Shown here piece by piece: positions 1 through 64,000 of a stretch of DNA of 64,000 nucleotides; position 1 is the first letter of the stretch, and every line of letters begins with the position of its first letter. The translations under genes and the position numbers were made by a program. Below the pieces are notes generated by a model. The model ran no database searches and was not told the DNA's origin. It was given only the letters and a program-made list of their open reading frames with translations. Source of the stretch: Chthoniobacterales bacterium (GTDB taxonomy: Bacteria > Verrucomicrobiota > Verrucomicrobiia > Chthoniobacterales > Chthoniobacteraceae); assembly GCA_038239865.1 (NCBI GenBank), contig JBBSEI010000013.1, positions 923 to 64,922 on the forward strand, in the 5' to 3' direction.

Positions 1-101
1 AGCGCGGGCATTCTTTTCACCGACCGACCGCAAGGGTGGCGACGCAGGCCATCCGGGATCAGCCCGCGTGCTCAAGAACACGGCCACGGCCATCTGCGAT
101 T

Positions 102-341
102 TCAGTGAGCGACCGTTTCCGGCAGGTCTTCAAGCTGCGTGATGTGAAGAATGGAGCAGCGGGCGACGTGTTCTGCGAAACCGTCGGCGTCGAGGTTCAA
201 GCCGACTTCGATCGTGCTCTTGGTGACCCAAGCCATGTCGGGATGCGTGATGTCCCGATGCGTGCCGTCGGACATGCAGATCCGGAAAGGCTTGAATGGC
301 TTGGCATCGAGAAGCTCGCGGATTTGTTTCGCAGTAATCAT
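102..341 (-). CDS. small hypothetical protein (79 aa)
   Basis: Last 79 codons of ORF 102..758(-), starting at the internal Met (MITAKQIRELLDAKPF...). The upstream part of that ORF is Arg/Ala-rich noise running through repeat copy A. No family recognised. Confidence 0.45.
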   Translation of the reverse strand: MITAKQIRELLDAKPFKPFRICMSDGTHRDITHPDMAWVTKSTIEVGLNLDADGFAEHVARCSILHITQLEDLPETVAH

Positions 342-460
342 GCGCTGAAAATATGGAACCCCTGCGCCGCATTCAACCGCGAAGTGGGCATGGCCCGCCG
401 TCGGCGGAATGGCTGATTCTGGGGGACGAGAGACGGACTGATTATTCGTTTCACGGAAGC

Positions 461-577
461 CGAGGGACGGACAAACTATCCGCCATTCCACGACAACTGC
501 CGCCCCGCGCGACAGCCGTTCATTTTCCCCCGGAAGAAGCCCTGCCCCTCGCCGCCGATGGCCGGCACGCCGAGGCA
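461..577. repeat. 117-bp direct repeat, copy A (upstream of vapBC)
   Basis: CGAGGGACGGACAAACTATCCGCCATTCCACGACAACTGCCGCCCCGCGCGACAGCCGTTCATTTTCCCC...CGCCGATGGCCGGCACGCCGAGGCA. About 60 of the first 65 nt and the last ~28 nt match copy B at 1331..1448, in the same orientation. Confidence 0.85.
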
Positions 578-654
578 GGAACGCGGGACGGGCTGGTTGC
601 CCGCAGCGAACCCCCGCTTGAGCTTTTTCCGCAGGCCGTGCTACGTTCCCAGCC

Positions 655-906
655 ATGAGTACCTTGACGGTCGAAATTCCCGATGAACTGGCGATCCGCC
701 TGGGGGATGCGAGCAGCCGGCTGCATGTGGTACCCTCGGAACTGGTAAGGACGCTCATCGAGAAGCATCTGCCCGGAGAGCGGCGCGCTGAGGAGAAGCG
801 CGCCGCGCTGGATGCCTTCCTCCGGGAGTGGAGCGGGGCCGGGAAGCGTGTGATGACGGACGAGACGATCCAGTCCGGCTACCTTGCCCGCAGGCTGGCC
901 AAGTAG
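655..906 (+). CDS. vapB: VapB-like antitoxin (ribbon-helix-helix-like)
   Basis: 83-aa ORF (MSTLTVEIPDELAIRLGDAS...) ending 5 nt before the PIN-domain gene. Size, position and the N-terminal beta-strand/helix pattern are typical of a type II antitoxin. Confidence 0.7.
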   Translation: MSTLTVEIPDELAIRLGDASSRLHVVPSELVRTLIEKHLPGERRAEEKRAALDAFLREWSGAGKRVMTDETIQSGYLARRLAK

Positions 907-910
907 CGAA

Positions 911-1324
911 ATGGTGGCGCTGCTCGACACGAATGTGGTGGTGGATGTCTTCCAGCACAGGCCGGGATGGGAGGCGGCGCAGCGGATTCTCGAATGGTGC
1001 CTGCCACCGGGACGCAGCGCGATGGTGACATGGCCGACCGTCGCAATCCTCGCCTACCTGCTGGAGTCGGAGGGCCATGCGCCGCAGGACATCGGAGCGA
1101 AGATGCATGTGCTGCTGAACTGGCTTTCGATTTGCGGTTCCGGCACGGAGACGCTGCGGCGCACGATTGAACTCCGGTTCGATGACTTTGAAGATGCGCT
1201 CCAGGCCGCCTTTGCCGAAGCCTGCGGGGCCAGTGTGATCGTGACGCGCAACCTGCGCGATTTCACCGCCTCGCCAGTGCCAGCGATGACGCCGGAGGAT
1301 TTCCTCCTCCGCTTTGCGCAATAG
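911..1324 (+). CDS. vapC: PIN-domain ribonuclease toxin VapC
   Basis: Starts at the ATG at 911 (MVALLDTNVVVD...). PIN acidic residues are present (LLDTN, DDFEDA) together with the C-terminal TRNLRDF motif. Confidence 0.85.
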   Translation: MVALLDTNVVVDVFQHRPGWEAAQRILEWCLPPGRSAMVTWPTVAILAYLLESEGHAPQDIGAKMHVLLNWLSICGSGTETLRRTIELRFDDFEDALQAAFAEACGASVIVTRNLRDFTASPVPAMTPEDFLLRFAQ

Positions 1325-1330
1325 AGCAGG

Positions 1331-1448
1331 CGAGGGAAGGACAAACTATCCGCCATTCCACGATAACTGCCGCCCCGCACGAGAGCCGTTCATTTCCCCC
1401 CCCAAAAAAAAACTGCACCTCCCCGCCGATGGCCGGCACGCCGAGGCA
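1331..1448. repeat. 117-bp direct repeat, copy B (downstream of vapBC)
   Basis: Same sequence family and orientation as 461..577. The central ~20 nt has diverged into a C/A homopolymer tract (CCCCCCCCAAAAAAAAA). Confidence 0.85.
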
Positions 1449-1606
1449 ATTCCCGCAGTGCGCGATGCCGCTCACCACTCCGACGAAGCGCGAGCGTTTC
1501 CACTGGTGCTGCGCCGTGTCGCTTCAGCGCGGGACGTGAGCTTTCGTCGGGAGCGGTGCTGCTTTTCCCGCCATACGTACGACATGGGGCGCATCCCGCG
1601 CGGACT

Positions 1607-2557
1607 TCAGGTCCAAATCCACCGCACGAGGTGGAAGAAGACGGGTGCGGCGAAGCAGATCGAATCAATGCGATCGAGCACGCCGCCGTGGCCGGGGATG
1701 AGTTCGCCGTAGTCCTTCACGCCGCGGTCGCGCTTGATCGCGCTCATCACGAGTCCGCCGAAGAATCCCATGACGACGATCACCGCCGAGAGTCCCGCGG
1801 CATGCAGCGGGGTGAAGGGCGTGCTCCACCAGAGCGCGGCACCGACGGCGACCGTGGAGAGTCCGCCGCCGACGAGACCTTCGATGGTTTTGTTCGGACT
1901 CAGTTTCGGCGCGATGGGGCGTCGGCCGCACAATTTTCCCCACACGTACTGGAGCACGTCCGAGAGCTGCGCGATGAGCACGAGGAAGAAAAGCAGGCGT
2001 GCATTTCCACCGCTCCCGCCGGGCATTCCGCGCACATCAAGGATGAGCAGCGCGGGCGCGTGGCTCACGCAATAGACGGCGATCATGAGGCCCCATTGCG
2101 TCTTCGCGGTGCGCTCGAGGAAGTGTTCGGTGTCGCCGGCGAGCGCATTCCGCATGGGGATGAAAAGGAACGCATAGACCGGGATGAGGATGACGAAGAG
2201 GCCGTACCACGCGATGGCGAGTGTCCAGTAGTGCAGCGGGAGGATGATGAAGAACGACCAGAACAGCGCGCGATGATCGGCGCGTCGCGTGGGCGTGAGG
2301 GTGATGAATTCGCGCAGCGCGAGAAATGAGAGCAGCGCAAACATGACCACGAGTGCGGTGCGCCCCATCGCGAGGGCGCTGCCGAAAAACAGGGCCATGA
2401 ACCACCAGGCGCGGGTGCGGGCGTTCAGGTTGTCCACCACGCGGCGCGCGCGTTCGCTCTGCACGCGGACTTTTAGAAACGCGCCGATGATGCTGGCCAC
2501 GACGAGCAGCGCGAGCACGCCGCCGAGGAGACAGAGGGTCTGACGATCGAGATTCAT
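1607..2557 (-). CDS. cdsA: phosphatidate cytidylyltransferase
   Basis: 316-aa polytopic membrane protein. C-terminal CTP-transferase signature SAIKRDRGVKDYGELIPGHGGVLDRIDS. Its start overlaps the plsC stop by 4 nt. Confidence 0.9.
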   Translation of the reverse strand: MNLDRQTLCLLGGVLALLVVASIIGAFLKVRVQSERARRVVDNLNARTRAWWFMALFFGSALAMGRTALVVMFALLSFLALREFITLTPTRRADHRALFWSFFIILPLHYWTLAIAWYGLFVILIPVYAFLFIPMRNALAGDTEHFLERTAKTQWGLMIAVYCVSHAPALLILDVRGMPGGSGGNARLLFFLVLIAQLSDVLQYVWGKLCGRRPIAPKLSPNKTIEGLVGGGLSTVAVGAALWWSTPFTPLHAAGLSAVIVVMGFFGGLVMSAIKRDRGVKDYGELIPGHGGVLDRIDSICFAAPVFFHLVRWIWT

Positions 2558-3156
2558 CGGGGGCGCAGGGCCAGCAGGGCTTCGCGGGCGCGGGTGAGGA
2601 ATTGCGGCTTGGCCTCGCCCGGCGCGAGCCGCAGCGGTTCGCCGAAGGTGACGGTGCAGAGCATCGGCACGGGGAGCACTTCGCCTTTCGGGAGGACGCG
2701 GTTGAGATTTTCGATGAAGACGGGCACGAGCGCGACTTGCGGCTGCGCCTTGGCGAGGTGGAAAAGTCCGGGCTTGAACGGATTCACTTCGCCGTCGGGG
2801 TTGCGCGTGCCCTCGGGGAAAATGATCAGCGAGTCGCCGTCGCGCAGCGCATCCAGCATGGGCACGAGCGGATTATTTTCCCGCGTGACGGCGTGCCGCT
2901 CAATGAAGACCGCGTGGAAGACGCGGCGCGCAAGCCATTCGCGGATGCCGCCTTTTTCCCAATAATCGCGCGCACCGACGGGGCGCGTCCTGCGCCGAAT
3001 TTCCGGAGGCATCACCGCCCACAGCAGGATGAGGTCGAGGTTGCTCGTGTGGTTGGCAAAATACACGCGCTGCTCGGCGACGGGCGCGCAGCCCTGCCAG
3101 CGTGTGCGCACGCCAGTGAGGAGACGGGTGAACGATGCGAGGAGCGAAGCCGTCAT
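2554..3156 (-). CDS. plsC: 1-acyl-sn-glycerol-3-phosphate acyltransferase
   Basis: Internal Met of ORF 2554..3636(-) (MTASLLASF...). Has the HxxxxD-type NHTSNLD box and the FPEGTR box. Shares an ATGA overlap with the upstream gene at 3153-3156. Confidence 0.85.
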   Translation of the reverse strand: MTASLLASFTRLLTGVRTRWQGCAPVAEQRVYFANHTSNLDLILLWAVMPPEIRRRTRPVGARDYWEKGGIREWLARRVFHAVFIERHAVTRENNPLVPMLDALRDGDSLIIFPEGTRNPDGEVNPFKPGLFHLAKAQPQVALVPVFIENLNRVLPKGEVLPVPMLCTVTFGEPLRLAPGEAKPQFLTRAREALLALRPR

Positions 3157-3803
3157 GATGAGCGCCGGTAGGTCCGCACGATGCGCCGTGCCGCTGTGAG
3201 CGCGGTGCCGGCGGCGATGAAGGCGAGCGTCCACGCGAGGATGTTGCCTGTGAAATGGCAGAGCGCGCCGGCGGCGGCGGCGAGCAGGCCGACGGTGAGG
3301 AAAAACATGCGCTGCGGCTTCGCGAGCGGGCCGCAAAAATCCTGGCCCTGGCCGAGCGAAGCGCCGAACGCGCGGAGGTACGCGGTGAACACGGCGAGCA
3401 GCGCGGCGACGAGGCCGAGCGTGAGATGGCCGCACGCGAGGCCGGCACCGGAGAGGAAAAGCGCGTCCTCGATGCGGTCCGGGATTTCGTTGAAAAGATC
3501 GCCGCCTTTCGATTTTCGTCCGCCCTCCACAGCGACGAGGCCGTCGATGATGTTGCACATGAGCCGGCCTTGCACGCAGCACGCGGCGATGATCAGACCG
3601 AGCCATGCGGCGATCCAGCCGCGGGTGACCATCCACAGGATCGTGAACGCGATCGCCGAGAGCACCACACCGAACATTGAGATGCCGTTCGGCGTGATTT
3701 TTGCCCGCACCAGCGCGGCGGAAAAGCGGCGCACCCAGGCATACGAACGCGACTTGAGCGGACGCCGGTCTGCGGCTGCGGGAGCGGTCGCAGGTTCTTC
3801 CAT
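3153..3803 (-). CDS. CDP-alcohol phosphatidyltransferase family protein
   Basis: Starts at MEEPATAP (ATG at 3803). Multi-TM protein with DGLVAVEGGRKSKGGDLFNEIPDRIED, a variant of the D-G-x2-A-R...D-x3-D signature. First gene of a three-gene lipid operon. Confidence 0.75.
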   Translation of the reverse strand: MEEPATAPAAADRRPLKSRSYAWVRRFSAALVRAKITPNGISMFGVVLSAIAFTILWMVTRGWIAAWLGLIIAACCVQGRLMCNIIDGLVAVEGGRKSKGGDLFNEIPDRIEDALFLSGAGLACGHLTLGLVAALLAVFTAYLRAFGASLGQGQDFCGPLAKPQRMFFLTVGLLAAAAGALCHFTGNILAWTLAFIAAGTALTAARRIVRTYRRSS

Positions 3804-3934
3804 TGGCGATGTCCTATCGCGCGCCGCTGGCGGGCACAAGCGCGTGCGCGGCGTGCGCAAAATTTTCCACCGCGAGGAATGTGCTCGGGCAATGCTTGCG
3901 TCGTGGCGCGCGGCGGGCGTTCATCGCGGGGACG

Positions 3935-5323
3935 ATGGACTCCGCCGAACTCGACCAGCGACATGTGTGGCATCCGTTCACGCAGATGCGCGAGTGGAAT
4001 GCGGGCGCGCCGCTGGTGATCGTGGAGGCGCAGGGCGCGGTGTTGCGCGATGCGGACGGGCGCGAGTATCTCGATGGGAATTCGTCGATCTGGACGAATC
4101 TGCACGGGCATCGCCGGGCGGAGATTGACGATGCGATCCGTGAGCAGCTCGGGCGGGTGGCGCACACGTCTTTTCTCGGGCTGACGAATGATGTCGCGCC
4201 GCGGTTTGCGCGCGAGCTGCTGCGCGCGTTCACGCAGAGCGATGCGCCGGAGGGGTGGCGCGTGTTTTTTTCCGACGATGGATCCACGGCGGTGGAGGCG
4301 GGACTGAAGATGATCCACCAGGCGCGGCAGCAGCGCGGGGAAAAATCGCGGCGCACCTTTTTGTCGCTCAGCGCGGGGTATCACGGCGACACGGTCGGCG
4401 CGATGAGCGTGGGGCACAGCGCGCTTTTTCACGGGACGTATCGCGGGCTGATGTTTGCGAGTCGCGAGGTGATGTCGCCGGCGTGCTACCGATGTCCGTT
4501 CAACCGTGCGGTGCCGTCGCGTGGCGGTGATGCGAGGACGACGCGCAAGTGCGAGTGGGAGTGCGTGGGCGAAGTCGCGAAGGCGCTGGACGAACTCGGC
4601 GACACGGCGAGTGCCTTCGTGATCGAGCCACGCGTGCAGGGTGCGGCGGGGATGACGATGCATCCGCACGGCTGGCTCGCGCGCGTCGCCGCGCTGTGCC
4701 GCGAGCGCGGCGTGTGGCTGATGCTCGACGAGGTGATGACGGGCTTTGGGCGGACGGGTGCGATGTTTGCATTTCAGCACGAAGGCGTGATGCCGGATGT
4801 GGTGGCGCTGGGGAAGGGGATCACCGGCGGCTACCTGCCGCTCGCGGCGACGGTGGCGAGCGCGGAGATTTTCGCGGCGTTCGATGGCGAGCATTCGGAG
4901 GGGCGCACATTTTTCCACGGGCACAGCTATAGCGGAAATCAGCTCGGCTGCGCGGCGGCGCTCGCGAGTCTGCGGCTGCTGGAGACGGTGCATCCGATGG
5001 CGCATGTGCGGTCGCGCGGGGAAAAGCTGCGCGCGCTGACGCAGCGTTTTTGGGAGCATCCGAATGTCGGCGAAGTGCGCTGCGAGGGGATGATCTGCGC
5101 GGTGGAGGTCGTGGAGGACTTTGCGAAGCGGCGGAGTTTTCCCGCCGAGAAACGGGTGGGCTTTCGCGTGAGCGAGGCGGCGCGGAAGCACGGGCTGATC
5201 ACGCGCTGCGTCGGCGATGTGCTCGTGCTGATGCCGCCATTTTGCACGACGGAGGAACAGCTTGCGCAGGCGGTGGAGGCACTGTGGCGAGGTCTCTGCG
5301 AGATGCTCCCGATCGATTCGTAG
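3935..5323 (+). CDS. bioA: adenosylmethionine-8-amino-7-oxononanoate aminotransferase
   Basis: Starts at MDSAELDQRHVWHPFTQM. Class-III aminotransferase motifs are present (SDDGSTAVEAGLKM, DEVMTGFGRTG, LGKGITGGYLPL). Confidence 0.85.
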   Translation: MDSAELDQRHVWHPFTQMREWNAGAPLVIVEAQGAVLRDADGREYLDGNSSIWTNLHGHRRAEIDDAIREQLGRVAHTSFLGLTNDVAPRFARELLRAFTQSDAPEGWRVFFSDDGSTAVEAGLKMIHQARQQRGEKSRRTFLSLSAGYHGDTVGAMSVGHSALFHGTYRGLMFASREVMSPACYRCPFNRAVPSRGGDARTTRKCEWECVGEVAKALDELGDTASAFVIEPRVQGAAGMTMHPHGWLARVAALCRERGVWLMLDEVMTGFGRTGAMFAFQHEGVMPDVVALGKGITGGYLPLAATVASAEIFAAFDGEHSEGRTFFHGHSYSGNQLGCAAALASLRLLETVHPMAHVRSRGEKLRALTQRFWEHPNVGEVRCEGMICAVEVVEDFAKRRSFPAEKRVGFRVSEAARKHGLITRCVGDVLVLMPPFCTTEEQLAQAVEALWRGLCEMLPIDS

Positions 5324-5394
5324 GCGAACTCGGCGGAGCGCGTTCACGGGCTTCCGGCTAGCCCTGCGATGATGCCTTCTTCGTCCGTTGCCGG

Positions 5395-5997
5395 TTACAG
5401 CAGCAGCTTCAAACCTGCGGTGACGAGCGCCTCCAGCGGCGCATCCGGCGTTTTCGCAGCGGCCTGTTTCACGGCTTTGTGTGCATCCACCTGTTTGTAG
5501 CCGAGTGCGATCAGGGCGAGCACGGCGTCGTTGATTTTTGTCTCCTCGGGCGAAGGTGCATGCGCTCCGCTCGCGGCTTCCCACGCGGCGGCGATGCCGA
5601 CTTTGTCCTTCAGCTCCACGATGATCCGTTCAGCCGTTTTTTTGCCGATGCCTTTCGTCCTCGAAAGTGCGGCCACATCGCCGGCCACGACGCACGCTTT
5701 GAAACTGGACACCGTGGTGCCGCTCAGCACGTCGAGCGCGGTCTTCGGGCCGATGCCGCTGACGTGGTTCACGAGCAGACGGAAGAGGTCGCGCTCGGCG
5801 GCGGACATGAAGCCATAGAGCACATGCGCGTCTTCGCGGATGGCGAGGTGCGTGAGGATTTTGAGTTGCGCGCCGGGGAGCGGGAGCTTGTCGTAGCTCG
5901 AAAGAGGAATGAGCACGTGATACCCAACGCCGCCGACATCGAGGACGAGATGCGTGGGGAGCGCTTCGACGAGAGTGCCGGTGAGGTGCGTGATCAT
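5395..5997 (-). CDS. ruvA: Holliday junction branch migration complex subunit RuvA
   Basis: MITHLTGTLVE...VLDVGGVGYHV...; helix-hairpin-helix repeats (GIGPKTAL, GIGKKTAERI); C-terminal domain ALIALGY. Confidence 0.9.
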   Translation of the reverse strand: MITHLTGTLVEALPTHLVLDVGGVGYHVLIPLSSYDKLPLPGAQLKILTHLAIREDAHVLYGFMSAAERDLFRLLVNHVSGIGPKTALDVLSGTTVSSFKACVVAGDVAALSRTKGIGKKTAERIIVELKDKVGIAAAWEAASGAHAPSPEETKINDAVLALIALGYKQVDAHKAVKQAAAKTPDAPLEALVTAGLKLLL

Positions 5998-6045
5998 GGC
6001 GCGAGCGGTAGCAGGCTGGCGCGGAATCGGGAAGGGATTCGCTTC

Positions 6046-6618
6046 GTGCTGACGGCGATCCTCCTGCTGCTCGCGAGCGCGGGAAAGGCGAACGACTGGT
6101 TCTTTCTCCCGGTGCCGCGCTTCATGCGGCACGAGGTTTCGTTTCCGCTCACCGGCGCGAAGAACACCGTGCTCGCGGCCGCGCGGCTTGGCGACGGCGG
6201 TGTGGAATTTGCGACGGTCGCGGCGTGGACGGCGGCCGCATTAAACGAGGACACCGTGCGAAAAGTGACAGCGCGATTCGCCTCCGAATGGTTGCGGCAC
6301 ACGAAGGTGGAACTCGTGCGGAATCGCAAAAACGTGGTCGAGTACGCCGTGCTGCGGTCGGACAAGCTGCCGGTGTGCGTGACGATTTTCGCGCCGGAAT
6401 TCCGGAGGCAGTTTGAAGACGTCTTCGGTCCGAAGGTCCTTGTCGTGATGCCAAACTGGCAGACGGTTCTTGTCTTTCCCGGCGTGTCGGGCGATCTGCC
6501 CGAATACTCCGCGATGATCCTCGAGGCGTGGAGGAGTGCGGCAGCGAAGGTGAGCCTCGAGGTCTTCGAACTCAGCGAAAGCGGACTGCGGGCGGTGGGC
6601 AGGATCGAGGAGCCGTAA
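6046..6618 (+). CDS. hypothetical secreted protein
   Basis: 3' part of ORF 5479..6618(+). The upstream part is antisense to ruvA. GTG at 6046 gives a signal-peptide-like N-terminus (LTAILLLLASAGKA). The ATG at 6124 is an alternative start. Confidence 0.5.
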   Translation: MLTAILLLLASAGKANDWFFLPVPRFMRHEVSFPLTGAKNTVLAAARLGDGGVEFATVAAWTAAALNEDTVRKVTARFASEWLRHTKVELVRNRKNVVEYAVLRSDKLPVCVTIFAPEFRRQFEDVFGPKVLVVMPNWQTVLVFPGVSGDLPEYSAMILEAWRSAAAKVSLEVFELSESGLRAVGRIEEP

Positions 6619-6883
6619 AAGCACGCGGCCCCGGCTTTCGAAAGTCGGAGCCAAAAATGGAAGCCGCGCGAAGGGGAGACACGCGGCGCATTTCCGGCGA
6701 CGTTTTCCAAATCACGGCTTCGAATCGTTGCGACGGCGTGACAGAAATATGGTGCGGATTTTGCAGCCCGGCCGAAGCCGTGCGTCGGAAGGCCTTCGGG
6801 GAAAATCCGATCGGGCGAACGGCCGAAACGCGCCCAAAAATTTCCCTCGTTTGGCAAGCGGCTTCTGCTAGGGTGACCTCCCT

Positions 6884-7198
6884 ATGTCTATCACGAAAAA
6901 GCCTGCATTCAGCCGCCGTCTTCCTGACTTGGTGACCGAAGAACTTGCAGCGGTGTTGTCGGGAAAAACTTCCTACGAATTCAAGGACCTTTTCGAAGTC
7001 GTCCACGAGAATCTCAAGGCGCGCAACGCGGCGAGCGGCGGGGAAGAGATGCTCCGCCTTCGCTCCTACGAGAAGCTCCAGGCGCTCGTCGGCCGCGGCA
7101 TGGTGAAAATCACCGTCGGCAAGGATGGCAAGAAAAGCTACAAAGGCCTCGCGAAACAATTGGCGACCTTGCAGACGAACGTCACGCCTGCGATGTAA
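6884..7198 (+). CDS. hypothetical protein (104 aa)
   Basis: ATG-initiated ORF with normal, non-Arg/Ala-biased composition, ending 6 nt upstream of nuoA. No family recognised. Confidence 0.55.
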   Translation: MSITKKPAFSRRLPDLVTEELAAVLSGKTSYEFKDLFEVVHENLKARNAASGGEEMLRLRSYEKLQALVGRGMVKITVGKDGKKSYKGLAKQLATLQTNVTPAM

Positions 7199-7204
7199 GG
7201 TGCG

Positions 7205-7579
7205 ATGAAGGACTTTCTGCCCATTTTGCTCCAAGTCGGGATCGTTCTCGGCTTCGGAGTGTCCGCCCTTTTGATCAGCGTGCTCCTCGGGAAAACCGGG
7301 AAGCGCACCGCGATGAAGGACTCGGCCTACGAGTGCGGCATGCTGCCGCAGGGCGCGGCGCAGCCTCGCTTCTCGGTAAAATTTTACCTCGTGGCGATGC
7401 TCTTCATCCTCTTCGATATCGAGGTGGTCTTCCTCTATCCGTGGGCGGTGAATTTCACCCACATGCTGAAGACTCACGGCACCACGATTTTCTGGAGCAT
7501 GGCCGGCTTCCTCTCGCTCGTGACGGTTGGTTACGTGTATGCGATCCGGAAGGGCGTGCTCGACTGGAAGCAAGGCTGA
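7205..7579 (+). CDS. nuoA: NADH-quinone oxidoreductase subunit A
   Basis: 124 aa with three TM helices. Has the conserved YECG...FSVKFYLVAMLFILFDIEVVFLYPWA block. Confidence 0.85.
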   Translation: MKDFLPILLQVGIVLGFGVSALLISVLLGKTGKRTAMKDSAYECGMLPQGAAQPRFSVKFYLVAMLFILFDIEVVFLYPWAVNFTHMLKTHGTTIFWSMAGFLSLVTVGYVYAIRKGVLDWKQG

Positions 7580-7645
7580 GGCGGAAATCCCGATGCCAAG
7601 ACTTCGACCCTGCGCGCCCTGCGGTAACGCCGGGTCCTTTCTTTT

Positions 7646-7963
7646 ATGATCCATCACGTCGCGCTCTTTCAGGTGCTCCCTCATGTGGACGAGGCGAAGC
7701 TCGACCAAATGATGATCAGCGCCCGCATGAGCCTCGTGAAAATCCCCGAGGTCGCGGGCGTCCGTTCCGGGAAAAATGTGGACGCGAGTTCGGCGTGGCA
7801 CTTCTTTTTCGCCATTGATGTGGACAATCTCGAGCGGCTGAAACTCGTCCGTGAGGACTCGATCTACATCAAGTTCCTCGCCGATGTGATCTCGCCAAAC
7901 GTCACCGAGCAGTTCGTCGCCGATTTTGAATTGGAGCCGGGCCGGAGCATCACGCTCTCGTAG
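7646..7963 (+). CDS. Dabb (stress-responsive alpha/beta-barrel) family protein
   Basis: 105 aa. MIHHVALFQV...IPEV...G.N...WHFFFAIDVDNLERL pattern typical of Dabb domains. Confidence 0.7.
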   Translation: MIHHVALFQVLPHVDEAKLDQMMISARMSLVKIPEVAGVRSGKNVDASSAWHFFFAIDVDNLERLKLVREDSIYIKFLADVISPNVTEQFVADFELEPGRSITLS

Positions 7964-8020
7964 CGCGCCATTTTGAAAACCGCCTCGACGCGCGCGCCGC
8001 GTGATCCGCATGGTGCGGCC

Positions 8021-9154
8021 ATGCAGGTTCCGCTCCTCGATCTCCGCGCACAGTACGTCCCGCTCAAGGCCCGCATCATGGCCGAAATCGAGGCGGTCTG
8101 CGACAGTCAGGCGCTCGTCCTCGGGCCGAAGACGGAGGCTTTTGAAAATGCCGTCGCCGCGTATTGCGGAGCGAAACACTGCATCGGCGTCTCCTCCGGC
8201 ACGGATGCGCAACTCGTCCTCCTCATGGCGCTCGGCATCGGCCCCGGCGATGTGGTCATCACCACGCCGTACACATTTTTCGCGACGGCCGGCTGCGTGA
8301 GCCGCCTCGGCGCGCGTCCGGTGTTCGTGGATATCGAGCCCGCGACTTTCAACATTTCCCCCGCCGCGCTCGAAGAGGCGCTGCGGAAAAATCCCACCGC
8401 GAAAGCCATCATCCCCGTCCACCTTTTCGGCTGCTGCGCGGACATGGCGGCGATCGTCGCCCTCGGAAAAAAGTACGGCGTCCCCGTGCTGGAAGACGCC
8501 GCGCAGGCGCTCGGCGCGCGGCATCCGCTCGGCGGCGCGGGCGCGATCGGCGAGGCGGGATGGTTCTCATTTTATCCGACGAAAAACCTCGGTGCCTTCG
8601 GCGACGCCGGCATGGTCACGTGCGCGGACGACGCGCTCGCGGCGAAGATCCGCGCGCTGCGCAATCACGGCATGGAGCCGCGCTATTTCCACAAATGGAT
8701 CGGCGGCAATTTCCGCATTGATGCGATTCAGAGCGCCGTGCTCTCCGTGAAACTTCCGCACCTCGACGCGTGGGGTGCCGCCAGGCGCGCGAATGCGATG
8801 CGGTACCGCGATTCGTTCGCGGCGCGCGGGCTCGACCAAGTGCTCGGTCTGCCCGTCGAACCGTGGGCCGGCACGGGCACCGAGCATCACCACATCTATA
8901 ACCAGTTCATCATCCGCTCGCCGCGCCGCGACGCGTTGAAGAAGCACATCAACGATGCCGGAATCAGCTCGGAGATTTACTATCCGCTGCCGCTGCACCT
9001 GCAGGAATGCTTCCGCGATCTCGGCTGGCGCGAAGGCGATTTTCCGGAGAGCGAGCGAGCGTCGCGTGAGTCCCTCGCGCTGCCGGTTTATCCGGAACTC
9101 TCGGGCGAGCAGTTGGACTACGTCGTCGAGAAGATCGCGGAGTTTCACAGCTAG
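8021..9154 (+). CDS. DegT/DnrJ/EryC1/StrS family aminotransferase
   Basis: Starts at MQVPLLDLRAQY. Has SSGTDAQ, the PLP-lysine block FSFYPTKNLGAFGDAGM, and the HKWIGGNFRIDAIQ block. Confidence 0.85.
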   Translation: MQVPLLDLRAQYVPLKARIMAEIEAVCDSQALVLGPKTEAFENAVAAYCGAKHCIGVSSGTDAQLVLLMALGIGPGDVVITTPYTFFATAGCVSRLGARPVFVDIEPATFNISPAALEEALRKNPTAKAIIPVHLFGCCADMAAIVALGKKYGVPVLEDAAQALGARHPLGGAGAIGEAGWFSFYPTKNLGAFGDAGMVTCADDALAAKIRALRNHGMEPRYFHKWIGGNFRIDAIQSAVLSVKLPHLDAWGAARRANAMRYRDSFAARGLDQVLGLPVEPWAGTGTEHHHIYNQFIIRSPRRDALKKHINDAGISSEIYYPLPLHLQECFRDLGWREGDFPESERASRESLALPVYPELSGEQLDYVVEKIAEFHS

Positions 9155-9222
9155 AACTGGCGCCCGGAAGTCCCAGTGCCGCGCCCTGCCTCACGCGCCG
9201 CCGGCGAAAGACAGAGAGAAGA

Positions 9223-9380
9223 GGGGAGCGCGCGCTTCCAGCGTGCTCTTTCCGGCATCCTGCCGGAAAGTTTTCGCCGGGATGCGGGCTCTCGCGTGCG
9301 CCGTTGCTGCAAAACCCCCGCCGCCTTCGCCCGCCGTTCGGCAGGATGCCGGACGCTGCACGCTGGAAGCGTGCGCTCCC
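9223..9380. repeat. ~158-bp nested-hairpin palindromic element
   Basis: Left arm GGGGAGCGCGCGCTTCCAGCGTGCTCTTTCCGGCATCCTGCCGGAAAG is the imperfect reverse complement of right arm TTCGGCAGGATGCCGGACGCTGCACGCTGGAAGCGTGCGCTCCC. The left arm holds a perfect 10-bp stem with a TCC loop (CTTTCCGGCA-TCC-TGCCGGAAAG). Lies between the convergent DegT-type gene and argB. Confidence 0.8.
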
Positions 9381-9437
9381 TTTTCTCCTGAGCTGCGTGG
9401 GCCTCTCTCAAGCTCGGCAACTTGATGGGATCGGCAC

Positions 9438-10310
9438 TCAAGCCACAATCTCGGTGCCGATTCCCTTGTTGCTGAACACCTCGACTAGCAGCGCGTGCGG
9501 TGTGCGGCCGTCGATGAAATGCACTTTCTCCACGCCCTGCCGCAGCGCACGCGCGGCACTCTCGACCTTTGGGATCATGCCGCCGGTGATCACGCCGTCG
9601 GCCACGAGCTTTTCGATCTGGGAAAGCGTCACGCTCGGGATGAGCGAATCGCGGTTGGTCGGATCGCGCATGAGGCCGGGCACGTCGCTCACGTAGATCA
9701 TCTTCGCGGCCTTCAGCCGGCCTGCGACGCCGGCCGCGGCGATGTCTGCATTGATGTTGAAAACCACGCCCGCCGCGTCGCGCGCCAGCGGGCTGATCAC
9801 CGGCACCACCTCGCGATGCACCGCATCCTCGATGGTTGCGGCGAGCACATCCGTGACTTCGCCGACAAAACCGAGGTCCACTTTCTCCGAGCCTTCCTCC
9901 TGCAGCGGCAGCTTTTTTCCGACGAGCACCGTCTTGCCGTGGATGCCTTCCGCGCGCCCGCCGAACTTCACGATGCGCGCGGCGATGTCCGGGTTGATCA
10001 CGCCATCGAGCACGCTCTCGACGATGGAAATCGCCTCGGCATCCGTGACGCGCAGGCCGTTCACGAAGCGCGGCTTTTGCCCCGCGTCGCGCATGCGCTG
10101 CGAGATGGCCTTGCCGCCGCCGTGGATCACGACGGGATTGATGCCGACCGCCTCGAGCAGCACGATGTCGCGCAGCAGTCGGTCGATCACCGCATCGTCC
10201 TCCATCGCGCTGCCGCCGTACTTGATCACGAAAAGCTTGCCGCGAAATTTCTGAATGTAGGGCAGCGCCTCGATCAGGGCTTCGGCGCGCGAGTGGACGG
10301 AAATGGGCAT
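9438..10310 (-). CDS. argB: acetylglutamate kinase
   Basis: 290 aa. FVIKYGGSAM, VVIHGGG and NINAD motifs of the amino-acid kinase family. Confidence 0.9.
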   Translation of the reverse strand: MPISVHSRAEALIEALPYIQKFRGKLFVIKYGGSAMEDDAVIDRLLRDIVLLEAVGINPVVIHGGGKAISQRMRDAGQKPRFVNGLRVTDAEAISIVESVLDGVINPDIAARIVKFGGRAEGIHGKTVLVGKKLPLQEEGSEKVDLGFVGEVTDVLAATIEDAVHREVVPVISPLARDAAGVVFNINADIAAAGVAGRLKAAKMIYVSDVPGLMRDPTNRDSLIPSVTLSQIEKLVADGVITGGMIPKVESAARALRQGVEKVHFIDGRTPHALLVEVFSNKGIGTEIVA

Positions 10311-10341
10311 CAGTCTTGCAAAGAAAAATTCGCGCCGCGTC

Positions 10342-11562
10342 CTAGCCGCCGGTGCCGTCGCCCATGTTCAGCTTCACGTATTCCGCCGTGAAATCCGTGG
10401 TGTACACGATGTGCTCGCCGCGCCCGAGGTTCAGGTCCACGCAGACGGTGAAGCGCTTTTGCTTCACAACTTCGCGGAGTTTTTCAAATGGCGTTTTCGC
10501 CAGCATTCCGCCTTTCACCGCGAGAATCCCGTCGTAGTAAATGTCCACGAGTTCCTCGCGCATCTTCGCGCCGGAGTAGCCGAGTGCGTCCATGATGCGG
10601 CCCCAGTTCGGGTCTTCGCCGAACCACGCGCATTTCACGAGCGTGCTGTTCGCGATCGCTTCCGCCGCGCGCCGCGCATCCGCGAGCGAGGCGGCACCGT
10701 GGACATGCACCTCGACAAATTTCGTCACGCCTTCGCCGTCCTTCACGATCATCCACGCGAGTTCGCGCGTCACGTCGTCGAGCGCGGCTTGGAACGCCTT
10801 GAATTCCTTCGAGCCGTACTTGAGCGATTTGTTGCCCGCCGCGCCGTTCGCGAGCGCGAGCACCGTGTCGTTCGTGCTCATGTCGCCGTCGATCGTGATG
10901 CGGTTGAACGACTGCTCGACGGACACACTGAGCGCCTTTTGCAGCGTCGTCCGGCTGATCGCCGCGTCCGTCGTGATGAAGCACAGCATCGTCGCCATGT
11001 TCGGATCGATCATGCCGGCGCCCTTCGCGATTCCGCCGATGCGGATCTTTTTTCCATGCGCGGAAAATTCGACCGCGAACTCCTTCGGAAAAGTGTCGCT
11101 CGTCATGATCGCCCTCGCCGCGGCCGCGCTGCCGTTCAGGCTCAGGCACTGCGGCGATTCCGCGAGAGTCGCCTCCATTTTTTCGATCGGGAGCTGCACG
11201 CCGATGCGGCCGGTGGAGCACACCATCACCTGCGATTCTCGCAGGCCGAGCGCCTTCGCCGTCGCGGCGCACATGCGCTTCGCGTTTTGCAGTCCGGGCA
11301 CGCCGGTACAGGCGTTCGCGTTGCCGGCGTTCGCCACGATCGCGCGCACATCCGGCGAGCGCAGGTTTAGCCGCGAGACGCGCACCGGCGCGGCTTTCAC
11401 CTTGTTCGTCGTGAAGGTTCCCGCCGCCGCGGTCTTCGTATTTGAAACGATGAGCGCGATGTCGGGAGCGCTTTTGTTGGCCGCCTTGATGCCGCAGAAA
11501 ATGCTGCCGGCCTGGAAGCCTTGCGCGGCCGTGACGCCGCCCGGGATTTCTGAATGGGACAT
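10342..11562 (-). CDS. argJ: bifunctional glutamate N-acetyltransferase/amino-acid acetyltransferase
   Basis: 406 aa. Has the autoproteolysis site region MATMLCFITTD and the conserved blocks GIAKGAGMIDPNM and DGDMSTNDT. Confidence 0.9.
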   Translation of the reverse strand: MSHSEIPGGVTAAQGFQAGSIFCGIKAANKSAPDIALIVSNTKTAAAGTFTTNKVKAAPVRVSRLNLRSPDVRAIVANAGNANACTGVPGLQNAKRMCAATAKALGLRESQVMVCSTGRIGVQLPIEKMEATLAESPQCLSLNGSAAAARAIMTSDTFPKEFAVEFSAHGKKIRIGGIAKGAGMIDPNMATMLCFITTDAAISRTTLQKALSVSVEQSFNRITIDGDMSTNDTVLALANGAAGNKSLKYGSKEFKAFQAALDDVTRELAWMIVKDGEGVTKFVEVHVHGAASLADARRAAEAIANSTLVKCAWFGEDPNWGRIMDALGYSGAKMREELVDIYYDGILAVKGGMLAKTPFEKLREVVKQKRFTVCVDLNLGRGEHIVYTTDFTAEYVKLNMGDGTGG

Positions 11563-11690
11563 GATGCTGAAGGTGATGCGCGGCGCCGGGTCGCGGCGAT
11601 CTTGCGGGCGGTTTGTATGCGGAGGATGCGGGCGGAGATCAAACGGGAAGTTCTCCCGAGCGGGGTTGCGCCCGCGTCGTGTGCGCGCGT

Positions 11691-12011
11691 ATGTTGCGCG
11701 AGATGCCGCGCGTCCTCGTTCTCCTTTTCCTCATCGGTGCGATCCCGTGGGCCATCATCACATGGTGGGAAATGCGCCGCTCGCTCGGACCCCGCGAGCG
11801 CGCGTGGGTCGGTCGCGCGAGTGTGAGCCTGTGGTTTTCCTGTCTGATCGGCTCATTCGTGTTTTTCCAACTCGCCATGCGCGGGCAGTTTTTTTTGCTG
11901 CCGCTCTTCGTCGTCGGCGGCCTCGGTGCGCGGTACGCGATGCGGAAAGTGCGCGCGCGCATCCGGATGGAGGAAGGCGATCCGCTCAGCCGCGCGCGGC
12001 GGATTAACTGA
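11691..12011 (+). CDS. hypothetical membrane protein
   Basis: Internal ATG of ORF 11613..12011(+) (MLREMPRVLVLLFLIGAIPW...). Three hydrophobic helices. No family recognised. Confidence 0.5.
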   Translation: MLREMPRVLVLLFLIGAIPWAIITWWEMRRSLGPRERAWVGRASVSLWFSCLIGSFVFFQLAMRGQFFLLPLFVVGGLGARYAMRKVRARIRMEEGDPLSRARRIN

Positions 12012-12063
12012 GCGGCGGCGCTTGAATTTGACGCGGGAAAAAAATGCGCGATGATCCCGCACC

Positions 12064-12612
12064 ATGAAGCCATTTTCCCTCTCCCTTTTCGCCGCGCTCA
12101 CCTTCGCCGTGTGCGGCTGCAACGCCGAAGACAAAACCAAACCCGTGAACGACTCGACACCCCAAGACCTCACCAAGCTCAGCAAAGAGGAACTCGCCAA
12201 GCACCTCGACAAGGAGGCGTACAACGTCTGCATCATGGGCGGCACCGAGCGGCCGTTTGAGAACAAATATTGGAACAACCACGAACTCGGAATCTACGTG
12301 GATGTGATCAGCGGGAAGCCGCTTTTTGCCAGTGCGCACAAGTTTGAATCCGGCAGCGGATGGCCGAGTTTTTTCCAGCCGATCGACAAGACGGAGGTCA
12401 TCGAAAAGCGCGACACGTCGCATGGCATGGTGCGCGTGGAGGTCCGTGCGAAGACGAGCAATGCGCACCTCGGCCACCTTTTCGACGACGGCCCGAAGCC
12501 GGGCGGCCAGCGGTATTGCATCAACAGCGCCGCGCTGAAATTCATCCCGAAGGACAAGCTCAAGGAGTCCGGCTACGGCGATCTCACGAAGCTTTTCGAG
12601 GGCGAAAAGTAG
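12064..12612 (+). CDS. msrB: peptide-methionine (R)-S-oxide reductase, with N-terminal signal peptide
   Basis: SelR blocks GGTERPF, GSGWPSF and the catalytic RYCINSAAL. The N-terminus MKPFSLSLFAALTFAVCGC suggests export, possibly as a lipoprotein. Confidence 0.85.
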   Translation: MKPFSLSLFAALTFAVCGCNAEDKTKPVNDSTPQDLTKLSKEELAKHLDKEAYNVCIMGGTERPFENKYWNNHELGIYVDVISGKPLFASAHKFESGSGWPSFFQPIDKTEVIEKRDTSHGMVRVEVRAKTSNAHLGHLFDDGPKPGGQRYCINSAALKFIPKDKLKESGYGDLTKLFEGEK

Positions 12613-12616
12613 CCGT

Positions 12617-13597
12617 TCATCCGAGCTTCAGCTCGAGCTGGTTTTCCGCCGCGAGCGCCCACGCCTCGATGCCGCGGCGGCGCAGATCGGTGGCAAATTC
12701 CGCGGCGAAGCCGTGGACGGTGAGCACGCGTTTCGGCTGCACGAGTTCGACGTAGCGCAGCAGTTCGTCGTAGTCCGCGTGGTCGCTGAGCGGGAAGGCT
12801 TCGTCGCAGCGCGAGCGGTATTTCGCGCCGGGGTCGAGCGCCCAACCGGTGAGGATCGCAGTGCGACGCGGGCCGATTTTTTCCAGTTCCGCGGAGCGCG
12901 CGGCATTCGGTGGAAAGACGAGCACGTGGCCTGTCGCCGCCGCGGCGCGGAAGCGCACGGCACCCTGCGGAAAAGTGGCGGACATCTCGCTGTGGAGCGC
13001 CGTCATTTTCCACACGGCCTCGTGCAGCATCGGCGTGAGGCCCGCATCAAGGAGGAGGTGCACGATTTCCTGCGCCTTGCCGAGGGAGTAGCCGAGGAGC
13101 ACGGGCACTGCGCCTGTCTCGATCGTCTCGCGGCAAAATGCGACGACGCGCGCGGCGACTTCGGCCCGCGGCGGCATGCGGTAGCGCGGCAGGCCGAAGG
13201 TGGTCTCCATCACGAGCGTGTCCGCGTGCCGCCACTCGCACCGCTCGGCGGCGAGGCCGTGCGCGAGCTTGAAGTCGCCGGTGTAGAGCAGCGAGCCGGC
13301 GTCACTTTCAAAATACAACTGCGCGGAGCCGAGGATGTGGCCCGCCGGGAGCAGCGTCGCGCGACCGCCGCCGAAGTCGCGCGCCTCGCCGAAGGCGGCG
13401 ACGATCTCCGTGCGCCTGCCGGGCATGCGCTCGCGCATGAAGCGGGCGGTCGCCGCCGTCATGAGCACTTCGCGATTCCGCGCGATGTGATCGCCGTGCG
13501 CGTGCGAGACAAAGGCGCGCGGCTGGCCGCGCTGCGGGTCGAGCCACAAATCGTGCGCCGGGAGGTGCAGGCCGCGCTGATGGAGGATGGTGATCAA
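12617..13597 (-). CDS. MBL-fold/beta-CASP-like hydrolase resembling ligase-associated DNA-damage-response exonuclease
   Basis: HxHxDH motif (SHAHGDH), GHILGSA, and C-terminal FPLSDHADYDELL...TVHG. The start is placed at the in-frame TTG at 13597 (ITILHQRGLHL...) and is uncertain; the ORF is open to 13705. Confidence 0.65.
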   Translation of the reverse strand: MITILHQRGLHLPAHDLWLDPQRGQPRAFVSHAHGDHIARNREVLMTAATARFMRERMPGRRTEIVAAFGEARDFGGGRATLLPAGHILGSAQLYFESDAGSLLYTGDFKLAHGLAAERCEWRHADTLVMETTFGLPRYRMPPRAEVAARVVAFCRETIETGAVPVLLGYSLGKAQEIVHLLLDAGLTPMLHEAVWKMTALHSEMSATFPQGAVRFRAAAATGHVLVFPPNAARSAELEKIGPRRTAILTGWALDPGAKYRSRCDEAFPLSDHADYDELLRYVELVQPKRVLTVHGFAAEFATDLRRRGIEAWALAAENQLELKLG

Positions 13598-13787
13598 AGG
13601 GCGGGAAAGTAATCGATCTCTCCAGCGGCGCGAGTCCGGAGCGCACCGGCGCGGTCCGGTCCGCTGCACTTTTACCCCGTGCATGCGCTCGTGGAGGTGG
13701 CGCACCCACGCCTGCTTCCCGCGGCATTCGCCCTGCCGTCGCTCGTCGCGCTCGCCCTGCGGATCAGGGATCGATCATCCGCCGCGA

Positions 13788-14372
13788 TCAAATCTGCCCG
13801 CAGAACTTGAAGAGGAACATCTCCGCGTGGCCGTCACGCAGATAGAAGCGCAGCGCGCCGTCGTGGCCGATCAGATCGGTTTTCACCGCGCTGCTCGCGC
13901 GGCGGCTGTGGATTTGGTGGATGCCGAGATGTTCGTGCCGGTAGATCTCGCCCCACGCTTCGATGCGCAGCGCCGTGCGCGCCCTTTCCATGAGCAGCGC
14001 GGAAAGTGCGGCATTTTCGTGGTATTCCCAGCGCGGGTGGAACTGCGCCTCGACCGTCGCGTAGTCGAGACCCATCGCTTCCTCGATGAACGGCTCCGGC
14101 ATTCCCGCGTAGCTCGTCTTCACGATCGCCACGCGCACGCGCGGGTCAAAGTTCGCGTTGCGATTGAGCCGCGACGAGGTGTTCACCGAGAGGAGCACGG
14201 AGCCGCAGGGCGGGACATCGAGCGAGATCATCACGTGGTCCGCGCGGCCGGGCGGCCCTGAGATTTCCATATCCACTTTCACCAGCATCCCGACGACATG
14301 CGCGTAGAGCGGTTTGCCGCTGGCAAAAATCTGGCAGACCCAGTCCTCGCGCGAGCGGTGATGCTCAGGCAT
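13788..14372 (-). CDS. hypothetical protein, possibly DUF2278 (YukJ-like)
   Basis: 194 aa. Its start overlaps the stop of the upstream DHS-like gene by 8 nt. C-terminal pattern GIHQIH...HDGALRFYL...FLFKF recalls my memory of DUF2278. This is a tentative call made without an HMM. Confidence 0.55.
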
Positions 14373-15546
14373 CGCGCTTCGTGCCGGTCACGCTGCGTCC
14401 GCTGCGGCCTTTCACCGGCTTCTTCTTTTTGTCGAGGTCCGTGCGGTGCTCGATCTTCGCGACGCGGCCGTGCTTGAAATACATCTCGCGCACCTTCTCC
14501 AGCATCGCGTCGCGGCGATCGTAGAGGCGCTTGAGCTTGCGCGGTTTCACCTTTGTGAGCGCGTAAGCGGTGATGATGGGCAGCGTGATCGTCGAGTCCG
14601 CGTAGCACACCACGCAGTCGGGGAGATTGTCGGGATCGATCTTGCCCCAACTCACCGCCTCGGCGGGCGTCGCGCCGCTCAGGCCGCCGGTATCCGGACG
14701 CGCGTCGGTGCATTGCAGGAAGTAATCGTGCCCGCGCTCCTCGATGCCCATGACCTCCTGGATCTGCGGCTCGGTCTGCAGCATGAAATTTTTCGGCGAC
14801 CCGCCGCCGAGGATGAAGACCGACGACTTCTCGCCCGACGACTTCGCCGCGTACACGATCGCCGCCGTCTGGTTCACGTCGCGGTTCACATCCATGAGCA
14901 GCTTCGAGTCGCGCAGCGCCATCGCGGCGACATTCATGCCGATGCTCGAATCTCCGGGCGATGAAGTGAAAATCGGCACGCCATACTGGTACGCCGCGGC
15001 GAGCACGCTCGTCTCCTTGATGCCGAGTTTCTTCTCGCGTGCCGCGACATATTTTCCCAGCAGGTAGTGGAATTCATCCGTCGCCATCGTGCGCTGAAAC
15101 TCCGGCCCCTGAATCACCTCGCGCACAAACGCGTCCGTATCCAGCAGCACATCGTAGTCGAACAGCACGTCGTAAATCCGGATGATGCCCTCCTTGCGCA
15201 GCGTCACGTCATCGAGGAACGGCGAGCCCGCATACATCTTCATGCCGAGCCCATAGTGCATGTCGTGATAGAGGTTCGCGCCGGTCGAAATAATCCAGTC
15301 CACAAAGCCCGCCTTCATCAGCGGAATGATCGCCGCCTTGCCCAGCCCCGCCGGCGTGAGCGCGCCCGTGAGCGACATGCCCACGGTGCCTTTGCCCGCG
15401 ATCATCTTCTGCGTGAAAAGTCGGCACGCCTCGGCGAGACGCCCGCCGTTGTAGGCCTTGAAGGAGTTGTCCACGAGGTCCGTGACCTTCCAATTCTTGC
15501 CAATCGGCGAGGGGAGCAAACGCGGGAATTTTTTGTTCAGCGACAT
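14365..15546 (-). CDS. deoxyhypusine synthase-like protein
   Basis: 393 aa. DHS-family blocks [32 protein letters not shown] and [15 protein letters not shown]. Has a Lys-rich C-terminal tail. Confidence 0.85.
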
Positions 15547-15606
15547 CGCCGTGCCGTGTAGGGCGCGCGCGCGCGCGGGTCAATCGCGAGCGCGTGCCGT
15601 GCCTTC

Positions 15607-15745
15607 GTTTGGCGTTGAACGTTGAGCGTTTGAGATTGGACGTTGAGCCCCGCGCAGCGGACCCATCGGTGTTCGCACGCCTCCACGGAAATCCACGACG
15701 CCTGCGGCGGGCTCAACGTCTAACATTTAACGTCAAACTCCTAAC
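15607..15745. repeat. imperfect palindrome built from ACGTTGAG-like tandem motifs
   Basis: GTTTGGCGTTGAACGTTGAGCGTTTGAGATTGGACGTTGAGCCCCGC faces GCGGGCTCAACGTCTAACATTTAACGTCAAACTCCTAAC. Lies between the 3' end of the FG-GAP gene and the 5' end of the DHS-like gene. Confidence 0.7.
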
Positions 15746-15772
15746 TTCTAACGAAGACACCGGCGCCGCGCG

Positions 15773-16990
15773 CTATCTCTCGTTCCAGTAGATCTTCACG
15801 TTCTTCGTCCCGCGTCCCGCCGCGACGATGTCGAGTTTCCCGTCGCCATCGAGATCCGCGACCACGAGGTCTTCGCAGGCCATCGTGTTGTCATCGATGA
15901 GGTGCTGCGTCCACTTCTCGCCCTGCTCGTCCGGCACGAACATCTTGATGCCGACCTTCGCGCCCTTTTTCTGCATCGCGCGCCAGCCGACGACGATCTG
16001 ATCGCGACCGAGCCCGAGGAGGTCGCCGCATGCGAGCGCGTGGCCGTCTTCAAGCGTGGAATCGAGGACGATGCGCGGCGGTCCGGGCATTCCTTTCTCG
16101 AGGTTCGTCTTCGGGTAAATTACGAGTTCGTTCCCGTGCATGGGCTCGATCGTCGCGAGGAAAAGTTTGTTCCCCGTCAGCCAGCCCGCACGCAGTTCGC
16201 CCATGCCCTTGAGCGGCGGCGAATATTTCCGGTGATCGATCTCGTGGCGGAAGCCGCCGAGTTCCGCCTTCGCCTCGCCGACTTCGAGCCCTTCCTTTCC
16301 GCCGATTAGGATTGCCTCAAATGGCAGCTTTTTCGGATCGGGCATCACATGGAGATTGTGCGTCATGTGCATGTCGTCGCTCAGCACCTCGGACTTCCAC
16401 GCATCGCGCGGATTCTTCGGCATCTGATAGGCGATCACCTTCACGCCCTCGCCTTCGCCATTCTTGTTGCCGCGCCCGTGCAGCGGGACGACGACGAGAT
16501 CGTAGCGCGGCGTCGCGTGCTCGGCATTGCCGCGCCGCACCCACTTCATCCGGTGCGTCGTCGGCTCCACGCTGGGAAATTTCACCGCCTCCCACTTCTG
16601 CGTCCGGTCGGTGGGCGGGATGAGGTAAAAGATCGCGCCGCTGTTCACCGTGTCGCCCGGATTCCACTCCGCACCGACGGCGATCTCGCATTTGCCGTCG
16701 CCGTCAATGTCCCGCGCCGCGATGCACACGTTGTCCTTCTCGGTGAGATTTTCCGCGAGGATGAACTTGTCCCACGCCACGCCGCGCTTGCCGGGATTGC
16801 GATACCACACGAACTGCTTTTTGTCCGCGAGCAGGATGTCCGGCTTCCCGTCGCCATCCACATCCGCGACCGCGACGCCGTAGCCGATCTCGATTTTCGC
16901 ATCGATTTCCTGCGCCGTGAATTTCGGCTCCGGCGGCGCAGCGAACACAGCGGTGGCAGTGAGTGCGAGAGCGAAGGGGAGGGTCTTCAT
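15773..16990 (-). CDS. secreted FG-GAP/VCBS repeat protein
   Basis: Signal peptide MKTLPFALALTATAVFA. Repeated Ca-binding-like VADVDGDGKPDIL, ARDIDGDGKCEI and VADLDGDGKLDIV. Confidence 0.8.
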   Translation of the reverse strand: MKTLPFALALTATAVFAAPPEPKFTAQEIDAKIEIGYGVAVADVDGDGKPDILLADKKQFVWYRNPGKRGVAWDKFILAENLTEKDNVCIAARDIDGDGKCEIAVGAEWNPGDTVNSGAIFYLIPPTDRTQKWEAVKFPSVEPTTHRMKWVRRGNAEHATPRYDLVVVPLHGRGNKNGEGEGVKVIAYQMPKNPRDAWKSEVLSDDMHMTHNLHVMPDPKKLPFEAILIGGKEGLEVGEAKAELGGFRHEIDHRKYSPPLKGMGELRAGWLTGNKLFLATIEPMHGNELVIYPKTNLEKGMPGPPRIVLDSTLEDGHALACGDLLGLGRDQIVVGWRAMQKKGAKVGIKMFVPDEQGEKWTQHLIDDNTMACEDLVVADLDGDGKLDIVAAGRGTKNVKIYWNER

Positions 16991-17032
16991 GCGCGCATAA
17001 TGCCGCGCGCCGCGCGAATGCCAAGCGTCGCG

Positions 17033-17341
17033 CTACTGCCCGTCGTCCTGCGTCTCAACCGCGGCCTTCGCACGGAAAAACACGGCGACATTCCCCACCT
17101 GCATCACGAGCGTGCTCGCCGTCTTCTCCGCGATCTGCGGCGCGAGGTCGTGCTTCTGATCCTTGAAGTCGGTGAACTTCATCTTCACCAGCCCGTGCAG
17201 CGAAAGTGCGGCATCCATGCTGCGCACGAACGCCTCGCTCATCCCCGCGTGCCCGAGTTTCACGACGGGCTCCAGCGATTGCGCCTTTGCTTTCAGGGCG
17301 CGTTTCTCTGCGTTGCTCAGTTCCGGCTCAGGTGTGCTCAT
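17033..17341 (-). CDS. yhbY: YhbY-like (CRM-domain) RNA-binding protein
   Basis: 102 aa. LSNAEKRALKAKAQSLEPVVKLGHAGMSEAF...LVKMKF pattern. Confidence 0.8.
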   Translation of the reverse strand: MSTPEPELSNAEKRALKAKAQSLEPVVKLGHAGMSEAFVRSMDAALSLHGLVKMKFTDFKDQKHDLAPQIAEKTASTLVMQVGNVAVFFRAKAAVETQDDGQ

Positions 17342-17344
17342 GGA

Positions 17345-17995
17345 TCAAATGTGCCGGATGATTTCGCTCGCGGGGAAGCGCACTTTTGCGAGCTGCGCGT
17401 GCTTGTCCTCCGCCGCGCGATAACCCGCCGCGCACGCGACGACCGTCTCAAATTCCGTCCCGTCGAGCCCGAGTATTTTGTCGTAGTTCGCAGGCTCGAT
17501 GCCTTCCATCGGGCAGGTGTCCACGCCGAGCACCGCGGCGCACGTCATGAAATTTCCGAGTGCGATGTACACCTGCCGCACCGCCCACTCGCGCAGCCAT
17601 CCTTCCTCCGCGGCCTTATCGGCAAAGCCCGTCATCATCTCGCCGTAGCCTTTCAGCGATTCCTTCGCACCGCCGCGCGTCGCGACGATGCTGTCGAGAA
17701 AACGGTCCACGTGGTGTTCCGTGAGCGCCTTTCGCACGGCAAAGACGGTGTGATGCGAGCAATCCGCCGGCTGCGTCTGGTTCCACGAGACGGGCACGAG
17801 CTTCTGCCGCACCGCCGCGTCCGTGATCACGATGAACTTCCACGGCTGCAATCCGAACGACGACGGCGTGAGCAGCAGCGCATGCTCCAGCGCAGCCCAG
17901 GTGCCCGCAGGGATTTTCTTCGTCGCGTCAAATTTCTTCGTGGCATAGCGCCAGTTCAGTTGGGCCAGCAGCGCATCGGGATTCAGCGTGTTCAC
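17345..17995 (-). CDS. NAD(P)H nitroreductase family protein
   Basis: LNWRYATKKF...PSSFGLQPW...CPMEGI blocks. The start is placed at the in-frame GTG at 17995 (VNTLNPDALL). The upstream part of ORF 17345..18178 is not nitroreductase-like. Confidence 0.8.
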   Translation of the reverse strand: MNTLNPDALLAQLNWRYATKKFDATKKIPAGTWAALEHALLLTPSSFGLQPWKFIVITDAAVRQKLVPVSWNQTQPADCSHHTVFAVRKALTEHHVDRFLDSIVATRGGAKESLKGYGEMMTGFADKAAEEGWLREWAVRQVYIALGNFMTCAAVLGVDTCPMEGIEPANYDKILGLDGTEFETVVACAAGYRAAEDKHAQLAKVRFPASEIIRHI

Positions 17996-18088
17996 GCCGC
18001 GAGCTACGCGCAAAGGTCGCCGCCGGACTAGAAAAATCGCGGTGTCCCGGAACTTCACTTTCACCGCGCCACCGCTCAGTGTCCGTGC

Positions 18089-19447
18089 GTGTCTCCCGCC
18101 GACTGCTACTCCCGAATCCGCGAATGCGCCGTCTTGCGCGAGGGTGCCGCGGCGGATGCGCGCGAGTGGTCCGAGCACGAGGTGCAGGCGTTGTGGTTTG
18201 CCGGCAGCTTCGGAAAAAATTTCACGACGACGGACGGACGCGCGGCCAGCGTGGTGCAGTTCGGAGTGTGGAACCGCGAGGCCGGGCCCGATTTTGCGGA
18301 GGCCGCGGTTTCATTCGACGGCGGTGCAGCGCAGCGCGGCAGCATCGAGCTCGACATGGAAGCTGCCGACTGGGAGCGCCACGGCCACGCGACAAATTCC
18401 GACTACGACGGCGTCGTGCTCCACGTTTTCACGCAGCGCGGGCCGCGCGAATTTTTCACCCGCACCTCGCAGCACCGCGCCGTGCCGCAGGTGTTGCTTG
18501 ATCTGCGCGCCATCGAGGAGCCGCCGAACCCGCAGCCCGCCGCAAAGCCCGGCCGCTGCGTCGCACCGCTGCGCGCGCTGCCGCTGGAAAAAGTGCGCGA
18601 CGTGCTGCTCGGCGCCGCGCAGTTCCGCATGACGCGGAAATCCGCCGCACTCGCGCGACTCGCCGAATTGCACGGGCCGGACGAGTCGCTCTACCAGGCG
18701 CTCGCGACGACACTCGGCTACAAGGCCAACAAGCTGCCTTTCACGCTGATTGCCCAGAGGCTGCCGCTGCGGCTGCTGCGCGCGGCGAAGGACTCCGCGA
18801 CCGCGCTGCTCTTCGGCACCGCGGGCTTTCTCGATCAGCGCGAACTGGCGCCGTTCGATTCGCCCACGCGCGCATTTCTCCGCGGGCTGTGGGAGCAGTG
18901 GTGGCCGCGCCGCGCGGAGTTCGAGCGTCTCATCCTGCCGTGTTCGATTTGGAAAATGAGCGGGCAGCGCCCGATGAATCACCCGCAGCGCAGGCTCGCG
19001 GCGCTCGCGCAGATCGTCCGCCACTGGCCGCGTGTCCGCGCGCTGCGCGATGCGTGCGTGCCGGAGGCGACGGCGGAATTCTTCGACGGCCTGCGCGACG
19101 AATACTGGGAGCACCACTACACCGTGACCTCGAAGCCGTCCGCAAAACGCATGGCACTCGTCGGCGAATCGCGCGTCACCGAAATGCTCGCGAATGTCTT
19201 CTTTCCGATCGGCATCGCCGCGGACGCCGCGCGGTGGAAGGAGTTCACGCAACTGCCCGCGCCGCTCGGCAACCGCCGCACGGAGACCGCCGCGTTGCGC
19301 CTTTTCGGCGACTCGCCGCCGGATGCAAAATTCCTGCGCAACGCCGCGATCCAGCAGGGCCTGCTGCAAATCTACGAGGACTTTTGCCAGCGCGACGCGA
19401 GCGATTGCGAGCAGTGCCTTTTTCCCACGCAGCTTGCGAAGTGGTAG
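18089..19447 (+). CDS. DUF2851 family protein
   Basis: 452 aa. N-terminal block EHEVQALWFAG...TTDGR...V.FGVWNREAGPDF..A...ELDMEAADWERHGH..NSDYDGVVLHVF matches my memory of DUF2851. GTG start, uncertain. Confidence 0.7.
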   Translation: MSPADCYSRIRECAVLREGAAADAREWSEHEVQALWFAGSFGKNFTTTDGRAASVVQFGVWNREAGPDFAEAAVSFDGGAAQRGSIELDMEAADWERHGHATNSDYDGVVLHVFTQRGPREFFTRTSQHRAVPQVLLDLRAIEEPPNPQPAAKPGRCVAPLRALPLEKVRDVLLGAAQFRMTRKSAALARLAELHGPDESLYQALATTLGYKANKLPFTLIAQRLPLRLLRAAKDSATALLFGTAGFLDQRELAPFDSPTRAFLRGLWEQWWPRRAEFERLILPCSIWKMSGQRPMNHPQRRLAALAQIVRHWPRVRALRDACVPEATAEFFDGLRDEYWEHHYTVTSKPSAKRMALVGESRVTEMLANVFFPIGIAADAARWKEFTQLPAPLGNRRTETAALRLFGDSPPDAKFLRNAAIQQGLLQIYEDFCQRDASDCEQCLFPTQLAKW

Positions 19448-19456
19448 CGTCGCGGG

Positions 19457-19852
19457 ATGACGCCTGCCGAATTCCAAAACTGGAAAGCCGATCGCCTGCG
19501 CACGCTCGGCCTGCGCGCGGAGGATTTCGAGGAGACCTTCAGCCGCAGCAGCGGACCCGGCGGGCAGAACGTGAACAAGGTCTCGACGCAGGTGACGCTG
19601 AACCACAAGCCGACCGGCCGCGCCGTGAGCGTGCAGGACACGCGCTCGCAGGCGGCGAACCGCCTCATCGCATGGGAGCGACTGCTCGATGCGATGGCCT
19701 CCGCGGAGCAGGAGGAGCGTGCCGCGAAAAAGCACGCGCGTGAAAAGAAGCGCCGCCAAAATGCGAAGCGCCCGTGGGGCGTGAAGCAGCGCATTCTCGA
19801 CGCGAAGAAAAAGCGCGGGGCGATCAAGAAGCTGCGCTCAAGCGATTGGTGA
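19457..19852 (+). CDS. arfB: ArfB-like peptidyl-tRNA hydrolase (class-I release-factor GGQ domain)
   Basis: 131 aa. SGPGGQNVNKVST motif followed by a Lys/Arg-rich C-terminal tail. Confidence 0.75.
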   Translation: MTPAEFQNWKADRLRTLGLRAEDFEETFSRSSGPGGQNVNKVSTQVTLNHKPTGRAVSVQDTRSQAANRLIAWERLLDAMASAEQEERAAKKHAREKKRRQNAKRPWGVKQRILDAKKKRGAIKKLRSSDW

Positions 19853-19932
19853 GCAGGCGCGAGCTTCCCGCACATTGCGAAGCAACGGATGAAAAATGAG
19901 CGGCGGCTGGCTCTGCGGACACGTGCGGCCGG

Positions 19933-20214
19933 CTAGTACAGCGGCGGCGAGTCGTACACGAGCTTTGCGGTCGCGGTGCAGTCGGAATCGGCGCTCACGC
20001 GGATCCAGTGTGCCTGAATCTCCGCAGGCAGGACGTGGACATCTGTGGTGCCGGGTTTGACTTCGGAAGTCCCGAACTTGACCCACAGTCCCGTGCCGTC
20101 GAGGTCGAGTTCGATCGTGAATTTGACCGGATGCTTTTCGCCGTGGCTGAGCTGGAGCATGCGTCTGTCGAAGCCCCAGAGCAGATAGGGATCGCTCTTC
20201 TCGCCAGCGCGCAC
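19933..20214 (-). pseudogene. in-frame continuation of the upstream secreted-protein gene, after an internal TGA
   Basis: Same reading frame as 20227..22395. Only TGA plus four codons separate the two. Encodes a second copy of the internal domain (SDPYLLWGFDRRMLQLSHGEKHPVKFTIELD...HWIRVSADSDCTATAKLVY versus SDPILFSVYARRSLWLQHGEAAPVTFTLEVD...AWLRVSASRDCASATALLHY). Confidence 0.7.
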
Positions 20215-20226
20215 TTTCGTCTCCGC

Positions 20227-22395
20227 TCACGGGCCGCCGGTGCCGCGCGGTTTGCCAAACTGCCAGAGATCGTCAATCGCGCCGGCCCACAGCGCGGCCT
20301 TGCCATCGTCGCTCCGGATGATGTGCCCGCCCTTCGCATCGTCGGTGATGCCGCTGAGCAGCAGCATGCCGCGATAGGTCGCGTAGTCCTTGATGCGCCG
20401 GTTGTGCGTGGCGATGGGGCGGATTTTTCCAAAGCCGCCGGAGCTCTCCGCGGGCAGTTCGTAGAATGTGCCGCCGCAGTTGAACAGATCGCGCTCGGTG
20501 ACGGCCTCGCGATCCACGCGCTCTTCGCCGAGCACACCAGGCGTGTCGAATGCCGCGTCGCCTTTCGGCAGGCGCCAGCGGCGGCCTTGTTCATCGGTGT
20601 AAAGGACGGAGGCCGCATCCGAGGTGAGCACGCCCTGCGGGATCGCCATGTTCGTGCGCAGGTAGTCCGCGGCCTTCGTGTCGTCCTTGCGGCGCAGGTT
20701 CAGATCGCCGTCGAGTTCGTAGTATGCGTCCGCGGTGGCAAAGGCGAGCGTGCGCAGATTGTCACCGCGCGCGCGGAGGAGACCGCCGGAGACTTTCGTG
20801 TCCGTGGGCTTCGCGATGCCGTCGAAGATTTCCGCGGCGGTGACGCTGCGTGTGTCGTCGTCGCGGTAGTGCAGCAGCGCCGTCGCGCTTGCGCAGTCGC
20901 GGCTCGCGCTCACTCGGAGCCACGCGCCGGATTCAGCCGATTCGAAAATGACGTGCGCCGGCGAATCCGCCGCGACCTTCACAACGCGGAGCTTTGTCCA
21001 CTGGCCGTCGCCTTTCGCATCCACCTCCAGCGTGAAGGTGACCGGCGCCGCCTCGCCGTGCTGAAGCCACAGCGAACGGCGCGCGTAGACGCTGAAGAGA
21101 ATCGGATCGCTCGGCGCGTGCGCGGTCACTTTGTCCGCCAGCCACACCGCGCCCTGGCCGATGGGCGGCCCGAGTTTGTCGAGCGTCTGCGGTGTGACGA
21201 ACCACAGGTTCGACTGCGACTGGCCGGGCGAAAGGACTTTCCCTTTCGCCTTTCGCGCGTTGAGGAATTCGCTCTTCGCCGTCACGTCGCAGCCGAAGAC
21301 GATGCGATCGTTCCAGCGGCAGAAGTCGCCGGTGACGCAGAGATGCGTGGAGCGCGGCGCGATGCCGGCGGAGTTGTGCGTGGAGAATGTTTTCGGAAAA
21401 CGCCACAGGCCGCCGTGCATCGTCATGAGCAGATCGTTCTCGCCGATGTCGCGGATGCGCGGCCACTCGGTGTGCCAGCCGTGCGCGCCGTCGTAGGTGT
21501 GGGATGGCTTCGGCAGTCGGAACGTGTGCCACTTGCCGCCGTCGAGACACATCACGATCACGGATCGTTTGTCCCAGCCGGTGGCCCACACGGGATCGGT
21601 GTCGGGATGCTCGTTGCCGAAGATGCCGCCGGGGCCGCTCACCTCGGTGAATTGCGCGCGCCGCACGAGCGCGAAATCGCCCGATCCGGTCCACTCGCCG
21701 AGCGCGCCGCTCACGGTGTCGGGATTCGTCTCCGCGTCCTTGCCGTGCTCGCCGTTGTTGGAAAACACGACGCGGCCCTGGCCGGAGAAAAGCCCCTTGC
21801 CATGCCAGCCGGGGAGCTGCGTCTCCGCCGTCGCGGGATGCGCTTCGCTCAGCGCGCCGGCCTTCGGCTTGTTCATGCGATCCTTCAGCAGGCCCGTGAC
21901 CTCGAGCGAATGCACGTCCACCTCGTAAAGTCCGGCCTCCATCGTCGCGACGTACACCTTGTTCGCCGGATCGGTAAGATGCCGTGCGACGCCGGTGAGA
22001 CGGCCCGGCATTTTCTGCCACGGGATCACGCGCACGTTGCGCTCCGCATCGATCACATACGGCCCGATGATGAGCTGCTGCGACTCGCGGTGAATCATCC
22101 GATCCGCCGGCGTGCCGCCGATGCTCTCGGGCCGGATGATCTGCTGCAGCTCCGGCGTGATTTCGTAGAGCTTGTCGCTCGATCCGTACGGCAGATGCGG
22201 CCCGTAGCTCACGACCCACAGGCGGTCCGCCCAAGGCACCACCGCGCCGGTGCCGCACTCGCCCTCGTTGTTGAAAGTCGCGAGCGAGGGATAGACGCCG
22301 CTGATGCTGCGTGGTTCCGCCGCATGGGCGGCGGTTGCAAAGTGGCCCGCGAGGATCGCGGCGACGGCTGCGGAGAAGAGCGGGCGGGAAATCAT
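20227..22395 (-). CDS. large secreted hypothetical protein, truncated by an internal TGA relative to its full domain set
   Basis: Starts at MISRPLFSAAVAAILAGHFATAAHA (signal peptide). 722 aa. Lies 40 nt downstream of the sulfatase gene on the same strand. No named family recognised. Confidence 0.75.
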   Translation of the reverse strand: MISRPLFSAAVAAILAGHFATAAHAAEPRSISGVYPSLATFNNEGECGTGAVVPWADRLWVVSYGPHLPYGSSDKLYEITPELQQIIRPESIGGTPADRMIHRESQQLIIGPYVIDAERNVRVIPWQKMPGRLTGVARHLTDPANKVYVATMEAGLYEVDVHSLEVTGLLKDRMNKPKAGALSEAHPATAETQLPGWHGKGLFSGQGRVVFSNNGEHGKDAETNPDTVSGALGEWTGSGDFALVRRAQFTEVSGPGGIFGNEHPDTDPVWATGWDKRSVIVMCLDGGKWHTFRLPKPSHTYDGAHGWHTEWPRIRDIGENDLLMTMHGGLWRFPKTFSTHNSAGIAPRSTHLCVTGDFCRWNDRIVFGCDVTAKSEFLNARKAKGKVLSPGQSQSNLWFVTPQTLDKLGPPIGQGAVWLADKVTAHAPSDPILFSVYARRSLWLQHGEAAPVTFTLEVDAKGDGQWTKLRVVKVAADSPAHVIFESAESGAWLRVSASRDCASATALLHYRDDDTRSVTAAEIFDGIAKPTDTKVSGGLLRARGDNLRTLAFATADAYYELDGDLNLRRKDDTKAADYLRTNMAIPQGVLTSDAASVLYTDEQGRRWRLPKGDAAFDTPGVLGEERVDREAVTERDLFNCGGTFYELPAESSGGFGKIRPIATHNRRIKDYATYRGMLLLSGITDDAKGGHIIRSDDGKAALWAGAIDDLWQFGKPRGTGGP

Positions 22396-22435
22396 CCGCG
22401 CAGCATAAGAAGCCGTGTGCGGATCGCGCCAGCGT

Positions 22436-23860
22436 TTACGGGGTCTTTCTCTTGCGGCGCGGCGGAGTTGCGTCGCCGGGCTGTCCGGGCACTGCAGCAT
22501 TTTTGCGGGCTCCCGGCCCCCATGCGGCGTCGATGTTTCCAGCGTTCCATTGGTTCCACATCGCGGTGAGTTCGCTGAGCTTCTCGGGATTCTTCGCTGC
22601 GAGGTTTTCCTTTTCGCCGATGTCTTTCGTCACGTTGTAAAGCTCCGCGCCTTCGGTGCTCGCTTTGCCGGCGCGACCGCCTTGCATCCCGGCCATGCCC
22701 GCGCCTTTCACGAGTTTCCAGTCGCCGGCGCGCAGCGCGATCTGCTGGCCGAAGCGCCAGTAGAGCGCTTCGTGCGGCGCACCGGATTTTTCGCCGGTCA
22801 CAAAAGGGAGCAAATTCACGCCGTCGAATTTCGCCTCGGCGGGGGCCGCGACGCCCGCGGCGGCGAGCGCGGTCGGGTGAATGTCGATCTGGATCACGGG
22901 GCGGTCGTCCACTTTCCCCGCGGGAATTTTCCCCTTCCACTGCATCATGAACGGCACGCGGATGCCGCCTTCCCACGTCTGCGCCTTGAAGCCGCGCAGC
23001 GGGCCGTTGCCGCTCGTGGTCTGCGGCGTGGGGCCGCCGTTGTCGCTGAAGAAAATCACGAGCGTGTTTTCCTCCTGGCCGTTCTCGCGGATTTGCGTGA
23101 GCACTTTGCCGACGGCGTCATCCATCGCGGAGAGCATCGCGCAAAAAGTTTTTCGCTTCTTGTCCTCGATGCCGGTGAAGCGCTCGAGATAGGTCGCGGT
23201 GGATTCGAGCGGGGCGTGGACGGCGTTGAACGGCAGGTAGCAGAACCACGGCTCGCTCTTGTGCTTCGCAATGAAGTCCACCGCGTGCTGGCCGAACGCC
23301 TCGGTGGTGTAGCCGATGTTGTTCACCGGCTCGGTGCCTTTCAAAATCGGATTGTGCGGATCCGCCGCCGCGTCGAGGTAGTCGTGCGCACCGCCGAGGA
23401 AGCCGAAGTATTCGTCGAAGCCGCGTTTGAGCGGGTGGAACGCGGGCTTGTAGCCGAGATGCGATTTTCCGAACCAGCCGGTCGCGTAGCCCGCGGCTTT
23501 CAGCCGGTCGCCAATCGTAACCTCCTTCAGCGAGAGGCCGAAATTTTCCACCGCCGCCTCGGCGGGGCCGGGATTGAACTCGTGCCCGAAGCGCTGCTGG
23601 TAGCGGCCCGTCATGAAGCCCGCGCGCGTCGGCGAGCAGTACGGCCCGCTCACGTAGCCGCTCGTGAAACGCACGCCGTTCTTCGCGATGGAATCTATGT
23701 TCGGCGTGGGGATCTGCTGCGTGAAACCCTGGCACGACAGCTCTCCATAGCCGAGATCGTCCGCGAGGATCACGAGGATGTTGGGCTTGGCGTGTGCGGT
23801 GCCGGAGAAAATCATCGCGAGGATGATCGCGGCGAGTGTGCGGATGCGGGAGGTTTTCAT
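22436..23860 (-). CDS. arylsulfatase (formylglycine-dependent)
   Basis: Signal peptide MKTSRIRTLAAIILAMIFSGTAHA. ILADDLGYG, and the CSPTRAGFMTGR FGly motif. Confidence 0.9.
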   Translation of the reverse strand: MKTSRIRTLAAIILAMIFSGTAHAKPNILVILADDLGYGELSCQGFTQQIPTPNIDSIAKNGVRFTSGYVSGPYCSPTRAGFMTGRYQQRFGHEFNPGPAEAAVENFGLSLKEVTIGDRLKAAGYATGWFGKSHLGYKPAFHPLKRGFDEYFGFLGGAHDYLDAAADPHNPILKGTEPVNNIGYTTEAFGQHAVDFIAKHKSEPWFCYLPFNAVHAPLESTATYLERFTGIEDKKRKTFCAMLSAMDDAVGKVLTQIRENGQEENTLVIFFSDNGGPTPQTTSGNGPLRGFKAQTWEGGIRVPFMMQWKGKIPAGKVDDRPVIQIDIHPTALAAAGVAAPAEAKFDGVNLLPFVTGEKSGAPHEALYWRFGQQIALRAGDWKLVKGAGMAGMQGGRAGKASTEGAELYNVTKDIGEKENLAAKNPEKLSELTAMWNQWNAGNIDAAWGPGARKNAAVPGQPGDATPPRRKRKTP

Positions 23861-24002
23861 GGATGTGGAGGAGGGGTGGAAAAGTGTGCTCTGGGTAACA
23901 GCGTTGCGCATTTGAAATGAGACGTGAGCCGTCTTTGAAAAATGCAGCGGTGGATATTTGGGAGACTGTGACAGAAGGCGCGCGGGCTCGAAGTGGGGTC
24001 AG

Positions 24003-24163
24003 TGAAAATAGCCCGGCACTTCAGTGCTGGGCCGCCGACGAAGAGTGGCAAAAGTCCCGGAGGGACGGAAGAAATGCCATGCAGTATCGGGTTCTGCCGT
24101 TTCTTCGGGACTCGTTGCGATCTGGCATCCGTCACCCAGCGCTAAAGCGCTGGGCTATTTTCA
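24003..24163. repeat. ~160-bp nested-hairpin palindromic element
   Basis: Left end TGAAAATAGCCCGGCACTTCAGTGCTGGGC faces right end ACCCAGCGCTAAAGCGCTGGGCTATTTTCA. Each end is itself a hairpin (CCCAGCGC-TAAA-GCGCTGGG). The centre is also self-complementary (GTCCC...GAAGAAA / TTTCTTC...GGGAC). The right end overlaps the recJ stop codon. Confidence 0.75.
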
Positions 24164-25897
24164 AATACAGCTCGCGCGCACGCCGCGCAGCTCGAGTTGC
24201 GCGTCCACGCGGCCATTCCATTCGTTGCGCGAGACGGTGTACGCGATGTCCCACGGCTGCGGCGGCAGCGTCTCGTCCGCGGCGTTCCACCACACGGCGC
24301 GGCTCTGCGCGCGGCCGTGGCGGAACAGGAACGACCAGTGCTTGTCCTTCATCAGCCGCGGCTCGCCGGCGAGCGTGACGCCGCGGGTGAAGAAAACCGG
24401 CTGGTGATTCCCGGTGCCGAATGGCTGCAGCGCGTCGTGCTCGTCGAGCAGGTTGAGATTCACGTCGGCGAGCCGCAGCTCGGCGTCGAGCCGCAGCGTG
24501 CGCTGCAAATTTTCGGCAGTGAGCATCGCGCCCGCGGCCTCGGTGAACGCAGTGCGGAACGCCTCGAAATTTTCCTGCCGCATCGTGAGCCCCGCGGCCA
24601 TCTCGTGACCGCCGAATTTTTCCAGCAGCGCGCCGCAATGTGTGAGCGCGGCGACGAGCGAGAGACCCTCGATGCTCCGCCCGCTGCCTTTGCCGATGCC
24701 CATCGCATCGAAGCCCACGACAAATGCCGGCCGGTGGTAGCGCCGCTGCAGCCGCGACGCGACGATGCCGACCACGCCCGGATGCCAGCCCGCGCCGCCG
24801 ACGACGATCGCGGACTCGCTGCCGGGATCATACAGGCTCGTGACTTGCGCCTCCGCCATCGCGAGCACTTCGGCCTCGATCGTGCGCCGCTCGCGGTTCT
24901 GGAGATCGAGCGAACGCGCGAGCGACTGCGCGCGCGCCGCGTCGTCGGTGAGCAGCAGTTCGAGCGAAGCTGACGCGGAATCGAGCCGCCCCGCCGCATT
25001 CAGCCGCGGCCCGATGCCGAAGCCGATGTCCACCGGACGGAACGGCGGGCGCAGCCCCGCGACCTCCACGAGCGCGCGCACTCCCGGCCAGCGCGATTGC
25101 GCGATGCGCTCGAGGCCGGCGCGGACGAAAATGCGGTTCTCCTCCGCGAGCGGCACGACATCCGCGACCGTGCCGATGGCCGCGAGGTCGAGCAGTTCCT
25201 TGATGTCAAACCTCGCGAGGGGCTGCCGTTTCAGCAGCGCGTGCGCGACCTTGAACGCGATGCCCGCGCTGCACAGGTAGTGAAAATCATCGCCGAGTTT
25301 CGGATTCACGATGGCCACCGCCGCCGGCAGTTCGTCCTTCGGCTCGTGGTGATCGAGCACCACCACATCCACTCCCAGTTCGCGCAGCCGCGCAATTTCC
25401 GCGACGGAAGTCGTGCCGCAATCCACCGCTACGAGCAGCCCCGGCCGCAGTTCCTCGACGCACCGCGCCACGCCATCCGCCGAGAGCCCGTAGCCCTCGT
25501 CCACGCGATGCGGGAGGAACGTCGCCACCTCCGCGCCGTACGCGCGCAGCAGCCGCGTGAGCAGCGCGAGCGAAGTCACGCCATCCACGTCGTAGTCGCC
25601 GTAGAGCACGATGCGCTCGCGCTTTTCCACCGCCGCCAGCATGCGCGTCACCGCCGCGTCCATCCCCGGCAGGAGAAAAGGATCGCTCAGCGTGCGCAGC
25701 AGCGGCTTCAGAAATCGCCGGGCCACTTCCGGCTCCGACCTGCCCCGCCGCACGAGGCACTCCGCGACCCAGGGAGCGACGCGCGTCTCCTCGACAAGTC
25801 GCGCGACTCCCGCGGCATCCACGGTCGGTGGAAAAATCCAACGCGTGCCTGCATTCACGGATCGCGGGAGTTGAGGATTCGGCAAGTCACCCGACAA
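24161..25897 (-). CDS. recJ: single-stranded-DNA-specific exonuclease RecJ
   Basis: 578 aa. DHH motifs (YGDYDVDGVTS, VVVLDHHEP) and DHHA1 (GGHEMAAG). The first codon in the track is TTG, so the start is uncertain. Confidence 0.9.
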   Translation of the reverse strand: MSGDLPNPQLPRSVNAGTRWIFPPTVDAAGVARLVEETRVAPWVAECLVRRGRSEPEVARRFLKPLLRTLSDPFLLPGMDAAVTRMLAAVEKRERIVLYGDYDVDGVTSLALLTRLLRAYGAEVATFLPHRVDEGYGLSADGVARCVEELRPGLLVAVDCGTTSVAEIARLRELGVDVVVLDHHEPKDELPAAVAIVNPKLGDDFHYLCSAGIAFKVAHALLKRQPLARFDIKELLDLAAIGTVADVVPLAEENRIFVRAGLERIAQSRWPGVRALVEVAGLRPPFRPVDIGFGIGPRLNAAGRLDSASASLELLLTDDAARAQSLARSLDLQNRERRTIEAEVLAMAEAQVTSLYDPGSESAIVVGGAGWHPGVVGIVASRLQRRYHRPAFVVGFDAMGIGKGSGRSIEGLSLVAALTHCGALLEKFGGHEMAAGLTMRQENFEAFRTAFTEAAGAMLTAENLQRTLRLDAELRLADVNLNLLDEHDALQPFGTGNHQPVFFTRGVTLAGEPRLMKDKHWSFLFRHGRAQSRAVWWNAADETLPPQPWDIAYTVSRNEWNGRVDAQLELRGVRASCI

Positions 25898-25963
25898 CTC
25901 TGCGGCCCCGCCGCGCGCGCAGTCAACCGGGCACCCGAGGCCTTTTTCCGGAACGGTGTGAGT

Positions 25964-28648
25964 TCACTCCTCCAATCGGCCGACGGTGTTCAGGCACCGC
26001 GTGACGAGTGCCGTCCAGCCGGTCTGATGGCTCGCGCCGAGTCCGCGGCCCGTGTCGCCGTCGAAGTATTCGTGGAACCACACGAGGTCGCGCCAATGCG
26101 GGTCGGTGGCGAGGCGTCCGGAAAGGGCGTCGTCGCCGTGGCAGGGGCGGCGTCCGTTTTCACCGGGGAGAAAAAGTTGCGTGAGGCGGCCCGCGAGTTC
26201 GGCGGAGATTTGCGTGAGGTTCAGCATTTTTCCCGAGCCGAGCGGGAACTCCAACTGCACGGTGTCGCCGTAGAAATGGTCGTAGCGTTCGAGGGCTTCG
26301 AGCAGGAGATAGTTCAGCGGGAACCACACTGGTCCGCGCCAGTTTGAGTTGCCGCCCCACATGCCGTCGGTGCTTTCGCCGGGCGTGTATTGGATGCAAA
26401 TGTGGCCGCCTTCCGCGAGGTAGCAAAACTCGGCGTCGCGGTGCGCGCGGGACAGCGAGCGGATGCCGTGCGGCGAGAGAAATTCCGCATCATCGAGCAG
26501 CCGCCGCAGCACGCGCAGGAGGCGCGGCTTGCTCGGGATCGCGAGCAGCCGCATCTCGTTCCCGTCGGTGCCAGTGCGCTCCATGTAGCTCGCGTGCTGG
26601 GCGATTTCGGGACGGTTATCGAGGAACCACCGCATGCGTTTGCGGAAGCCGGGCAGCGAGCAGATCACATTTTGATCGAGCACCGTCACGGCCAGCAGCG
26701 GCACGAGGCCCACGAGCGATCGGACTTTCAGCGGTGCCGATGCGCCGCCGGCCTGCCGGATGTGGTCGTAGTAAAATCCGTCCTCCTCGTCCCAAAGTCC
26801 GGTGCCATTGAGCGTGTTGATCGCTTCGGCGATCTCGACGAAGTGCTCAAAAAATTTGCTCGCGATGTCCTCGTAGGCGGGTCGCGTCTTCGCGAGTTCC
26901 AGCGCCATCGAGAGCATGGTCGTGCAGTAAAATGCCATCCACGCCGTGCCGTCCGCCTGCTCGAGGGTGCTGCCATTTGGCAGTGGCTTCGAGCGGTCGA
27001 AGAGCCCGATATTGTCCATGCCGAGAAAGCCGCCGCCGAAGACGTGCCGGCCCTCCGCGTCCTTGCGGTTCACCCACCAGGTGAAATTGAGCAGCAGCTT
27101 TTGAAAGCAGCGCTCGAGAAAGAACGTGTCGCGCCGTCCGCGCTCGCCGGTGATTTTGTACACGCGCCAGCAGGCCCAGGCGTGGACGGGCGGATTCACG
27201 TCGGAGAAATTCCACTCATACGCGGGCAGTGCGCCGTCGGGCCGCATGTACCATTCTCGGAGCAGCAGCAGGAGCTGGCCCTTCGCAAAATACGGATCCA
27301 CGCGGCACATCGGGATCATGTGAAAGGCGAGGTCCCACGCGGCGTACCACGGGTATTCCCACTTGTCCGGCATGGAGATGAGGTCGGCGTTGTAGAGGTG
27401 CGGCCAGTCGGCGTTGCGCGTCTGCGCGTGGTGCGCGGGCGGGCGCGGCTGCGTCGGATCGCCGGCGAGCCAGCGGCGCACATCATAGTGGTAAAATTGC
27501 TTCGACCACAGCAGCCCCGCGTACGACTGGCGCAGGACATTTCGCTCCTCGTCGCCGAGGCGCGGCGCGGATTTCGTCGCGTAGAAAAGTCCCGCCTCCT
27601 CGCGCCGCGCGGCGAAGACCGCGTCGAAATCCGCGAACGCCGCCGCCGGCAAATCGAGCGCTGTGCCGAGGCGAAAGCGCAGCACTTTTCGTTCTCCTGC
27701 CGGCAGATCGACGACGCAGTGCGCGGCGCACTTCGTGCCGGTCTGCGCGGGATTCACGACAGCGGGCGTGCCGGCGATCACGTGATCATGAAAGGCGTCC
27801 TTCACAAACGGCTGCACATTCGGCGTGCCGAAAACGCGTGCCGTGTTCGTTTCATTCTCGGTGAAAATCACAGGCGCGTCTTCCTCGATCACCCAGCGGA
27901 AATTGCCGAGCGCAGCGTGCGCGGCCTCGACGCAATGCGGCCCGGTCTGCCGCAGCACGGGACGCTCGCTCCCGACGGACCAGCTCCACGTATTGCGAAA
28001 CCACAGCGTCGGCAGCACGTGCAGGCGAGCCGCGTTCGGCCCGCGATTCTCGATCGTGATGCGGATCAAAATGTCCTCCGGCGCGGCCTTCGCGTACTCG
28101 GCCGTGATGTCGAAATAGCGGTCGCCGTCGAACACGCCCGTGTCCGCCAACTCGTACTCGCGTTCGGTCGGCGCGCGGCGCGCATTCACCTCGCGCAATT
28201 TCGCGTACGGGAATTCCGCCTGCGGATATTTGTAGAGCGCACGCAGGTAGGACGAGGTCGGCGTCGCGTCGAGATACCAGTAGCACTCCTTCACGTCCTC
28301 GCCGTGCGGCCCCTCGCCATTCGCGAGGCCGAAGAGGCGTTCCTTTAAAATCGGATCGCGCCCATTCCACAGCGCCAGCGCGAAGCACAGCCGCGCCTGC
28401 CGGTCGCAGATGCCCATGAGCCCATCCTCGCCCCAGCGGTACGCACGCGAGCGCGCGTGCTCGAACGGAAAATAGCGCCACGCATTTCCATCGTCCGAAT
28501 AATCCTCGCGGACCGTGCCCCACTGCCGCTCGCTGAGATACGGGCCCCAGCGTTTCCAGTTCCCCTCGCGGTGCGCCTCCTCCTCGATCCGCCGGTGCTC
28601 GGGAGTCAGCGCGGACTGCGGATCGGCACCGTGATCGTCGGAAATCAT
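25964..28648 (-). CDS. GH63-like (MGH1-like) glucosidase family protein
   Basis: Starts at MISDDHGADP. The N-terminal block WKRWGPYLSERQWGTVREDYS..GNAWRYFPFEHARSRAYRWGEDG and the later (alpha/alpha)6-type blocks match my memory of bacterial proteins annotated as glucosidase. Confidence 0.7.
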   Translation of the reverse strand: MISDDHGADPQSALTPEHRRIEEEAHREGNWKRWGPYLSERQWGTVREDYSDDGNAWRYFPFEHARSRAYRWGEDGLMGICDRQARLCFALALWNGRDPILKERLFGLANGEGPHGEDVKECYWYLDATPTSSYLRALYKYPQAEFPYAKLREVNARRAPTEREYELADTGVFDGDRYFDITAEYAKAAPEDILIRITIENRGPNAARLHVLPTLWFRNTWSWSVGSERPVLRQTGPHCVEAAHAALGNFRWVIEEDAPVIFTENETNTARVFGTPNVQPFVKDAFHDHVIAGTPAVVNPAQTGTKCAAHCVVDLPAGERKVLRFRLGTALDLPAAAFADFDAVFAARREEAGLFYATKSAPRLGDEERNVLRQSYAGLLWSKQFYHYDVRRWLAGDPTQPRPPAHHAQTRNADWPHLYNADLISMPDKWEYPWYAAWDLAFHMIPMCRVDPYFAKGQLLLLLREWYMRPDGALPAYEWNFSDVNPPVHAWACWRVYKITGERGRRDTFFLERCFQKLLLNFTWWVNRKDAEGRHVFGGGFLGMDNIGLFDRSKPLPNGSTLEQADGTAWMAFYCTTMLSMALELAKTRPAYEDIASKFFEHFVEIAEAINTLNGTGLWDEEDGFYYDHIRQAGGASAPLKVRSLVGLVPLLAVTVLDQNVICSLPGFRKRMRWFLDNRPEIAQHASYMERTGTDGNEMRLLAIPSKPRLLRVLRRLLDDAEFLSPHGIRSLSRAHRDAEFCYLAEGGHICIQYTPGESTDGMWGGNSNWRGPVWFPLNYLLLEALERYDHFYGDTVQLEFPLGSGKMLNLTQISAELAGRLTQLFLPGENGRRPCHGDDALSGRLATDPHWRDLVWFHEYFDGDTGRGLGASHQTGWTALVTRCLNTVGRLEE

Positions 28649-28727
28649 GCGCGATGCTGTGCGCGAGATGCGTGTAATTTGCGAGCAACTTGTCGCGTCT
28701 GGAACGGTTCCAAGAAATCCATCGCCC

Positions 28728-31478
28728 ATGAAACTGCGCCACCTCCTCCCGCTCTCACTCGCCGCCACCGGCGCGCTCTGGGCCGCCATCGATCAGGAAA
28801 AGAAATCCGCTGAGGTGAAGCCCGCAGAGCCCTCCAGTCAGCCCGCCGCCGAGCCGAAGCCGACGACCGAACAACTCGACTTTTTCGAGAAAAAAATCCG
28901 GCCGGTGCTCGCGGAAAAATGCTACAAGTGCCACTCGGAAAAAGCGGCGAAAGTGAAGGGCGGCCTCGTGCTCGACACGCGCGAGGGCGCGCGGCGCGGC
29001 GGCGACAGCGGCGCGGCGGTCGTGCCGGGAAATCTCGACGACAGCATCCTCATTCAGGCCGTGCGCTACACGGACAAGGACTTCGCGATGCCGCCGGAAA
29101 AGAGCGGCGGCAAGCTGCCCGACGCGGTGATCAAGGATTTCGAGACGTGGGTGAAAATGGGCGCGGCCGATCCGCGCGAGGGGTCGTCCGCGGTGGCGAA
29201 AAAATTCAGCAAGGAGGACGCAAAAAACTGGTGGGCCTTCCAGCCGCCAAAGGCGCAGCCCGTGCCGCAGCCGAAGAACGCCGCGTGGGCGCACGGCGAT
29301 GCGGATCGTTTTCTCCTCGCGGCGCTGGAGGAGAAAAAGCTGAAGCCCGTCGGCGACGTGGAGCCTGCGACGCTGCTGCGGCGGATCTATTTTGATCTCA
29401 CCGGCCTCCCGCCGTCGCCGATCGATGTCGGCCAGTTTTTTGCCGACTGGAAAACGGCGAGCGCGAGCCCGCAGACCGCCTCCGCGCAGCAGCAGGCGGT
29501 GCTCGGCAAGTGGGTGGACAATCTGCTCGCCTCGCCGCAATTCGGAGAGCGGTGGGGCCGGCACTGGCTCGACGTCGCGCGCTATGCGGAGAGCAGCGGC
29601 AAGGATGTGAACATCGCCTTCCCGCACGCGTGGCGGTACCGCGACTACGTCATCGCGGCGTTCAATCACGACAAGCCGTACGATCAATTTTTGCGCGAGC
29701 AACTCGCGGGCGATTTGCTCCCGGCATCGAGCGATGCGCAGAAGGCCGAGCATCTCATCGCGACCGGTTTTCTCGCGATCGGACCGAAGGGTCTGAACGA
29801 ACAAAATCCGCGGCAGTTCTGCCTCGATCTCGCGGACGAGCAGGTGGACACGGTCTCGCAGGCGATGCTCGGGCTCACGATTTCCTGCGCGCGCTGCCAC
29901 GACCACAAATTCGATCCGATCTCGCAGCGCGAGTACTACGGGCTGGCGGGCATTTTTCTGAGCACGGACACGCTCATCGGCACCGCGAGCGGGATCCAAA
30001 ACCGGCACGCGACCGACCTCATCGATCTGCCGTCGGGGACCGCGACGACGGGCAAGACCATCCTGCCCGCCGATCTCGAGAAGATGAAAAAGCGGCTCGA
30101 TGATTTGAAAAAGGAGCAGCGCGAATTTTTTGCCGCGCGCTTCAACGCCGGGAAGGGGCCGGCCACGCCGCCGGAGGGAAACCAACTGCAGCGCTTCCTG
30201 ATCGTGGCCACGCAGGCCGGCGCGCTCGAGGCGCAGATCAAAAGTGTGGATGATTCCGGCCACGCGAAGGCGCTGGCGATGGGCGTGAAGGATCTGCCGA
30301 AGACGGCGCAGAGCGGCCTCGGTCGCATGGGCGAATTTATGCGCCGCGGCCCGCAGGCGCGGCTCGGCCGCCCGCAGGAATTTGCGTCCGTCCGCGACAG
30401 TGCGCTCTACGCGCGCGGCGAGGCGGACAAGCCGACGGACAAAGTGCCGCGGAGCTTCCCCGCGGTGCTCACGCCGGGGGCTGGTGTGGACATTCCCGCG
30501 ACGGAAAGCGGACGCCGGGAACTCGCGGAGTGGATGACTTCGCCGGCGAATCCGCTGACGTCGCGCGTGATCGTGAATCGCATCTGGCACGCGCTTTTCG
30601 GCCGCGGGATCGTGGAGAGCGTGGATAATTTCGGCACGACCGGGAAGCAGCCGACGAATCAGGCGCTGCTCGATTTTCTTGCGGTGAAATTCCAGACGTC
30701 CGCGGACAAGGGCGGCTACGGCTGGAGCGTGAAGAAGCTCGCGCGCGACATCGTGATGAGCCACGCGTACCAGCTTTCTTCGGACTACGAGCCAGGCGCC
30801 TTTGCCGCCGATCCGGAGAACGCGCTGCACTGGCGCATGAGCAAGCGCCGGCTCGATGCGGAGTGCATCCGCGACGCGATGCTCTCGGCGAGTCAGCAGC
30901 TCCAACTTTCCCCGCCGACCGCTTCGCTGATCGCGCAGGCGGGCGAAGGCCCGATCGGCGGGCCGCGTTTCCGCCCCGGAAATGGCGTCACGGAGGATCA
31001 GCTCACGAACAGCGGCGGCACCACGATGGTGCGCAGCGTGTACCTGCCGATCGCGCGCGACGTGCCGCCGGATGCGCTCGCGGTTTTCGATTTCAGCGAC
31101 GCGAGCCTCGTGACGGGCGCGCGCGACTCGACCAATGTGCCCGCCCAGGCGCTCTTCCTTTTGAACAGCGACATGGTCGCCGCCGCTTCGCGCAAGCTCG
31201 CGGATCGCGTGATGACGGCGTATCCCGCCGGCCCCACCGGTGGCGTGAGTGCGAATCTCGATCAGCGGCTGGCGATCGCATTCTGGATCACGCTCGGCCG
31301 CTCGCCGACGCCGAACGAACGCACGGCGGCGTGGAATTTTTTCCAGAAATTCCCGAGCAACTGGAGCAAGGGAGACAAGTCCTCGCCCGGAATGCGCGAC
31401 GCGGAAGACGTGAAGGCCGCGTGGACAAGCTTCTGCCGCGCGCTGTTTGCGACGTCGGATTTCCGCTATCTCAACTAG
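28728..31478 (+). CDS. PSCyt1/DUF1549/DUF1553 domain protein
   Basis: Starts at MKLRHLLPLSLAA (signal peptide). Has the CYKCHS heme-like motif with FFEKKIRPVL, a DUF1549 block (YFDLTGLPPSP, GERWGRHWLDVARYAES), CARCHDHKFDPISQ, and a DUF1553 C-terminus. Confidence 0.9.
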   Translation: MKLRHLLPLSLAATGALWAAIDQEKKSAEVKPAEPSSQPAAEPKPTTEQLDFFEKKIRPVLAEKCYKCHSEKAAKVKGGLVLDTREGARRGGDSGAAVVPGNLDDSILIQAVRYTDKDFAMPPEKSGGKLPDAVIKDFETWVKMGAADPREGSSAVAKKFSKEDAKNWWAFQPPKAQPVPQPKNAAWAHGDADRFLLAALEEKKLKPVGDVEPATLLRRIYFDLTGLPPSPIDVGQFFADWKTASASPQTASAQQQAVLGKWVDNLLASPQFGERWGRHWLDVARYAESSGKDVNIAFPHAWRYRDYVIAAFNHDKPYDQFLREQLAGDLLPASSDAQKAEHLIATGFLAIGPKGLNEQNPRQFCLDLADEQVDTVSQAMLGLTISCARCHDHKFDPISQREYYGLAGIFLSTDTLIGTASGIQNRHATDLIDLPSGTATTGKTILPADLEKMKKRLDDLKKEQREFFAARFNAGKGPATPPEGNQLQRFLIVATQAGALEAQIKSVDDSGHAKALAMGVKDLPKTAQSGLGRMGEFMRRGPQARLGRPQEFASVRDSALYARGEADKPTDKVPRSFPAVLTPGAGVDIPATESGRRELAEWMTSPANPLTSRVIVNRIWHALFGRGIVESVDNFGTTGKQPTNQALLDFLAVKFQTSADKGGYGWSVKKLARDIVMSHAYQLSSDYEPGAFAADPENALHWRMSKRRLDAECIRDAMLSASQQLQLSPPTASLIAQAGEGPIGGPRFRPGNGVTEDQLTNSGGTTMVRSVYLPIARDVPPDALAVFDFSDASLVTGARDSTNVPAQALFLLNSDMVAAASRKLADRVMTAYPAGPTGGVSANLDQRLAIAFWITLGRSPTPNERTAAWNFFQKFPSNWSKGDKSSPGMRDAEDVKAAWTSFCRALFATSDFRYLN

Positions 31479-31510
31479 CGGCGCGCGGCGGAATGGCAAA
31501 AGGCGCGCGG

Positions 31511-32041
31511 CTACTGAAGCTGCAGCCCGCCCGCCGCATCGCGCGACACCGTGCCGCCGTTCGCATCGCCGAGGCGCTTCGCCTTTTTGAACGCCTCGGT
31601 GGCCTTCGCGCTGTTGCCATTTTTTTGGTGAAGAATCGCCAGCTTGCCCCACGCGTCGGTGAAATCCGGATCGAGCTTCACCGTCTGCTCAAATGCCGCG
31701 ATCGCCTCCGCGGTCTGCCCGGCCTGCATGGCAAACGTCCCGCGCGAATACGCCTCCGACACGCCATCGCCCGAACCGTTGCCGCTGGGGATTTTCACGT
31801 CGCCAGAAGGCAGCGGCGGCAGAAACTCAGGCGAGCCCGGACGCGATGCCGCGGTGGCCGCGGTCATGGGAACGGGCGGCGGTGGCTGGGCCGCGGCGAG
31901 GGCGGCGCGCTGGCGATCGGCGAGCAGCGCGCTCGCGGATTTGCCGGGCGCGACGTGCGTAACCTTCACGCTGGAACAAGCAGTGAGATGCAGCGCGGCG
32001 AGCGCGACGGTGAGAGCTGGAAATGTGCGGGCGGTTTTCAT
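31511..32041 (-). CDS. TPR-repeat lipoprotein
   Basis: MKTARTFPALTVALAALHLTAC lipobox. C-terminal TPR-like AEAIAAFEQTVKLDPDFTDAWGKLAILHQKNGNSAKATEAFKKA. Confidence 0.7.
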   Translation of the reverse strand: MKTARTFPALTVALAALHLTACSSVKVTHVAPGKSASALLADRQRAALAAAQPPPPVPMTAATAASRPGSPEFLPPLPSGDVKIPSGNGSGDGVSEAYSRGTFAMQAGQTAEAIAAFEQTVKLDPDFTDAWGKLAILHQKNGNSAKATEAFKKAKRLGDANGGTVSRDAAGGLQLQ

Positions 32042-32141
32042 GGGCGTGAATGGCGTGCATCCTACCTAGCAATCCCCCTGCCAGCAAGGCGCCCTTTCAG
32101 CCCGGCTGGACAGCGCCGCCCGCCGCGTCTCTAGTGCGCGC

Positions 32142-32462
32142 ATGGGTCGGAACCGGATCATCAAAGTGTGCAGCAGCGTCGGCTTCGTGCTGGCGGAGAT
32201 TTACATGGTCTTCGCCGTGCTCGCGCCGTACCGGCCGGGGCCGCCCGGGCGCACGATCATTCCCATCGAGATGATTCCGAAAATCGAGGGCGGCGTGCCC
32301 GGCGCGCCGCCGCCGCCCGGCGCCCTCGCGATGAAGCTCGTGGTCTGCGCGTTTTTCTTCGGGCCGTTCGGCGCGTGCGTGGGCCTCGGCGCGGGCCTCC
32401 TCATCGAGGGCGCGCGGCAAAAGGTCGTCACTTGGCGATCGGCGTCTCGTCTCCCGAAGTGA
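32142..32462 (+). CDS. small hypothetical membrane protein
   Basis: 106 aa with two hydrophobic helices and a Pro/Gly-rich loop. Its 3' end overlaps the convergent coiled-coil gene by 35 nt, which lowers confidence. Confidence 0.4.
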   Translation: MGRNRIIKVCSSVGFVLAEIYMVFAVLAPYRPGPPGRTIIPIEMIPKIEGGVPGAPPPPGALAMKLVVCAFFFGPFGACVGLGAGLLIEGARQKVVTWRSASRLPK

Positions 32463-34575
32463 CTTTCCCGCCGACGCCGAGGCGCATGCGCAATGTGGCG
32501 ACTTCATCGCGCAGCATGTCGCGCCGCGCCTGCAGCACACCCACGTGCTGCTTCGCGCGTTCGAGGGCCGAGGCCAGCGCGTCGCGCTCGGTCTCGAGCG
32601 CTTTTTCGCGGTCTGTCGGCCCAGCGGCGTTCGCCGGCGCAGTCGCATTTGCCGGCGTTTCCTTCGGCTGCGGCTTGCCCTGAGCCTGCGCGCCGGCAGC
32701 TTTTGCGGACGCTGCTTTCAATGCAACCAACTCGCCGGACTGGCGTGAAATCTCCGCGGCGAGCGCCGCTTTTTCCGATTCGATTTTGCCCGCGCGTTCC
32801 GCCGCTTCCGCTGCGGCGCGCGCGGCCTTCTGCGCGCGCTCCTGCGCCGCGAGGTTCTCGATGCGGAGCTTTTCCGCGGCAGCGAGCGCTTCGCGCAATG
32901 CAGTGTCCTTTTCCGCGACGAGCGCGGTCGCGCCCTCGCTGAGCATCGAAACGTGCTGAAACTTTGCCCCCTCGTTTTTCGCCGCCGCCTCCGCGGAGGC
33001 GAGCGACTGTTTGAGCCGGGCGATTTCCTTTTCGCGCGCGTCCGTGCTCGCCTCGAGCTGTGCGCGGCGGGCGAGTGATTCCGCGCCGTCGGCCGCGGCC
33101 TTTGCGAGCGCTGCCTCGAGCCGGCCTTTCTCCGCGGCGGCTGCATTTGCGTCCTCACGGATCCGCGCGAAAACCACTTTGCCGGATTCGATTCCACGCG
33201 TCAGTTTGTCGAGTGCCTCGGACTTTTCCGCAGCGCGAGCCGTCGCCTCATCGCGCTCTTTGCGCAGCACGCTAAGTTGCCCGGCGAGTTCGCCGCGCTC
33301 GTGCTTCAGTGCGGAAAATCCGTGCGAGACCGCGGCGTGGCGTTTTTCCGCATCGGCGAGCTTCGCCTTCAGCGCCTCCGCATGTTCGCGCATCGCCTGG
33401 TCGGATTTCATCGCCTCGGCGAATGCTTCCTCGCTCTTCTTCGCGGCCTCGCTGCGCTCCTTCGCGGTCTGCTCCGCCTGCTCGAGCGCAAGTCTCAGCC
33501 CGGCTTGCGCGCCCGCGAGATTTTCACCGCGCGCATTCGCCGCTTCCGCTTCCGCCTGCAATCGTGCGGCGCGCTTTCCCAAATCCGCGAGCCGTGCGTT
33601 CTGCTCGACGAGCTGCGCCTGCGCGGCGGTGTACTTAGGCTGCAAATCGCCCAGCGCCGTCCGCGACTCCGCCCCGGCGGAATTTGCGGTTTCGATCTGC
33701 GCCTCGTAGCCGCGCGCTTTTTCCGCGGCGGTTTCGCACATGTTGCAAAGATCAGTCTGCGCTTTCGAGAGTTCCTCGCGCAAGGGCACGAGCTGCTCCG
33801 CGAGCGCGATGACCTCCGCGTGCTCGGCTTCGAGTTCGGCAAATTTTTCCGACTGTTCCGCGAGCCGTTCCTCCGCCTGCATGTGGCGCGTTTGCACCGC
33901 CGCGAGTTCCGCGCGCACGCCGGCCTCGATGCCCTTCGCCGCGTCGAGTTGCGCGCGATGCGCCTCGATCGTGATGTCCGCGCTCGATCGCGCATTCGCG
34001 AGATCTTTCCGAACGTCCCCGAGCTGGCTGCGGAGCGCGGCCGCTTCCGCCGAAGTTTTCGCGAGCGCGTCCCGCTCATTGTGCAGCGCGGTGAGCTGCC
34101 CGGTGATTTCGGCGAACTGCTGGTGCGATTCCGCGTGCTTCGTCTGGAGCGCGGTAAAATTCTGGCGCAGCGCGGCGATGGACGCGAGTTCCGCCTGCGC
34201 GGCGGCGAGCTGATCGCTGAGCGGGCGCAGCGATTCCACTTCAGCCTGCAGTGCCGTGCGCGCCGCGAGCAGCGCTGCATTTTCCTGCTGCGCCTTTTGC
34301 GCTGCTGCCGCACTTTCCGCGCGCAGTTGGATGATGTCATCCGTCGCTTTTTCCGCCTGCGCCTCCGCCTTTTGCAGCTCGGTATAAACCGCGTCCGCCG
34401 ATCCGCCGACGATCGCCAGCTTGCGCTTCACGAGCACCTCGACGGGTGCCTCCGCCGAGCGCGGGATCACCAGCCGGCTGTGGCACGTCGGGCAGTCGAT
34501 TTTCACGCCCGCCGCGGATTCGGCGACGGCGATCTTTTGCGTGCATTCTGGGCAGCGGAATTTGATATCGGCCAT
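32428..34575 (-). CDS. zinc-ribbon plus long coiled-coil protein
   Basis: Starts at MADIKFRCPECTQKIAVAESAAGVKIDCPTCHSRL (CxxC...CxxC). This is followed by about 650 aa of Ala/Glu/Gln/Leu/Arg heptad-like sequence. Confidence 0.75.
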   Translation of the reverse strand: MADIKFRCPECTQKIAVAESAAGVKIDCPTCHSRLVIPRSAEAPVEVLVKRKLAIVGGSADAVYTELQKAEAQAEKATDDIIQLRAESAAAAQKAQQENAALLAARTALQAEVESLRPLSDQLAAAQAELASIAALRQNFTALQTKHAESHQQFAEITGQLTALHNERDALAKTSAEAAALRSQLGDVRKDLANARSSADITIEAHRAQLDAAKGIEAGVRAELAAVQTRHMQAEERLAEQSEKFAELEAEHAEVIALAEQLVPLREELSKAQTDLCNMCETAAEKARGYEAQIETANSAGAESRTALGDLQPKYTAAQAQLVEQNARLADLGKRAARLQAEAEAANARGENLAGAQAGLRLALEQAEQTAKERSEAAKKSEEAFAEAMKSDQAMREHAEALKAKLADAEKRHAAVSHGFSALKHERGELAGQLSVLRKERDEATARAAEKSEALDKLTRGIESGKVVFARIREDANAAAAEKGRLEAALAKAAADGAESLARRAQLEASTDAREKEIARLKQSLASAEAAAKNEGAKFQHVSMLSEGATALVAEKDTALREALAAAEKLRIENLAAQERAQKAARAAAEAAERAGKIESEKAALAAEISRQSGELVALKAASAKAAGAQAQGKPQPKETPANATAPANAAGPTDREKALETERDALASALERAKQHVGVLQARRDMLRDEVATLRMRLGVGGKVTSGDETPIAK

Positions 34576-34741
34576 GCGGCGTTTCGGGTGCCGTTCCGGT
34601 GCAGCGCGGCGGCGATCATCGCGACGCAAAATCCGCTCCGGGCGGGCGGCGCACGATACACGGCGGCGCGGGTGCGGAAAGGGGAAACTCGGCGCGGCGG
34701 CCGGGCGCAGGATCGTGCTGGCGCTTTGCGGAAAGCTGCGC

Positions 34742-35386
34742 ATGGTGCGCGCCCTTGTGAGCCAAAAAACCAACACCGCACCGTTCCCCCTGGAGCTTCC
34801 GGAAGGCGATTTTGCCGCGTTCATTTTCGACTGCGATGGCACGCTCGCCGACACGATGCCCACGCACTACCGCGCCTGGCAGGCGGCCCTCGGCGCGCGC
34901 GTCGCGAATTTCCCCGAGGCGATGTTTTACGAACTCGGCGGCGTGCCGACCTCCCGCATCGTGGAAATCCTGAACGAGCGCCACGGCTACGCGATGCCCG
35001 TCGAGGAAACCGTCGCGACAAAAGAGCGGCTCTTCCTCGAATACAGCAGTGAAATCGCGGCCATCGAGCCGGTCGTCACGATCGCGCGCGAATGGCATGG
35101 GCGCAAACCGATGGCGGTCGCGAGCGGCGGCCACCGGCGCATCGTCATGAGCACGCTGCGCGCGCTCGGCATCGCGGAACTCTTCGATGCGATCGTGACG
35201 AGCGAGGATTATCTGCGCGGAAAGCCGCACCCGGATCCTTTTCTGGAAGCCGCACGCCGGCTGAACGTGGTGCCCGAGCGCTGCCTCGTCTTTGAGGACA
35301 CGAGCACCGGGCTGCAGGCCGCGAAGGCCGCCGGCATGGCGTGCGTGCTCGTGCCGCCGCCGCCGCGGATCCCGCACGCGGGCTGA
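34742..35386 (+). CDS. HAD-superfamily hydrolase (beta-phosphoglucomutase-like subfamily IA)
   Basis: Starts at MVRALVSQ. Motif I FIFDCDGTLADT, motif II ASGG, and GKPHPDPF...FEDTSTGLQAAKAAGM. Confidence 0.85.
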   Translation: MVRALVSQKTNTAPFPLELPEGDFAAFIFDCDGTLADTMPTHYRAWQAALGARVANFPEAMFYELGGVPTSRIVEILNERHGYAMPVEETVATKERLFLEYSSEIAAIEPVVTIAREWHGRKPMAVASGGHRRIVMSTLRALGIAELFDAIVTSEDYLRGKPHPDPFLEAARRLNVVPERCLVFEDTSTGLQAAKAAGMACVLVPPPPRIPHAG

Positions 35387-35456
35387 ACGCGGGCTGAACG
35401 CGGGCTGACGCCGAATTCGGGTTGCGCATCCGTGCGCGACCGGTGGAAATTGCCGC

Positions 35457-36329
35457 GTGGACTCGCCGAACATCGCGCATCTTCACCTCGGCACCTGCGC
35501 CTGGGCGCACGAAGACTGGCGCGGCGTCTTTTATCCCGAGCATCTGCCGGCGGCGGAGCGGCTCGCATTTTATTCGCGCTGGTTCGACGCGGTGGAGGTG
35601 GACTCGACATTTTACCACGCGTCCGCGCCTTCCGTGGCGGCGCACTGGGCCGCGGTCACGCCGCCGGGCTTCCGCTTTTCCTGCAAGGTGCCGCGGGAAA
35701 TCACGCACGATCGGAAGCTGCGCGAGTGCGACGGATTGCTCGCGGACTTCGTGCGCGGCGTCGAGCCGCTCGGGGAGAAATTGGCGTGCCTGCTCGTGCA
35801 GACGCCGCGCTGGCTGGAGCCGAAGCACGACGAACACGCGCTGCGGGATTTCATCCACGGCCTGCCGCGCGGCTTCCGCTGGGCGGTGGAATTTCGCGAC
35901 GAGGCGTGGCACCTGCCGCGCATCGCGCATCTCCTCGAGCAGCATGGTGTCGCGTGGGTGTGGAATGATCTCTCGACGCTCGCCGATGCGGATGCCGCGG
36001 CGTTCGGATTTTTTCCGCAGACCGCGGACTTCGCCGTCGTGCGGCTAATGGGCGATGCGGCGACGAAGTACCGCGAGGACGGATCACGCGTGCATGAGTA
36101 CGGGGGCGCGATGTGGCCGCGCGCGCAGTCGCTGGAAAATTGGGCCGTGAAAATCCGGCAGGAGCTGCCTGCGCTGCGCGAGACGCTGGTCTTTGCGAAC
36201 AACCACTTCGAGGGCTGCGCGCCGCGGACCGCGTGCGAACTCGCGAAGCTGCTGGGCAAGGAAGTGAAGCTCCCGAGTGCGGAAGAGGTGCATCCGGATC
36301 CCGAACATGGGCAGATCCGGCTGCTGTAG
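35457..36329 (+). CDS. DUF72 domain protein
   Basis: HLGTCAWAHEDWRGVFYP....RLAFYSRWFDAVEVDSTFY pattern. GTG start. Confidence 0.8.
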   Translation: MDSPNIAHLHLGTCAWAHEDWRGVFYPEHLPAAERLAFYSRWFDAVEVDSTFYHASAPSVAAHWAAVTPPGFRFSCKVPREITHDRKLRECDGLLADFVRGVEPLGEKLACLLVQTPRWLEPKHDEHALRDFIHGLPRGFRWAVEFRDEAWHLPRIAHLLEQHGVAWVWNDLSTLADADAAAFGFFPQTADFAVVRLMGDAATKYREDGSRVHEYGGAMWPRAQSLENWAVKIRQELPALRETLVFANNHFEGCAPRTACELAKLLGKEVKLPSAEEVHPDPEHGQIRLL

Positions 36330-36464
36330 CAAAGTGAGCGGGCCGGAATCCTCGAAGGCGCGTGGGCTCCCGCCCCGCCTGCGATTGGTCTGCGCTCCGG
36401 GCAGTCCGCGCAGTGGCGCACTCTTTTCTTTCCGCTCCCGCATCCTCCGGCGTACTCTCCGCGC

Positions 36465-36761
36465 ATGGCCGAATTTCAACGCTCCAAGCAGACCAGCGAA
36501 CTGACGGAAACTTTCCTGCAATTTGTGATGATGCACACGCAGCAGGCGCTCCTCGCGCTCGGGAAACACCCGAGCAAACCCGCGGGCGGACCGCCGCCGA
36601 ATCTGCAACTCGGCAAAGTCTTCATCGATCACCTCTCGATGCTGCGCACGAAAATGGAGGGCAACCTCGCGGCGGACGAGCAGAGCGCGATCACCAATGC
36701 GATCACGCACCTGCAAAATGCATTCATAGAGGCGACGAAGGAGCGGGAGGCGGGAGCTTGA
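36465..36761 (+). CDS. DUF1844 domain protein
   Basis: 98 aa. FLQFVMMHTQQALLALG...LGKVFIDHLSMLRTKMEGNL pattern. Confidence 0.65.
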   Translation: MAEFQRSKQTSELTETFLQFVMMHTQQALLALGKHPSKPAGGPPPNLQLGKVFIDHLSMLRTKMEGNLAADEQSAITNAITHLQNAFIEATKEREAGA

Positions 36762-37579
36762 GTGCGCGGCCGAAATTTTCCGTCGGCAGCGTGACCTTCG
36801 GCGGCGCGGCACCGGTGTTCATGCTCGGGCCGTGCGTGATCGAGTCGGAGGAATTCGTGTGGAAAATGGCGCGCGCGCTGAAGGCGATCTGCACGGAGGT
36901 CGGCGCGCAGTTTATTTTCAAGGCGAGCTACGACAAGGCGAACCGCACGAGCGGAAAAAGCTACCGCGGAATCGGGCTGAAGGACGGCTGCACGATCCTC
37001 GCGAACATCGGCCGCGAACTCGGCGTGCCGGTGACGACCGACGTGCATTCGCCCGAGGACGCGCGCGCGGCGGCGGAGTGGATCGACCTTTTGCAAATCC
37101 CCGCGTTCCTCTGCCGGCAGACCGATCTCATCGTCGCCGCCGCGGAGACGGGTCGCGCGGTGAATGTGAAGAAGGGGCAGTTCCTCGCGCCGTGGGACAT
37201 CAAGAACATCGCGGAAAAATTGCGCGCGTCCGGCTGCGAGCGGTTCATGTTCACGGAGCGCGGGACGACCTTTGGCTACAACAATCTCGTGGCCGACATG
37301 CGCTCGCTTTACTGGATGCGTGAACTCGGCTGCCTCGCGATTTTCGACGCGACGCACAGCGTGCAGCGGCCCGGCGGGGCGGGGGACAAGACGGGCGGCG
37401 ACGGCATCCTCGCGCCGGTGCTCGCGCGCGCGGCGGTCGCGGCGGGATGCGACGGAGTTTTCATCGAGACGCACAAGGATCCCTCGCAGGCGCTGAGCGA
37501 CGGGCCGAATCAGATTCCGCTGGCGCAAGTCCCGGCGCTGCTCAAAACTCTGATCCAAATCCATGGCCTTGTTTCGTAA
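36758..37579 (+). CDS. kdsA: 3-deoxy-8-phosphooctulonate synthase
   Basis: 3' part of ORF 36362..37579. The in-frame TTG at 36758 overlaps the DUF1844 stop (TTGA). Blocks GPCVIESEE, FKASYDKANRTS, LQIPAFLCRQTDL and DATHSVQ. Confidence 0.9.
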   Translation: MSARPKFSVGSVTFGGAAPVFMLGPCVIESEEFVWKMARALKAICTEVGAQFIFKASYDKANRTSGKSYRGIGLKDGCTILANIGRELGVPVTTDVHSPEDARAAAEWIDLLQIPAFLCRQTDLIVAAAETGRAVNVKKGQFLAPWDIKNIAEKLRASGCERFMFTERGTTFGYNNLVADMRSLYWMRELGCLAIFDATHSVQRPGGAGDKTGGDGILAPVLARAAVAAGCDGVFIETHKDPSQALSDGPNQIPLAQVPALLKTLIQIHGLVS

Positions 37580-38153
37580 TTCCCGGCTCGTCCTGCTCGC
37601 GGCAGTGCTTGGGATGATTGCAGGCAGCGCGGCGGGGGCCGACGGCGCGCCGGCAGCCGCGGCAAAGGCACCGGCGGAAGCCGCTGCGCCAGCGGCAGCG
37701 GACCCGAAAAAGGATCGGCTCGATCTCCCGGTGCCAAAGGGGCAGCCGCAAAAAGGCCTCCGCATCCCGATCTACAGCCCGGAAGGAAAGTTGATGATGA
37801 GTTTCCAAATCGGCGTCGCCGAAGTGGTGGACGCGGACCACATCAAGATGGGCGAACTGCGGCTGGAGACGTTCAAGGAAAACGGGGAGCACGAGTTTGA
37901 CATCGATCTGCCGGATTCTGTCTTCAACGCGAAGACGAAGGAGCTGACCTCGAACGCGCATGTGATCATCAAGCGGCACGATTTTGAAATTTCCGGCAAC
38001 AGCATGACTTTTAACACCGACACGAAGGTGGGCACCTTCGGCAACGGCGTGAAGATGGTGATCTACGACGCGCGGACGGCGGTCGGCGAAGAGGAAAAAA
38101 AATCAGAAATCCCAGCCATCGAAATCAAGCCCGTGCAGGAGGAAAAGAAATGA
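37563..38153 (+). CDS. lptC: LptC-like LPS export protein
   Basis: N-terminal membrane anchor LVLLAAVLGMIAGSAAG followed by a beta-rich domain. Sits between kdsA and lptA, with an ATGA overlap with lptA. The call rests mainly on context. Confidence 0.55.
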   Translation: MALFRNSRLVLLAAVLGMIAGSAAGADGAPAAAAKAPAEAAAPAAADPKKDRLDLPVPKGQPQKGLRIPIYSPEGKLMMSFQIGVAEVVDADHIKMGELRLETFKENGEHEFDIDLPDSVFNAKTKELTSNAHVIIKRHDFEISGNSMTFNTDTKVGTFGNGVKMVIYDARTAVGEEEKKSEIPAIEIKPVQEEKK

Positions 38154-38821
38154 CGACATCCCGAATCGCCCCGATTTTTGCGGCGTTGCTCGCCCTCGGC
38201 GGCAGCGTGCGCGCGCAGAGCATCGAACCGATCGAGCGTCTCGGCCTCGGCACGATCGGCGCCGAAGCGCCGAAGCTCGGCGCGGCGGAAATTCCCGCGG
38301 CGAAACGCCCGAAAGGCCCGACGGAAATCACGGCGCGCGAGGCCATGTTCGACAACACGCGGCACCTCGCGACGTTTTCCACGGAGGTGCTCGTGCGCGA
38401 TCCGGAGTTCGGCCTCTCGTGCGAGCGGCTCACGGTGAATTTGAAAAAGCCGCCGGTGCCGGGCGTGGACAAGCCGGAGGCGAAACCGAAGGCGCCCGGC
38501 GAGCAGAGCAGCGGCATCGAAAAGGCGAGCGCCGAGGGCAATGTGATCATCACGCAGGACAAGCCGGATCCCGCGACGGGAAAACTCCAGCGCTACACCG
38601 GCAAGGCGAAGCGCGCGGTCTTTGACAAGACGACGGGCACGCTCACCCTCTACGGGTGGCCGCAGATCGCGCAGACGATCGGCGGCGCGCTGAGCAAGCA
38701 GATCCTCTCCCGCGAAGAGAGCTGCGTGATCACGCTGAACCGCGCGGGAAAAATCGACGTGAAGGGATACCACACCAGCACGCTCCAGGATGCCGCGGAC
38801 CTCGGCGCCGCACCCCGCTAG
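38150..38821 (+). CDS. lptA: LptA/OstA-like periplasmic LPS transport protein
   Basis: Signal peptide MTTSRIAPIFAALLALGGSVRA. OstA-like pattern ITAREAMFDN...ATFSTEVLV....L.CERLTV and AEGNVIITQ. Immediately precedes lptB. Confidence 0.65.
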   Translation: MTTSRIAPIFAALLALGGSVRAQSIEPIERLGLGTIGAEAPKLGAAEIPAAKRPKGPTEITAREAMFDNTRHLATFSTEVLVRDPEFGLSCERLTVNLKKPPVPGVDKPEAKPKAPGEQSSGIEKASAEGNVIITQDKPDPATGKLQRYTGKAKRAVFDKTTGTLTLYGWPQIAQTIGGALSKQILSREESCVITLNRAGKIDVKGYHTSTLQDAADLGAAPR

Positions 38822-38823
38822 CC

Positions 38824-39597
38824 ATGCCCGTCGCCGCCGCTGCCGCACCTTTGCCGGAAAAGCCCGCGCTGCCCGCGCCCGTGCTGCGCACCGAGGGGCT
38901 GGTGAAAATTTACGACGGTCGCCGCGTGGTGAACGGCGTGGACATCAATTGCCGCAAGGGCGAAATCGTCGGCCTGCTCGGCCCGAACGGCGCGGGCAAG
39001 ACGACGAGCTTCTACATGATCGTCGGCCTGGTGCGGCCGGACGCGGGCACGGTGTGGTTCAACGATTGCGACGTGACGCACATGGCGATGCACAAGCGCG
39101 CGCGCATGGGCATGGGCTACCTGCCGCAGGAGGAGAGCATTTTCCGCAAGCTCACCGTGGAGCAAAATCTCCTGGCGATCCTCGAGACGACGGGCCTCGA
39201 CCGCGCCGCGCGCCACGCGCGCTGCGATCAATTGCTCGAGCAGTTCGGCATTTCGCACGTCCGCAAGCAGCTCGCGCTCACGCTTTCCGGCGGGGAAAAA
39301 AGACGCCTCACGATCGCGCGTTCGCTCGTGCCGAATCCGAGCCTCATCATGCTCGATGAGCCGTTCAGCGGCGTGGATCCGATTGCGGTGCAGGACGTGC
39401 AAAAAATCGTGAGCGGCCTGCGCGAACTCGGCCTCGGAATCCTGATCACTGACCACAACGTCCGCGAGACGCTGAGCATCGTGGATCGCGCGTATCTCAT
39501 CTTCGAGGGGCGCGTGCTGATGGAGGGCACGAAGGATTTCCTGATCAACAACCCCGAGGCGCGCCGCCTCTACCTCGGCGAGAATTTTTCCATGTGA
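38824..39597 (+). CDS. lptB: LPS export ABC transporter ATP-binding protein
   Basis: Starts at MPVAAAAAPL. Walker A GPNGAGKTT, signature LSGGEKRRL, Walker B LIMLDEPFSGVDP, and the LptB-type C-terminus. Confidence 0.9.
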   Translation: MPVAAAAAPLPEKPALPAPVLRTEGLVKIYDGRRVVNGVDINCRKGEIVGLLGPNGAGKTTSFYMIVGLVRPDAGTVWFNDCDVTHMAMHKRARMGMGYLPQEESIFRKLTVEQNLLAILETTGLDRAARHARCDQLLEQFGISHVRKQLALTLSGGEKRRLTIARSLVPNPSLIMLDEPFSGVDPIAVQDVQKIVSGLRELGLGILITDHNVRETLSIVDRAYLIFEGRVLMEGTKDFLINNPEARRLYLGENFSM

Positions 39598-39697
39598 CCA
39601 CGGCTCCCGCAAAGTCCCCTCCGCCGCCGGCAACCCGAGGCGGGTATCAGCCAAAGAACGGATGGCTTTTCCCCCAAATCCGAACGAAAGAAATAAC

Positions 39698-40282
39698 ATG
39701 CAAACTGCAAACGTAAACGTCCCCATCAAGGTCACAGGCCGCCACCTCAGCATCACGGATGCGATCCGCGATTACGCGAAGTCGAAGCTCGAAAATATCC
39801 ATCTCGATTATCCGCGCATCATCGAGGCGCACGTGATCCTCGATGTCACCAAGCACCGCCAGAGTGCGGAAATCGTCCTGCATTGCGCGAACCACATCAC
39901 CATTGAGGCCGATCACGAATGCGACGACATGTATGCCGCGATCGACGGAGTGACCGCGAAAATCGCGCAGCAGATGCGCAAGTACAAGACGAAAATGCTG
40001 CGCAGCCACCGCCCGCGGAAGAACGAGGCGCGTCATTTTGCGGAGCATGTGCTGCACATTGATGAGCACTTCGAACTCCACGAAGAGACCGAGGCGAAAC
40101 ACGTGGAGACCGAGCGGCTCGAAGTGCGCACGCTCTTTGTGGACGAGGCGATCCTCCAGCTCGAGATGGCGGCGAACCGGCCATTCGTCGTCTTCGTGAA
40201 CGCGAAAACGGACATGGTGAACATCCTGCAGCGGCGCAAGGCCGGCGGCTTCGGGCTCATCGAAGTCTCGGTCCCGCACTGA
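39698..40282 (+). CDS. hpf: ribosome hibernation-promoting factor (long form)
   Basis: Starts at MQTANVNVPIKVTGRHLSITDAIRDYA (S30AE domain). The C-terminal dimerisation domain ends ...FVVFVNAKTDMVNILQRRKAGGFGLIE. Confidence 0.85.
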   Translation: MQTANVNVPIKVTGRHLSITDAIRDYAKSKLENIHLDYPRIIEAHVILDVTKHRQSAEIVLHCANHITIEADHECDDMYAAIDGVTAKIAQQMRKYKTKMLRSHRPRKNEARHFAEHVLHIDEHFELHEETEAKHVETERLEVRTLFVDEAILQLEMAANRPFVVFVNAKTDMVNILQRRKAGGFGLIEVSVPH

Positions 40283-41432
40283 CGGCTTCGCGCAGCGCGC
40301 GGTCCCGCCGCAGCACGTCGGGGAAAGTCGCGAGCAGGAGCTGGCGTCCGCGGATGTCCGCGAGGAACGTCGCGGAGAGATCCGCGTCGCCGACCTGCGG
40401 CAGCACGTGGATGTCGTCCTCGGAGATCGCGAGCGGCATCTCGCCTGCGGCGAAAGGAAACATCTCCTGCGCGACGCACAGCCAGTGGCGGAAAAGCTCT
40501 GGCTGCTGTTTTGCGAGGGCGTCGAGTGTTTCGAGAGAGGCGTCCTCCTCGAAATTCAGATGTGCGCGCACACCGAGGGTTCGCGCGGCGATTTCGCGCA
40601 CGCAGGATTTTCCGGCGGCGTGGCGGATGCCGACTTTCAGCGGACCGGCGAGCGTGGCGATTTCGCCCGCGAGCGCGAGCGTTGCGGTGAGTTCGCTTTG
40701 GTCGCCTTCGAAATCCGCGCCCGGCTGCCATGCCGCGCCGAGCGATGGGGAAATGCACGCCGGCGCGAGGCCCGAGCGCGCGGTTTCGAGCGCGAGAAAA
40801 AGAAACTCCTCCGCGCTCTCGTGATCGCGGCGGCCGGCGAAGTTGAGTTCGATGTCCGGCGCCGATCCGCGTCCCGTCCACAGCGTGCGGATCGCTTGCT
40901 GCCACTGCGCGGCCTCGGCGAGGGCGCGGCCATATTTCACCGCGGCACGGGCGAGCGGCTCGTCGGCGATGCGGAGCGTTCGTCCGCTGGGCAGAGTCCA
41001 TGCGCGATCCGTGTAGTGCGCGTGCCAGTCGGGCGCGAGGCAGCCGGAGTCTTCGAGCGCGACGATGGCGGCATCGAGTTCAGCGAGCGACATCGAGTCC
41101 GCGCGCGGATCGAGCAGGCGGCCGGGCTCGAATGAAAACCACGTGAAGCCCGCGGTGGCGAAGGCCGCGGCGTCCGCCGTCGTCCGCACCGTGCAACCGG
41201 CGCCCCACGCCGCCGTGTGCGCCGCATTTTCCAGCGCCGCCGCCGTGGCGGCGAGCAGTTCGCGAGGCCCGGCGTCCGCCGTGCCGTCTTCGCCGGTGAG
41301 ATGATGCATCAGCACCGGCGCGATGTGATTTTCACGCGCTGCACGCAAAGCATCCGCCGGGAAATGCAGGCCGGTGCAGCCGAGCGCGACAGTCGGTCTC
41401 GCGGCGAGCGGTGAGGGAGCGGGCAGTAGCAT
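40257..41432 (-). CDS. hypothetical protein
   Basis: ATG at 41432 (MLLPAPSPL...); the ORF is open to the TTG at 41468. Composition and codon pattern look coding. No family confidently recognised. The 3' end overlaps hpf by 26 nt (convergent). Confidence 0.5.
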   Translation of the reverse strand: MLLPAPSPLAARPTVALGCTGLHFPADALRAARENHIAPVLMHHLTGEDGTADAGPRELLAATAAALENAAHTAAWGAGCTVRTTADAAAFATAGFTWFSFEPGRLLDPRADSMSLAELDAAIVALEDSGCLAPDWHAHYTDRAWTLPSGRTLRIADEPLARAAVKYGRALAEAAQWQQAIRTLWTGRGSAPDIELNFAGRRDHESAEEFLFLALETARSGLAPACISPSLGAAWQPGADFEGDQSELTATLALAGEIATLAGPLKVGIRHAAGKSCVREIAARTLGVRAHLNFEEDASLETLDALAKQQPELFRHWLCVAQEMFPFAAGEMPLAISEDDIHVLPQVGDADLSATFLADIRGRQLLLATFPDVLRRDRALREAVSAGPRLR

Positions 41433-41528
41433 CGCGGCACCATCCACCGTGCGCGCGGTGCGGTTCAACGATCAAACACGGTGCGCGCTTGCACGGCGCG
41501 GAGTCGCGCTGTTTGCTCTGCGCCCCTT

Positions 41529-42458
41529 ATGGAAAAAGTCATCATCCTCGGCACCGGCTGCGCAGGTCTCACCGCGGCCATTTATTCCGCCCGCGCGAAT
41601 CTTTCGCCGCTCGTCTTCGAGGGCCACGAGCCTGGCGGGCAGCTTTCCACCACGACGCTCGTGGAGAATTTCCCCGGTTTCAAGGATGGCATCATGGGGC
41701 CGGAACTCGTGATGAACATGAAGGCGCAGGCGGAGCGTTTCGGCGCGCGCTTTCAATACGCGGAATGCACGGGGCTGAAGCAGGCGGACGGACATGTGAG
41801 CATCGAGATCGAGGGAAAATGGATCGAGACGCGGACGCTGATCGTCGCGAGCGGCGCGAGCGCGAAGTGGCTCGGCATCGATCGCGAACGCGAACTCATC
41901 GGCCACGGACTTACCTCGTGTGCGACCTGCGACGGCGCATTTTACCGCAACGTGCCCGTGTGCGTCGTCGGCGGCGGCGACAGCGCGTGCGAGGAGGCGA
42001 CTTTCCTCACGCGCTTCGCGTCGAAAGTGTACCTCATCCACCGCCGCGATTCGCTGCGCGCCTCGAAGATCATGGCCGAGCGCACGCTGGCGAATCCGAA
42101 AATCGAGCCCGTCTGGAACAGCACGATCGCGGAATATCTCACCGATGCGGAGGGCGAGATGCGAGGCGTGAAGCTGCGCGATTTGCAGACAAATGCGGAG
42201 CGCGAGACCGAGGCGAAGTGCGTCTTCGTCGCCATCGGCCACACGCCGAACACGAAGGCATTCAAGGGCGTGCTGAACATGGATGAAAACGGCTACCTGC
42301 TCCAGCAGGGCGGCACGACGGCGACGAATGTGCCCGGCGTATTTGCGGCGGGCGATGTGTCCGATCACCGCTACCGGCAGGCGGTCACCGCCGCCGGCCA
42401 GGGCTGCGCCGCGGCACTGGATGCCGAGCGGCATCTGAGCGAGCACGGGGCAGCGTAG
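41529..42458 (+). CDS. trxB: thioredoxin-disulfide reductase
   Basis: Starts at MEKVIILGTGCAGLTAA. Redox-active CATCDG, GGGDSACEEA and the GVFAAGDV blocks. Confidence 0.9.
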   Translation: MEKVIILGTGCAGLTAAIYSARANLSPLVFEGHEPGGQLSTTTLVENFPGFKDGIMGPELVMNMKAQAERFGARFQYAECTGLKQADGHVSIEIEGKWIETRTLIVASGASAKWLGIDRERELIGHGLTSCATCDGAFYRNVPVCVVGGGDSACEEATFLTRFASKVYLIHRRDSLRASKIMAERTLANPKIEPVWNSTIAEYLTDAEGEMRGVKLRDLQTNAERETEAKCVFVAIGHTPNTKAFKGVLNMDENGYLLQQGGTTATNVPGVFAAGDVSDHRYRQAVTAAGQGCAAALDAERHLSEHGAA

Positions 42459-42501
42459 TGCCGCTCACTGCAAGGTTCCCATGCGAAGTGTTTATTGTGT
42501 G

Positions 42502-42532
42502 AGCTGCTACGGACCTGATGCAGCTGTCTTTT
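42502..42532 (+). terminator. weak candidate intrinsic terminator after trxB
   Basis: AGCTGC-(12 nt)-GCAGCT stem followed by GTCTTTT, about 45 nt after the trxB stop. The stem is short and the loop long. Confidence 0.3.
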
Positions 42533-42724
42533 CCGCGCCATTGAGGACATCTTCTGTTTGGCTTCGAAAAACGCTGAACCGAAAGAATCTGCTCAATGCG
42601 GTACCGCTGACGAGAAAGCAACTTTATGCGCTTCGAGCAAAGCTGCCCTACTTAGTTGAGATCGGTTGGTGCGACCCGCTCCAGTATTTTATCGAACGGT
42701 GGAACTCACCGAAGAAAGCGCCGA

Positions 42725-43240
42725 TCAGTGCGGCTGGCGCGCGTTGCGCTGGAGCACGAGCGAGATCATCTGGAGCAGTTCGTCGCTTGGCACGGGCTTG
42801 AAGACCACGAGGCCGTCGGCGCGCTGCAGGAAGTCATTCGTCCGCGGATCGTCCCCATTTCCCGTGACGAAAAGAAACCGCGCGCAGAGGTGCGGCTTCA
42901 CTTTTTGCACCGCGAGGTAAAACATGTCGCCCGGCATCGTCGGCATCATCATGTCGCAGATGATGACGTCGAAATCCATGCCCATGGCCTCGCGCAGTCC
43001 CTCGACGCCGTTGCGCGCGGTGGTCACGATGAAATTGCGCGACTCGAGCAGGAGCTTGAGCGTGTCGGCCAGTTCCACGTCGTCGTCGAGCAGGAGGATG
43101 TTTGTGATTTCGAGATCCTGCGTGAGGTCGTCGCCGGAACCGGCGGAAGACGCGGGAGTGCCGTGCTGCGGAGGAAAACGCAGCGTGCGCTCCTGCGCCG
43201 CGCCGGGGAGCGGGATGAGTTGGGGCTTGGGCGAAGGCAT
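42725..43240 (-). CDS. single-domain response regulator (CheY-like receiver)
   Basis: Starts at MPSPKPQL. Receiver blocks ILLLDDD, the phospho-acceptor region DVIICDMMMPTMPG, and FLFVTG...KP. Confidence 0.8.
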   Translation of the reverse strand: MPSPKPQLIPLPGAAQERTLRFPPQHGTPASSAGSGDDLTQDLEITNILLLDDDVELADTLKLLLESRNFIVTTARNGVEGLREAMGMDFDVIICDMMMPTMPGDMFYLAVQKVKPHLCARFLFVTGNGDDPRTNDFLQRADGLVVFKPVPSDELLQMISLVLQRNARQPH

Positions 43241-43326
43241 GATCGCAAATGGGAAAAGCAGATGTCGTGCTTGATCGGCGCGGCCCGCCGGATAGTTTCC
43301 GCCGCCACGTCTGACCGTGCCGGCAC

Positions 43327-43399
43327 GCCAGTATAGCTCAGTTGGTAGAGCGCTCGATTTGTAATCGAAAGGTCGCGGGTTCGAATCCCGCTGCTGGCT
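43327..43399 (+). tRNA. tRNA-Thr (anticodon UGU)
   Basis: Hand-folded cloverleaf. Acceptor stem GCCAGTA/TGCTGGC, D arm GCTC-AGTTGGTA-GAGC, anticodon arm CTCGA-TTTGTAA-TCGAA, T arm GCGGG-TTCGAAT-CCCGC, discriminator T. CCA is not encoded. Confidence 0.9.
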
Positions 43400-43477
43400 C
43401 CGTGCTTTTGCGGGCTTGGGCGTTTGCATGTCCGACGCATGCGCGGCACAATCACCCAACTCCATTTTCCACCGCTC

Positions 43478-44572
43478 ATGCATCGCCTCCTCCTGCTCCT
43501 CACCGTCCTGCTCGGCCTCATGCCGGCATTCGGCGCGCAGGATTGGGCCGTGGTGAAAGTGGACGGCCGCGACTACCTCACGATGGATAACATCGCGGAA
43601 TTTTACAGCCTCAGCGCCGTCCGCCGGAAGGACAAGGAAGCCTCCGCGACTTCCGGAGTGCGGAGCATCCGCGCGAATGTGGGCTCGCCGGATTTTTTCA
43701 TCAACAATCTCAAATTCATCCTCAGCTATCCCGCCGTGGAGCGCGACGGCAAGGTGTGCATTTCGCGGATGGATCTCGTGAAGCTCATCGAGCCCGTCAT
43801 GCGCCCGAGCCGCATCAAGACCGCCGAACCGATCGACACCGTGGTGCTCGACGCCGGGCATGGCGGGCATGACAACGGCGCGATGAGCGTCTATGGCTCG
43901 GAAAAGGCCTTCGCGCTCGATGTCGTGATGCGGGCAAAGGCGCTCCTGCAGGCGTCGGGATTGAGAGTGGTGCTCACGCGCGGCGACGACACCTTCATCT
44001 CACTGGACGAACGCGCGCGCACCGCCAGCCAGCACAAGCGCGCCATTTTCATCGCCGTGCATTTCAACGCCGGCGGCTACGGCACCGGCGTCGAGGCGTT
44101 CACCCTCGCGCCGCGCGGCGTGCCCTCGATGATGGCCGACGGCCCGCACGTCTCCGATCTCAACGAATGCCGCGGCAACGCGCGCGACGCGGAAAACATC
44201 GCGCTCGCCACCGCCACGCACGCCGCGCTCGTGGTGAAGACCAAGATGTTCGACCGCGGGCTGAAGCGCGCGCGCTTCGTCGTCATCCGCGACATCACCA
44301 TCCCGGGAGTGCTCATCGAGGGCGGCTTCCAGACGAATCCATACGACGCCAAACTGATCGCCACCGCCGGTTACCGGCAGCTCCTCGCGCAGGCGATCCT
44401 GCAGGCCGTGGACAACTACCGCCGCGCCGTCGGCGCGCAGCCGCAGGGGCCGGTCGTCTCGCACACGGAGGACGCCGTGAAAACCGAGCGCGCCCCCGCC
44501 GACAAAACCGTGAAACGCGAGACGCCCAAACCTCCCAAGCCCGAACCCATCGAGCCTCCCGTGGTGAACTGA
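43478..44572 (+). CDS. N-acetylmuramoyl-L-alanine amidase
   Basis: Starts at MHRLLLLLTVLLGLMPAFGA (signal peptide). Amidase_3 blocks VVLDAGHGGHDNGA, IFIAVHFNAG and VLIEGGF. Confidence 0.85.
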   Translation: MHRLLLLLTVLLGLMPAFGAQDWAVVKVDGRDYLTMDNIAEFYSLSAVRRKDKEASATSGVRSIRANVGSPDFFINNLKFILSYPAVERDGKVCISRMDLVKLIEPVMRPSRIKTAEPIDTVVLDAGHGGHDNGAMSVYGSEKAFALDVVMRAKALLQASGLRVVLTRGDDTFISLDERARTASQHKRAIFIAVHFNAGGYGTGVEAFTLAPRGVPSMMADGPHVSDLNECRGNARDAENIALATATHAALVVKTKMFDRGLKRARFVVIRDITIPGVLIEGGFQTNPYDAKLIATAGYRQLLAQAILQAVDNYRRAVGAQPQGPVVSHTEDAVKTERAPADKTVKRETPKPPKPEPIEPPVVN

Positions 44573-44705
44573 GTGGAAGTTGGGCATTGGGAGTTGGGCG
44601 TTGAAGCCGGATTTTCATTCGGCATTCGCACGCAGCGCGCCTCCCCGCACCGACCGCGCTTGCCACGCACCGTGCGCACGACTTTCATCGCGCTCCATTT
44701 TTCCC

Positions 44706-45545
44706 GTGAAAAAAAACACCGCACGCAAACCGACGCCCGCTGAAGCCCCGCGCCCCATCGGTGTGTTCGATTCCGGCATCGGCGGGCTCACGGTGGTCGC
44801 CGAACTGCGGAAGCTCCTGCCCGCCGAGAGCATCTTCTACATCGGTGACACCGCGCGCGTCCCGTACGGCGGCAAGAGCCAGACGACCATCGAGCGATAC
44901 AGTCAGGAGATCACCGGACTCCTCCTCGCCGAGCGCGCAAAGCTCATCGTCGTCGCGTGCAACACCGCCAGCGCCCTCGCAGTCCCGCGGTTGAAGGAAA
45001 CGCTGCGAGTCCCCGTCACCGGCGTGATCGAGCCCGGCGCGCAAGCCGCCGTGAAGGCGACGCGCTCGGGAAAAGTCGGCGTCATCGGCACGCGCGCGAC
45101 CATCGCGAGCCGCGCCTACGAGCGCGCGATCGCGGAGCTGGACAGCGATGTGAAAGTCTTCACCGAGCCGTGTCCGCTCCTCGTCCCGCTCATCGAGGAA
45201 GGCTGGCTCGAGGACGCCGTCACCGACTCCATCATCGCGCGCTATTTGGAAAAGGTGCTGCGCGCGGGAGTGGACACGCTCGTCCTCGGCTGCACGCACT
45301 ACCCGCTGCTCCGCGAAGCCATCCAGCGCATCGCCGGCCCGAAGGTCACGCTCGTGGATTCCGCGCAAAACACCGCCCTCGCCGTCCGCGCCGTGCTCCG
45401 CCAGCAAAAGCTCGCCGCCCCGCGCAATGTCACCGGCAAACTCCAGATCGCACTCACCGATCCCGGCACCGGTTTCCTCCGCGTCGCCGAGCACGCACTT
45501 GGGCTGAATGTCGGCGAAGTCCAGCTTCGCGCGGTGCAAAAGTAG
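44706..45545 (+). CDS. murI: glutamate racemase
   Basis: In-frame GTG at 44706 (VKKNTARK...). Blocks GVFDSGIGGLTV, VVACNTAS and LGCTHYPLL. Confidence 0.85.
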   Translation: MKKNTARKPTPAEAPRPIGVFDSGIGGLTVVAELRKLLPAESIFYIGDTARVPYGGKSQTTIERYSQEITGLLLAERAKLIVVACNTASALAVPRLKETLRVPVTGVIEPGAQAAVKATRSGKVGVIGTRATIASRAYERAIAELDSDVKVFTEPCPLLVPLIEEGWLEDAVTDSIIARYLEKVLRAGVDTLVLGCTHYPLLREAIQRIAGPKVTLVDSAQNTALAVRAVLRQQKLAAPRNVTGKLQIALTDPGTGFLRVAEHALGLNVGEVQLRAVQK

Positions 45546-45549
45546 CGCG

Positions 45550-46818
45550 CTACTCGAACCGAATCCGCGCGCTGCGGCCGTGAGCGTCGAGGCCTTCGAT
45601 GCGGCTAAACTGCTCGATGGTCTCCACGCTCTTCGCGAGCGATGCGCGGTCGAGGCGGACGATGCTCGTGCGCCGCTGGAACATGTCGCTCATCAGTCCC
45701 GGAAAACTTTTCCCCGCCCCGCCCGTGGGCAGCGTGTGACTCGGCCCCGCGACAAAATCGCCCGCCGCCACCGGCGACCAACCGCCGAGAAAAATCGCGC
45801 CGCTCGTGCGGATGTCGCGTGCGAGTACATCCTCATTTTTCGCCACGATCGAAATGTGCTCGGGCGCGAAGTCGTTCGCGATGGCGACACCGTCGCGAAT
45901 GGATTTCACGAGCACGAGCGCGGCATTTTGATCGAGCACCTCGGTGAGATACGCGCGCCGGCTGAGGGGCGCAGCCTGCTTGCGGATTTCCTTTTCGACC
46001 GCAGCGAGGAGTCGCGCGCTGTCGGTGACAAAAACAATGCTGCTCCCGTGTCCGTGCTCCGCCTGCGCGAGCAAGTCGGCGGCGATCCACGCGGCTTTCG
46101 CCGACGCGTCGGCGAGCACGAAAATCTCACTCGGGCCTGGCAGCAAATCGATCGCGCACTGGCCGAAGACCTGACGCTTCGCCTCGACGACCCACGGGCT
46201 GCCAGGGCCAAAGATTTTCTGCACAGGCCGGATCGTCTTCGTGCCGTATGCAAGCGCGGCGACAGCCTGCGCGCCGCCGACGCGGTAAATCTCCGTCGCG
46301 CCCGCATGCCGCAGCGCGAAGATCAGTGCGGGATTCACCGTACCGTCCTTCCCGCAAGGCGTGGCGGCGACAATCTCCGGGCAGCCGGCCGCGGCCGCGA
46401 GCGTGACGGTCATCACTGCCGTCGAGACAAGCGGTGCAGTTCCGCCGGGCACATACACGCCGACGCGCTGGAACGGATCGAACCGCTCGCCGACGCGCGC
46501 GCCCTGCGCATTGCGACCGCTCCACGACTTGCGGAGACTTTTCTTTGCAAAGGCAAAAACGTTCTTGTGCGAAGTCGTGATCGCCGTGCGCGTCGCTGCA
46601 TCCACTGATGCACGTTCGTTCACTGCGAGTTGCGCCGCCTTCAGTTTCGGTCCGCCAAACTTCACTGTGTAGTCGAGCAGCGACGCATCACCGCGTTTGC
46701 GGATGTCCGCGATGATTGTGGCGACGGTCTTGCGCACATCATCCGTGGGCTCCGAGTGCCGCTTCAGAGCGGCGAGGGCCTTTGCAAAACCGGGCTGTGT
46801 GTGGCGGAGAATCTTCAT
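45550..46818 (-). CDS. hisD: histidinol dehydrogenase
   Basis: Starts at MKILRHTQ. Blocks YVPGGTAPL, GPGSPWV, LLAQAEHG and APEHISIV. Confidence 0.9.
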   Translation of the reverse strand: MKILRHTQPGFAKALAALKRHSEPTDDVRKTVATIIADIRKRGDASLLDYTVKFGGPKLKAAQLAVNERASVDAATRTAITTSHKNVFAFAKKSLRKSWSGRNAQGARVGERFDPFQRVGVYVPGGTAPLVSTAVMTVTLAAAAGCPEIVAATPCGKDGTVNPALIFALRHAGATEIYRVGGAQAVAALAYGTKTIRPVQKIFGPGSPWVVEAKRQVFGQCAIDLLPGPSEIFVLADASAKAAWIAADLLAQAEHGHGSSIVFVTDSARLLAAVEKEIRKQAAPLSRRAYLTEVLDQNAALVLVKSIRDGVAIANDFAPEHISIVAKNEDVLARDIRTSGAIFLGGWSPVAAGDFVAGPSHTLPTGGAGKSFPGLMSDMFQRRTSIVRLDRASLAKSVETIEQFSRIEGLDAHGRSARIRFE

Positions 46819-46922
46819 GCGCGCGCAGCTTGTAGGCGTGGCAATGCTTCGCAATCAAGCGGCTGCGCTCGGTGTTTGCGGCTCATGCCATCTGGCAAAA
46901 ACAGCCCGACAGAAAATCGGAA

Positions 46923-47082
46923 GGCGTGTCTCGGGTAGGGTGGGCGTCCCGCCCGCCGTATTCCGCGTCCCGCGGAATACTTCCAGGCACCAGCGGCGGA
47001 TGAGCGCCTGCGATCATCCGCCGGGTGTCGCGTGGGACGCGCGCCACGGCGGGCGGGCCGCCCACCCTACCCGAGACACGCC
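46923..47082. repeat. ~160-bp nested-hairpin palindromic element, family copy 1
   Basis: Arms GGCGTGTCTCGGGTAGGGTGGGCGTCCCGCCCGCCGT and ACGGCGGGCGGGCCGCCCACCCTACCCGAGACACGCC. Inner perfect 10-bp stem GTATTCCGCG-TCC-CGCGGAATAC. Positions 46932-46980 are identical to 52715-52763. Confidence 0.9.
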
Positions 47083-47145
47083 GCCGTGTTTCACGGCGCA
47101 TCGATCATTTTTTCTCCGCAATTCGGTAACAGCCAGTCGTCCGGC

Positions 47146-49911
47146 TCACTTCGCGGCGATCATCTCCGGCTGCGCGGCCTTCTTTTCCACGGGTGCGCTC
47201 ACGCGCTCCACGTCCACGGCGACGACTTTGTATTCGGGGCACATCGTATCCTCGTCGCACTCGCTGCTGGTGACGACATTCACGAGGTGCTCGGGGAAAT
47301 GGAACGTGGTGTAGAGGATGCCCGGCTTCACTTCGTCGGAGACCTTCGCGTGGATGCGGACTTCACCGCGCGCGGAGAAGATGCGCACGAGATCGCCGTC
47401 GATGATCTTCTTTTTAGCAGCGTCGTCGGGATGGATGGCGAGCAGATCCTCGGTGACGATTTGCGCGTTGCCGGTGCGGCGCGTCATCGTGCCGCAGTTG
47501 TAGTGTTCGAGCACGCGGCCCGTCGTGAGGATGAACGGGAATTCGCCGAGGTGCTGCACGATCTCGCGCGACTCCTGGAAGCGGAAGAAATGGAATTTGC
47601 CGAGGCCGCGTTTGAACGTCTCGGTGTGCAGGATTTCGGTGCCGACGCAGCCTTCATTGATGGGCCACTGCTTGCCGTTGTCGCCGAGTCCCTCCCACGT
47701 CGCGCCTTTGAAAAACGGCACCACGCGCGCGATCTCCGCGAGCACGCCGTCGGGCGTGTAGTCGGGCTGCGGGATGCCCATGCGGTTCATAATGTCCACG
47801 ACGATCTGGCCGTCGGTCTTCGTGCCGGCGAGCGGCGGGATGACTTCGTTCACGCGCTGCACGCGACGTTCGCCGTTGGTGAAGGTGCCGCTCTTCTCAA
47901 AGAATGATGCGCCGGGCAGCACGACGTTTGCAAACTTCGCGGTCTCGCTCATGAAGATTTCCTGCACGACGAGGAACTCCAGCGAGTTCAGCGCCTTCTT
48001 CACGTGCTCGGTGTTCGGATCGGTCTGCACGAGGTCCTGGCCCATGACCCAAAGCGCCTTCAATTTTCCCGCGAGCGCGGCGTCATACATCTGCGGGATT
48101 TTGAGGCCGATTTGGTCGGACATTTTCGCGCCGTAGAACTGCTCATACATCGCGTGGTTCGCCGGATCGTTCACCTGCAAATAGCCCGCGCCCTGATGCG
48201 GCTGGCAGCCCATGTCGGCGGTGCCCTGCACGTTGTTCTGCCCGCGCAATGGATTCACGCCCACGCCGCGGCGGCCGATGTTGCCGGTCATCATCGCGAT
48301 GTCGGCGATGAGCATGATCGTCTTCGAGCCGTGCGTGTGCTCGGTGACACCGAGGCCGTGGAATGCCATCGCATTTTCCGCGTTCGCGTATTCGAGCGCG
48401 GCGGCCTTCACGAGATTGCGATCCACGCCGTGGATTTTTTCCAGCTCATCGAGGTCCAGCGAGCGCAGGCCATTTTCAAACTCCGCCCAGTTCTCGCAGC
48501 GCTTCCCGATGAATTCGCGATCCACGAGACCCGCTTCCCAGATGTAAAACGCGAACATGTCGAGCAGCGCGACGTTTGTGCCGGGGCGGAGTTGGAGGTG
48601 ATACTTCGCAAATTTTACGATCTCGATCTCGCGCGGGTCCACGATGATGAGCGGCACGCCCTTCATCGCGCGCTGCTTGATCTTCGCGCCCGTCACGGGA
48701 TGGCCCTCAGTCGGGTTCGCGCCGATGACGAGCATGCAATTCGTGAATTCGATATCCACGACCGAGTTTGTCGCCGCGCCGGTGCCGAATGCCTTCTGCA
48801 TCCCCCACGCCGTCGGCGAGTGGCAGACGCGCGCGCACGCATCAATGTTGTTCGTGCCGAACGCCACGCGGATGAATTTCTGCATGAGGTAATTTTCCTC
48901 ATTCGTGCAGCGCGCCGACGAAATGCCGCCGATCGCATCACCGCCGTGCTCGGCTTTGATGCGCTTCAGATTCTCCGCGATGTGACTGTAAGCCTCGTCC
49001 CAAGTCGCCTCGACGAAGTGCCCGTTGGTGCGGATGAGCGGCTTCCGCAGACGATCCTTGTGGTTGTAAAATTTGAACGCGTAGCGGCCCTTGAGGCAGG
49101 TGTGCGCGTGGTTCACCTCGGCATCGATCGGCGCCTGGATGGACAAAATTTCGCCGCCCTTCGTGGCCACGTCCAGATTGCAGCCGACGCCGCAGTACGT
49201 GCAAATCGTGCGCGTCTTCTTGGTCGCCTCGATGGACTTCGATTTGAAGACATCCGAAATCGCCGAGGTCGGGCACGCCTGCGCGCACGCGCCGCACGAG
49301 ACGCAGGTCGAGTCCGCAAAAGTGTCGTCCATCGTCTTGATGATCCGCGCATCGAAGCCGCGCCCGTGCATCGAGAGCACGAACTGCCCCTGCACTTCGT
49401 CGCACGCGCGCACGCAGCGCGAGCAGTTGATGCACTTCGAGAGGTCCGAAGTCATGTAGGGATGCGAGAGATCCTTCGTGCGGTCGAGATGGTTCTTGCC
49501 CGCCGGGTAGCGCACGCTGCGAATGCCGACTTTCGCCGCGACGGTCTGCAGCTCGCAGTTGCCGTTCACCTCGCACGTCAGGCAGTCGAGCGGATGATCG
49601 GTGAGCACGAGTTCGATGATGTTTCGGCGCAGTCCCTGGATCTTTTTTGACTCGGTAAAAATGTGCATCCCCGCTGCGAGCGGCGTGTGGCACGCGGCCA
49701 CGACGCGGCGCGCCCCGTCGGCACTCTGAGCGATCTCGACGGAGCAGACGCGGCACGCGCCATACGGTTTGAGCTGCGGCGCATCGCAAAGCGTCGGCAC
49801 ATGCCCGCGCCCGCGGTGGCGGTCGATGAAATTGAGCAGCGTGTCGCCGGACTCGAACTGCTGCGGCTGCCCGTCAATGAAGGCGGTAATGGTTGCGAGG
49901 TCTTGGACCAT
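47146..49911 (-). CDS. fdhA: NAD-dependent formate dehydrogenase catalytic (alpha) subunit, Cys type
   Basis: 921 aa. N-terminal NuoG-like 2Fe-2S/4Fe-4S cysteine clusters (CRVCSV, CLTCEVNGNCELQ, CINCSRCVRAC, CVSCGACAQACP). Molybdopterin domain with TYCGVGC and the active-site block ARVCHSPT. Confidence 0.9.
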   Translation of the reverse strand: MVQDLATITAFIDGQPQQFESGDTLLNFIDRHRGRGHVPTLCDAPQLKPYGACRVCSVEIAQSADGARRVVAACHTPLAAGMHIFTESKKIQGLRRNIIELVLTDHPLDCLTCEVNGNCELQTVAAKVGIRSVRYPAGKNHLDRTKDLSHPYMTSDLSKCINCSRCVRACDEVQGQFVLSMHGRGFDARIIKTMDDTFADSTCVSCGACAQACPTSAISDVFKSKSIEATKKTRTICTYCGVGCNLDVATKGGEILSIQAPIDAEVNHAHTCLKGRYAFKFYNHKDRLRKPLIRTNGHFVEATWDEAYSHIAENLKRIKAEHGGDAIGGISSARCTNEENYLMQKFIRVAFGTNNIDACARVCHSPTAWGMQKAFGTGAATNSVVDIEFTNCMLVIGANPTEGHPVTGAKIKQRAMKGVPLIIVDPREIEIVKFAKYHLQLRPGTNVALLDMFAFYIWEAGLVDREFIGKRCENWAEFENGLRSLDLDELEKIHGVDRNLVKAAALEYANAENAMAFHGLGVTEHTHGSKTIMLIADIAMMTGNIGRRGVGVNPLRGQNNVQGTADMGCQPHQGAGYLQVNDPANHAMYEQFYGAKMSDQIGLKIPQMYDAALAGKLKALWVMGQDLVQTDPNTEHVKKALNSLEFLVVQEIFMSETAKFANVVLPGASFFEKSGTFTNGERRVQRVNEVIPPLAGTKTDGQIVVDIMNRMGIPQPDYTPDGVLAEIARVVPFFKGATWEGLGDNGKQWPINEGCVGTEILHTETFKRGLGKFHFFRFQESREIVQHLGEFPFILTTGRVLEHYNCGTMTRRTGNAQIVTEDLLAIHPDDAAKKKIIDGDLVRIFSARGEVRIHAKVSDEVKPGILYTTFHFPEHLVNVVTSSECDEDTMCPEYKVVAVDVERVSAPVEKKAAQPEMIAAK

Positions 49912-49923
49912 GGTGATGGGAGG

Positions 49924-50349
49924 TTAAGTGGGATGAGTTTCTGCCGGGAGCAGCGAGAGCACGAAATCGTAGATGCGCTGTGCGGCGGCGAGGGCTTCGT
50001 CAAATTGTGCCCTCGTTGGCTCCGGAGATGCCTCCCAGTCGGTTTCATCCGGGTAACGGAACGAAGTGACAAGCGGAGTCAGCAGGTCGGCATCGTCGAG
50101 CAGTTCATCAAACCGTGCATTGATCTTCGAAGCGCCTTCCGCGAGCTGCGTAATGTTGTGCGTGCGCTGCACCGGAATTTCCTGGTGGTGGAGAAACGCT
50201 TTGACGGCCTTTTCGCCCGCCTGCTGGCAGTGGTAAATCGCGGTGTCCAGTGGCGGATTTTTGTCCGCGGAGAGAATCATGGCAGTCCGCAGATCGCTCC
50301 GCGCCTTTACCAGCCATGCCTTCGTGCGCAGGTGGAGATCAGTGCCCAT
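49924..50349 (-). CDS. HEPN domain protein (putative toxin partner of MNT)
   Basis: 141 aa. HEPN-like AIYHCQQAGEKAVKAFLHHQ...QRTHNITQL. Its start overlaps the MNT gene by 11 nt. Confidence 0.8.
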   Translation of the reverse strand: MGTDLHLRTKAWLVKARSDLRTAMILSADKNPPLDTAIYHCQQAGEKAVKAFLHHQEIPVQRTHNITQLAEGASKINARFDELLDDADLLTPLVTSFRYPDETDWEASPEPTRAQFDEALAAAQRIYDFVLSLLPAETHPT

Positions 50350-50710
50350 AGAGCTTCATGCCCTCGCGGAAGATTTTGTAAGTCAGGGAGGGGCGCAGAT
50401 TCCCGAAGCGGTTTGCAGCCTCGGATGTTGCCACGATGACGTCCTTGGCCATGCCGAGGCCGCGCAGACTGCGGTGCGCGCGCTGTGCACGCGCGAGCGA
50501 GTTTTCGCTGCTCTCGCCGACAACGACATAAAAATCCAAATCGCTGTCGCCCGTCGGCTCGCCCCAGGCATACGAGCCGAAAAGCCAGATTTGCTCCGGC
50601 TGGAATTCCGCGACGAGTCGCTCGACGGCGGTGTCAATAGCCGCCTGAACCTCCGGCTTCAAAACCGGGTGCGTCGGCGCGTTCGCGGTCGTTGGCAGCA
50701 CGGCGCTCAT
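50339..50710 (-). CDS. minimal nucleotidyltransferase (MNT, putative antitoxin)
   Basis: 123 aa. Pol-beta-superfamily motif LFGSYAWGEPTGDSDLDFYVVV. Its start codon shares ATGA with the stop of the upstream NuoE/F-like gene. Confidence 0.85.
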   Translation of the reverse strand: MSAVLPTTANAPTHPVLKPEVQAAIDTAVERLVAEFQPEQIWLFGSYAWGEPTGDSDLDFYVVVGESSENSLARAQRAHRSLRGLGMAKDVIVATSEAANRFGNLRPSLTYKIFREGMKLYGH

Positions 50711-52380
50711 GCTTTGCGGTCGGTTTTGAAATACGCGCTCATCTCGTCGCCGAAATATTGCAGCGCATTTTTGATCGGCAAGGGCACTCCGCCGCCGAGC
50801 GCGCAGAGCGAGGTCTGCTCCATCGTGTCGAGCAGATCGTCAATGAGCGTGCGGTCAATTTTGTAGCTGCTGTCGCTGCGCGCCTTCGCGACGAGCTCCG
50901 CGCCGCGCGTGCTGCCGAGGCGGCAGGGGAAGCATTTGCCGCAGCTTTCGTCGGCGGTGAATTGGAACAGGTGCTGGATGTATTCGATCATCGGGAACGA
51001 CTCGGGGATGCTCACGATGCCGCCGTGGCCAAGGAGAAATCCGCCTTTTTTAAACGACTCAAAATCCACGGTGATCTCGCCAAATTTTGCCGCCGGCACG
51101 ATGCCGCCGAGCGGCCCGCCGATGTGGATTGCCTTAATCTTCGTCTTGAAGCCACCCGCGAGCGCGACGACATCGCTCAGCGGTGTGCCCATCGCGACTT
51201 CGTAGATGCCGGGCTTTGCAAAATGGGTGTCGAGCGAGAGCAGCTTCGGCCCGGTGCTCTGCGCGGTGCCGACTGCGGCGTAGCCTTTACCGCCGAGCGT
51301 GAGGATCGCGTGGAGGTTGGAGAATGTCTCGACGTTGTTCACGATCGTCGGCTTGCGATAAAGCCCCTCGACCGTCGGGAAAGGCGGGCGCACGCGCACT
51401 TCCGGGCGCTGGCCTTCGATGCTCGCGAGCAGCGCCGTTTCTTCGCCGCAGATGTAAGCGCCCGCGCCCTTGATCGTCTTCAGGAAAAAATTGAATCCGC
51501 TGCCGAGAATGTTTTTCCCGAGCAACCCCGCGGCGTGCAGTTCCGCGATGGCCGCGTTCACGATCCGAATCGAATCCGGATACTCTGCGCGGATGTAGAG
51601 CACGCCGACTTCCGCGCCGGCGAACCACCCCGCGACCATCATGCCGAGCAGCACCGAGTGCGGGCGCTGCTCCATGAGATACTTGTCAATGTAAGCGCCG
51701 GGATCGCCCTCGTCCGCGTTGCAGACGACATACTTCACCGCGCCTTCGCTCGCGCGGCAGGAGGACCATTTGAAGTGCAGCGGAAATCCCGCGCCACCGC
51801 GCCCGCGCAGGCCGGAGTCCTTGAGTTCGCCCGCGAGCCAGTCGCGATCTTTTCCAAGGAGCGCGCGGAAGGGCTCGTAGTATTTTTCAATGCCGGGGAA
51901 CGGTGCCGTGAGTTGCGCTGGCTGGAGGTGAGACACGACCGCGTAGCGATCCTCCGCATCGCCTTCGCCGGTGGTGAAAAGTTCGCCGAGTGCGGCATCG
52001 GACTGGCCGGAAAAATTTCGCCCGTCGAACTGAAACGCCCCGCCCTGATGACAGCGCCCGAGGCAGCAGATGTGCCCGATCGCATTTTCCGAAAAATGCG
52101 TGTCCAGCGAGTCGTGCAGCTTCTCCTGCGTCCCTGCGCACAGGCACGCTGAGCCATTGCAGATGAACACCTTCTTTCCTGCATTTTCCTTCTTCAAAAA
52201 ATCGTAGAACGAAACCGCGCCGAGCGTGATCGCATCGCCGAAGAGCGATTTCTCGCCGAGCACTCGCACCGTCTTGGGTTGCGCTGCTGTGCCTGTTTGA
52301 TCCGCAGCCTCCACCATTCGCTCGAAAAGATTCTTATCGGCGCTTTTGCGAAAGGAGAGTGCGCTGAGGTTTTCGGACAT
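50707..52380 (-). CDS. NuoE/NuoF-fusion diaphorase (beta) subunit of NAD-dependent formate dehydrogenase
   Basis: Starts at MSENLSAL. N-terminal NuoE-like 2Fe-2S cysteines (CNGSAC...CLGRC). NuoF blocks GRGGAGFP, CNADEGDPGA and YICGEETAL, plus the 4Fe-4S cluster ESCGKCFPCR...CALG. Confidence 0.85.
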   Translation of the reverse strand: MSENLSALSFRKSADKNLFERMVEAADQTGTAAQPKTVRVLGEKSLFGDAITLGAVSFYDFLKKENAGKKVFICNGSACLCAGTQEKLHDSLDTHFSENAIGHICCLGRCHQGGAFQFDGRNFSGQSDAALGELFTTGEGDAEDRYAVVSHLQPAQLTAPFPGIEKYYEPFRALLGKDRDWLAGELKDSGLRGRGGAGFPLHFKWSSCRASEGAVKYVVCNADEGDPGAYIDKYLMEQRPHSVLLGMMVAGWFAGAEVGVLYIRAEYPDSIRIVNAAIAELHAAGLLGKNILGSGFNFFLKTIKGAGAYICGEETALLASIEGQRPEVRVRPPFPTVEGLYRKPTIVNNVETFSNLHAILTLGGKGYAAVGTAQSTGPKLLSLDTHFAKPGIYEVAMGTPLSDVVALAGGFKTKIKAIHIGGPLGGIVPAAKFGEITVDFESFKKGGFLLGHGGIVSIPESFPMIEYIQHLFQFTADESCGKCFPCRLGSTRGAELVAKARSDSSYKIDRTLIDDLLDTMEQTSLCALGGGVPLPIKNALQYFGDEMSAYFKTDRKA

Positions 52381-52467
52381 GGGAACGGGGAGTGCGTGGG
52401 GGCAGACATTCAAAGCACGTCCTCCGCGACTTTGCCAGCGTTCTAAGAAATCGCGCGGGCCATCCGT

Positions 52468-52683
52468 ATGCCTCATAGACACCCCATGCCTCCCACGGAC
52501 ACGCCCGAATTCATCGCCTTGCTGGACCGTTACCAGCGGATGCTCATCGGGTATGCGCGCAGCATCACAGGCGATCTCGATTCGGCGCGCGATGTGCGGA
52601 GTTCATCTCGCTGCTGGAAAAGGCGCAGGCTCTGGCGCGCTGACATCATTGCGATCTTATACCGTCTTTCGGAAACAAGATGA
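52468..52683 (+). pseudogene. 5' remnant of an ECF-type sigma-70 factor gene
   Basis: Only the first ~45 codons look sigma-like (DTPEFIALLDRYQRMLIGYARSITGDLDSARDV, region 2.1/2.2 pattern). The rest is Arg/Ser/Trp-rich noise and the ORF ends just before palindromic element copy 2. No region 4 is found in any frame. Confidence 0.4.
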
Positions 52684-52705
52684 CAGATGCGCGGCGAAGC
52701 GGGAT

Positions 52706-52866
52706 GGCGTGCAGCGGGTAGGGTGGGCGTCCCGCCCGCCGTATTCCGCGTCCCGCGGAATACAATTCGGACGCCGCTGGCGTAAAGAACACCTGGATTC
52801 TTCCGCCCGGTGCCGCGCGGGACGCGCGCACGGCAGGCGGGACGCCTCTCCTACCCGAGACATGCC
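52706..52866. repeat. ~160-bp nested-hairpin palindromic element, family copy 2
   Basis: Same orientation as copy 1. The 49-bp block CGGGTAGGGTGGGCGTCCCGCCCGCCGTATTCCGCGTCCCGCGGAATAC is identical. The right arm is degenerate (ACGGCAGGCGGGACGCCTCTCCTACCCGAGACATGCC). Confidence 0.9.
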
Positions 52867-53044
52867 CTCCCGCTTTCTGTCCGGTTATTTGTGAAAGATG
52901 GCATCAGGCACGCGATGGCGCGACCGCGCGGACTGTCGCCGCAATCGCACCGCGCGCGACGGGGCGACTGCCGGAAAATTTCAGAGCCGCGAGGATGGGG
53001 CATCCTCGCGGCTCTTTCTTGGGGAGGGGACTGCGATGGGGAAA

Positions 53045-53356
53045 TCAGCGCTCGAAAATGAAGCGCAGCAGGCCTCCGAACGGAGGTGCGGGACGCAGCG
53101 GCGGCGGCGGCGGGGAATAGTACGCGGGCGGCGGTGCGAAGCGCCGCGGTTCCGGCACGATCACGACCGGTCCTCGATACCGGCGATGCTCGCCCCACGC
53201 GCCGGGGCCGTCGGGAAAATAACCGGGGCCGGGGCCGAATTCGCGTCCGTAAGGTCTGGGGCCGGGAGGCTGCTGGAAGGGGCCTTGCGCGTGGGCGGTG
53301 AGTCCGCCGGCTGCGAGTGTCAGTGCGAGGGTGGCGGCTGCGAGGAGCATTTTCAT
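53045..53356 (-). CDS. small secreted Pro/Gly-rich hypothetical protein
   Basis: Internal Met of ORF 53045..53941(-). MKMLLAAATLALTLAAGGLTAHA signal peptide followed by PGPRPYGREFGPGPGYFPDGPG...PPPAYYSPPPPP. The low-complexity sequence makes the call tentative. Confidence 0.4.
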   Translation of the reverse strand: MKMLLAAATLALTLAAGGLTAHAQGPFQQPPGPRPYGREFGPGPGYFPDGPGAWGEHRRYRGPVVIVPEPRRFAPPPAYYSPPPPPLRPAPPFGGLLRFIFER

Positions 53357-53461
53357 AACGGTAATTTCGACGGCCCGTGCGCGCGGGTATTCAAAATGTT
53401 CTCGGCGCAATTTGCCGCTGGAGGACCGGTTTTCCGCTGGTATGCTTTTCCACTCTCCATC

Positions 53462-56400
53462 ATGAAAATCTCCCTCTCCTGCTCCGGAAATTTGGCAACT
53501 GCACCGGTGGCAATTCCCCTGGCGCTGCTGGCGTTCGCCGCGATGAGTTCCGCGCTCGCGCAGGAAATCACGAAGGAGCAGGGCGAGTTTTTCGAATCCA
53601 AAATCCGGCCGGTGCTCGCCGACACGTGCTACCGCTGCCACAGCGCGGACGCGGGAAAAAGCAAGGGCGGCCTCACGCTCGATTCGCGCGATGCGATGCT
53701 GAAGGGCGGCGACACGGGTGCGTCCGTCGTGCCAGGCGATCCGGCAAAATCGCTGCTCATCAAAGCGATCACGTATTCCGATCCCGACTTGCAGATGCCG
53801 CCTTCGAGCGCGGGCGGGAAGCTCAGCGATGTGCAGATCGCCGACCTCAGCATGTGGGTGAAAATGGGCGCGCCGGTGCCGGCGAATGCCACCGCGGTGA
53901 AGACAAAACTCAGCGGCATGACGGACAAGGCGCGTGGGCACTGGTCATATCAGCCGGTGAAAAATCCGAAGGTGCCGCTCAACAAAAACCAGCAGTGGTG
54001 CCGCACGCCGGCGGACTGTTTTGTCCTGCAAAAAATCGAGGCGGCAGGGATGCTGCCCTCGCCGGACGCGGACAAGGAGACGCTGCTGCGGCGCGCATTT
54101 TACGACCTCCTCGGGCTGCCGCCCTCGCCGCAGGAGATCGAGACTTTCCTCGCGGACAAATCGCAGGAGGCATGGGCGCGGGTCGTGGATCGGCTGCTCG
54201 CCTCGCCGCACTACGGCGAACGCTGGGGCCGCCACTGGCTCGACACCGCGCGCTACAGCGACACCGCGGGCGCAAATGTGAACGGCACCGAGTACCGCTA
54301 CGCGCACGCGTGGACGTATCGCGACTGGGTCATCAATGCGATCAATGCGGATATGCCGTACGACAAATTCGTGACGCATCAGCTCGCGGCGGATCTGCTG
54401 CCGAAGGATCAGCAGGGCCGGAATGGCGAGAATCTCGCAGCGCTCGGCTTCATCACCGTCGGCGAGCGATTCGGAAATCCGAACGACCTCATCAACGAGC
54501 GCATCGACACCGTGAGCAAGGCGATGCTCGCGATGACCGTCTCGTGCGCGCGCTGCCATGATCACATGTTCGATCCGATTTCGCAGAAGGACTACTATGC
54601 GCTGCACGGCGTCTTCTCGAGCATCACGGAGCCGAATGTGAAGCCGCTCATCGGCACGCTGCCGCCAGCGGATCTCCTCGCCGACTACTCGAAGAAGGAG
54701 GCGGAAGTGAAAAAGGAAATCGCGAGCGCGTACTACGAGTCCATCGGTTTTTTCAACCAGGGCTTCCGCCTGAAATCGCCGCAGTATCTCGAACTCCTCA
54801 CACTCTCCCGCGACCCGATCAGCATCACGGACAAGAGCTCGCCGTACACGAATTTCCGCCTCGCGAACAAACTCGACGACGACGTCGCGCGCCGCGTCGA
54901 GCCGCGCACGCGGAAAAAGGACGACACCGTTTTCGGGCCTCTCGCGATGCTGTCGGCGATCAAGCCGGAGGAGTTCGCTGCGAAGTCGCCGGCGATCATC
55001 GCGCAGGCGCAGACCGGAATGTTGCCCGGCACGAAGAAGCCGATCAACCGCCTCGTCGCGATCGCCTTCCGCGGCGCGAAGCCGCAGTCGATCAAGTCGA
55101 TCAAAGATGTCTGGCAGATCTACGACAACGCCTTCGCGATGGTCGCGCCGAAGTCCGCAATTTGGCTCGACGAGATGGCCGTGAACTCCAGCGACAACGT
55201 GGTCGGCGTGGATGCCGCGATGGCGGAGTTGCTGCAAATTCCCTTCGACGTGAAGCCCGGCGGCACGCTCTCGATCGCGGATTTCCGCCAGCTCATCGAC
55301 CGCCTGCCAAACAACCGCAAGCGCGACGCACAGGGCGCGCTCGTGCGGCTGAACGAACTCCAGCTCACGCATCCCGGCGCGCCCGCGTACGCGATGATCG
55401 TGACCGACAATGCGAAGCCGACCGACTCGCCCGTCTTCATCCGCGGTCAGGCGAATACGCGCGGCGAAATCGTCCCGCGGCGTTTCCTGGACGTGCTTTC
55501 ACCCGAGGGAAAAGGCGTGCCTTTCAAACAGGGCAGCGGCCGCCTCGAACTCGCGAAGTGCATCGCTGACAAGGCAAACCCGCGCACCGCGCGCGTGATG
55601 GTGAACCGCGTGTGGATGCATCATTTCGGCGAGGGTCTCGTCTCCACGCCGGACGATCTCGGCACGATGGCCGAGCTGCCCACGCATCCCGAACTGCTCG
55701 ACTACCTCTCGAATTACTTCACCGAAAACGGCTGGAGTCTGAAAAAATTGCACCGCCTGATCATGCTCTCGCGCGTCTATCAGGAGAGCAGCCACGTCAT
55801 CGCCGAATATCAGGATAAGGACCCGTACAACCGCCTGCTCTGGCGCGCCAATGTGCGGCGGCTCGACTTCGAGTCCGTGCGCGATTCGCTGCTCTCCATG
55901 AGCGCCCAGCTCGACGGCACGCTCGGCGGCAAGCCCGTGAACATCACCGAGGAACCGTACAGCTCCCGCCGTTCCGTGTACGGCTACATCGATCGCGGGA
56001 ATCTCCCCGAACTCATGGCCCATTTCGATTTTTCAAAACCGGAAATGGCGAACTCCAAGCGCACCGCGACCATCGTGCCGCAGCAGGCGCTCTTTTTGAT
56101 GAACAGCCCGATGGCCGTGGACGTCGCACGACGCATCGTGAACCGCTCCGAGTTCACCAGCGCCCGCGACGACCTCGGGCGCATCTCCGCGCTGTACCGG
56201 ATCATTTTCCAGCGCATGCCCGTCAGGAATTTGTCGAAGGAAAATCCGAGGGATGAGTGGAAGATGGGCCTCGAATTCGTGAAGATCGAATCGCAGGACT
56301 ACGACGCAAATCACTTCGCCGCAAAGAACGTGAAGCAGGGCGGCGGCAACCGCATGGACGCCCGCGCGGCGATCAAGAACGACGGCTTCCGCATCCACCG

Positions 56401-56473
56401 CAGCGCGCTGAACCCATGGGAAACCTACGCGCAGGCGCTGCTGTTTTCGAACGAGGCGGCGTATGTGAACTGA
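53462..56473 (+). CDS. PSCyt1/DUF1549/DUF1553 domain protein
   Basis: ATG at 53462 (MKISLSC...ALLAFAAMSSALA). FFESKIRPVLADTCYRCHS, YDLLGLPPSP, GERWGRHWLDTARYSDT and CARCHDHMFDPISQ, with a DUF1553 C-terminus. The 188 codons upstream in the ORF track are noise. Confidence 0.9.
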   Translation: MKISLSCSGNLATAPVAIPLALLAFAAMSSALAQEITKEQGEFFESKIRPVLADTCYRCHSADAGKSKGGLTLDSRDAMLKGGDTGASVVPGDPAKSLLIKAITYSDPDLQMPPSSAGGKLSDVQIADLSMWVKMGAPVPANATAVKTKLSGMTDKARGHWSYQPVKNPKVPLNKNQQWCRTPADCFVLQKIEAAGMLPSPDADKETLLRRAFYDLLGLPPSPQEIETFLADKSQEAWARVVDRLLASPHYGERWGRHWLDTARYSDTAGANVNGTEYRYAHAWTYRDWVINAINADMPYDKFVTHQLAADLLPKDQQGRNGENLAALGFITVGERFGNPNDLINERIDTVSKAMLAMTVSCARCHDHMFDPISQKDYYALHGVFSSITEPNVKPLIGTLPPADLLADYSKKEAEVKKEIASAYYESIGFFNQGFRLKSPQYLELLTLSRDPISITDKSSPYTNFRLANKLDDDVARRVEPRTRKKDDTVFGPLAMLSAIKPEEFAAKSPAIIAQAQTGMLPGTKKPINRLVAIAFRGAKPQSIKSIKDVWQIYDNAFAMVAPKSAIWLDEMAVNSSDNVVGVDAAMAELLQIPFDVKPGGTLSIADFRQLIDRLPNNRKRDAQGALVRLNELQLTHPGAPAYAMIVTDNAKPTDSPVFIRGQANTRGEIVPRRFLDVLSPEGKGVPFKQGSGRLELAKCIADKANPRTARVMVNRVWMHHFGEGLVSTPDDLGTMAELPTHPELLDYLSNYFTENGWSLKKLHRLIMLSRVYQESSHVIAEYQDKDPYNRLLWRANVRRLDFESVRDSLLSMSAQLDGTLGGKPVNITEEPYSSRRSVYGYIDRGNLPELMAHFDFSKPEMANSKRTATIVPQQALFLMNSPMAVDVARRIVNRSEFTSARDDLGRISALYRIIFQRMPVRNLSKENPRDEWKMGLEFVKIESQDYDANHFAAKNVKQGGGNRMDARAAIKNDGFRIHRSALNPWETYAQALLFSNEAAYVN

Positions 56474-56514
56474 AACACCGCTCCTTCCCGTGAAGCTCGC
56501 CGAATTCCGCCGCA

Positions 56515-56733
56515 ATGATGAGCGCGCAGCTCAATGCCCTAACAGCCGTCCAAGCCATGCAGATCGCCAGCCTGCAAGCCCATCTCAACGCCGCCATCGC
56601 CGGGAGTGCGAACAACATCCCCGGTGTCGGCCCGCTGAATCTCACCATCAACAACAACCCCCCGCAGCAATGGGAAGTCCAGCCCATCGCGAACAAGGTC
56701 GACCAGCTCATCAATACACTGCTAAGGCCGTGA
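56515..56733 (+). CDS. small hypothetical protein (72 aa)
   Basis: ATG ORF in the more AT-rich segment. Predicted helix, Asn/Pro-rich loop, helix (SAQLNALTAVQAMQIASLQAHLNAAIAGS...VQPIANKVDQLINTLL). No family recognised. Confidence 0.4.
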   Translation: MMSAQLNALTAVQAMQIASLQAHLNAAIAGSANNIPGVGPLNLTINNNPPQQWEVQPIANKVDQLINTLLRP

Positions 56734-56796
56734 GCGGCACCCGGGAAAACTAGCGGAACAACCGACGGCCGATCCCGCAATCTGACGAAACCCAAC

Positions 56797-58512
56797 ATGA
56801 AAACCAAACCGTTCCTCACCCTCATAGCCCTGCTGCTCGGATGCAGTGTGCATGCGCAAAACCCGCCGCCGCCAGCCGCTCAACCACCTGCGGCTCCGGC
56901 AGCAAAGGCAGATGCGGCGGCTGAGATCGGAAAGCTGCAGGAAGGCTACAACACAGCAATGGAGGCCAATGCCGGCGAGAATGCGAAATGGATCGAGGGA
57001 CTGGAGAAATGGTATTTCGATGGCCTCGACAAATTGAAGGCGGATCGCGCAAAGGCGGGTGATCTCGACGGCGCGGTGCTGGTGAAGACCGAGCGGGATC
57101 GGGTCACCATGCACACGGAGACGACCCCGGAGCAGATCAAGGCGATGCCCGCCGCCCTGCGCACGTTGCGCGGCACGTATGAAGGCTCGCTCAAGAGGAT
57201 CATCGAGGAAACCGGGAAGAAGAATCTGCCCGTTAGCCGGAAATTCCTTGCGGACCTTGAGGCATTGCAGAAGCGCATCACTGTGACGGGGAACATTGAG
57301 CAGGCCCTCATCGTGAAGGAGGAGAAGGAGCGCTTTGCACATCAGTTTGCCGAAAGTGCCACCGTACCGTCGGCTATTACCGAGAATCCCGGCTCTGCGA
57401 AGACTGCAATTCTCCCAGTGCAAAAGCCCGCTGCACCTCGCACAGATTTTGTTGAGCATATCTCCGCCCTTACCAACGGGAAGACAGGCGCTCCGATCCT
57501 GCTAAAGAAAAAAGAAACCATGACGACGAAGGCGAAATTCAAACCTCCGGTGGAGATTCTTATCGAAGCCAAGACGAATTCCACCAATCTCCGGCTTGGC
57601 TATGCGGCAGATGAAGTCATCTTTAACTGGGAAAACTCCATGGACGAACTGCGCGTTGACGGAGGCCCTGCAAACAAAATGCATCAGAAGAAGGGTGGAC
57701 TCATTCCGACGAACACCTACGTGACTATTCGCTGGGTGGTGACGCCGAAGATGCAGTCCATCTATGTGGACGGAGAGAGGCGATTCGAGCACCACGGAGA
57801 CTATTCGGGCATTGACAAGCCTATCAGCGTATCCAGCGCGAGCGGCTCAATCGTCACGGTCAAATCTGTCAAAGTAAGGCAACTCCCTCCCGAAGTCGCG
57901 GTATCTGCCGAGAAAGCAAACCCACCCGCGACTGCTCACGCAGACATCCCCTTAAAGAACGTGAAGGCAGGACAGGAGAAAGGTTTCGACGTCAGCGGCA
58001 TCCCTTCTTCCGCCGCCAGCAGCATCCCTTCAAAAGCCGCAGGGCCGCAGACCAAGGTTCAAATTACCACGGAGAAAAAGCCGGGGGCAGTCGCAAACAC
58101 TGCTGTCGGTCGCGCAGGCTCGCAGACCAAAAGCGCGGAAAATATCCTGTATGTTTTGACGTTGAAAAACATCTCGCCGAACGATCTGCCGGGACTGACC
58201 GTGGATTATCTTCTCTTTGTCGAGAGACAGAGGCTCGGGGAAGTGAAAAACGAACCCTCGAAGGTGGAGCGGATTGCCGCCTCGAGAAAAGTTGAGGTGC
58301 TTACCCGGGAAAATCCTCAGGTGGTGACGACAAGCGAGGTCCCGCTGAATGTGGAGAATCTCGTCGGACATTACCACTATAGGAACGGTGGGCGCATCCG
58401 GGCGGAGGATTCAGTGATCGGCGTTTGGGTCCGTGTGACGCAAGATGGGCAGCTCATCGGCGAGTATGCCAACCCGCCGACCGTTACGAAACGTGGTTGG
58501 GGCGGCAAGTAG
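56797..58512 (+). CDS. hypothetical lipoprotein (571 aa), paralog 1
   Basis: MKTKPFLTLIALLLGC lipobox. The N-terminal helical region is shared with 58836..59846 (AGDLDGAVLVKTERDR, IEQALIVKEEKERF). The central beta-sandwich-like block ends ...IVTVKSVKVRQL. Followed by its own terminator. Confidence 0.75.
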   Translation: MKTKPFLTLIALLLGCSVHAQNPPPPAAQPPAAPAAKADAAAEIGKLQEGYNTAMEANAGENAKWIEGLEKWYFDGLDKLKADRAKAGDLDGAVLVKTERDRVTMHTETTPEQIKAMPAALRTLRGTYEGSLKRIIEETGKKNLPVSRKFLADLEALQKRITVTGNIEQALIVKEEKERFAHQFAESATVPSAITENPGSAKTAILPVQKPAAPRTDFVEHISALTNGKTGAPILLKKKETMTTKAKFKPPVEILIEAKTNSTNLRLGYAADEVIFNWENSMDELRVDGGPANKMHQKKGGLIPTNTYVTIRWVVTPKMQSIYVDGERRFEHHGDYSGIDKPISVSSASGSIVTVKSVKVRQLPPEVAVSAEKANPPATAHADIPLKNVKAGQEKGFDVSGIPSSAASSIPSKAAGPQTKVQITTEKKPGAVANTAVGRAGSQTKSAENILYVLTLKNISPNDLPGLTVDYLLFVERQRLGEVKNEPSKVERIAASRKVEVLTRENPQVVTTSEVPLNVENLVGHYHYRNGGRIRAEDSVIGVWVRVTQDGQLIGEYANPPTVTKRGWGGK

Positions 58513-58520
58513 CCATCCGT

Positions 58521-58559
58521 GCGGCATGGCGCTTGAGAACCGCGTGCCGCTCGTTTTTC
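58521..58559 (+). terminator. intrinsic terminator after lipoprotein paralog 1
   Basis: GCGGCATG...CGTGCCGC 8-bp stem (one G-U pair) followed by TCGTTTTTC, starting 9 nt after the stop at 58512. Confidence 0.55.
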
Positions 58560-58608
58560 GGGAGAGCGCTTGAATTCCGCGCGCGCCCTGCCACCGTCCG
58601 CGACTCGC

Positions 58609-58785
58609 ATGACGAAAGAACTCGGCCAGCACGCCGTGGATGGCGTGCTGGACACGCACGACTTGCACGCGACGATCCTCCACCTCCTCGGCCTCGATCA
58701 CGAAGCGCTCACGTTCAATTACGCGGGCCGTGATTTCCGGCTGACGAATGTCTCCGGAAAAGTGGCGCGGAAAATTTTACTCTGA
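58609..58785 (+). pseudogene. DUF1501 protein gene, 3' remnant (last ~58 codons)
   Basis: [57 protein letters not shown] matches the conserved DUF1501 C-terminus. No upstream DUF1501 sequence is found in any frame. Confidence 0.7.
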
Positions 58786-58835
58786 GCGAGTCGGCAAGCG
58801 TGGCGGAAGCGGCGCACTCACTCCGCCCGCGGCGG

Positions 58836-59846
58836 CTACCACGAGATGTGGATCTCGAAGTCGCTCGCGCCACCGCCTTCATCCTGGAGGTGGATGACGA
58901 GCTTCTGGCCGTTCGTGTCCGTGGGCTGCTCGAGTACTTTCACGTAGCCCTTGTTCTTCACCTTTTTCGCGAGATTCACCGAGACGTGCCTCCCCGCGAA
59001 CGGCGCGAGCGGGGGAGTAAATTTCGTGAAGTCGTCGGTGATTTTGTCCTGCCAGTTCGGCACCCAGTTCACGCCGTTGATGGAAATGTTCAGTGGCTTC
59101 GACCAGTCAATGTGCTCGATGTGCAGCTTGCCGTCCTTGATGACCACATTATCCCCGGCATCCACGCTCGCGCGGAAGACGATCCGGCGCGTGCCGATCG
59201 TGGTGGCGACCGGCTTCGGCGTCGCCGCGGGCTTCGCGCCGCCGGCGACGGGCGCTGTCGGTTCCGCCTTTCCCAGCAGCGCGACGACGGACGGTGTGAG
59301 CCACTCGGCGGCGAGTTCGTCGCGCTTGGCTTTGACGAGGAGCGCGTCGTCAATGCGCTGGCGCTGGGTGAGCTGGGTCTGCGCCTGCGCGAGGACGGGA
59401 TCGCACTTCGCGTGGAGCGCCTTGATGCGGAGGGCGCGTTCTTTTTCCAAGCGCGCGATCTGCGTGCGGATGGCGGCGCGCAGTTGCTTCACGGCGGCGG
59501 GATCGGCGGCCTCGTCCTGCTCGGGGAAGACGTTCGTCTCGGCGAAGCGCTTGTGCTCGTTGCGCAGCGCGACCGCGCCGTCGAGGTCGCCTGCGGTGCT
59601 CGCCTTGGTGATCGCGGCATCGAGCGAACTGAGAAACTGGAGCTTCAGTTTGCCGAGTTCGGCCTCATGCACATCGGTGACGTCGCGCTTGAATGCCGCC
59701 TGCCATTGCGCGTCCGTCGCGGCGATCCACTTCTGCATTTCCGACTGCGCAGGCTCCGCGGCGGCAGGCGTGGCGTTATCCTGCGCGTGAGTGGTCGAGC
59801 AGAGAGCCAGCAGGATGGAGACGAAAAGCAAGCGCTGTATTTTCAT
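58836..59846 (-). CDS. hypothetical lipoprotein (336 aa), paralog 2
   Basis: Starts at MKIQRLLFVSILLALC (lipobox). The N-terminal helical region is paralogous to 56797..58512 (AGDLDGAVALRNEHKRF, IDDALLVKAKRDEL). C-terminal beta-rich domain ...LVIHLQDEGGGASDFEIHISW. Confidence 0.75.
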   Translation of the reverse strand: MKIQRLLFVSILLALCSTTHAQDNATPAAAEPAQSEMQKWIAATDAQWQAAFKRDVTDVHEAELGKLKLQFLSSLDAAITKASTAGDLDGAVALRNEHKRFAETNVFPEQDEAADPAAVKQLRAAIRTQIARLEKERALRIKALHAKCDPVLAQAQTQLTQRQRIDDALLVKAKRDELAAEWLTPSVVALLGKAEPTAPVAGGAKPAATPKPVATTIGTRRIVFRASVDAGDNVVIKDGKLHIEHIDWSKPLNISINGVNWVPNWQDKITDDFTKFTPPLAPFAGRHVSVNLAKKVKNKGYVKVLEQPTDTNGQKLVIHLQDEGGGASDFEIHISW

Positions 59847-59901
59847 AAGGGGCATCCTGAGTGAAGTAGCGATCCCGCGGCCTCGACGCACGGAAATTTC
59901 C

Positions 59902-60398
59902 TCACGCGAGCAGCGGGCGGATGACTTCGCCATGCACGTCGGTGAGGCGGCGATCGATGCCGTTGTGGCGGAAGGTAAGCTTCGTGTGATCAATGCCGAG
60001 CAGGTGCAGGATCGTCGCGTGGATGTCCCACACTTGCGTGGGACTTTTCCGATCGAGCGGCTTGTAGCCCCACTGGTCGCTTTCGCCGTGCGTGATGCCG
60101 CCCTTGATGCCACCGCCTGCGAGCCAGTTGGTGAAAACGTACGGGTTGTGATCGCGCCCTTTGCCGCCTTGCGAGGAGGGCATGCGGCCGAATTCCGTCG
60201 TCCACAAAATGACGGTGTCGTCGAGCATCCCGCGTTGTTTCAAATCCTGGATGAACGCCGCGCAGCCGCGCGCCATGCCGAGGGAGAGCGGGCCATGATC
60301 GCGCGCGATGTCCTCGTGCGAATCCCAGTTGCGGCGCGGAAAGCCGTTGTCGGTGTGCAGGCTGCGCGGCGGATGAAAGTATGGCGCGCAGTTTTACT
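59902..60398 (-). pseudogene. DUF1501 protein gene, 3' remnant (last ~165 codons)
   Basis: Reading back from ORF 59902..60276(-) in the same frame gives APYFHPPRSLHTDNGFPRRNWDSHEDIARDHGPLSLGMARGCAAFIQDLKQRGMLDDTVILWTTEFGRMP...[42 protein letters not shown]. It is preceded by TAA and by unrelated, more AT-rich sequence. The N-terminal two-thirds, including the twin-arginine region, is absent. Confidence 0.75.
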
Positions 60399-60491
60399 CA
60401 TTGCTGACAACTCTCCGCAGCGGCTGGGACGCTTTGCTGACATCGTGCGGTCATGTTCCGTGGCATTGCCCTGCCACGATCCTTTCGCTCC

Positions 60492-62525
60492 ATGAAAATA
60501 ACCGTCTCCCTGCTCCCGCTGATCTTCACCCTCGCCGGACCGATCTGCGCACTCGCGCACGACTCCGGCGCGGCGCACGGCGATCCACGTCTTTCCGCGC
60601 GCAATTTTTCCGCACAGCTTCCGATGGAAATGCTGGAAATCCTGCGCGATGGAAAAGGCATCCCTCCGGCGGACAGCGATGCGATCAAGGCTCTGACTGC
60701 GCGCTATCTTTCGCGGCGTTCGAACCGTCCGGCTGATGCCGGCAGCAGCGCGCCGTCCGCATTCACGCGCAGGCAGGCGGAGAGTGCGACTGCCGCGGAT
60801 GTCGCCGCCCCCCAGTGGCAGTTCGTGACCACGCCGTTCAACCCGCTCGATGCATTTGCGGATGTGCCGTTCACGCTGACTTCATACACGGCTCCCACGG
60901 GGAATGGCGCGCTGATGGCTGCGTCGTTCACGCCCTTCAAGCCGAAGGTGCGATTCTATTGGGATGGCACGACTTTTTACGAGGAGTCAGATAACACTCC
61001 CGATCCGGCGATGATGCCGAACCTCATGGTGGGCATCACTTCGTGGCAGCAGCAGGTGCCGGTGCCAGCCGCGTATTTTGCGGGGACGACGAATCCGGAG
61101 AACAGCACCAGCTCGCTCGGCTACGGTCAACCGAACTACTGGCGGCTGCCGCTCGTGCCGGTGCCTTCGGCGTCGCCGATTCCGATTTCGGCGGGGAATT
61201 TCCAGCGCGGCGCGGTGGCGCTCGCGGCGAATGGGATCGCGATTTTCAATCCGAAGAACAACACCGGCGCGGCCTCGTATCAAATCGGCGAGCTCGATGC
61301 GTATGGCGGGCACTGCGGTCTCGCGGATGATTACCACTACCACATCATCCCGACGCATCTGCTGAGCGCATTCGGCGGCGTGTTGAGCAATGACAAGCCC
61401 GTCGCGTGGGCGCTCGATGGCTATCCGATTTACGGCTATGTGGAGCCGGACGGCACAGCGCGGCAGGCGCTCGATGCGGACGGCGGGCACGACATCGGCA
61501 GCGGCTGGGGCTATCACTACCACGCGATCGGCACGACGACGGTGGACGCGACGCACCCGTATGGCACGCCGCAGTCGCCATACTTGATGAGTAACTTCCA
61601 CGGCACCGTGGTGAATTTCGGCGGGCAGGTGGACGGGCAGCCGGAGGTCGGGCCGATCCGCGCGTCGGGCACGGGCGGCTACACGGCGCAGCCGGTGAGC
61701 GGCGCGAGCATTGTCGCGTTCAAAAATCCCGTCGCGCTCAAATTTGTCGGCAGTGATCTGGCGGAAGACACGGCAGGCACGCCGTCGCCGGATTCGTATC
61801 TCATGCGCGTGAGCATCGCAGGCACGACTTACGACGAGTGCTGGAAAATCAACCGCAGCGTGAATCCGCGCACGCTCACGGTCACATGGCGTCTCGCGGG
61901 CGCGACGACCACGACGACCTACACCCCCAACGCCACGGGCGACCGCCTCACCGCATACCCGATGGCCGCGTGGAGTGAGACAAAGCTGCCGGACACGAGC
62001 CAGACGCTCAACGTCCCAACCGCGCCCTTCGGCCAGGACTCCGACTACACCATCAATGCGCAATCTTTCACCGACAACGGCAACAGCACCATCACCGACA
62101 ATGTTACCGGACTAATGTGGCAGAAAACGGACAATGGTGAGTCCACATGGGAGAACGCGGTGGCCAATGCAGCAAGCATCACCACCGGCGGCTACACCGA
62201 CTGGCGGCTGCCGACTCCGGCGGAGGCGCTCAGCATCATCAATCACAACAACTCCAACCCGGCGCTGAACACGACTTACTTTCCCAGCAACGGCGCGGGT
62301 GCCGCGGACTATTGGTGGACGACCGACATCTATGGCACCAGCACGACAAACGTGTGGTGCACGAACGCCGGCGGCGGCGTGGGCGCGAAGCCAAAGACGG
62401 AAACGATCAGCGCTGGCGGAGTGCTGCGCTATAGCGCGCGCTACGTGCGCGGAAAAAAGGCACGAGCGCGCACAACTACCTCAACAACCTCGACAGCACG
62501 ATCACCGACACGGACACTGGCCTGA
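60492..62525 (+). CDS. secreted YHYH-domain plus DUF1566 (Lcl C-terminal-like) protein; zero-frame product
   Basis: ATG at 60492 (MKITVSLLPLIFTLAGPICALA). Two YHYH motifs (DAYGGHCGLADDYHYH, DADGGHDIGSGWGYHYH). DUF1566 block TDNVTGLMWQKTD...GGYTDWRLPTPAEAL...RYSARYVRG. The zero frame ends 22 codons after an A_AAA_AAG heptamer. Confidence 0.8.
   Translation: MKITVSLLPLIFTLAGPICALAHDSGAAHGDPRLSARNFSAQLPMEMLEILRDGKGIPPADSDAIKALTARYLSRRSNRPADAGSSAPSAFTRRQAESATAADVAAPQWQFVTTPFNPLDAFADVPFTLTSYTAPTGNGALMAASFTPFKPKVRFYWDGTTFYEESDNTPDPAMMPNLMVGITSWQQQVPVPAAYFAGTTNPENSTSSLGYGQPNYWRLPLVPVPSASPIPISAGNFQRGAVALAANGIAIFNPKNNTGAASYQIGELDAYGGHCGLADDYHYHIIPTHLLSAFGGVLSNDKPVAWALDGYPIYGYVEPDGTARQALDADGGHDIGSGWGYHYHAIGTTTVDATHPYGTPQSPYLMSNFHGTVVNFGGQVDGQPEVGPIRASGTGGYTAQPVSGASIVAFKNPVALKFVGSDLAEDTAGTPSPDSYLMRVSIAGTTYDECWKINRSVNPRTLTVTWRLAGATTTTTYTPNATGDRLTAYPMAAWSETKLPDTSQTLNVPTAPFGQDSDYTINAQSFTDNGNSTITDNVTGLMWQKTDNGESTWENAVANAASITTGGYTDWRLPTPAEALSIINHNNSNPALNTTYFPSNGAGAADYWWTTDIYGTSTTNVWCTNAGGGVGAKPKTETISAGGVLRYSARYVRGKKARARTTTSTTSTARSPTRTLA
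62453..62459 (+). other. A_AAA_AAG heptamer in phase for -1 frameshifting (or the site of an indel)
   Basis: Zero-frame codons are GGA AAA AAG at 62451-62459. The -1 frame reopens from 62459 (GGC ACG AGC ...) and stays open to the window end. Confidence 0.35.
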
Positions 62526-64000
62526 TGTGGACGCAGCTCCCCGCTGCGGCGATGAACTGGAACTCGGCGCTGACCTATGCGGAAAATCTCAACCTCGGCG
62601 GTTACACCGACTGGCGGCTGCCGAACGTGAAGGAACTCGAGACACTGACCGACCACACGCTCGCCACCGCGACGAGCACTACCGGCATCAAGCCGAGCAT
62701 CAACCGCACGATGTTTGCGAAGACGCTGACGAGCTGCGCGACGACGAGCGGCAGCACGACGGTCACCTGCGCCGACACGACCGGCCTGCTCGTTGGAATG
62801 CCCATCGTGGATCAGTCGGACATCGCCGGTGCCTACCTCTCGAACACGACCGCGCCCACGGTCACGGTCATCACTAACTCGACCACCTTCACCATCAGCG
62901 CCGCCGCCACCGCCACCGGCTCGGGTCTCACGCTGAAAGCCCTCGTGCCGCCGACCGCGTACTGGAGTTCCAGCATCGTGAAGGCTGGGACGCTCACGCA
63001 GGCGTGGCTCGTTGAGTTTGGCATCAATAGCACCGTGCCCGCCGCGAGCGGCCCGACGCGCAACACGCAAGGCATCATCAGCTACGAAATCTTCGCCTCG
63101 ACCTATCCCGTCTTCGCCGTGCGCAGCGCTTCGGTCACGACGCAGATTGCTGTTTCTCAAGGCGGCACAGCACTCACCGATGCCGTCAGCACCGTGGCCT
63201 ATGGCAACGTCAATGTCGGCAGCACATTGTCGAAGACTTTCACGATCAGCAAAACGGGTGCCTCCGCGCTTACCATCTCCGGCGTGACCATTGATGGCAC
63301 GAACGCCGCGAACTTCACCGTGACGACAGCGCCCGCCACCACCATCGCCGGCGGCGGCAGCACGACGATGGACGTGCTGTTCAGCGCGGCCAGTTCAGGC
63401 GCGAAGGTCGCAGCGATCCACATCGCGAGCAGCGACACCTCGGTGGGTGCTGCGTTTGACATCGCACTTAGCGGCACCGGCTACGTCGCGCCGCCGACGA
63501 TCACCGCAGTTGCGAATCAAACGACGATGCGGAACAACGCGACGAGCACCCTCGCCTTCACCGTCGGCGATGCGCAGACCGCTGCGGCGAGCCTCACGCT
63601 CAGCGCCACGTCGTCGAACACCACGCTGGTGCCAGTTGCGAACATCGTCTTCGGTGGCAGCGGGGCCAGCCGCACTGTGACCGTGACGCCAGCGATCGGG
63701 CAGACGGGCACAGTCACGATCACCGTCACTGTGAGCAACGGGTCGAGCACGACGAGCATGACCTTCACGCTCACGGTGAGCCCGCCGAACATCCTGATTA
63801 TCATCGCCGACGACTACGGCCTCGATGCGAGTTCGCTCTACTCCAGTTTGCTCGGCAACAGTGGCACCGCGACTTTTCCACCGACGCCGAATATCGCGTC
63901 GCTCGCGGCGAATGGCGTGCAATTCAATCACGCTTACACTTACACGGTCTGCTCGCCCACGCGCTCTGCCATATTAACCGGACGCTATGGCTTTCGCACG
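62459..64000 (+). CDS. -1-frame continuation: second DUF1566 domain, choice-of-anchor-D/Ig-like domains, sulfatase domain (partial, runs off the window)
   Basis: Hand translation has no stops: GTSAHNYLNNLDSTITDTDTGLMWTQL...GGYTDWRLPNVKELETL...YGNVNVGSTLSKTFTISKTGASALTISGVTIDGTNAANFTVT...PPNILIIIADDYGLD...CSPTRSAILTGRYGFRT. It is absent from the ORF track because it has no stop inside the window. Confidence 0.75.

Follow-up and report, generated by a model that had tools for sequence, protein, structure and literature searches.

Towards the 3′ end of the window, the 64,000-nucleotide stretch of DNA that was analysed, two reading frames of the forward strand meet at a short A run (Table 1). The upstream ORF, the longest version of which begins at ATG 60453, has a signal-peptide-like N-terminus when read from ATG 60492 (MKITVSLLPLIF...), and the resulting product is 100% identical to the 677-residue protein P0003. 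Pfam matches assign to it a YHYH domain and a first Lcl_C/DUF1566 domain. From 62435 onwards the -1 frame has no stop up to the end of the window (64000), and it contains a second Lcl_C domain, HYDIN/VesB-like Ig sequence and the first 61 positions of the Sulfatase profile, with a region of no assigned domain between the second Lcl_C domain and the Ig-like domains. The run of six A residues spans 62453-62458 and is followed by G at 62459. A codon of ORF 60453..62525 begins at position 62451 (62451-60453 = 666 × 3), so that the codons GGA-AAA-AAG at 62451-62459 present an in-phase A_AAA_AAG heptamer. Beyond the junction the zero frame adds a tail of 22 out-of-frame codons (ARARTTTSTTSTAR) and ends at a TGA (62523-62525) that overlaps an ATG of the -1 frame at 62525-62527 (TGATG), which encodes the Met of a conserved GLMW motif. 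The heptamer, the zero-frame stop and the TAG that closes the -1 frame upstream are all found where the original prediction had placed them.

Table 1. Features at the junction of the two reading frames (window coordinates).
Feature	Position	Strand	Remarks
5′ part of the gene as now read	60492..62525	+	from ATG 60492, 677 aa
TAG closing the -1 frame on the upstream side	62432..62434	+	helps to confine the frame change to 62454-62461
GC-rich hairpin with the A run in its loop	62434..62473	+	-24 kcal/mol, z = -2.7
Putative lesion site	62451..62461	+	GGAAAAAAGGC (A6G2); Gly-Lys-Lys-Gly linker codons between the two Lcl_C domains
Same gene continued in the -1 frame	62459..64000	+	513 codons without a stop; runs off the window
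Premature zero-frame stop, TGA	62523..62525	+	22 codons past the heptamer

Comparison with relatives reveals that the two ORFs belong together. All 117 homologous proteins pass the junction in one frame and align to the -1-fused product with zero gaps, as with RYVRG-AKPTNGHNY against RYVRG-KKGTSAHNY in the fusion. Likewise, of the 100 homologous loci from genomes and metagenomes whose sequence extends across the junction, all are single-frame and none has a two-frame arrangement. In these Chthoniobacterales-like relatives the domains follow in the order signal peptide, YHYH, two Lcl_C/DUF1566 domains, Ig-like domains, sulfatase, BACON/fn3-like domains and a multicopper oxidase. The closest orthologue, P0121 (locus L001), is encoded by a single ORF and is a giant predicted secreted protein of 2925 aa; it shares 93% amino acid and 92.2% nucleotide identity with the window gene, and the upstream product is 93% identical to its N-terminus. 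The two homologous frames do not lie side by side by chance, since each is one half of the same gene.

At the junction itself, L001 reads GGAAAAAAAGGC (A7G2) and L152, a locus with 92.7% nucleotide identity, reads GGAAAAAAGGGC (A6G3), each in one frame, and the A6G2 tract of the window is one base shorter than both. The single frame of L152 encodes exactly the junction peptide predicted for the -1 fusion, RYVRGKKGTSAHNY, and that of L001 encodes the same peptide but for one S-to-N change. Beyond this small clade the A run is missing from the relatives, the corresponding codons at the site being GGC GCG AAG CCG (GAKP). The remaining indels between the window and L001 within the gene each net a multiple of three. 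The TAG at 62432-62434 and the conserved residues on either side confine the frame change to 62454-62461. The seamless linker that had been proposed for the -1 reading is thereby corroborated, as is the joining of the two ORFs at the A run; the relatives with a different run length and a continuous ORF (A7G2 and A6G3) support the alternative that had been offered of a 1-nt indel, by true mutation or assembly error, and they contradict a programmed -1 site of the dnaX/IS type, as do the 100 loci and 117 proteins. No match to the junction was found in JGI metagenomes when the length of the A run was allowed to vary, and a protein-guided scan of the same metagenomes with a 383-aa query gave nothing above 73% identity over the best segment.

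The locus is almost certainly one giant gene from which a single base has been lost, through mutation or assembly error, i.e., a non-programmed frameshift lesion, as judged from the comparison of sequences; an ordinary lesion or assembly error, and not recoding, is indicated because none of the 100 related loci has a break in the gene. The loss would have removed one nucleotide from the homopolymer in the codons of the Gly-Lys-Lys-Gly linker, which lies between the two Lcl_C domains, by a change of A7 to A6 or, equivalently and indistinguishably, of G3 to G2. As a consequence of such a loss the zero frame meets a stop 22 codons on, while the rest of the gene lies in the -1 frame. Removal of a base from GGA AAA AAA GGC or from GGA AAA AAG GGC necessarily leaves GGA AAA AAG GC, so that the slippery heptamer is a by-product of the deletion, and a -1 slip on it necessarily gives back the ancestral protein.

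The downstream frame shows no decay. The dN/dS ratio (omega) is 0.211 before the break and 0.217 after it. At conserved sites, the window gene and L001 have accumulated equal numbers of lineage-specific replacements, both downstream (6 versus 6) and upstream (11 versus 11). A search downstream of the break for relaxed selection or additional lesions found none, nor any stop in the 513 codons. Together these values argue against an old pseudogene, and the absence of decay implies that the deletion arose very recently or else is an artefact of assembly. The selection analysis does not separate an artefact from a very recent mutation or a translated frame; an intact and constrained downstream frame is also expected of a translated -1 ORF, and the selection results alone are thus compatible with use of the frameshift.

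Within the reading of a lost base, the chance that the consensus captured a genuine mutation of very recent origin, or a strain variant, appears to be about even. Were the deletion real, the truncated 677-aa protein would be the main product and slippage on A_AAA_AAG would be only adventitious; the heptamer is among the most shift-prone in bacteria, which makes some full-length product plausible in that case. Unstimulated heptamers in E. coli reporters shift at 2.1 to 10 times a background of 0.055% (PMC4066793). Just short of an even chance is an assembly or sequencing artefact, in which the organism would carry A7G2 or A6G3 with an intact ORF and the consensus would have dropped a homopolymer base. 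This would agree with a downstream frame that has no defect and is under as much constraint as the upstream part, and with the location of the lesion in a homopolymer within a GC-rich hairpin. Furthermore, a collinearity break lies approximately 100 nt upstream of the gene, with a join at about 60352 at a truncated DUF1501 fragment, and the source appears to be a MAG contig of 67,245 bp (P0003), too short for the whole ∼8.8-kb gene, which suggests that the assembly broke inside it. On the other hand, none of the 38 other A/T runs of at least 6 nt in the window breaks a gene, and a Pfam/PDB survey of approximately 40 other window ORFs found no second frame break, so that the assembly is not generally prone to homopolymer errors. 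This survey was used in place of a mechanical scan for homopolymers that fuse two long ORFs, which is uninformative in this 64% GC genome, its many matches being ordinary gene boundaries. A β-CASP/SNM1-like ORF at 12620-13774 on the reverse strand, suspected to be split, turned out to be complete when compared with Apollo/SNM1 structures.

The other explanations are far less probable. Phase variation, in which replication slippage in an A/G contingency tract would toggle a surface or secreted protein between its complete and its truncated form, is very unlikely, even though the three close relatives, the window included, display three tract states (A7G2, A6G3 and A6G2) and large exported proteins, of which the predicted product is one, are often phase-variable. 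The difference between A7G2 and A6G3 is a synonymous A/G substitution, the length differs in the window only, and all other relatives have no tract. Moreover, the tract is just 6-7 nt, which is short for efficient switching.

Programmed -1 ribosomal frameshifting at A_AAA_AAG, by which a 677-aa short form and a full-length fusion would be made in a set ratio as in dnaX or IS3, is still less probable, and the orthologues refute it for the most part. In its favour are the in-phase heptamer, the seamless linker that a -1 reading yields, and the purifying selection on the downstream frame; however, L001 and L152 are single-frame at the exact spot, no two-frame locus occurs among the 100, and the heptamer arises automatically from the deletion. 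Its presence in the window is also unremarkable: AAAAAAG occurs 8 times on both strands, versus 5.0 ± 2.2 expected, and since 11 of 100 shuffles reach 8 this number is no more than chance and the heptamer is not enriched. Stimulatory elements are equally lacking near the site. The 20 nt upstream (GCGCGCGCTACGTGCGCGG) contain no GGAGG, AGGAG or GAGG by direct reading, and thus no SD-like element, and the region 62460-62560, in which a stimulatory structure was sought, folds worse than its shuffles (-20.8 kcal/mol versus a mean of -24.6, z = +1.22). The GTGCGCG...CGCGCAC pairing around the A run is real, and the hairpin in Table 1, the sole stable one, is its extended version. It surrounds the site instead of lying 3′ of it, which is the wrong place for a -1 frameshift stimulator. 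Folding thus agrees with the original prediction that the only pairing encloses the site and that a downstream stem-loop is absent. Finally, two substitutions relative to L001 fall within 8 nt 3′ of the heptamer, indicating that there is no conserved 3′ element. A conserved downstream stimulator is rejected both by these substitutions and by the folding.

It is similarly improbable that the deletion is real and fixed and that A_AAA_AAG is a newborn recoding site giving a small, selected amount of the ∼2900-aa protein. An abundant truncated YHYH-DUF1566 form would then accompany the full-length protein, and the gene would be a 'pseudo-pseudogene' at its origin in a free-living verrucomicrobium. 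Least probable of all is a functional gene split, in which the 3′ part would be expressed by termination-reinitiation at TGATG (62523-62527), where the zero-frame stop overlaps the -1-frame ATG, or in which transcriptional slippage on the A run would restore the frame: this Met belongs to the conserved GLMW motif within Lcl_C domain 2, translation from it would give a product with neither signal peptide nor first domain strand, no relative is split at the junction (0 of 100 loci), and the A6 run is well under the length of about 9 or more on which bacterial RNA polymerase slips appreciably (reviewed in PMC5009743).

The preferred reading of a lost base is mainly a caution. Any 1-nt deletion within Lys-Lys codons (AAA AAR) creates an in-phase A_AAA_AAG and an automatically seamless -1 product, and such a pairing alone is therefore no evidence for recoding, the decisive test for which is conservation in orthologues. 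In annotation, the two ORFs are best treated as a single gene with a flagged frameshift, unless the consensus is corrected instead; the product of the merged gene is predicted to be a giant secreted protein that carries YHYH, DUF1566, Ig-like, sulfatase and multicopper oxidase domains.

The site resembles those of E. coli dnaX and of the IS3 family (IS911, IS3) in having A_AAA_AAG in the upstream phase and a -1 shift that yields a fused product. In dnaX and the IS3 family, stimulation comes from an SD-like element ∼10 nt before the heptamer and from a stem-loop or pseudoknot that lies 5-8 nt past it. Unlike those systems, which combine such stimulators with a conserved two-frame arrangement, the window site has neither stimulator and its relatives are single-frame. 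If the deletion is real, the site may resemble adventitious rescue, in which low-level unprogrammed -1 slippage on Lys-Lys codons could give a little full-length protein, although there is no sign of selection for slippage here. Adventitious or compensatory frameshifting is known from AAA-AAA in the pDEST17 attB1 site (PMC1851650), and compensatory frameshifting that partly rescues a nearby indel is known from G-run indels in the HSV thymidine kinase gene (reviewed in PMC5009743). Without stimulators, the efficiency to be expected from E. coli reporters is well below 1% (PMC4066793); the host here belongs to the Verrucomicrobiota. The closest likeness is to a homopolymer lesion, be it a young pseudogene or a consensus indel: a 1-nt difference from close orthologues is unique to the window, and one added base restores an ungapped alignment to every homologue. 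From an ordinary lesion of that type the locus does not differ in kind, its sole oddity being that what is left happens to be a strong slippery heptamer.

The frameshift feature is of an ordinary, already-known kind: a one-nucleotide indel is supported and programmed frameshifting is not. The sequence at the site reads ...CGC TAC GTG CGC GGA AAA AAG GCA CGA..., and the position of the A6 run relative to the codon start at 62451 makes GGA-AAA-AAG an in-phase A_AAA_AAG heptamer. This heptamer, the TGA that ends the zero frame after 22 low-complexity codons (ARARTTTSTTSTARSPTRTLA), the TAG that closes the -1 frame upstream and the domains of both frames are all present as the original prediction had them. 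By its count in the window the heptamer is in itself unremarkable, AAAAAAG occurring 8 times on the two strands against 5.0 ± 2.2 expected. The premature zero-frame stop shares bases with an ATG in the -1 frame (TGATG), which resembles a translational-coupling signal; it is simply an out-of-frame reading of CTG ATG TGG, the codons of Lcl_C's conserved GLMW motif.

Features of the window, in window coordinates
Feature	Position	Strand	Remarks
PIN-domain ORF	857-1321	+	
C8A9 double homopolymer (CCCCCCCCAAAAAAAAA)	1396-1412		Intergenic, PIN-domain ORF to CTP_transf_1 ORF; longest homopolymers in window
CTP_transf_1 ORF	1610-2872	-	
PSCyt1-PSCyt2-PSD1 (DUF1549/DUF1553) gene	28647-31478	+	Complete
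ORF, possibly lptC-like	37554-38150		Unassigned
A8 run	38095-38102		
PSCyt1-PSCyt2-PSD1 (DUF1549/DUF1553) gene	52895-56470	+	Complete
571-aa ORF	56797-58509		No Pfam match
DUF1501 fragment	59911-60359	-	C-terminal third only (Pfam profile positions 252-389 of 390)
Collinearity breakpoint	~60352		
Upstream ORF (zero frame)	60453-62525	+	YHYH + Lcl_C (DUF1566); Pfam
TAG	62432-62434		Closes -1 frame upstream
Hairpin	62434-62473		
-1 frame	62435 to window end	+	Second Lcl_C, HYDIN/VesB-like Ig domains, first 61 profile positions of Sulfatase; Pfam
A6 run	62453-62458		
TGA	62523-62525		Ends zero frame
TGATG	62523-62527		

By homology to the 2925-aa protein P0121, the gene product is a predicted giant exported multidomain protein, comprising, in order, a signal peptide, YHYH, two Lcl_C/DUF1566 domains, Ig-like domains and a sulfatase (SGSH_C), followed toward the C-terminus by BACON, fn3 and glucodextranase-B-like modules and a multicopper oxidase (Cu-oxidase_3 + Cu-oxidase_2). 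This architecture is widespread in freshwater Verrucomicrobiota and Planctomycetota MAGs. A search with the hypothetical -1-fused protein found 242 homologues, many of them single proteins of 1000-2000 aa with the same domain order. The local alignment crosses the junction in 117 of the 120 homologues retrieved, in all 117 without gaps against the fused product (homologues RYVRG-AKPTNGHNY-LNNLDGTITD, window RYVRG-KKGTSAHNY-LNNLDSTITD), which indicates that the window is one nucleotide short rather than two over. Because conserved residues flank both sides and a TAG stands at 62432, the frame change is confined to 62454-62461. Scans of one genome per species and of JGI metagenomes gave 150 further loci; those covering the junction number 100, all of them read through it in a single frame, and a two-frame junction occurs nowhere among them. 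Outside the small clade of the two closest loci, L001 and L152, the relatives have no A run at the junction, the usual codons being GGC GCG AAG CCG ACG.

P0121 belongs to the 90%-identity cluster of P0003, the 677-aa protein called from the zero frame. Along 1174 residues it is 93% identical to the fused product, with RYVRGKKGTNAHNY read in a single frame, and it is encoded by the Chthoniobacterales MAG GCA_038238025.1 (locus L001/L002), which has GCGGAAAAAAAGGCAC, i.e. A7, at the site. Over their common 3.65 kb the window and L001 are 92.2% identical, and the A-run indel is the sole frame-breaking one, all others being net multiples of three. L152, on an ENA metagenome scaffold with 92.7% nucleotide identity to the window, reads GGAAAAAAGGGCACGAGC (A6G3) in a single frame, giving the peptide RYVRGKKGTSAHNY, identical to the fusion predicted originally. 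The tract thus occurs in three states, A7G2 and A6G3, both intact, and A6G2 in the window, one base short; the lost base cannot be named, since A7G2 minus A and A6G3 minus G give identical strings. The one-nucleotide indel, listed as an alternative in the original prediction, is supported by this comparison, the relatives having one continuous ORF and L001 and L152 a different run length. A one-base deletion from GGA AAA AAA GGC or GGA AAA AAG GGC inevitably gives GGA AAA AAG GC, an in-phase A_AAA_AAG with the ancestral protein as its '-1 product', which makes the heptamer a by-product of the loss. The seamless linker is thus to be expected after any single-base loss in these codons and lends no weight to programmed recoding.

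L152 has its own 1-nt frame break at ~2838 (ENA ERZ28573554 scaffold_64906), ~250 codons upstream of the window's lesion position, where AFKNPVAL becomes AFKIMW...* and the gene is split into calls of 423 aa and 356+ aa; as this break differs from that in the window, the giant gene carries independent frame breaks in two of three close relatives. At ~7568 L001 has three extra copies of a 9-nt tandem repeat (CGTCGCGTT), 27 nt in all, for which L152 has no counterpart; they fall within the ORF on the histidine-kinase side, which lies upstream of the response regulator.

A genuine deletion of recent date, or a strain variant, has about an even chance of being the explanation. No second frame break was found in ~40 other window ORFs (Pfam/PDB survey), whose domain matches run end-to-end, and the window's other A or T runs of at least 6, 38 in number, leave every gene uninterrupted. 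Homopolymer errors are therefore not a general weakness of this assembly, a point mildly in favour of a real variant. Relaxed selection in the downstream frame, named originally as part of a possible refutation, was not seen: comparison of the window with L001 gives a dN/dS of 0.211 for 654 codons upstream and of 0.217 for 513 codons downstream, where the -1 frame is free of stops. When ten outgroup homologues were used to polarise the amino-acid differences, conserved sites upstream showed 11 replacements specific to the window and 11 specific to L001, and those downstream 6 and 6. Since constraint on the window lineage gives no hint of having relaxed, the deletion is either very recent or not present in the organism. 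An assembly artefact is about equally likely, if a shade under even: nothing disrupts the downstream frame, the homopolymer that holds the lesion is itself part of a GC-rich hairpin, the contig is inferred to end inside the ~8.8-kb gene (the P0003 contig, 67,245 bp, is too short for it), and collinearity breaks ~100 nt upstream of the gene.

This breakpoint is either a genuine rearrangement truncating the DUF1501 gene or a chimeric assembly join. DUF1501 loses its 5' part at the very point from which the window is collinear with L001 and L152; both have a divergently transcribed response regulator there instead. PSCyt1-PSCyt2-PSD1 genes usually have a DUF1501 gene next downstream. The first of the two in the window is followed by no full-length DUF1501-sized ORF, the second by the 571-aa ORF, and apart from the truncated fragment, on the opposite strand, the window has no DUF1501 sequence. 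The A8 run lies where the stop-to-stop extents of the possibly lptC-like ORF and an LptA-like ORF overlap, upstream of an LptB-like ABC ATPase and then hpf; judged by the Pfam matches, the reading frame is not broken there.

Selected recoding, phase variation or a functional split, all forms together, is very improbable. The programmed-frameshift reading finds no support in the single-frame orthologues or in the surroundings of the heptamer: the 100 nt 3' of it form less stable structure than shuffled sequence does (z = +1.22), a Shine-Dalgarno-like element is missing from the 20 nt upstream, and two substitutions between the window and L001 within 8 nt 3', one non-synonymous, leave no conserved 3' element. 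The sole stable hairpin (-24 kcal/mol, z = -2.7) is wrongly placed for a stimulator: the A run sits in its loop, and its stem would already be open by the time the ribosome arrives at the site. In E. coli reporters, stimulator-free heptamers reach only 2.1-10 times the 0.055% background (PMC4066793). Any slippage at the window heptamer would be adventitious and small, resembling the 'compensatory' frameshifting reviewed in PMC5009743 and the slippage at AAA-AAA in pDEST17 (PMC1851650).
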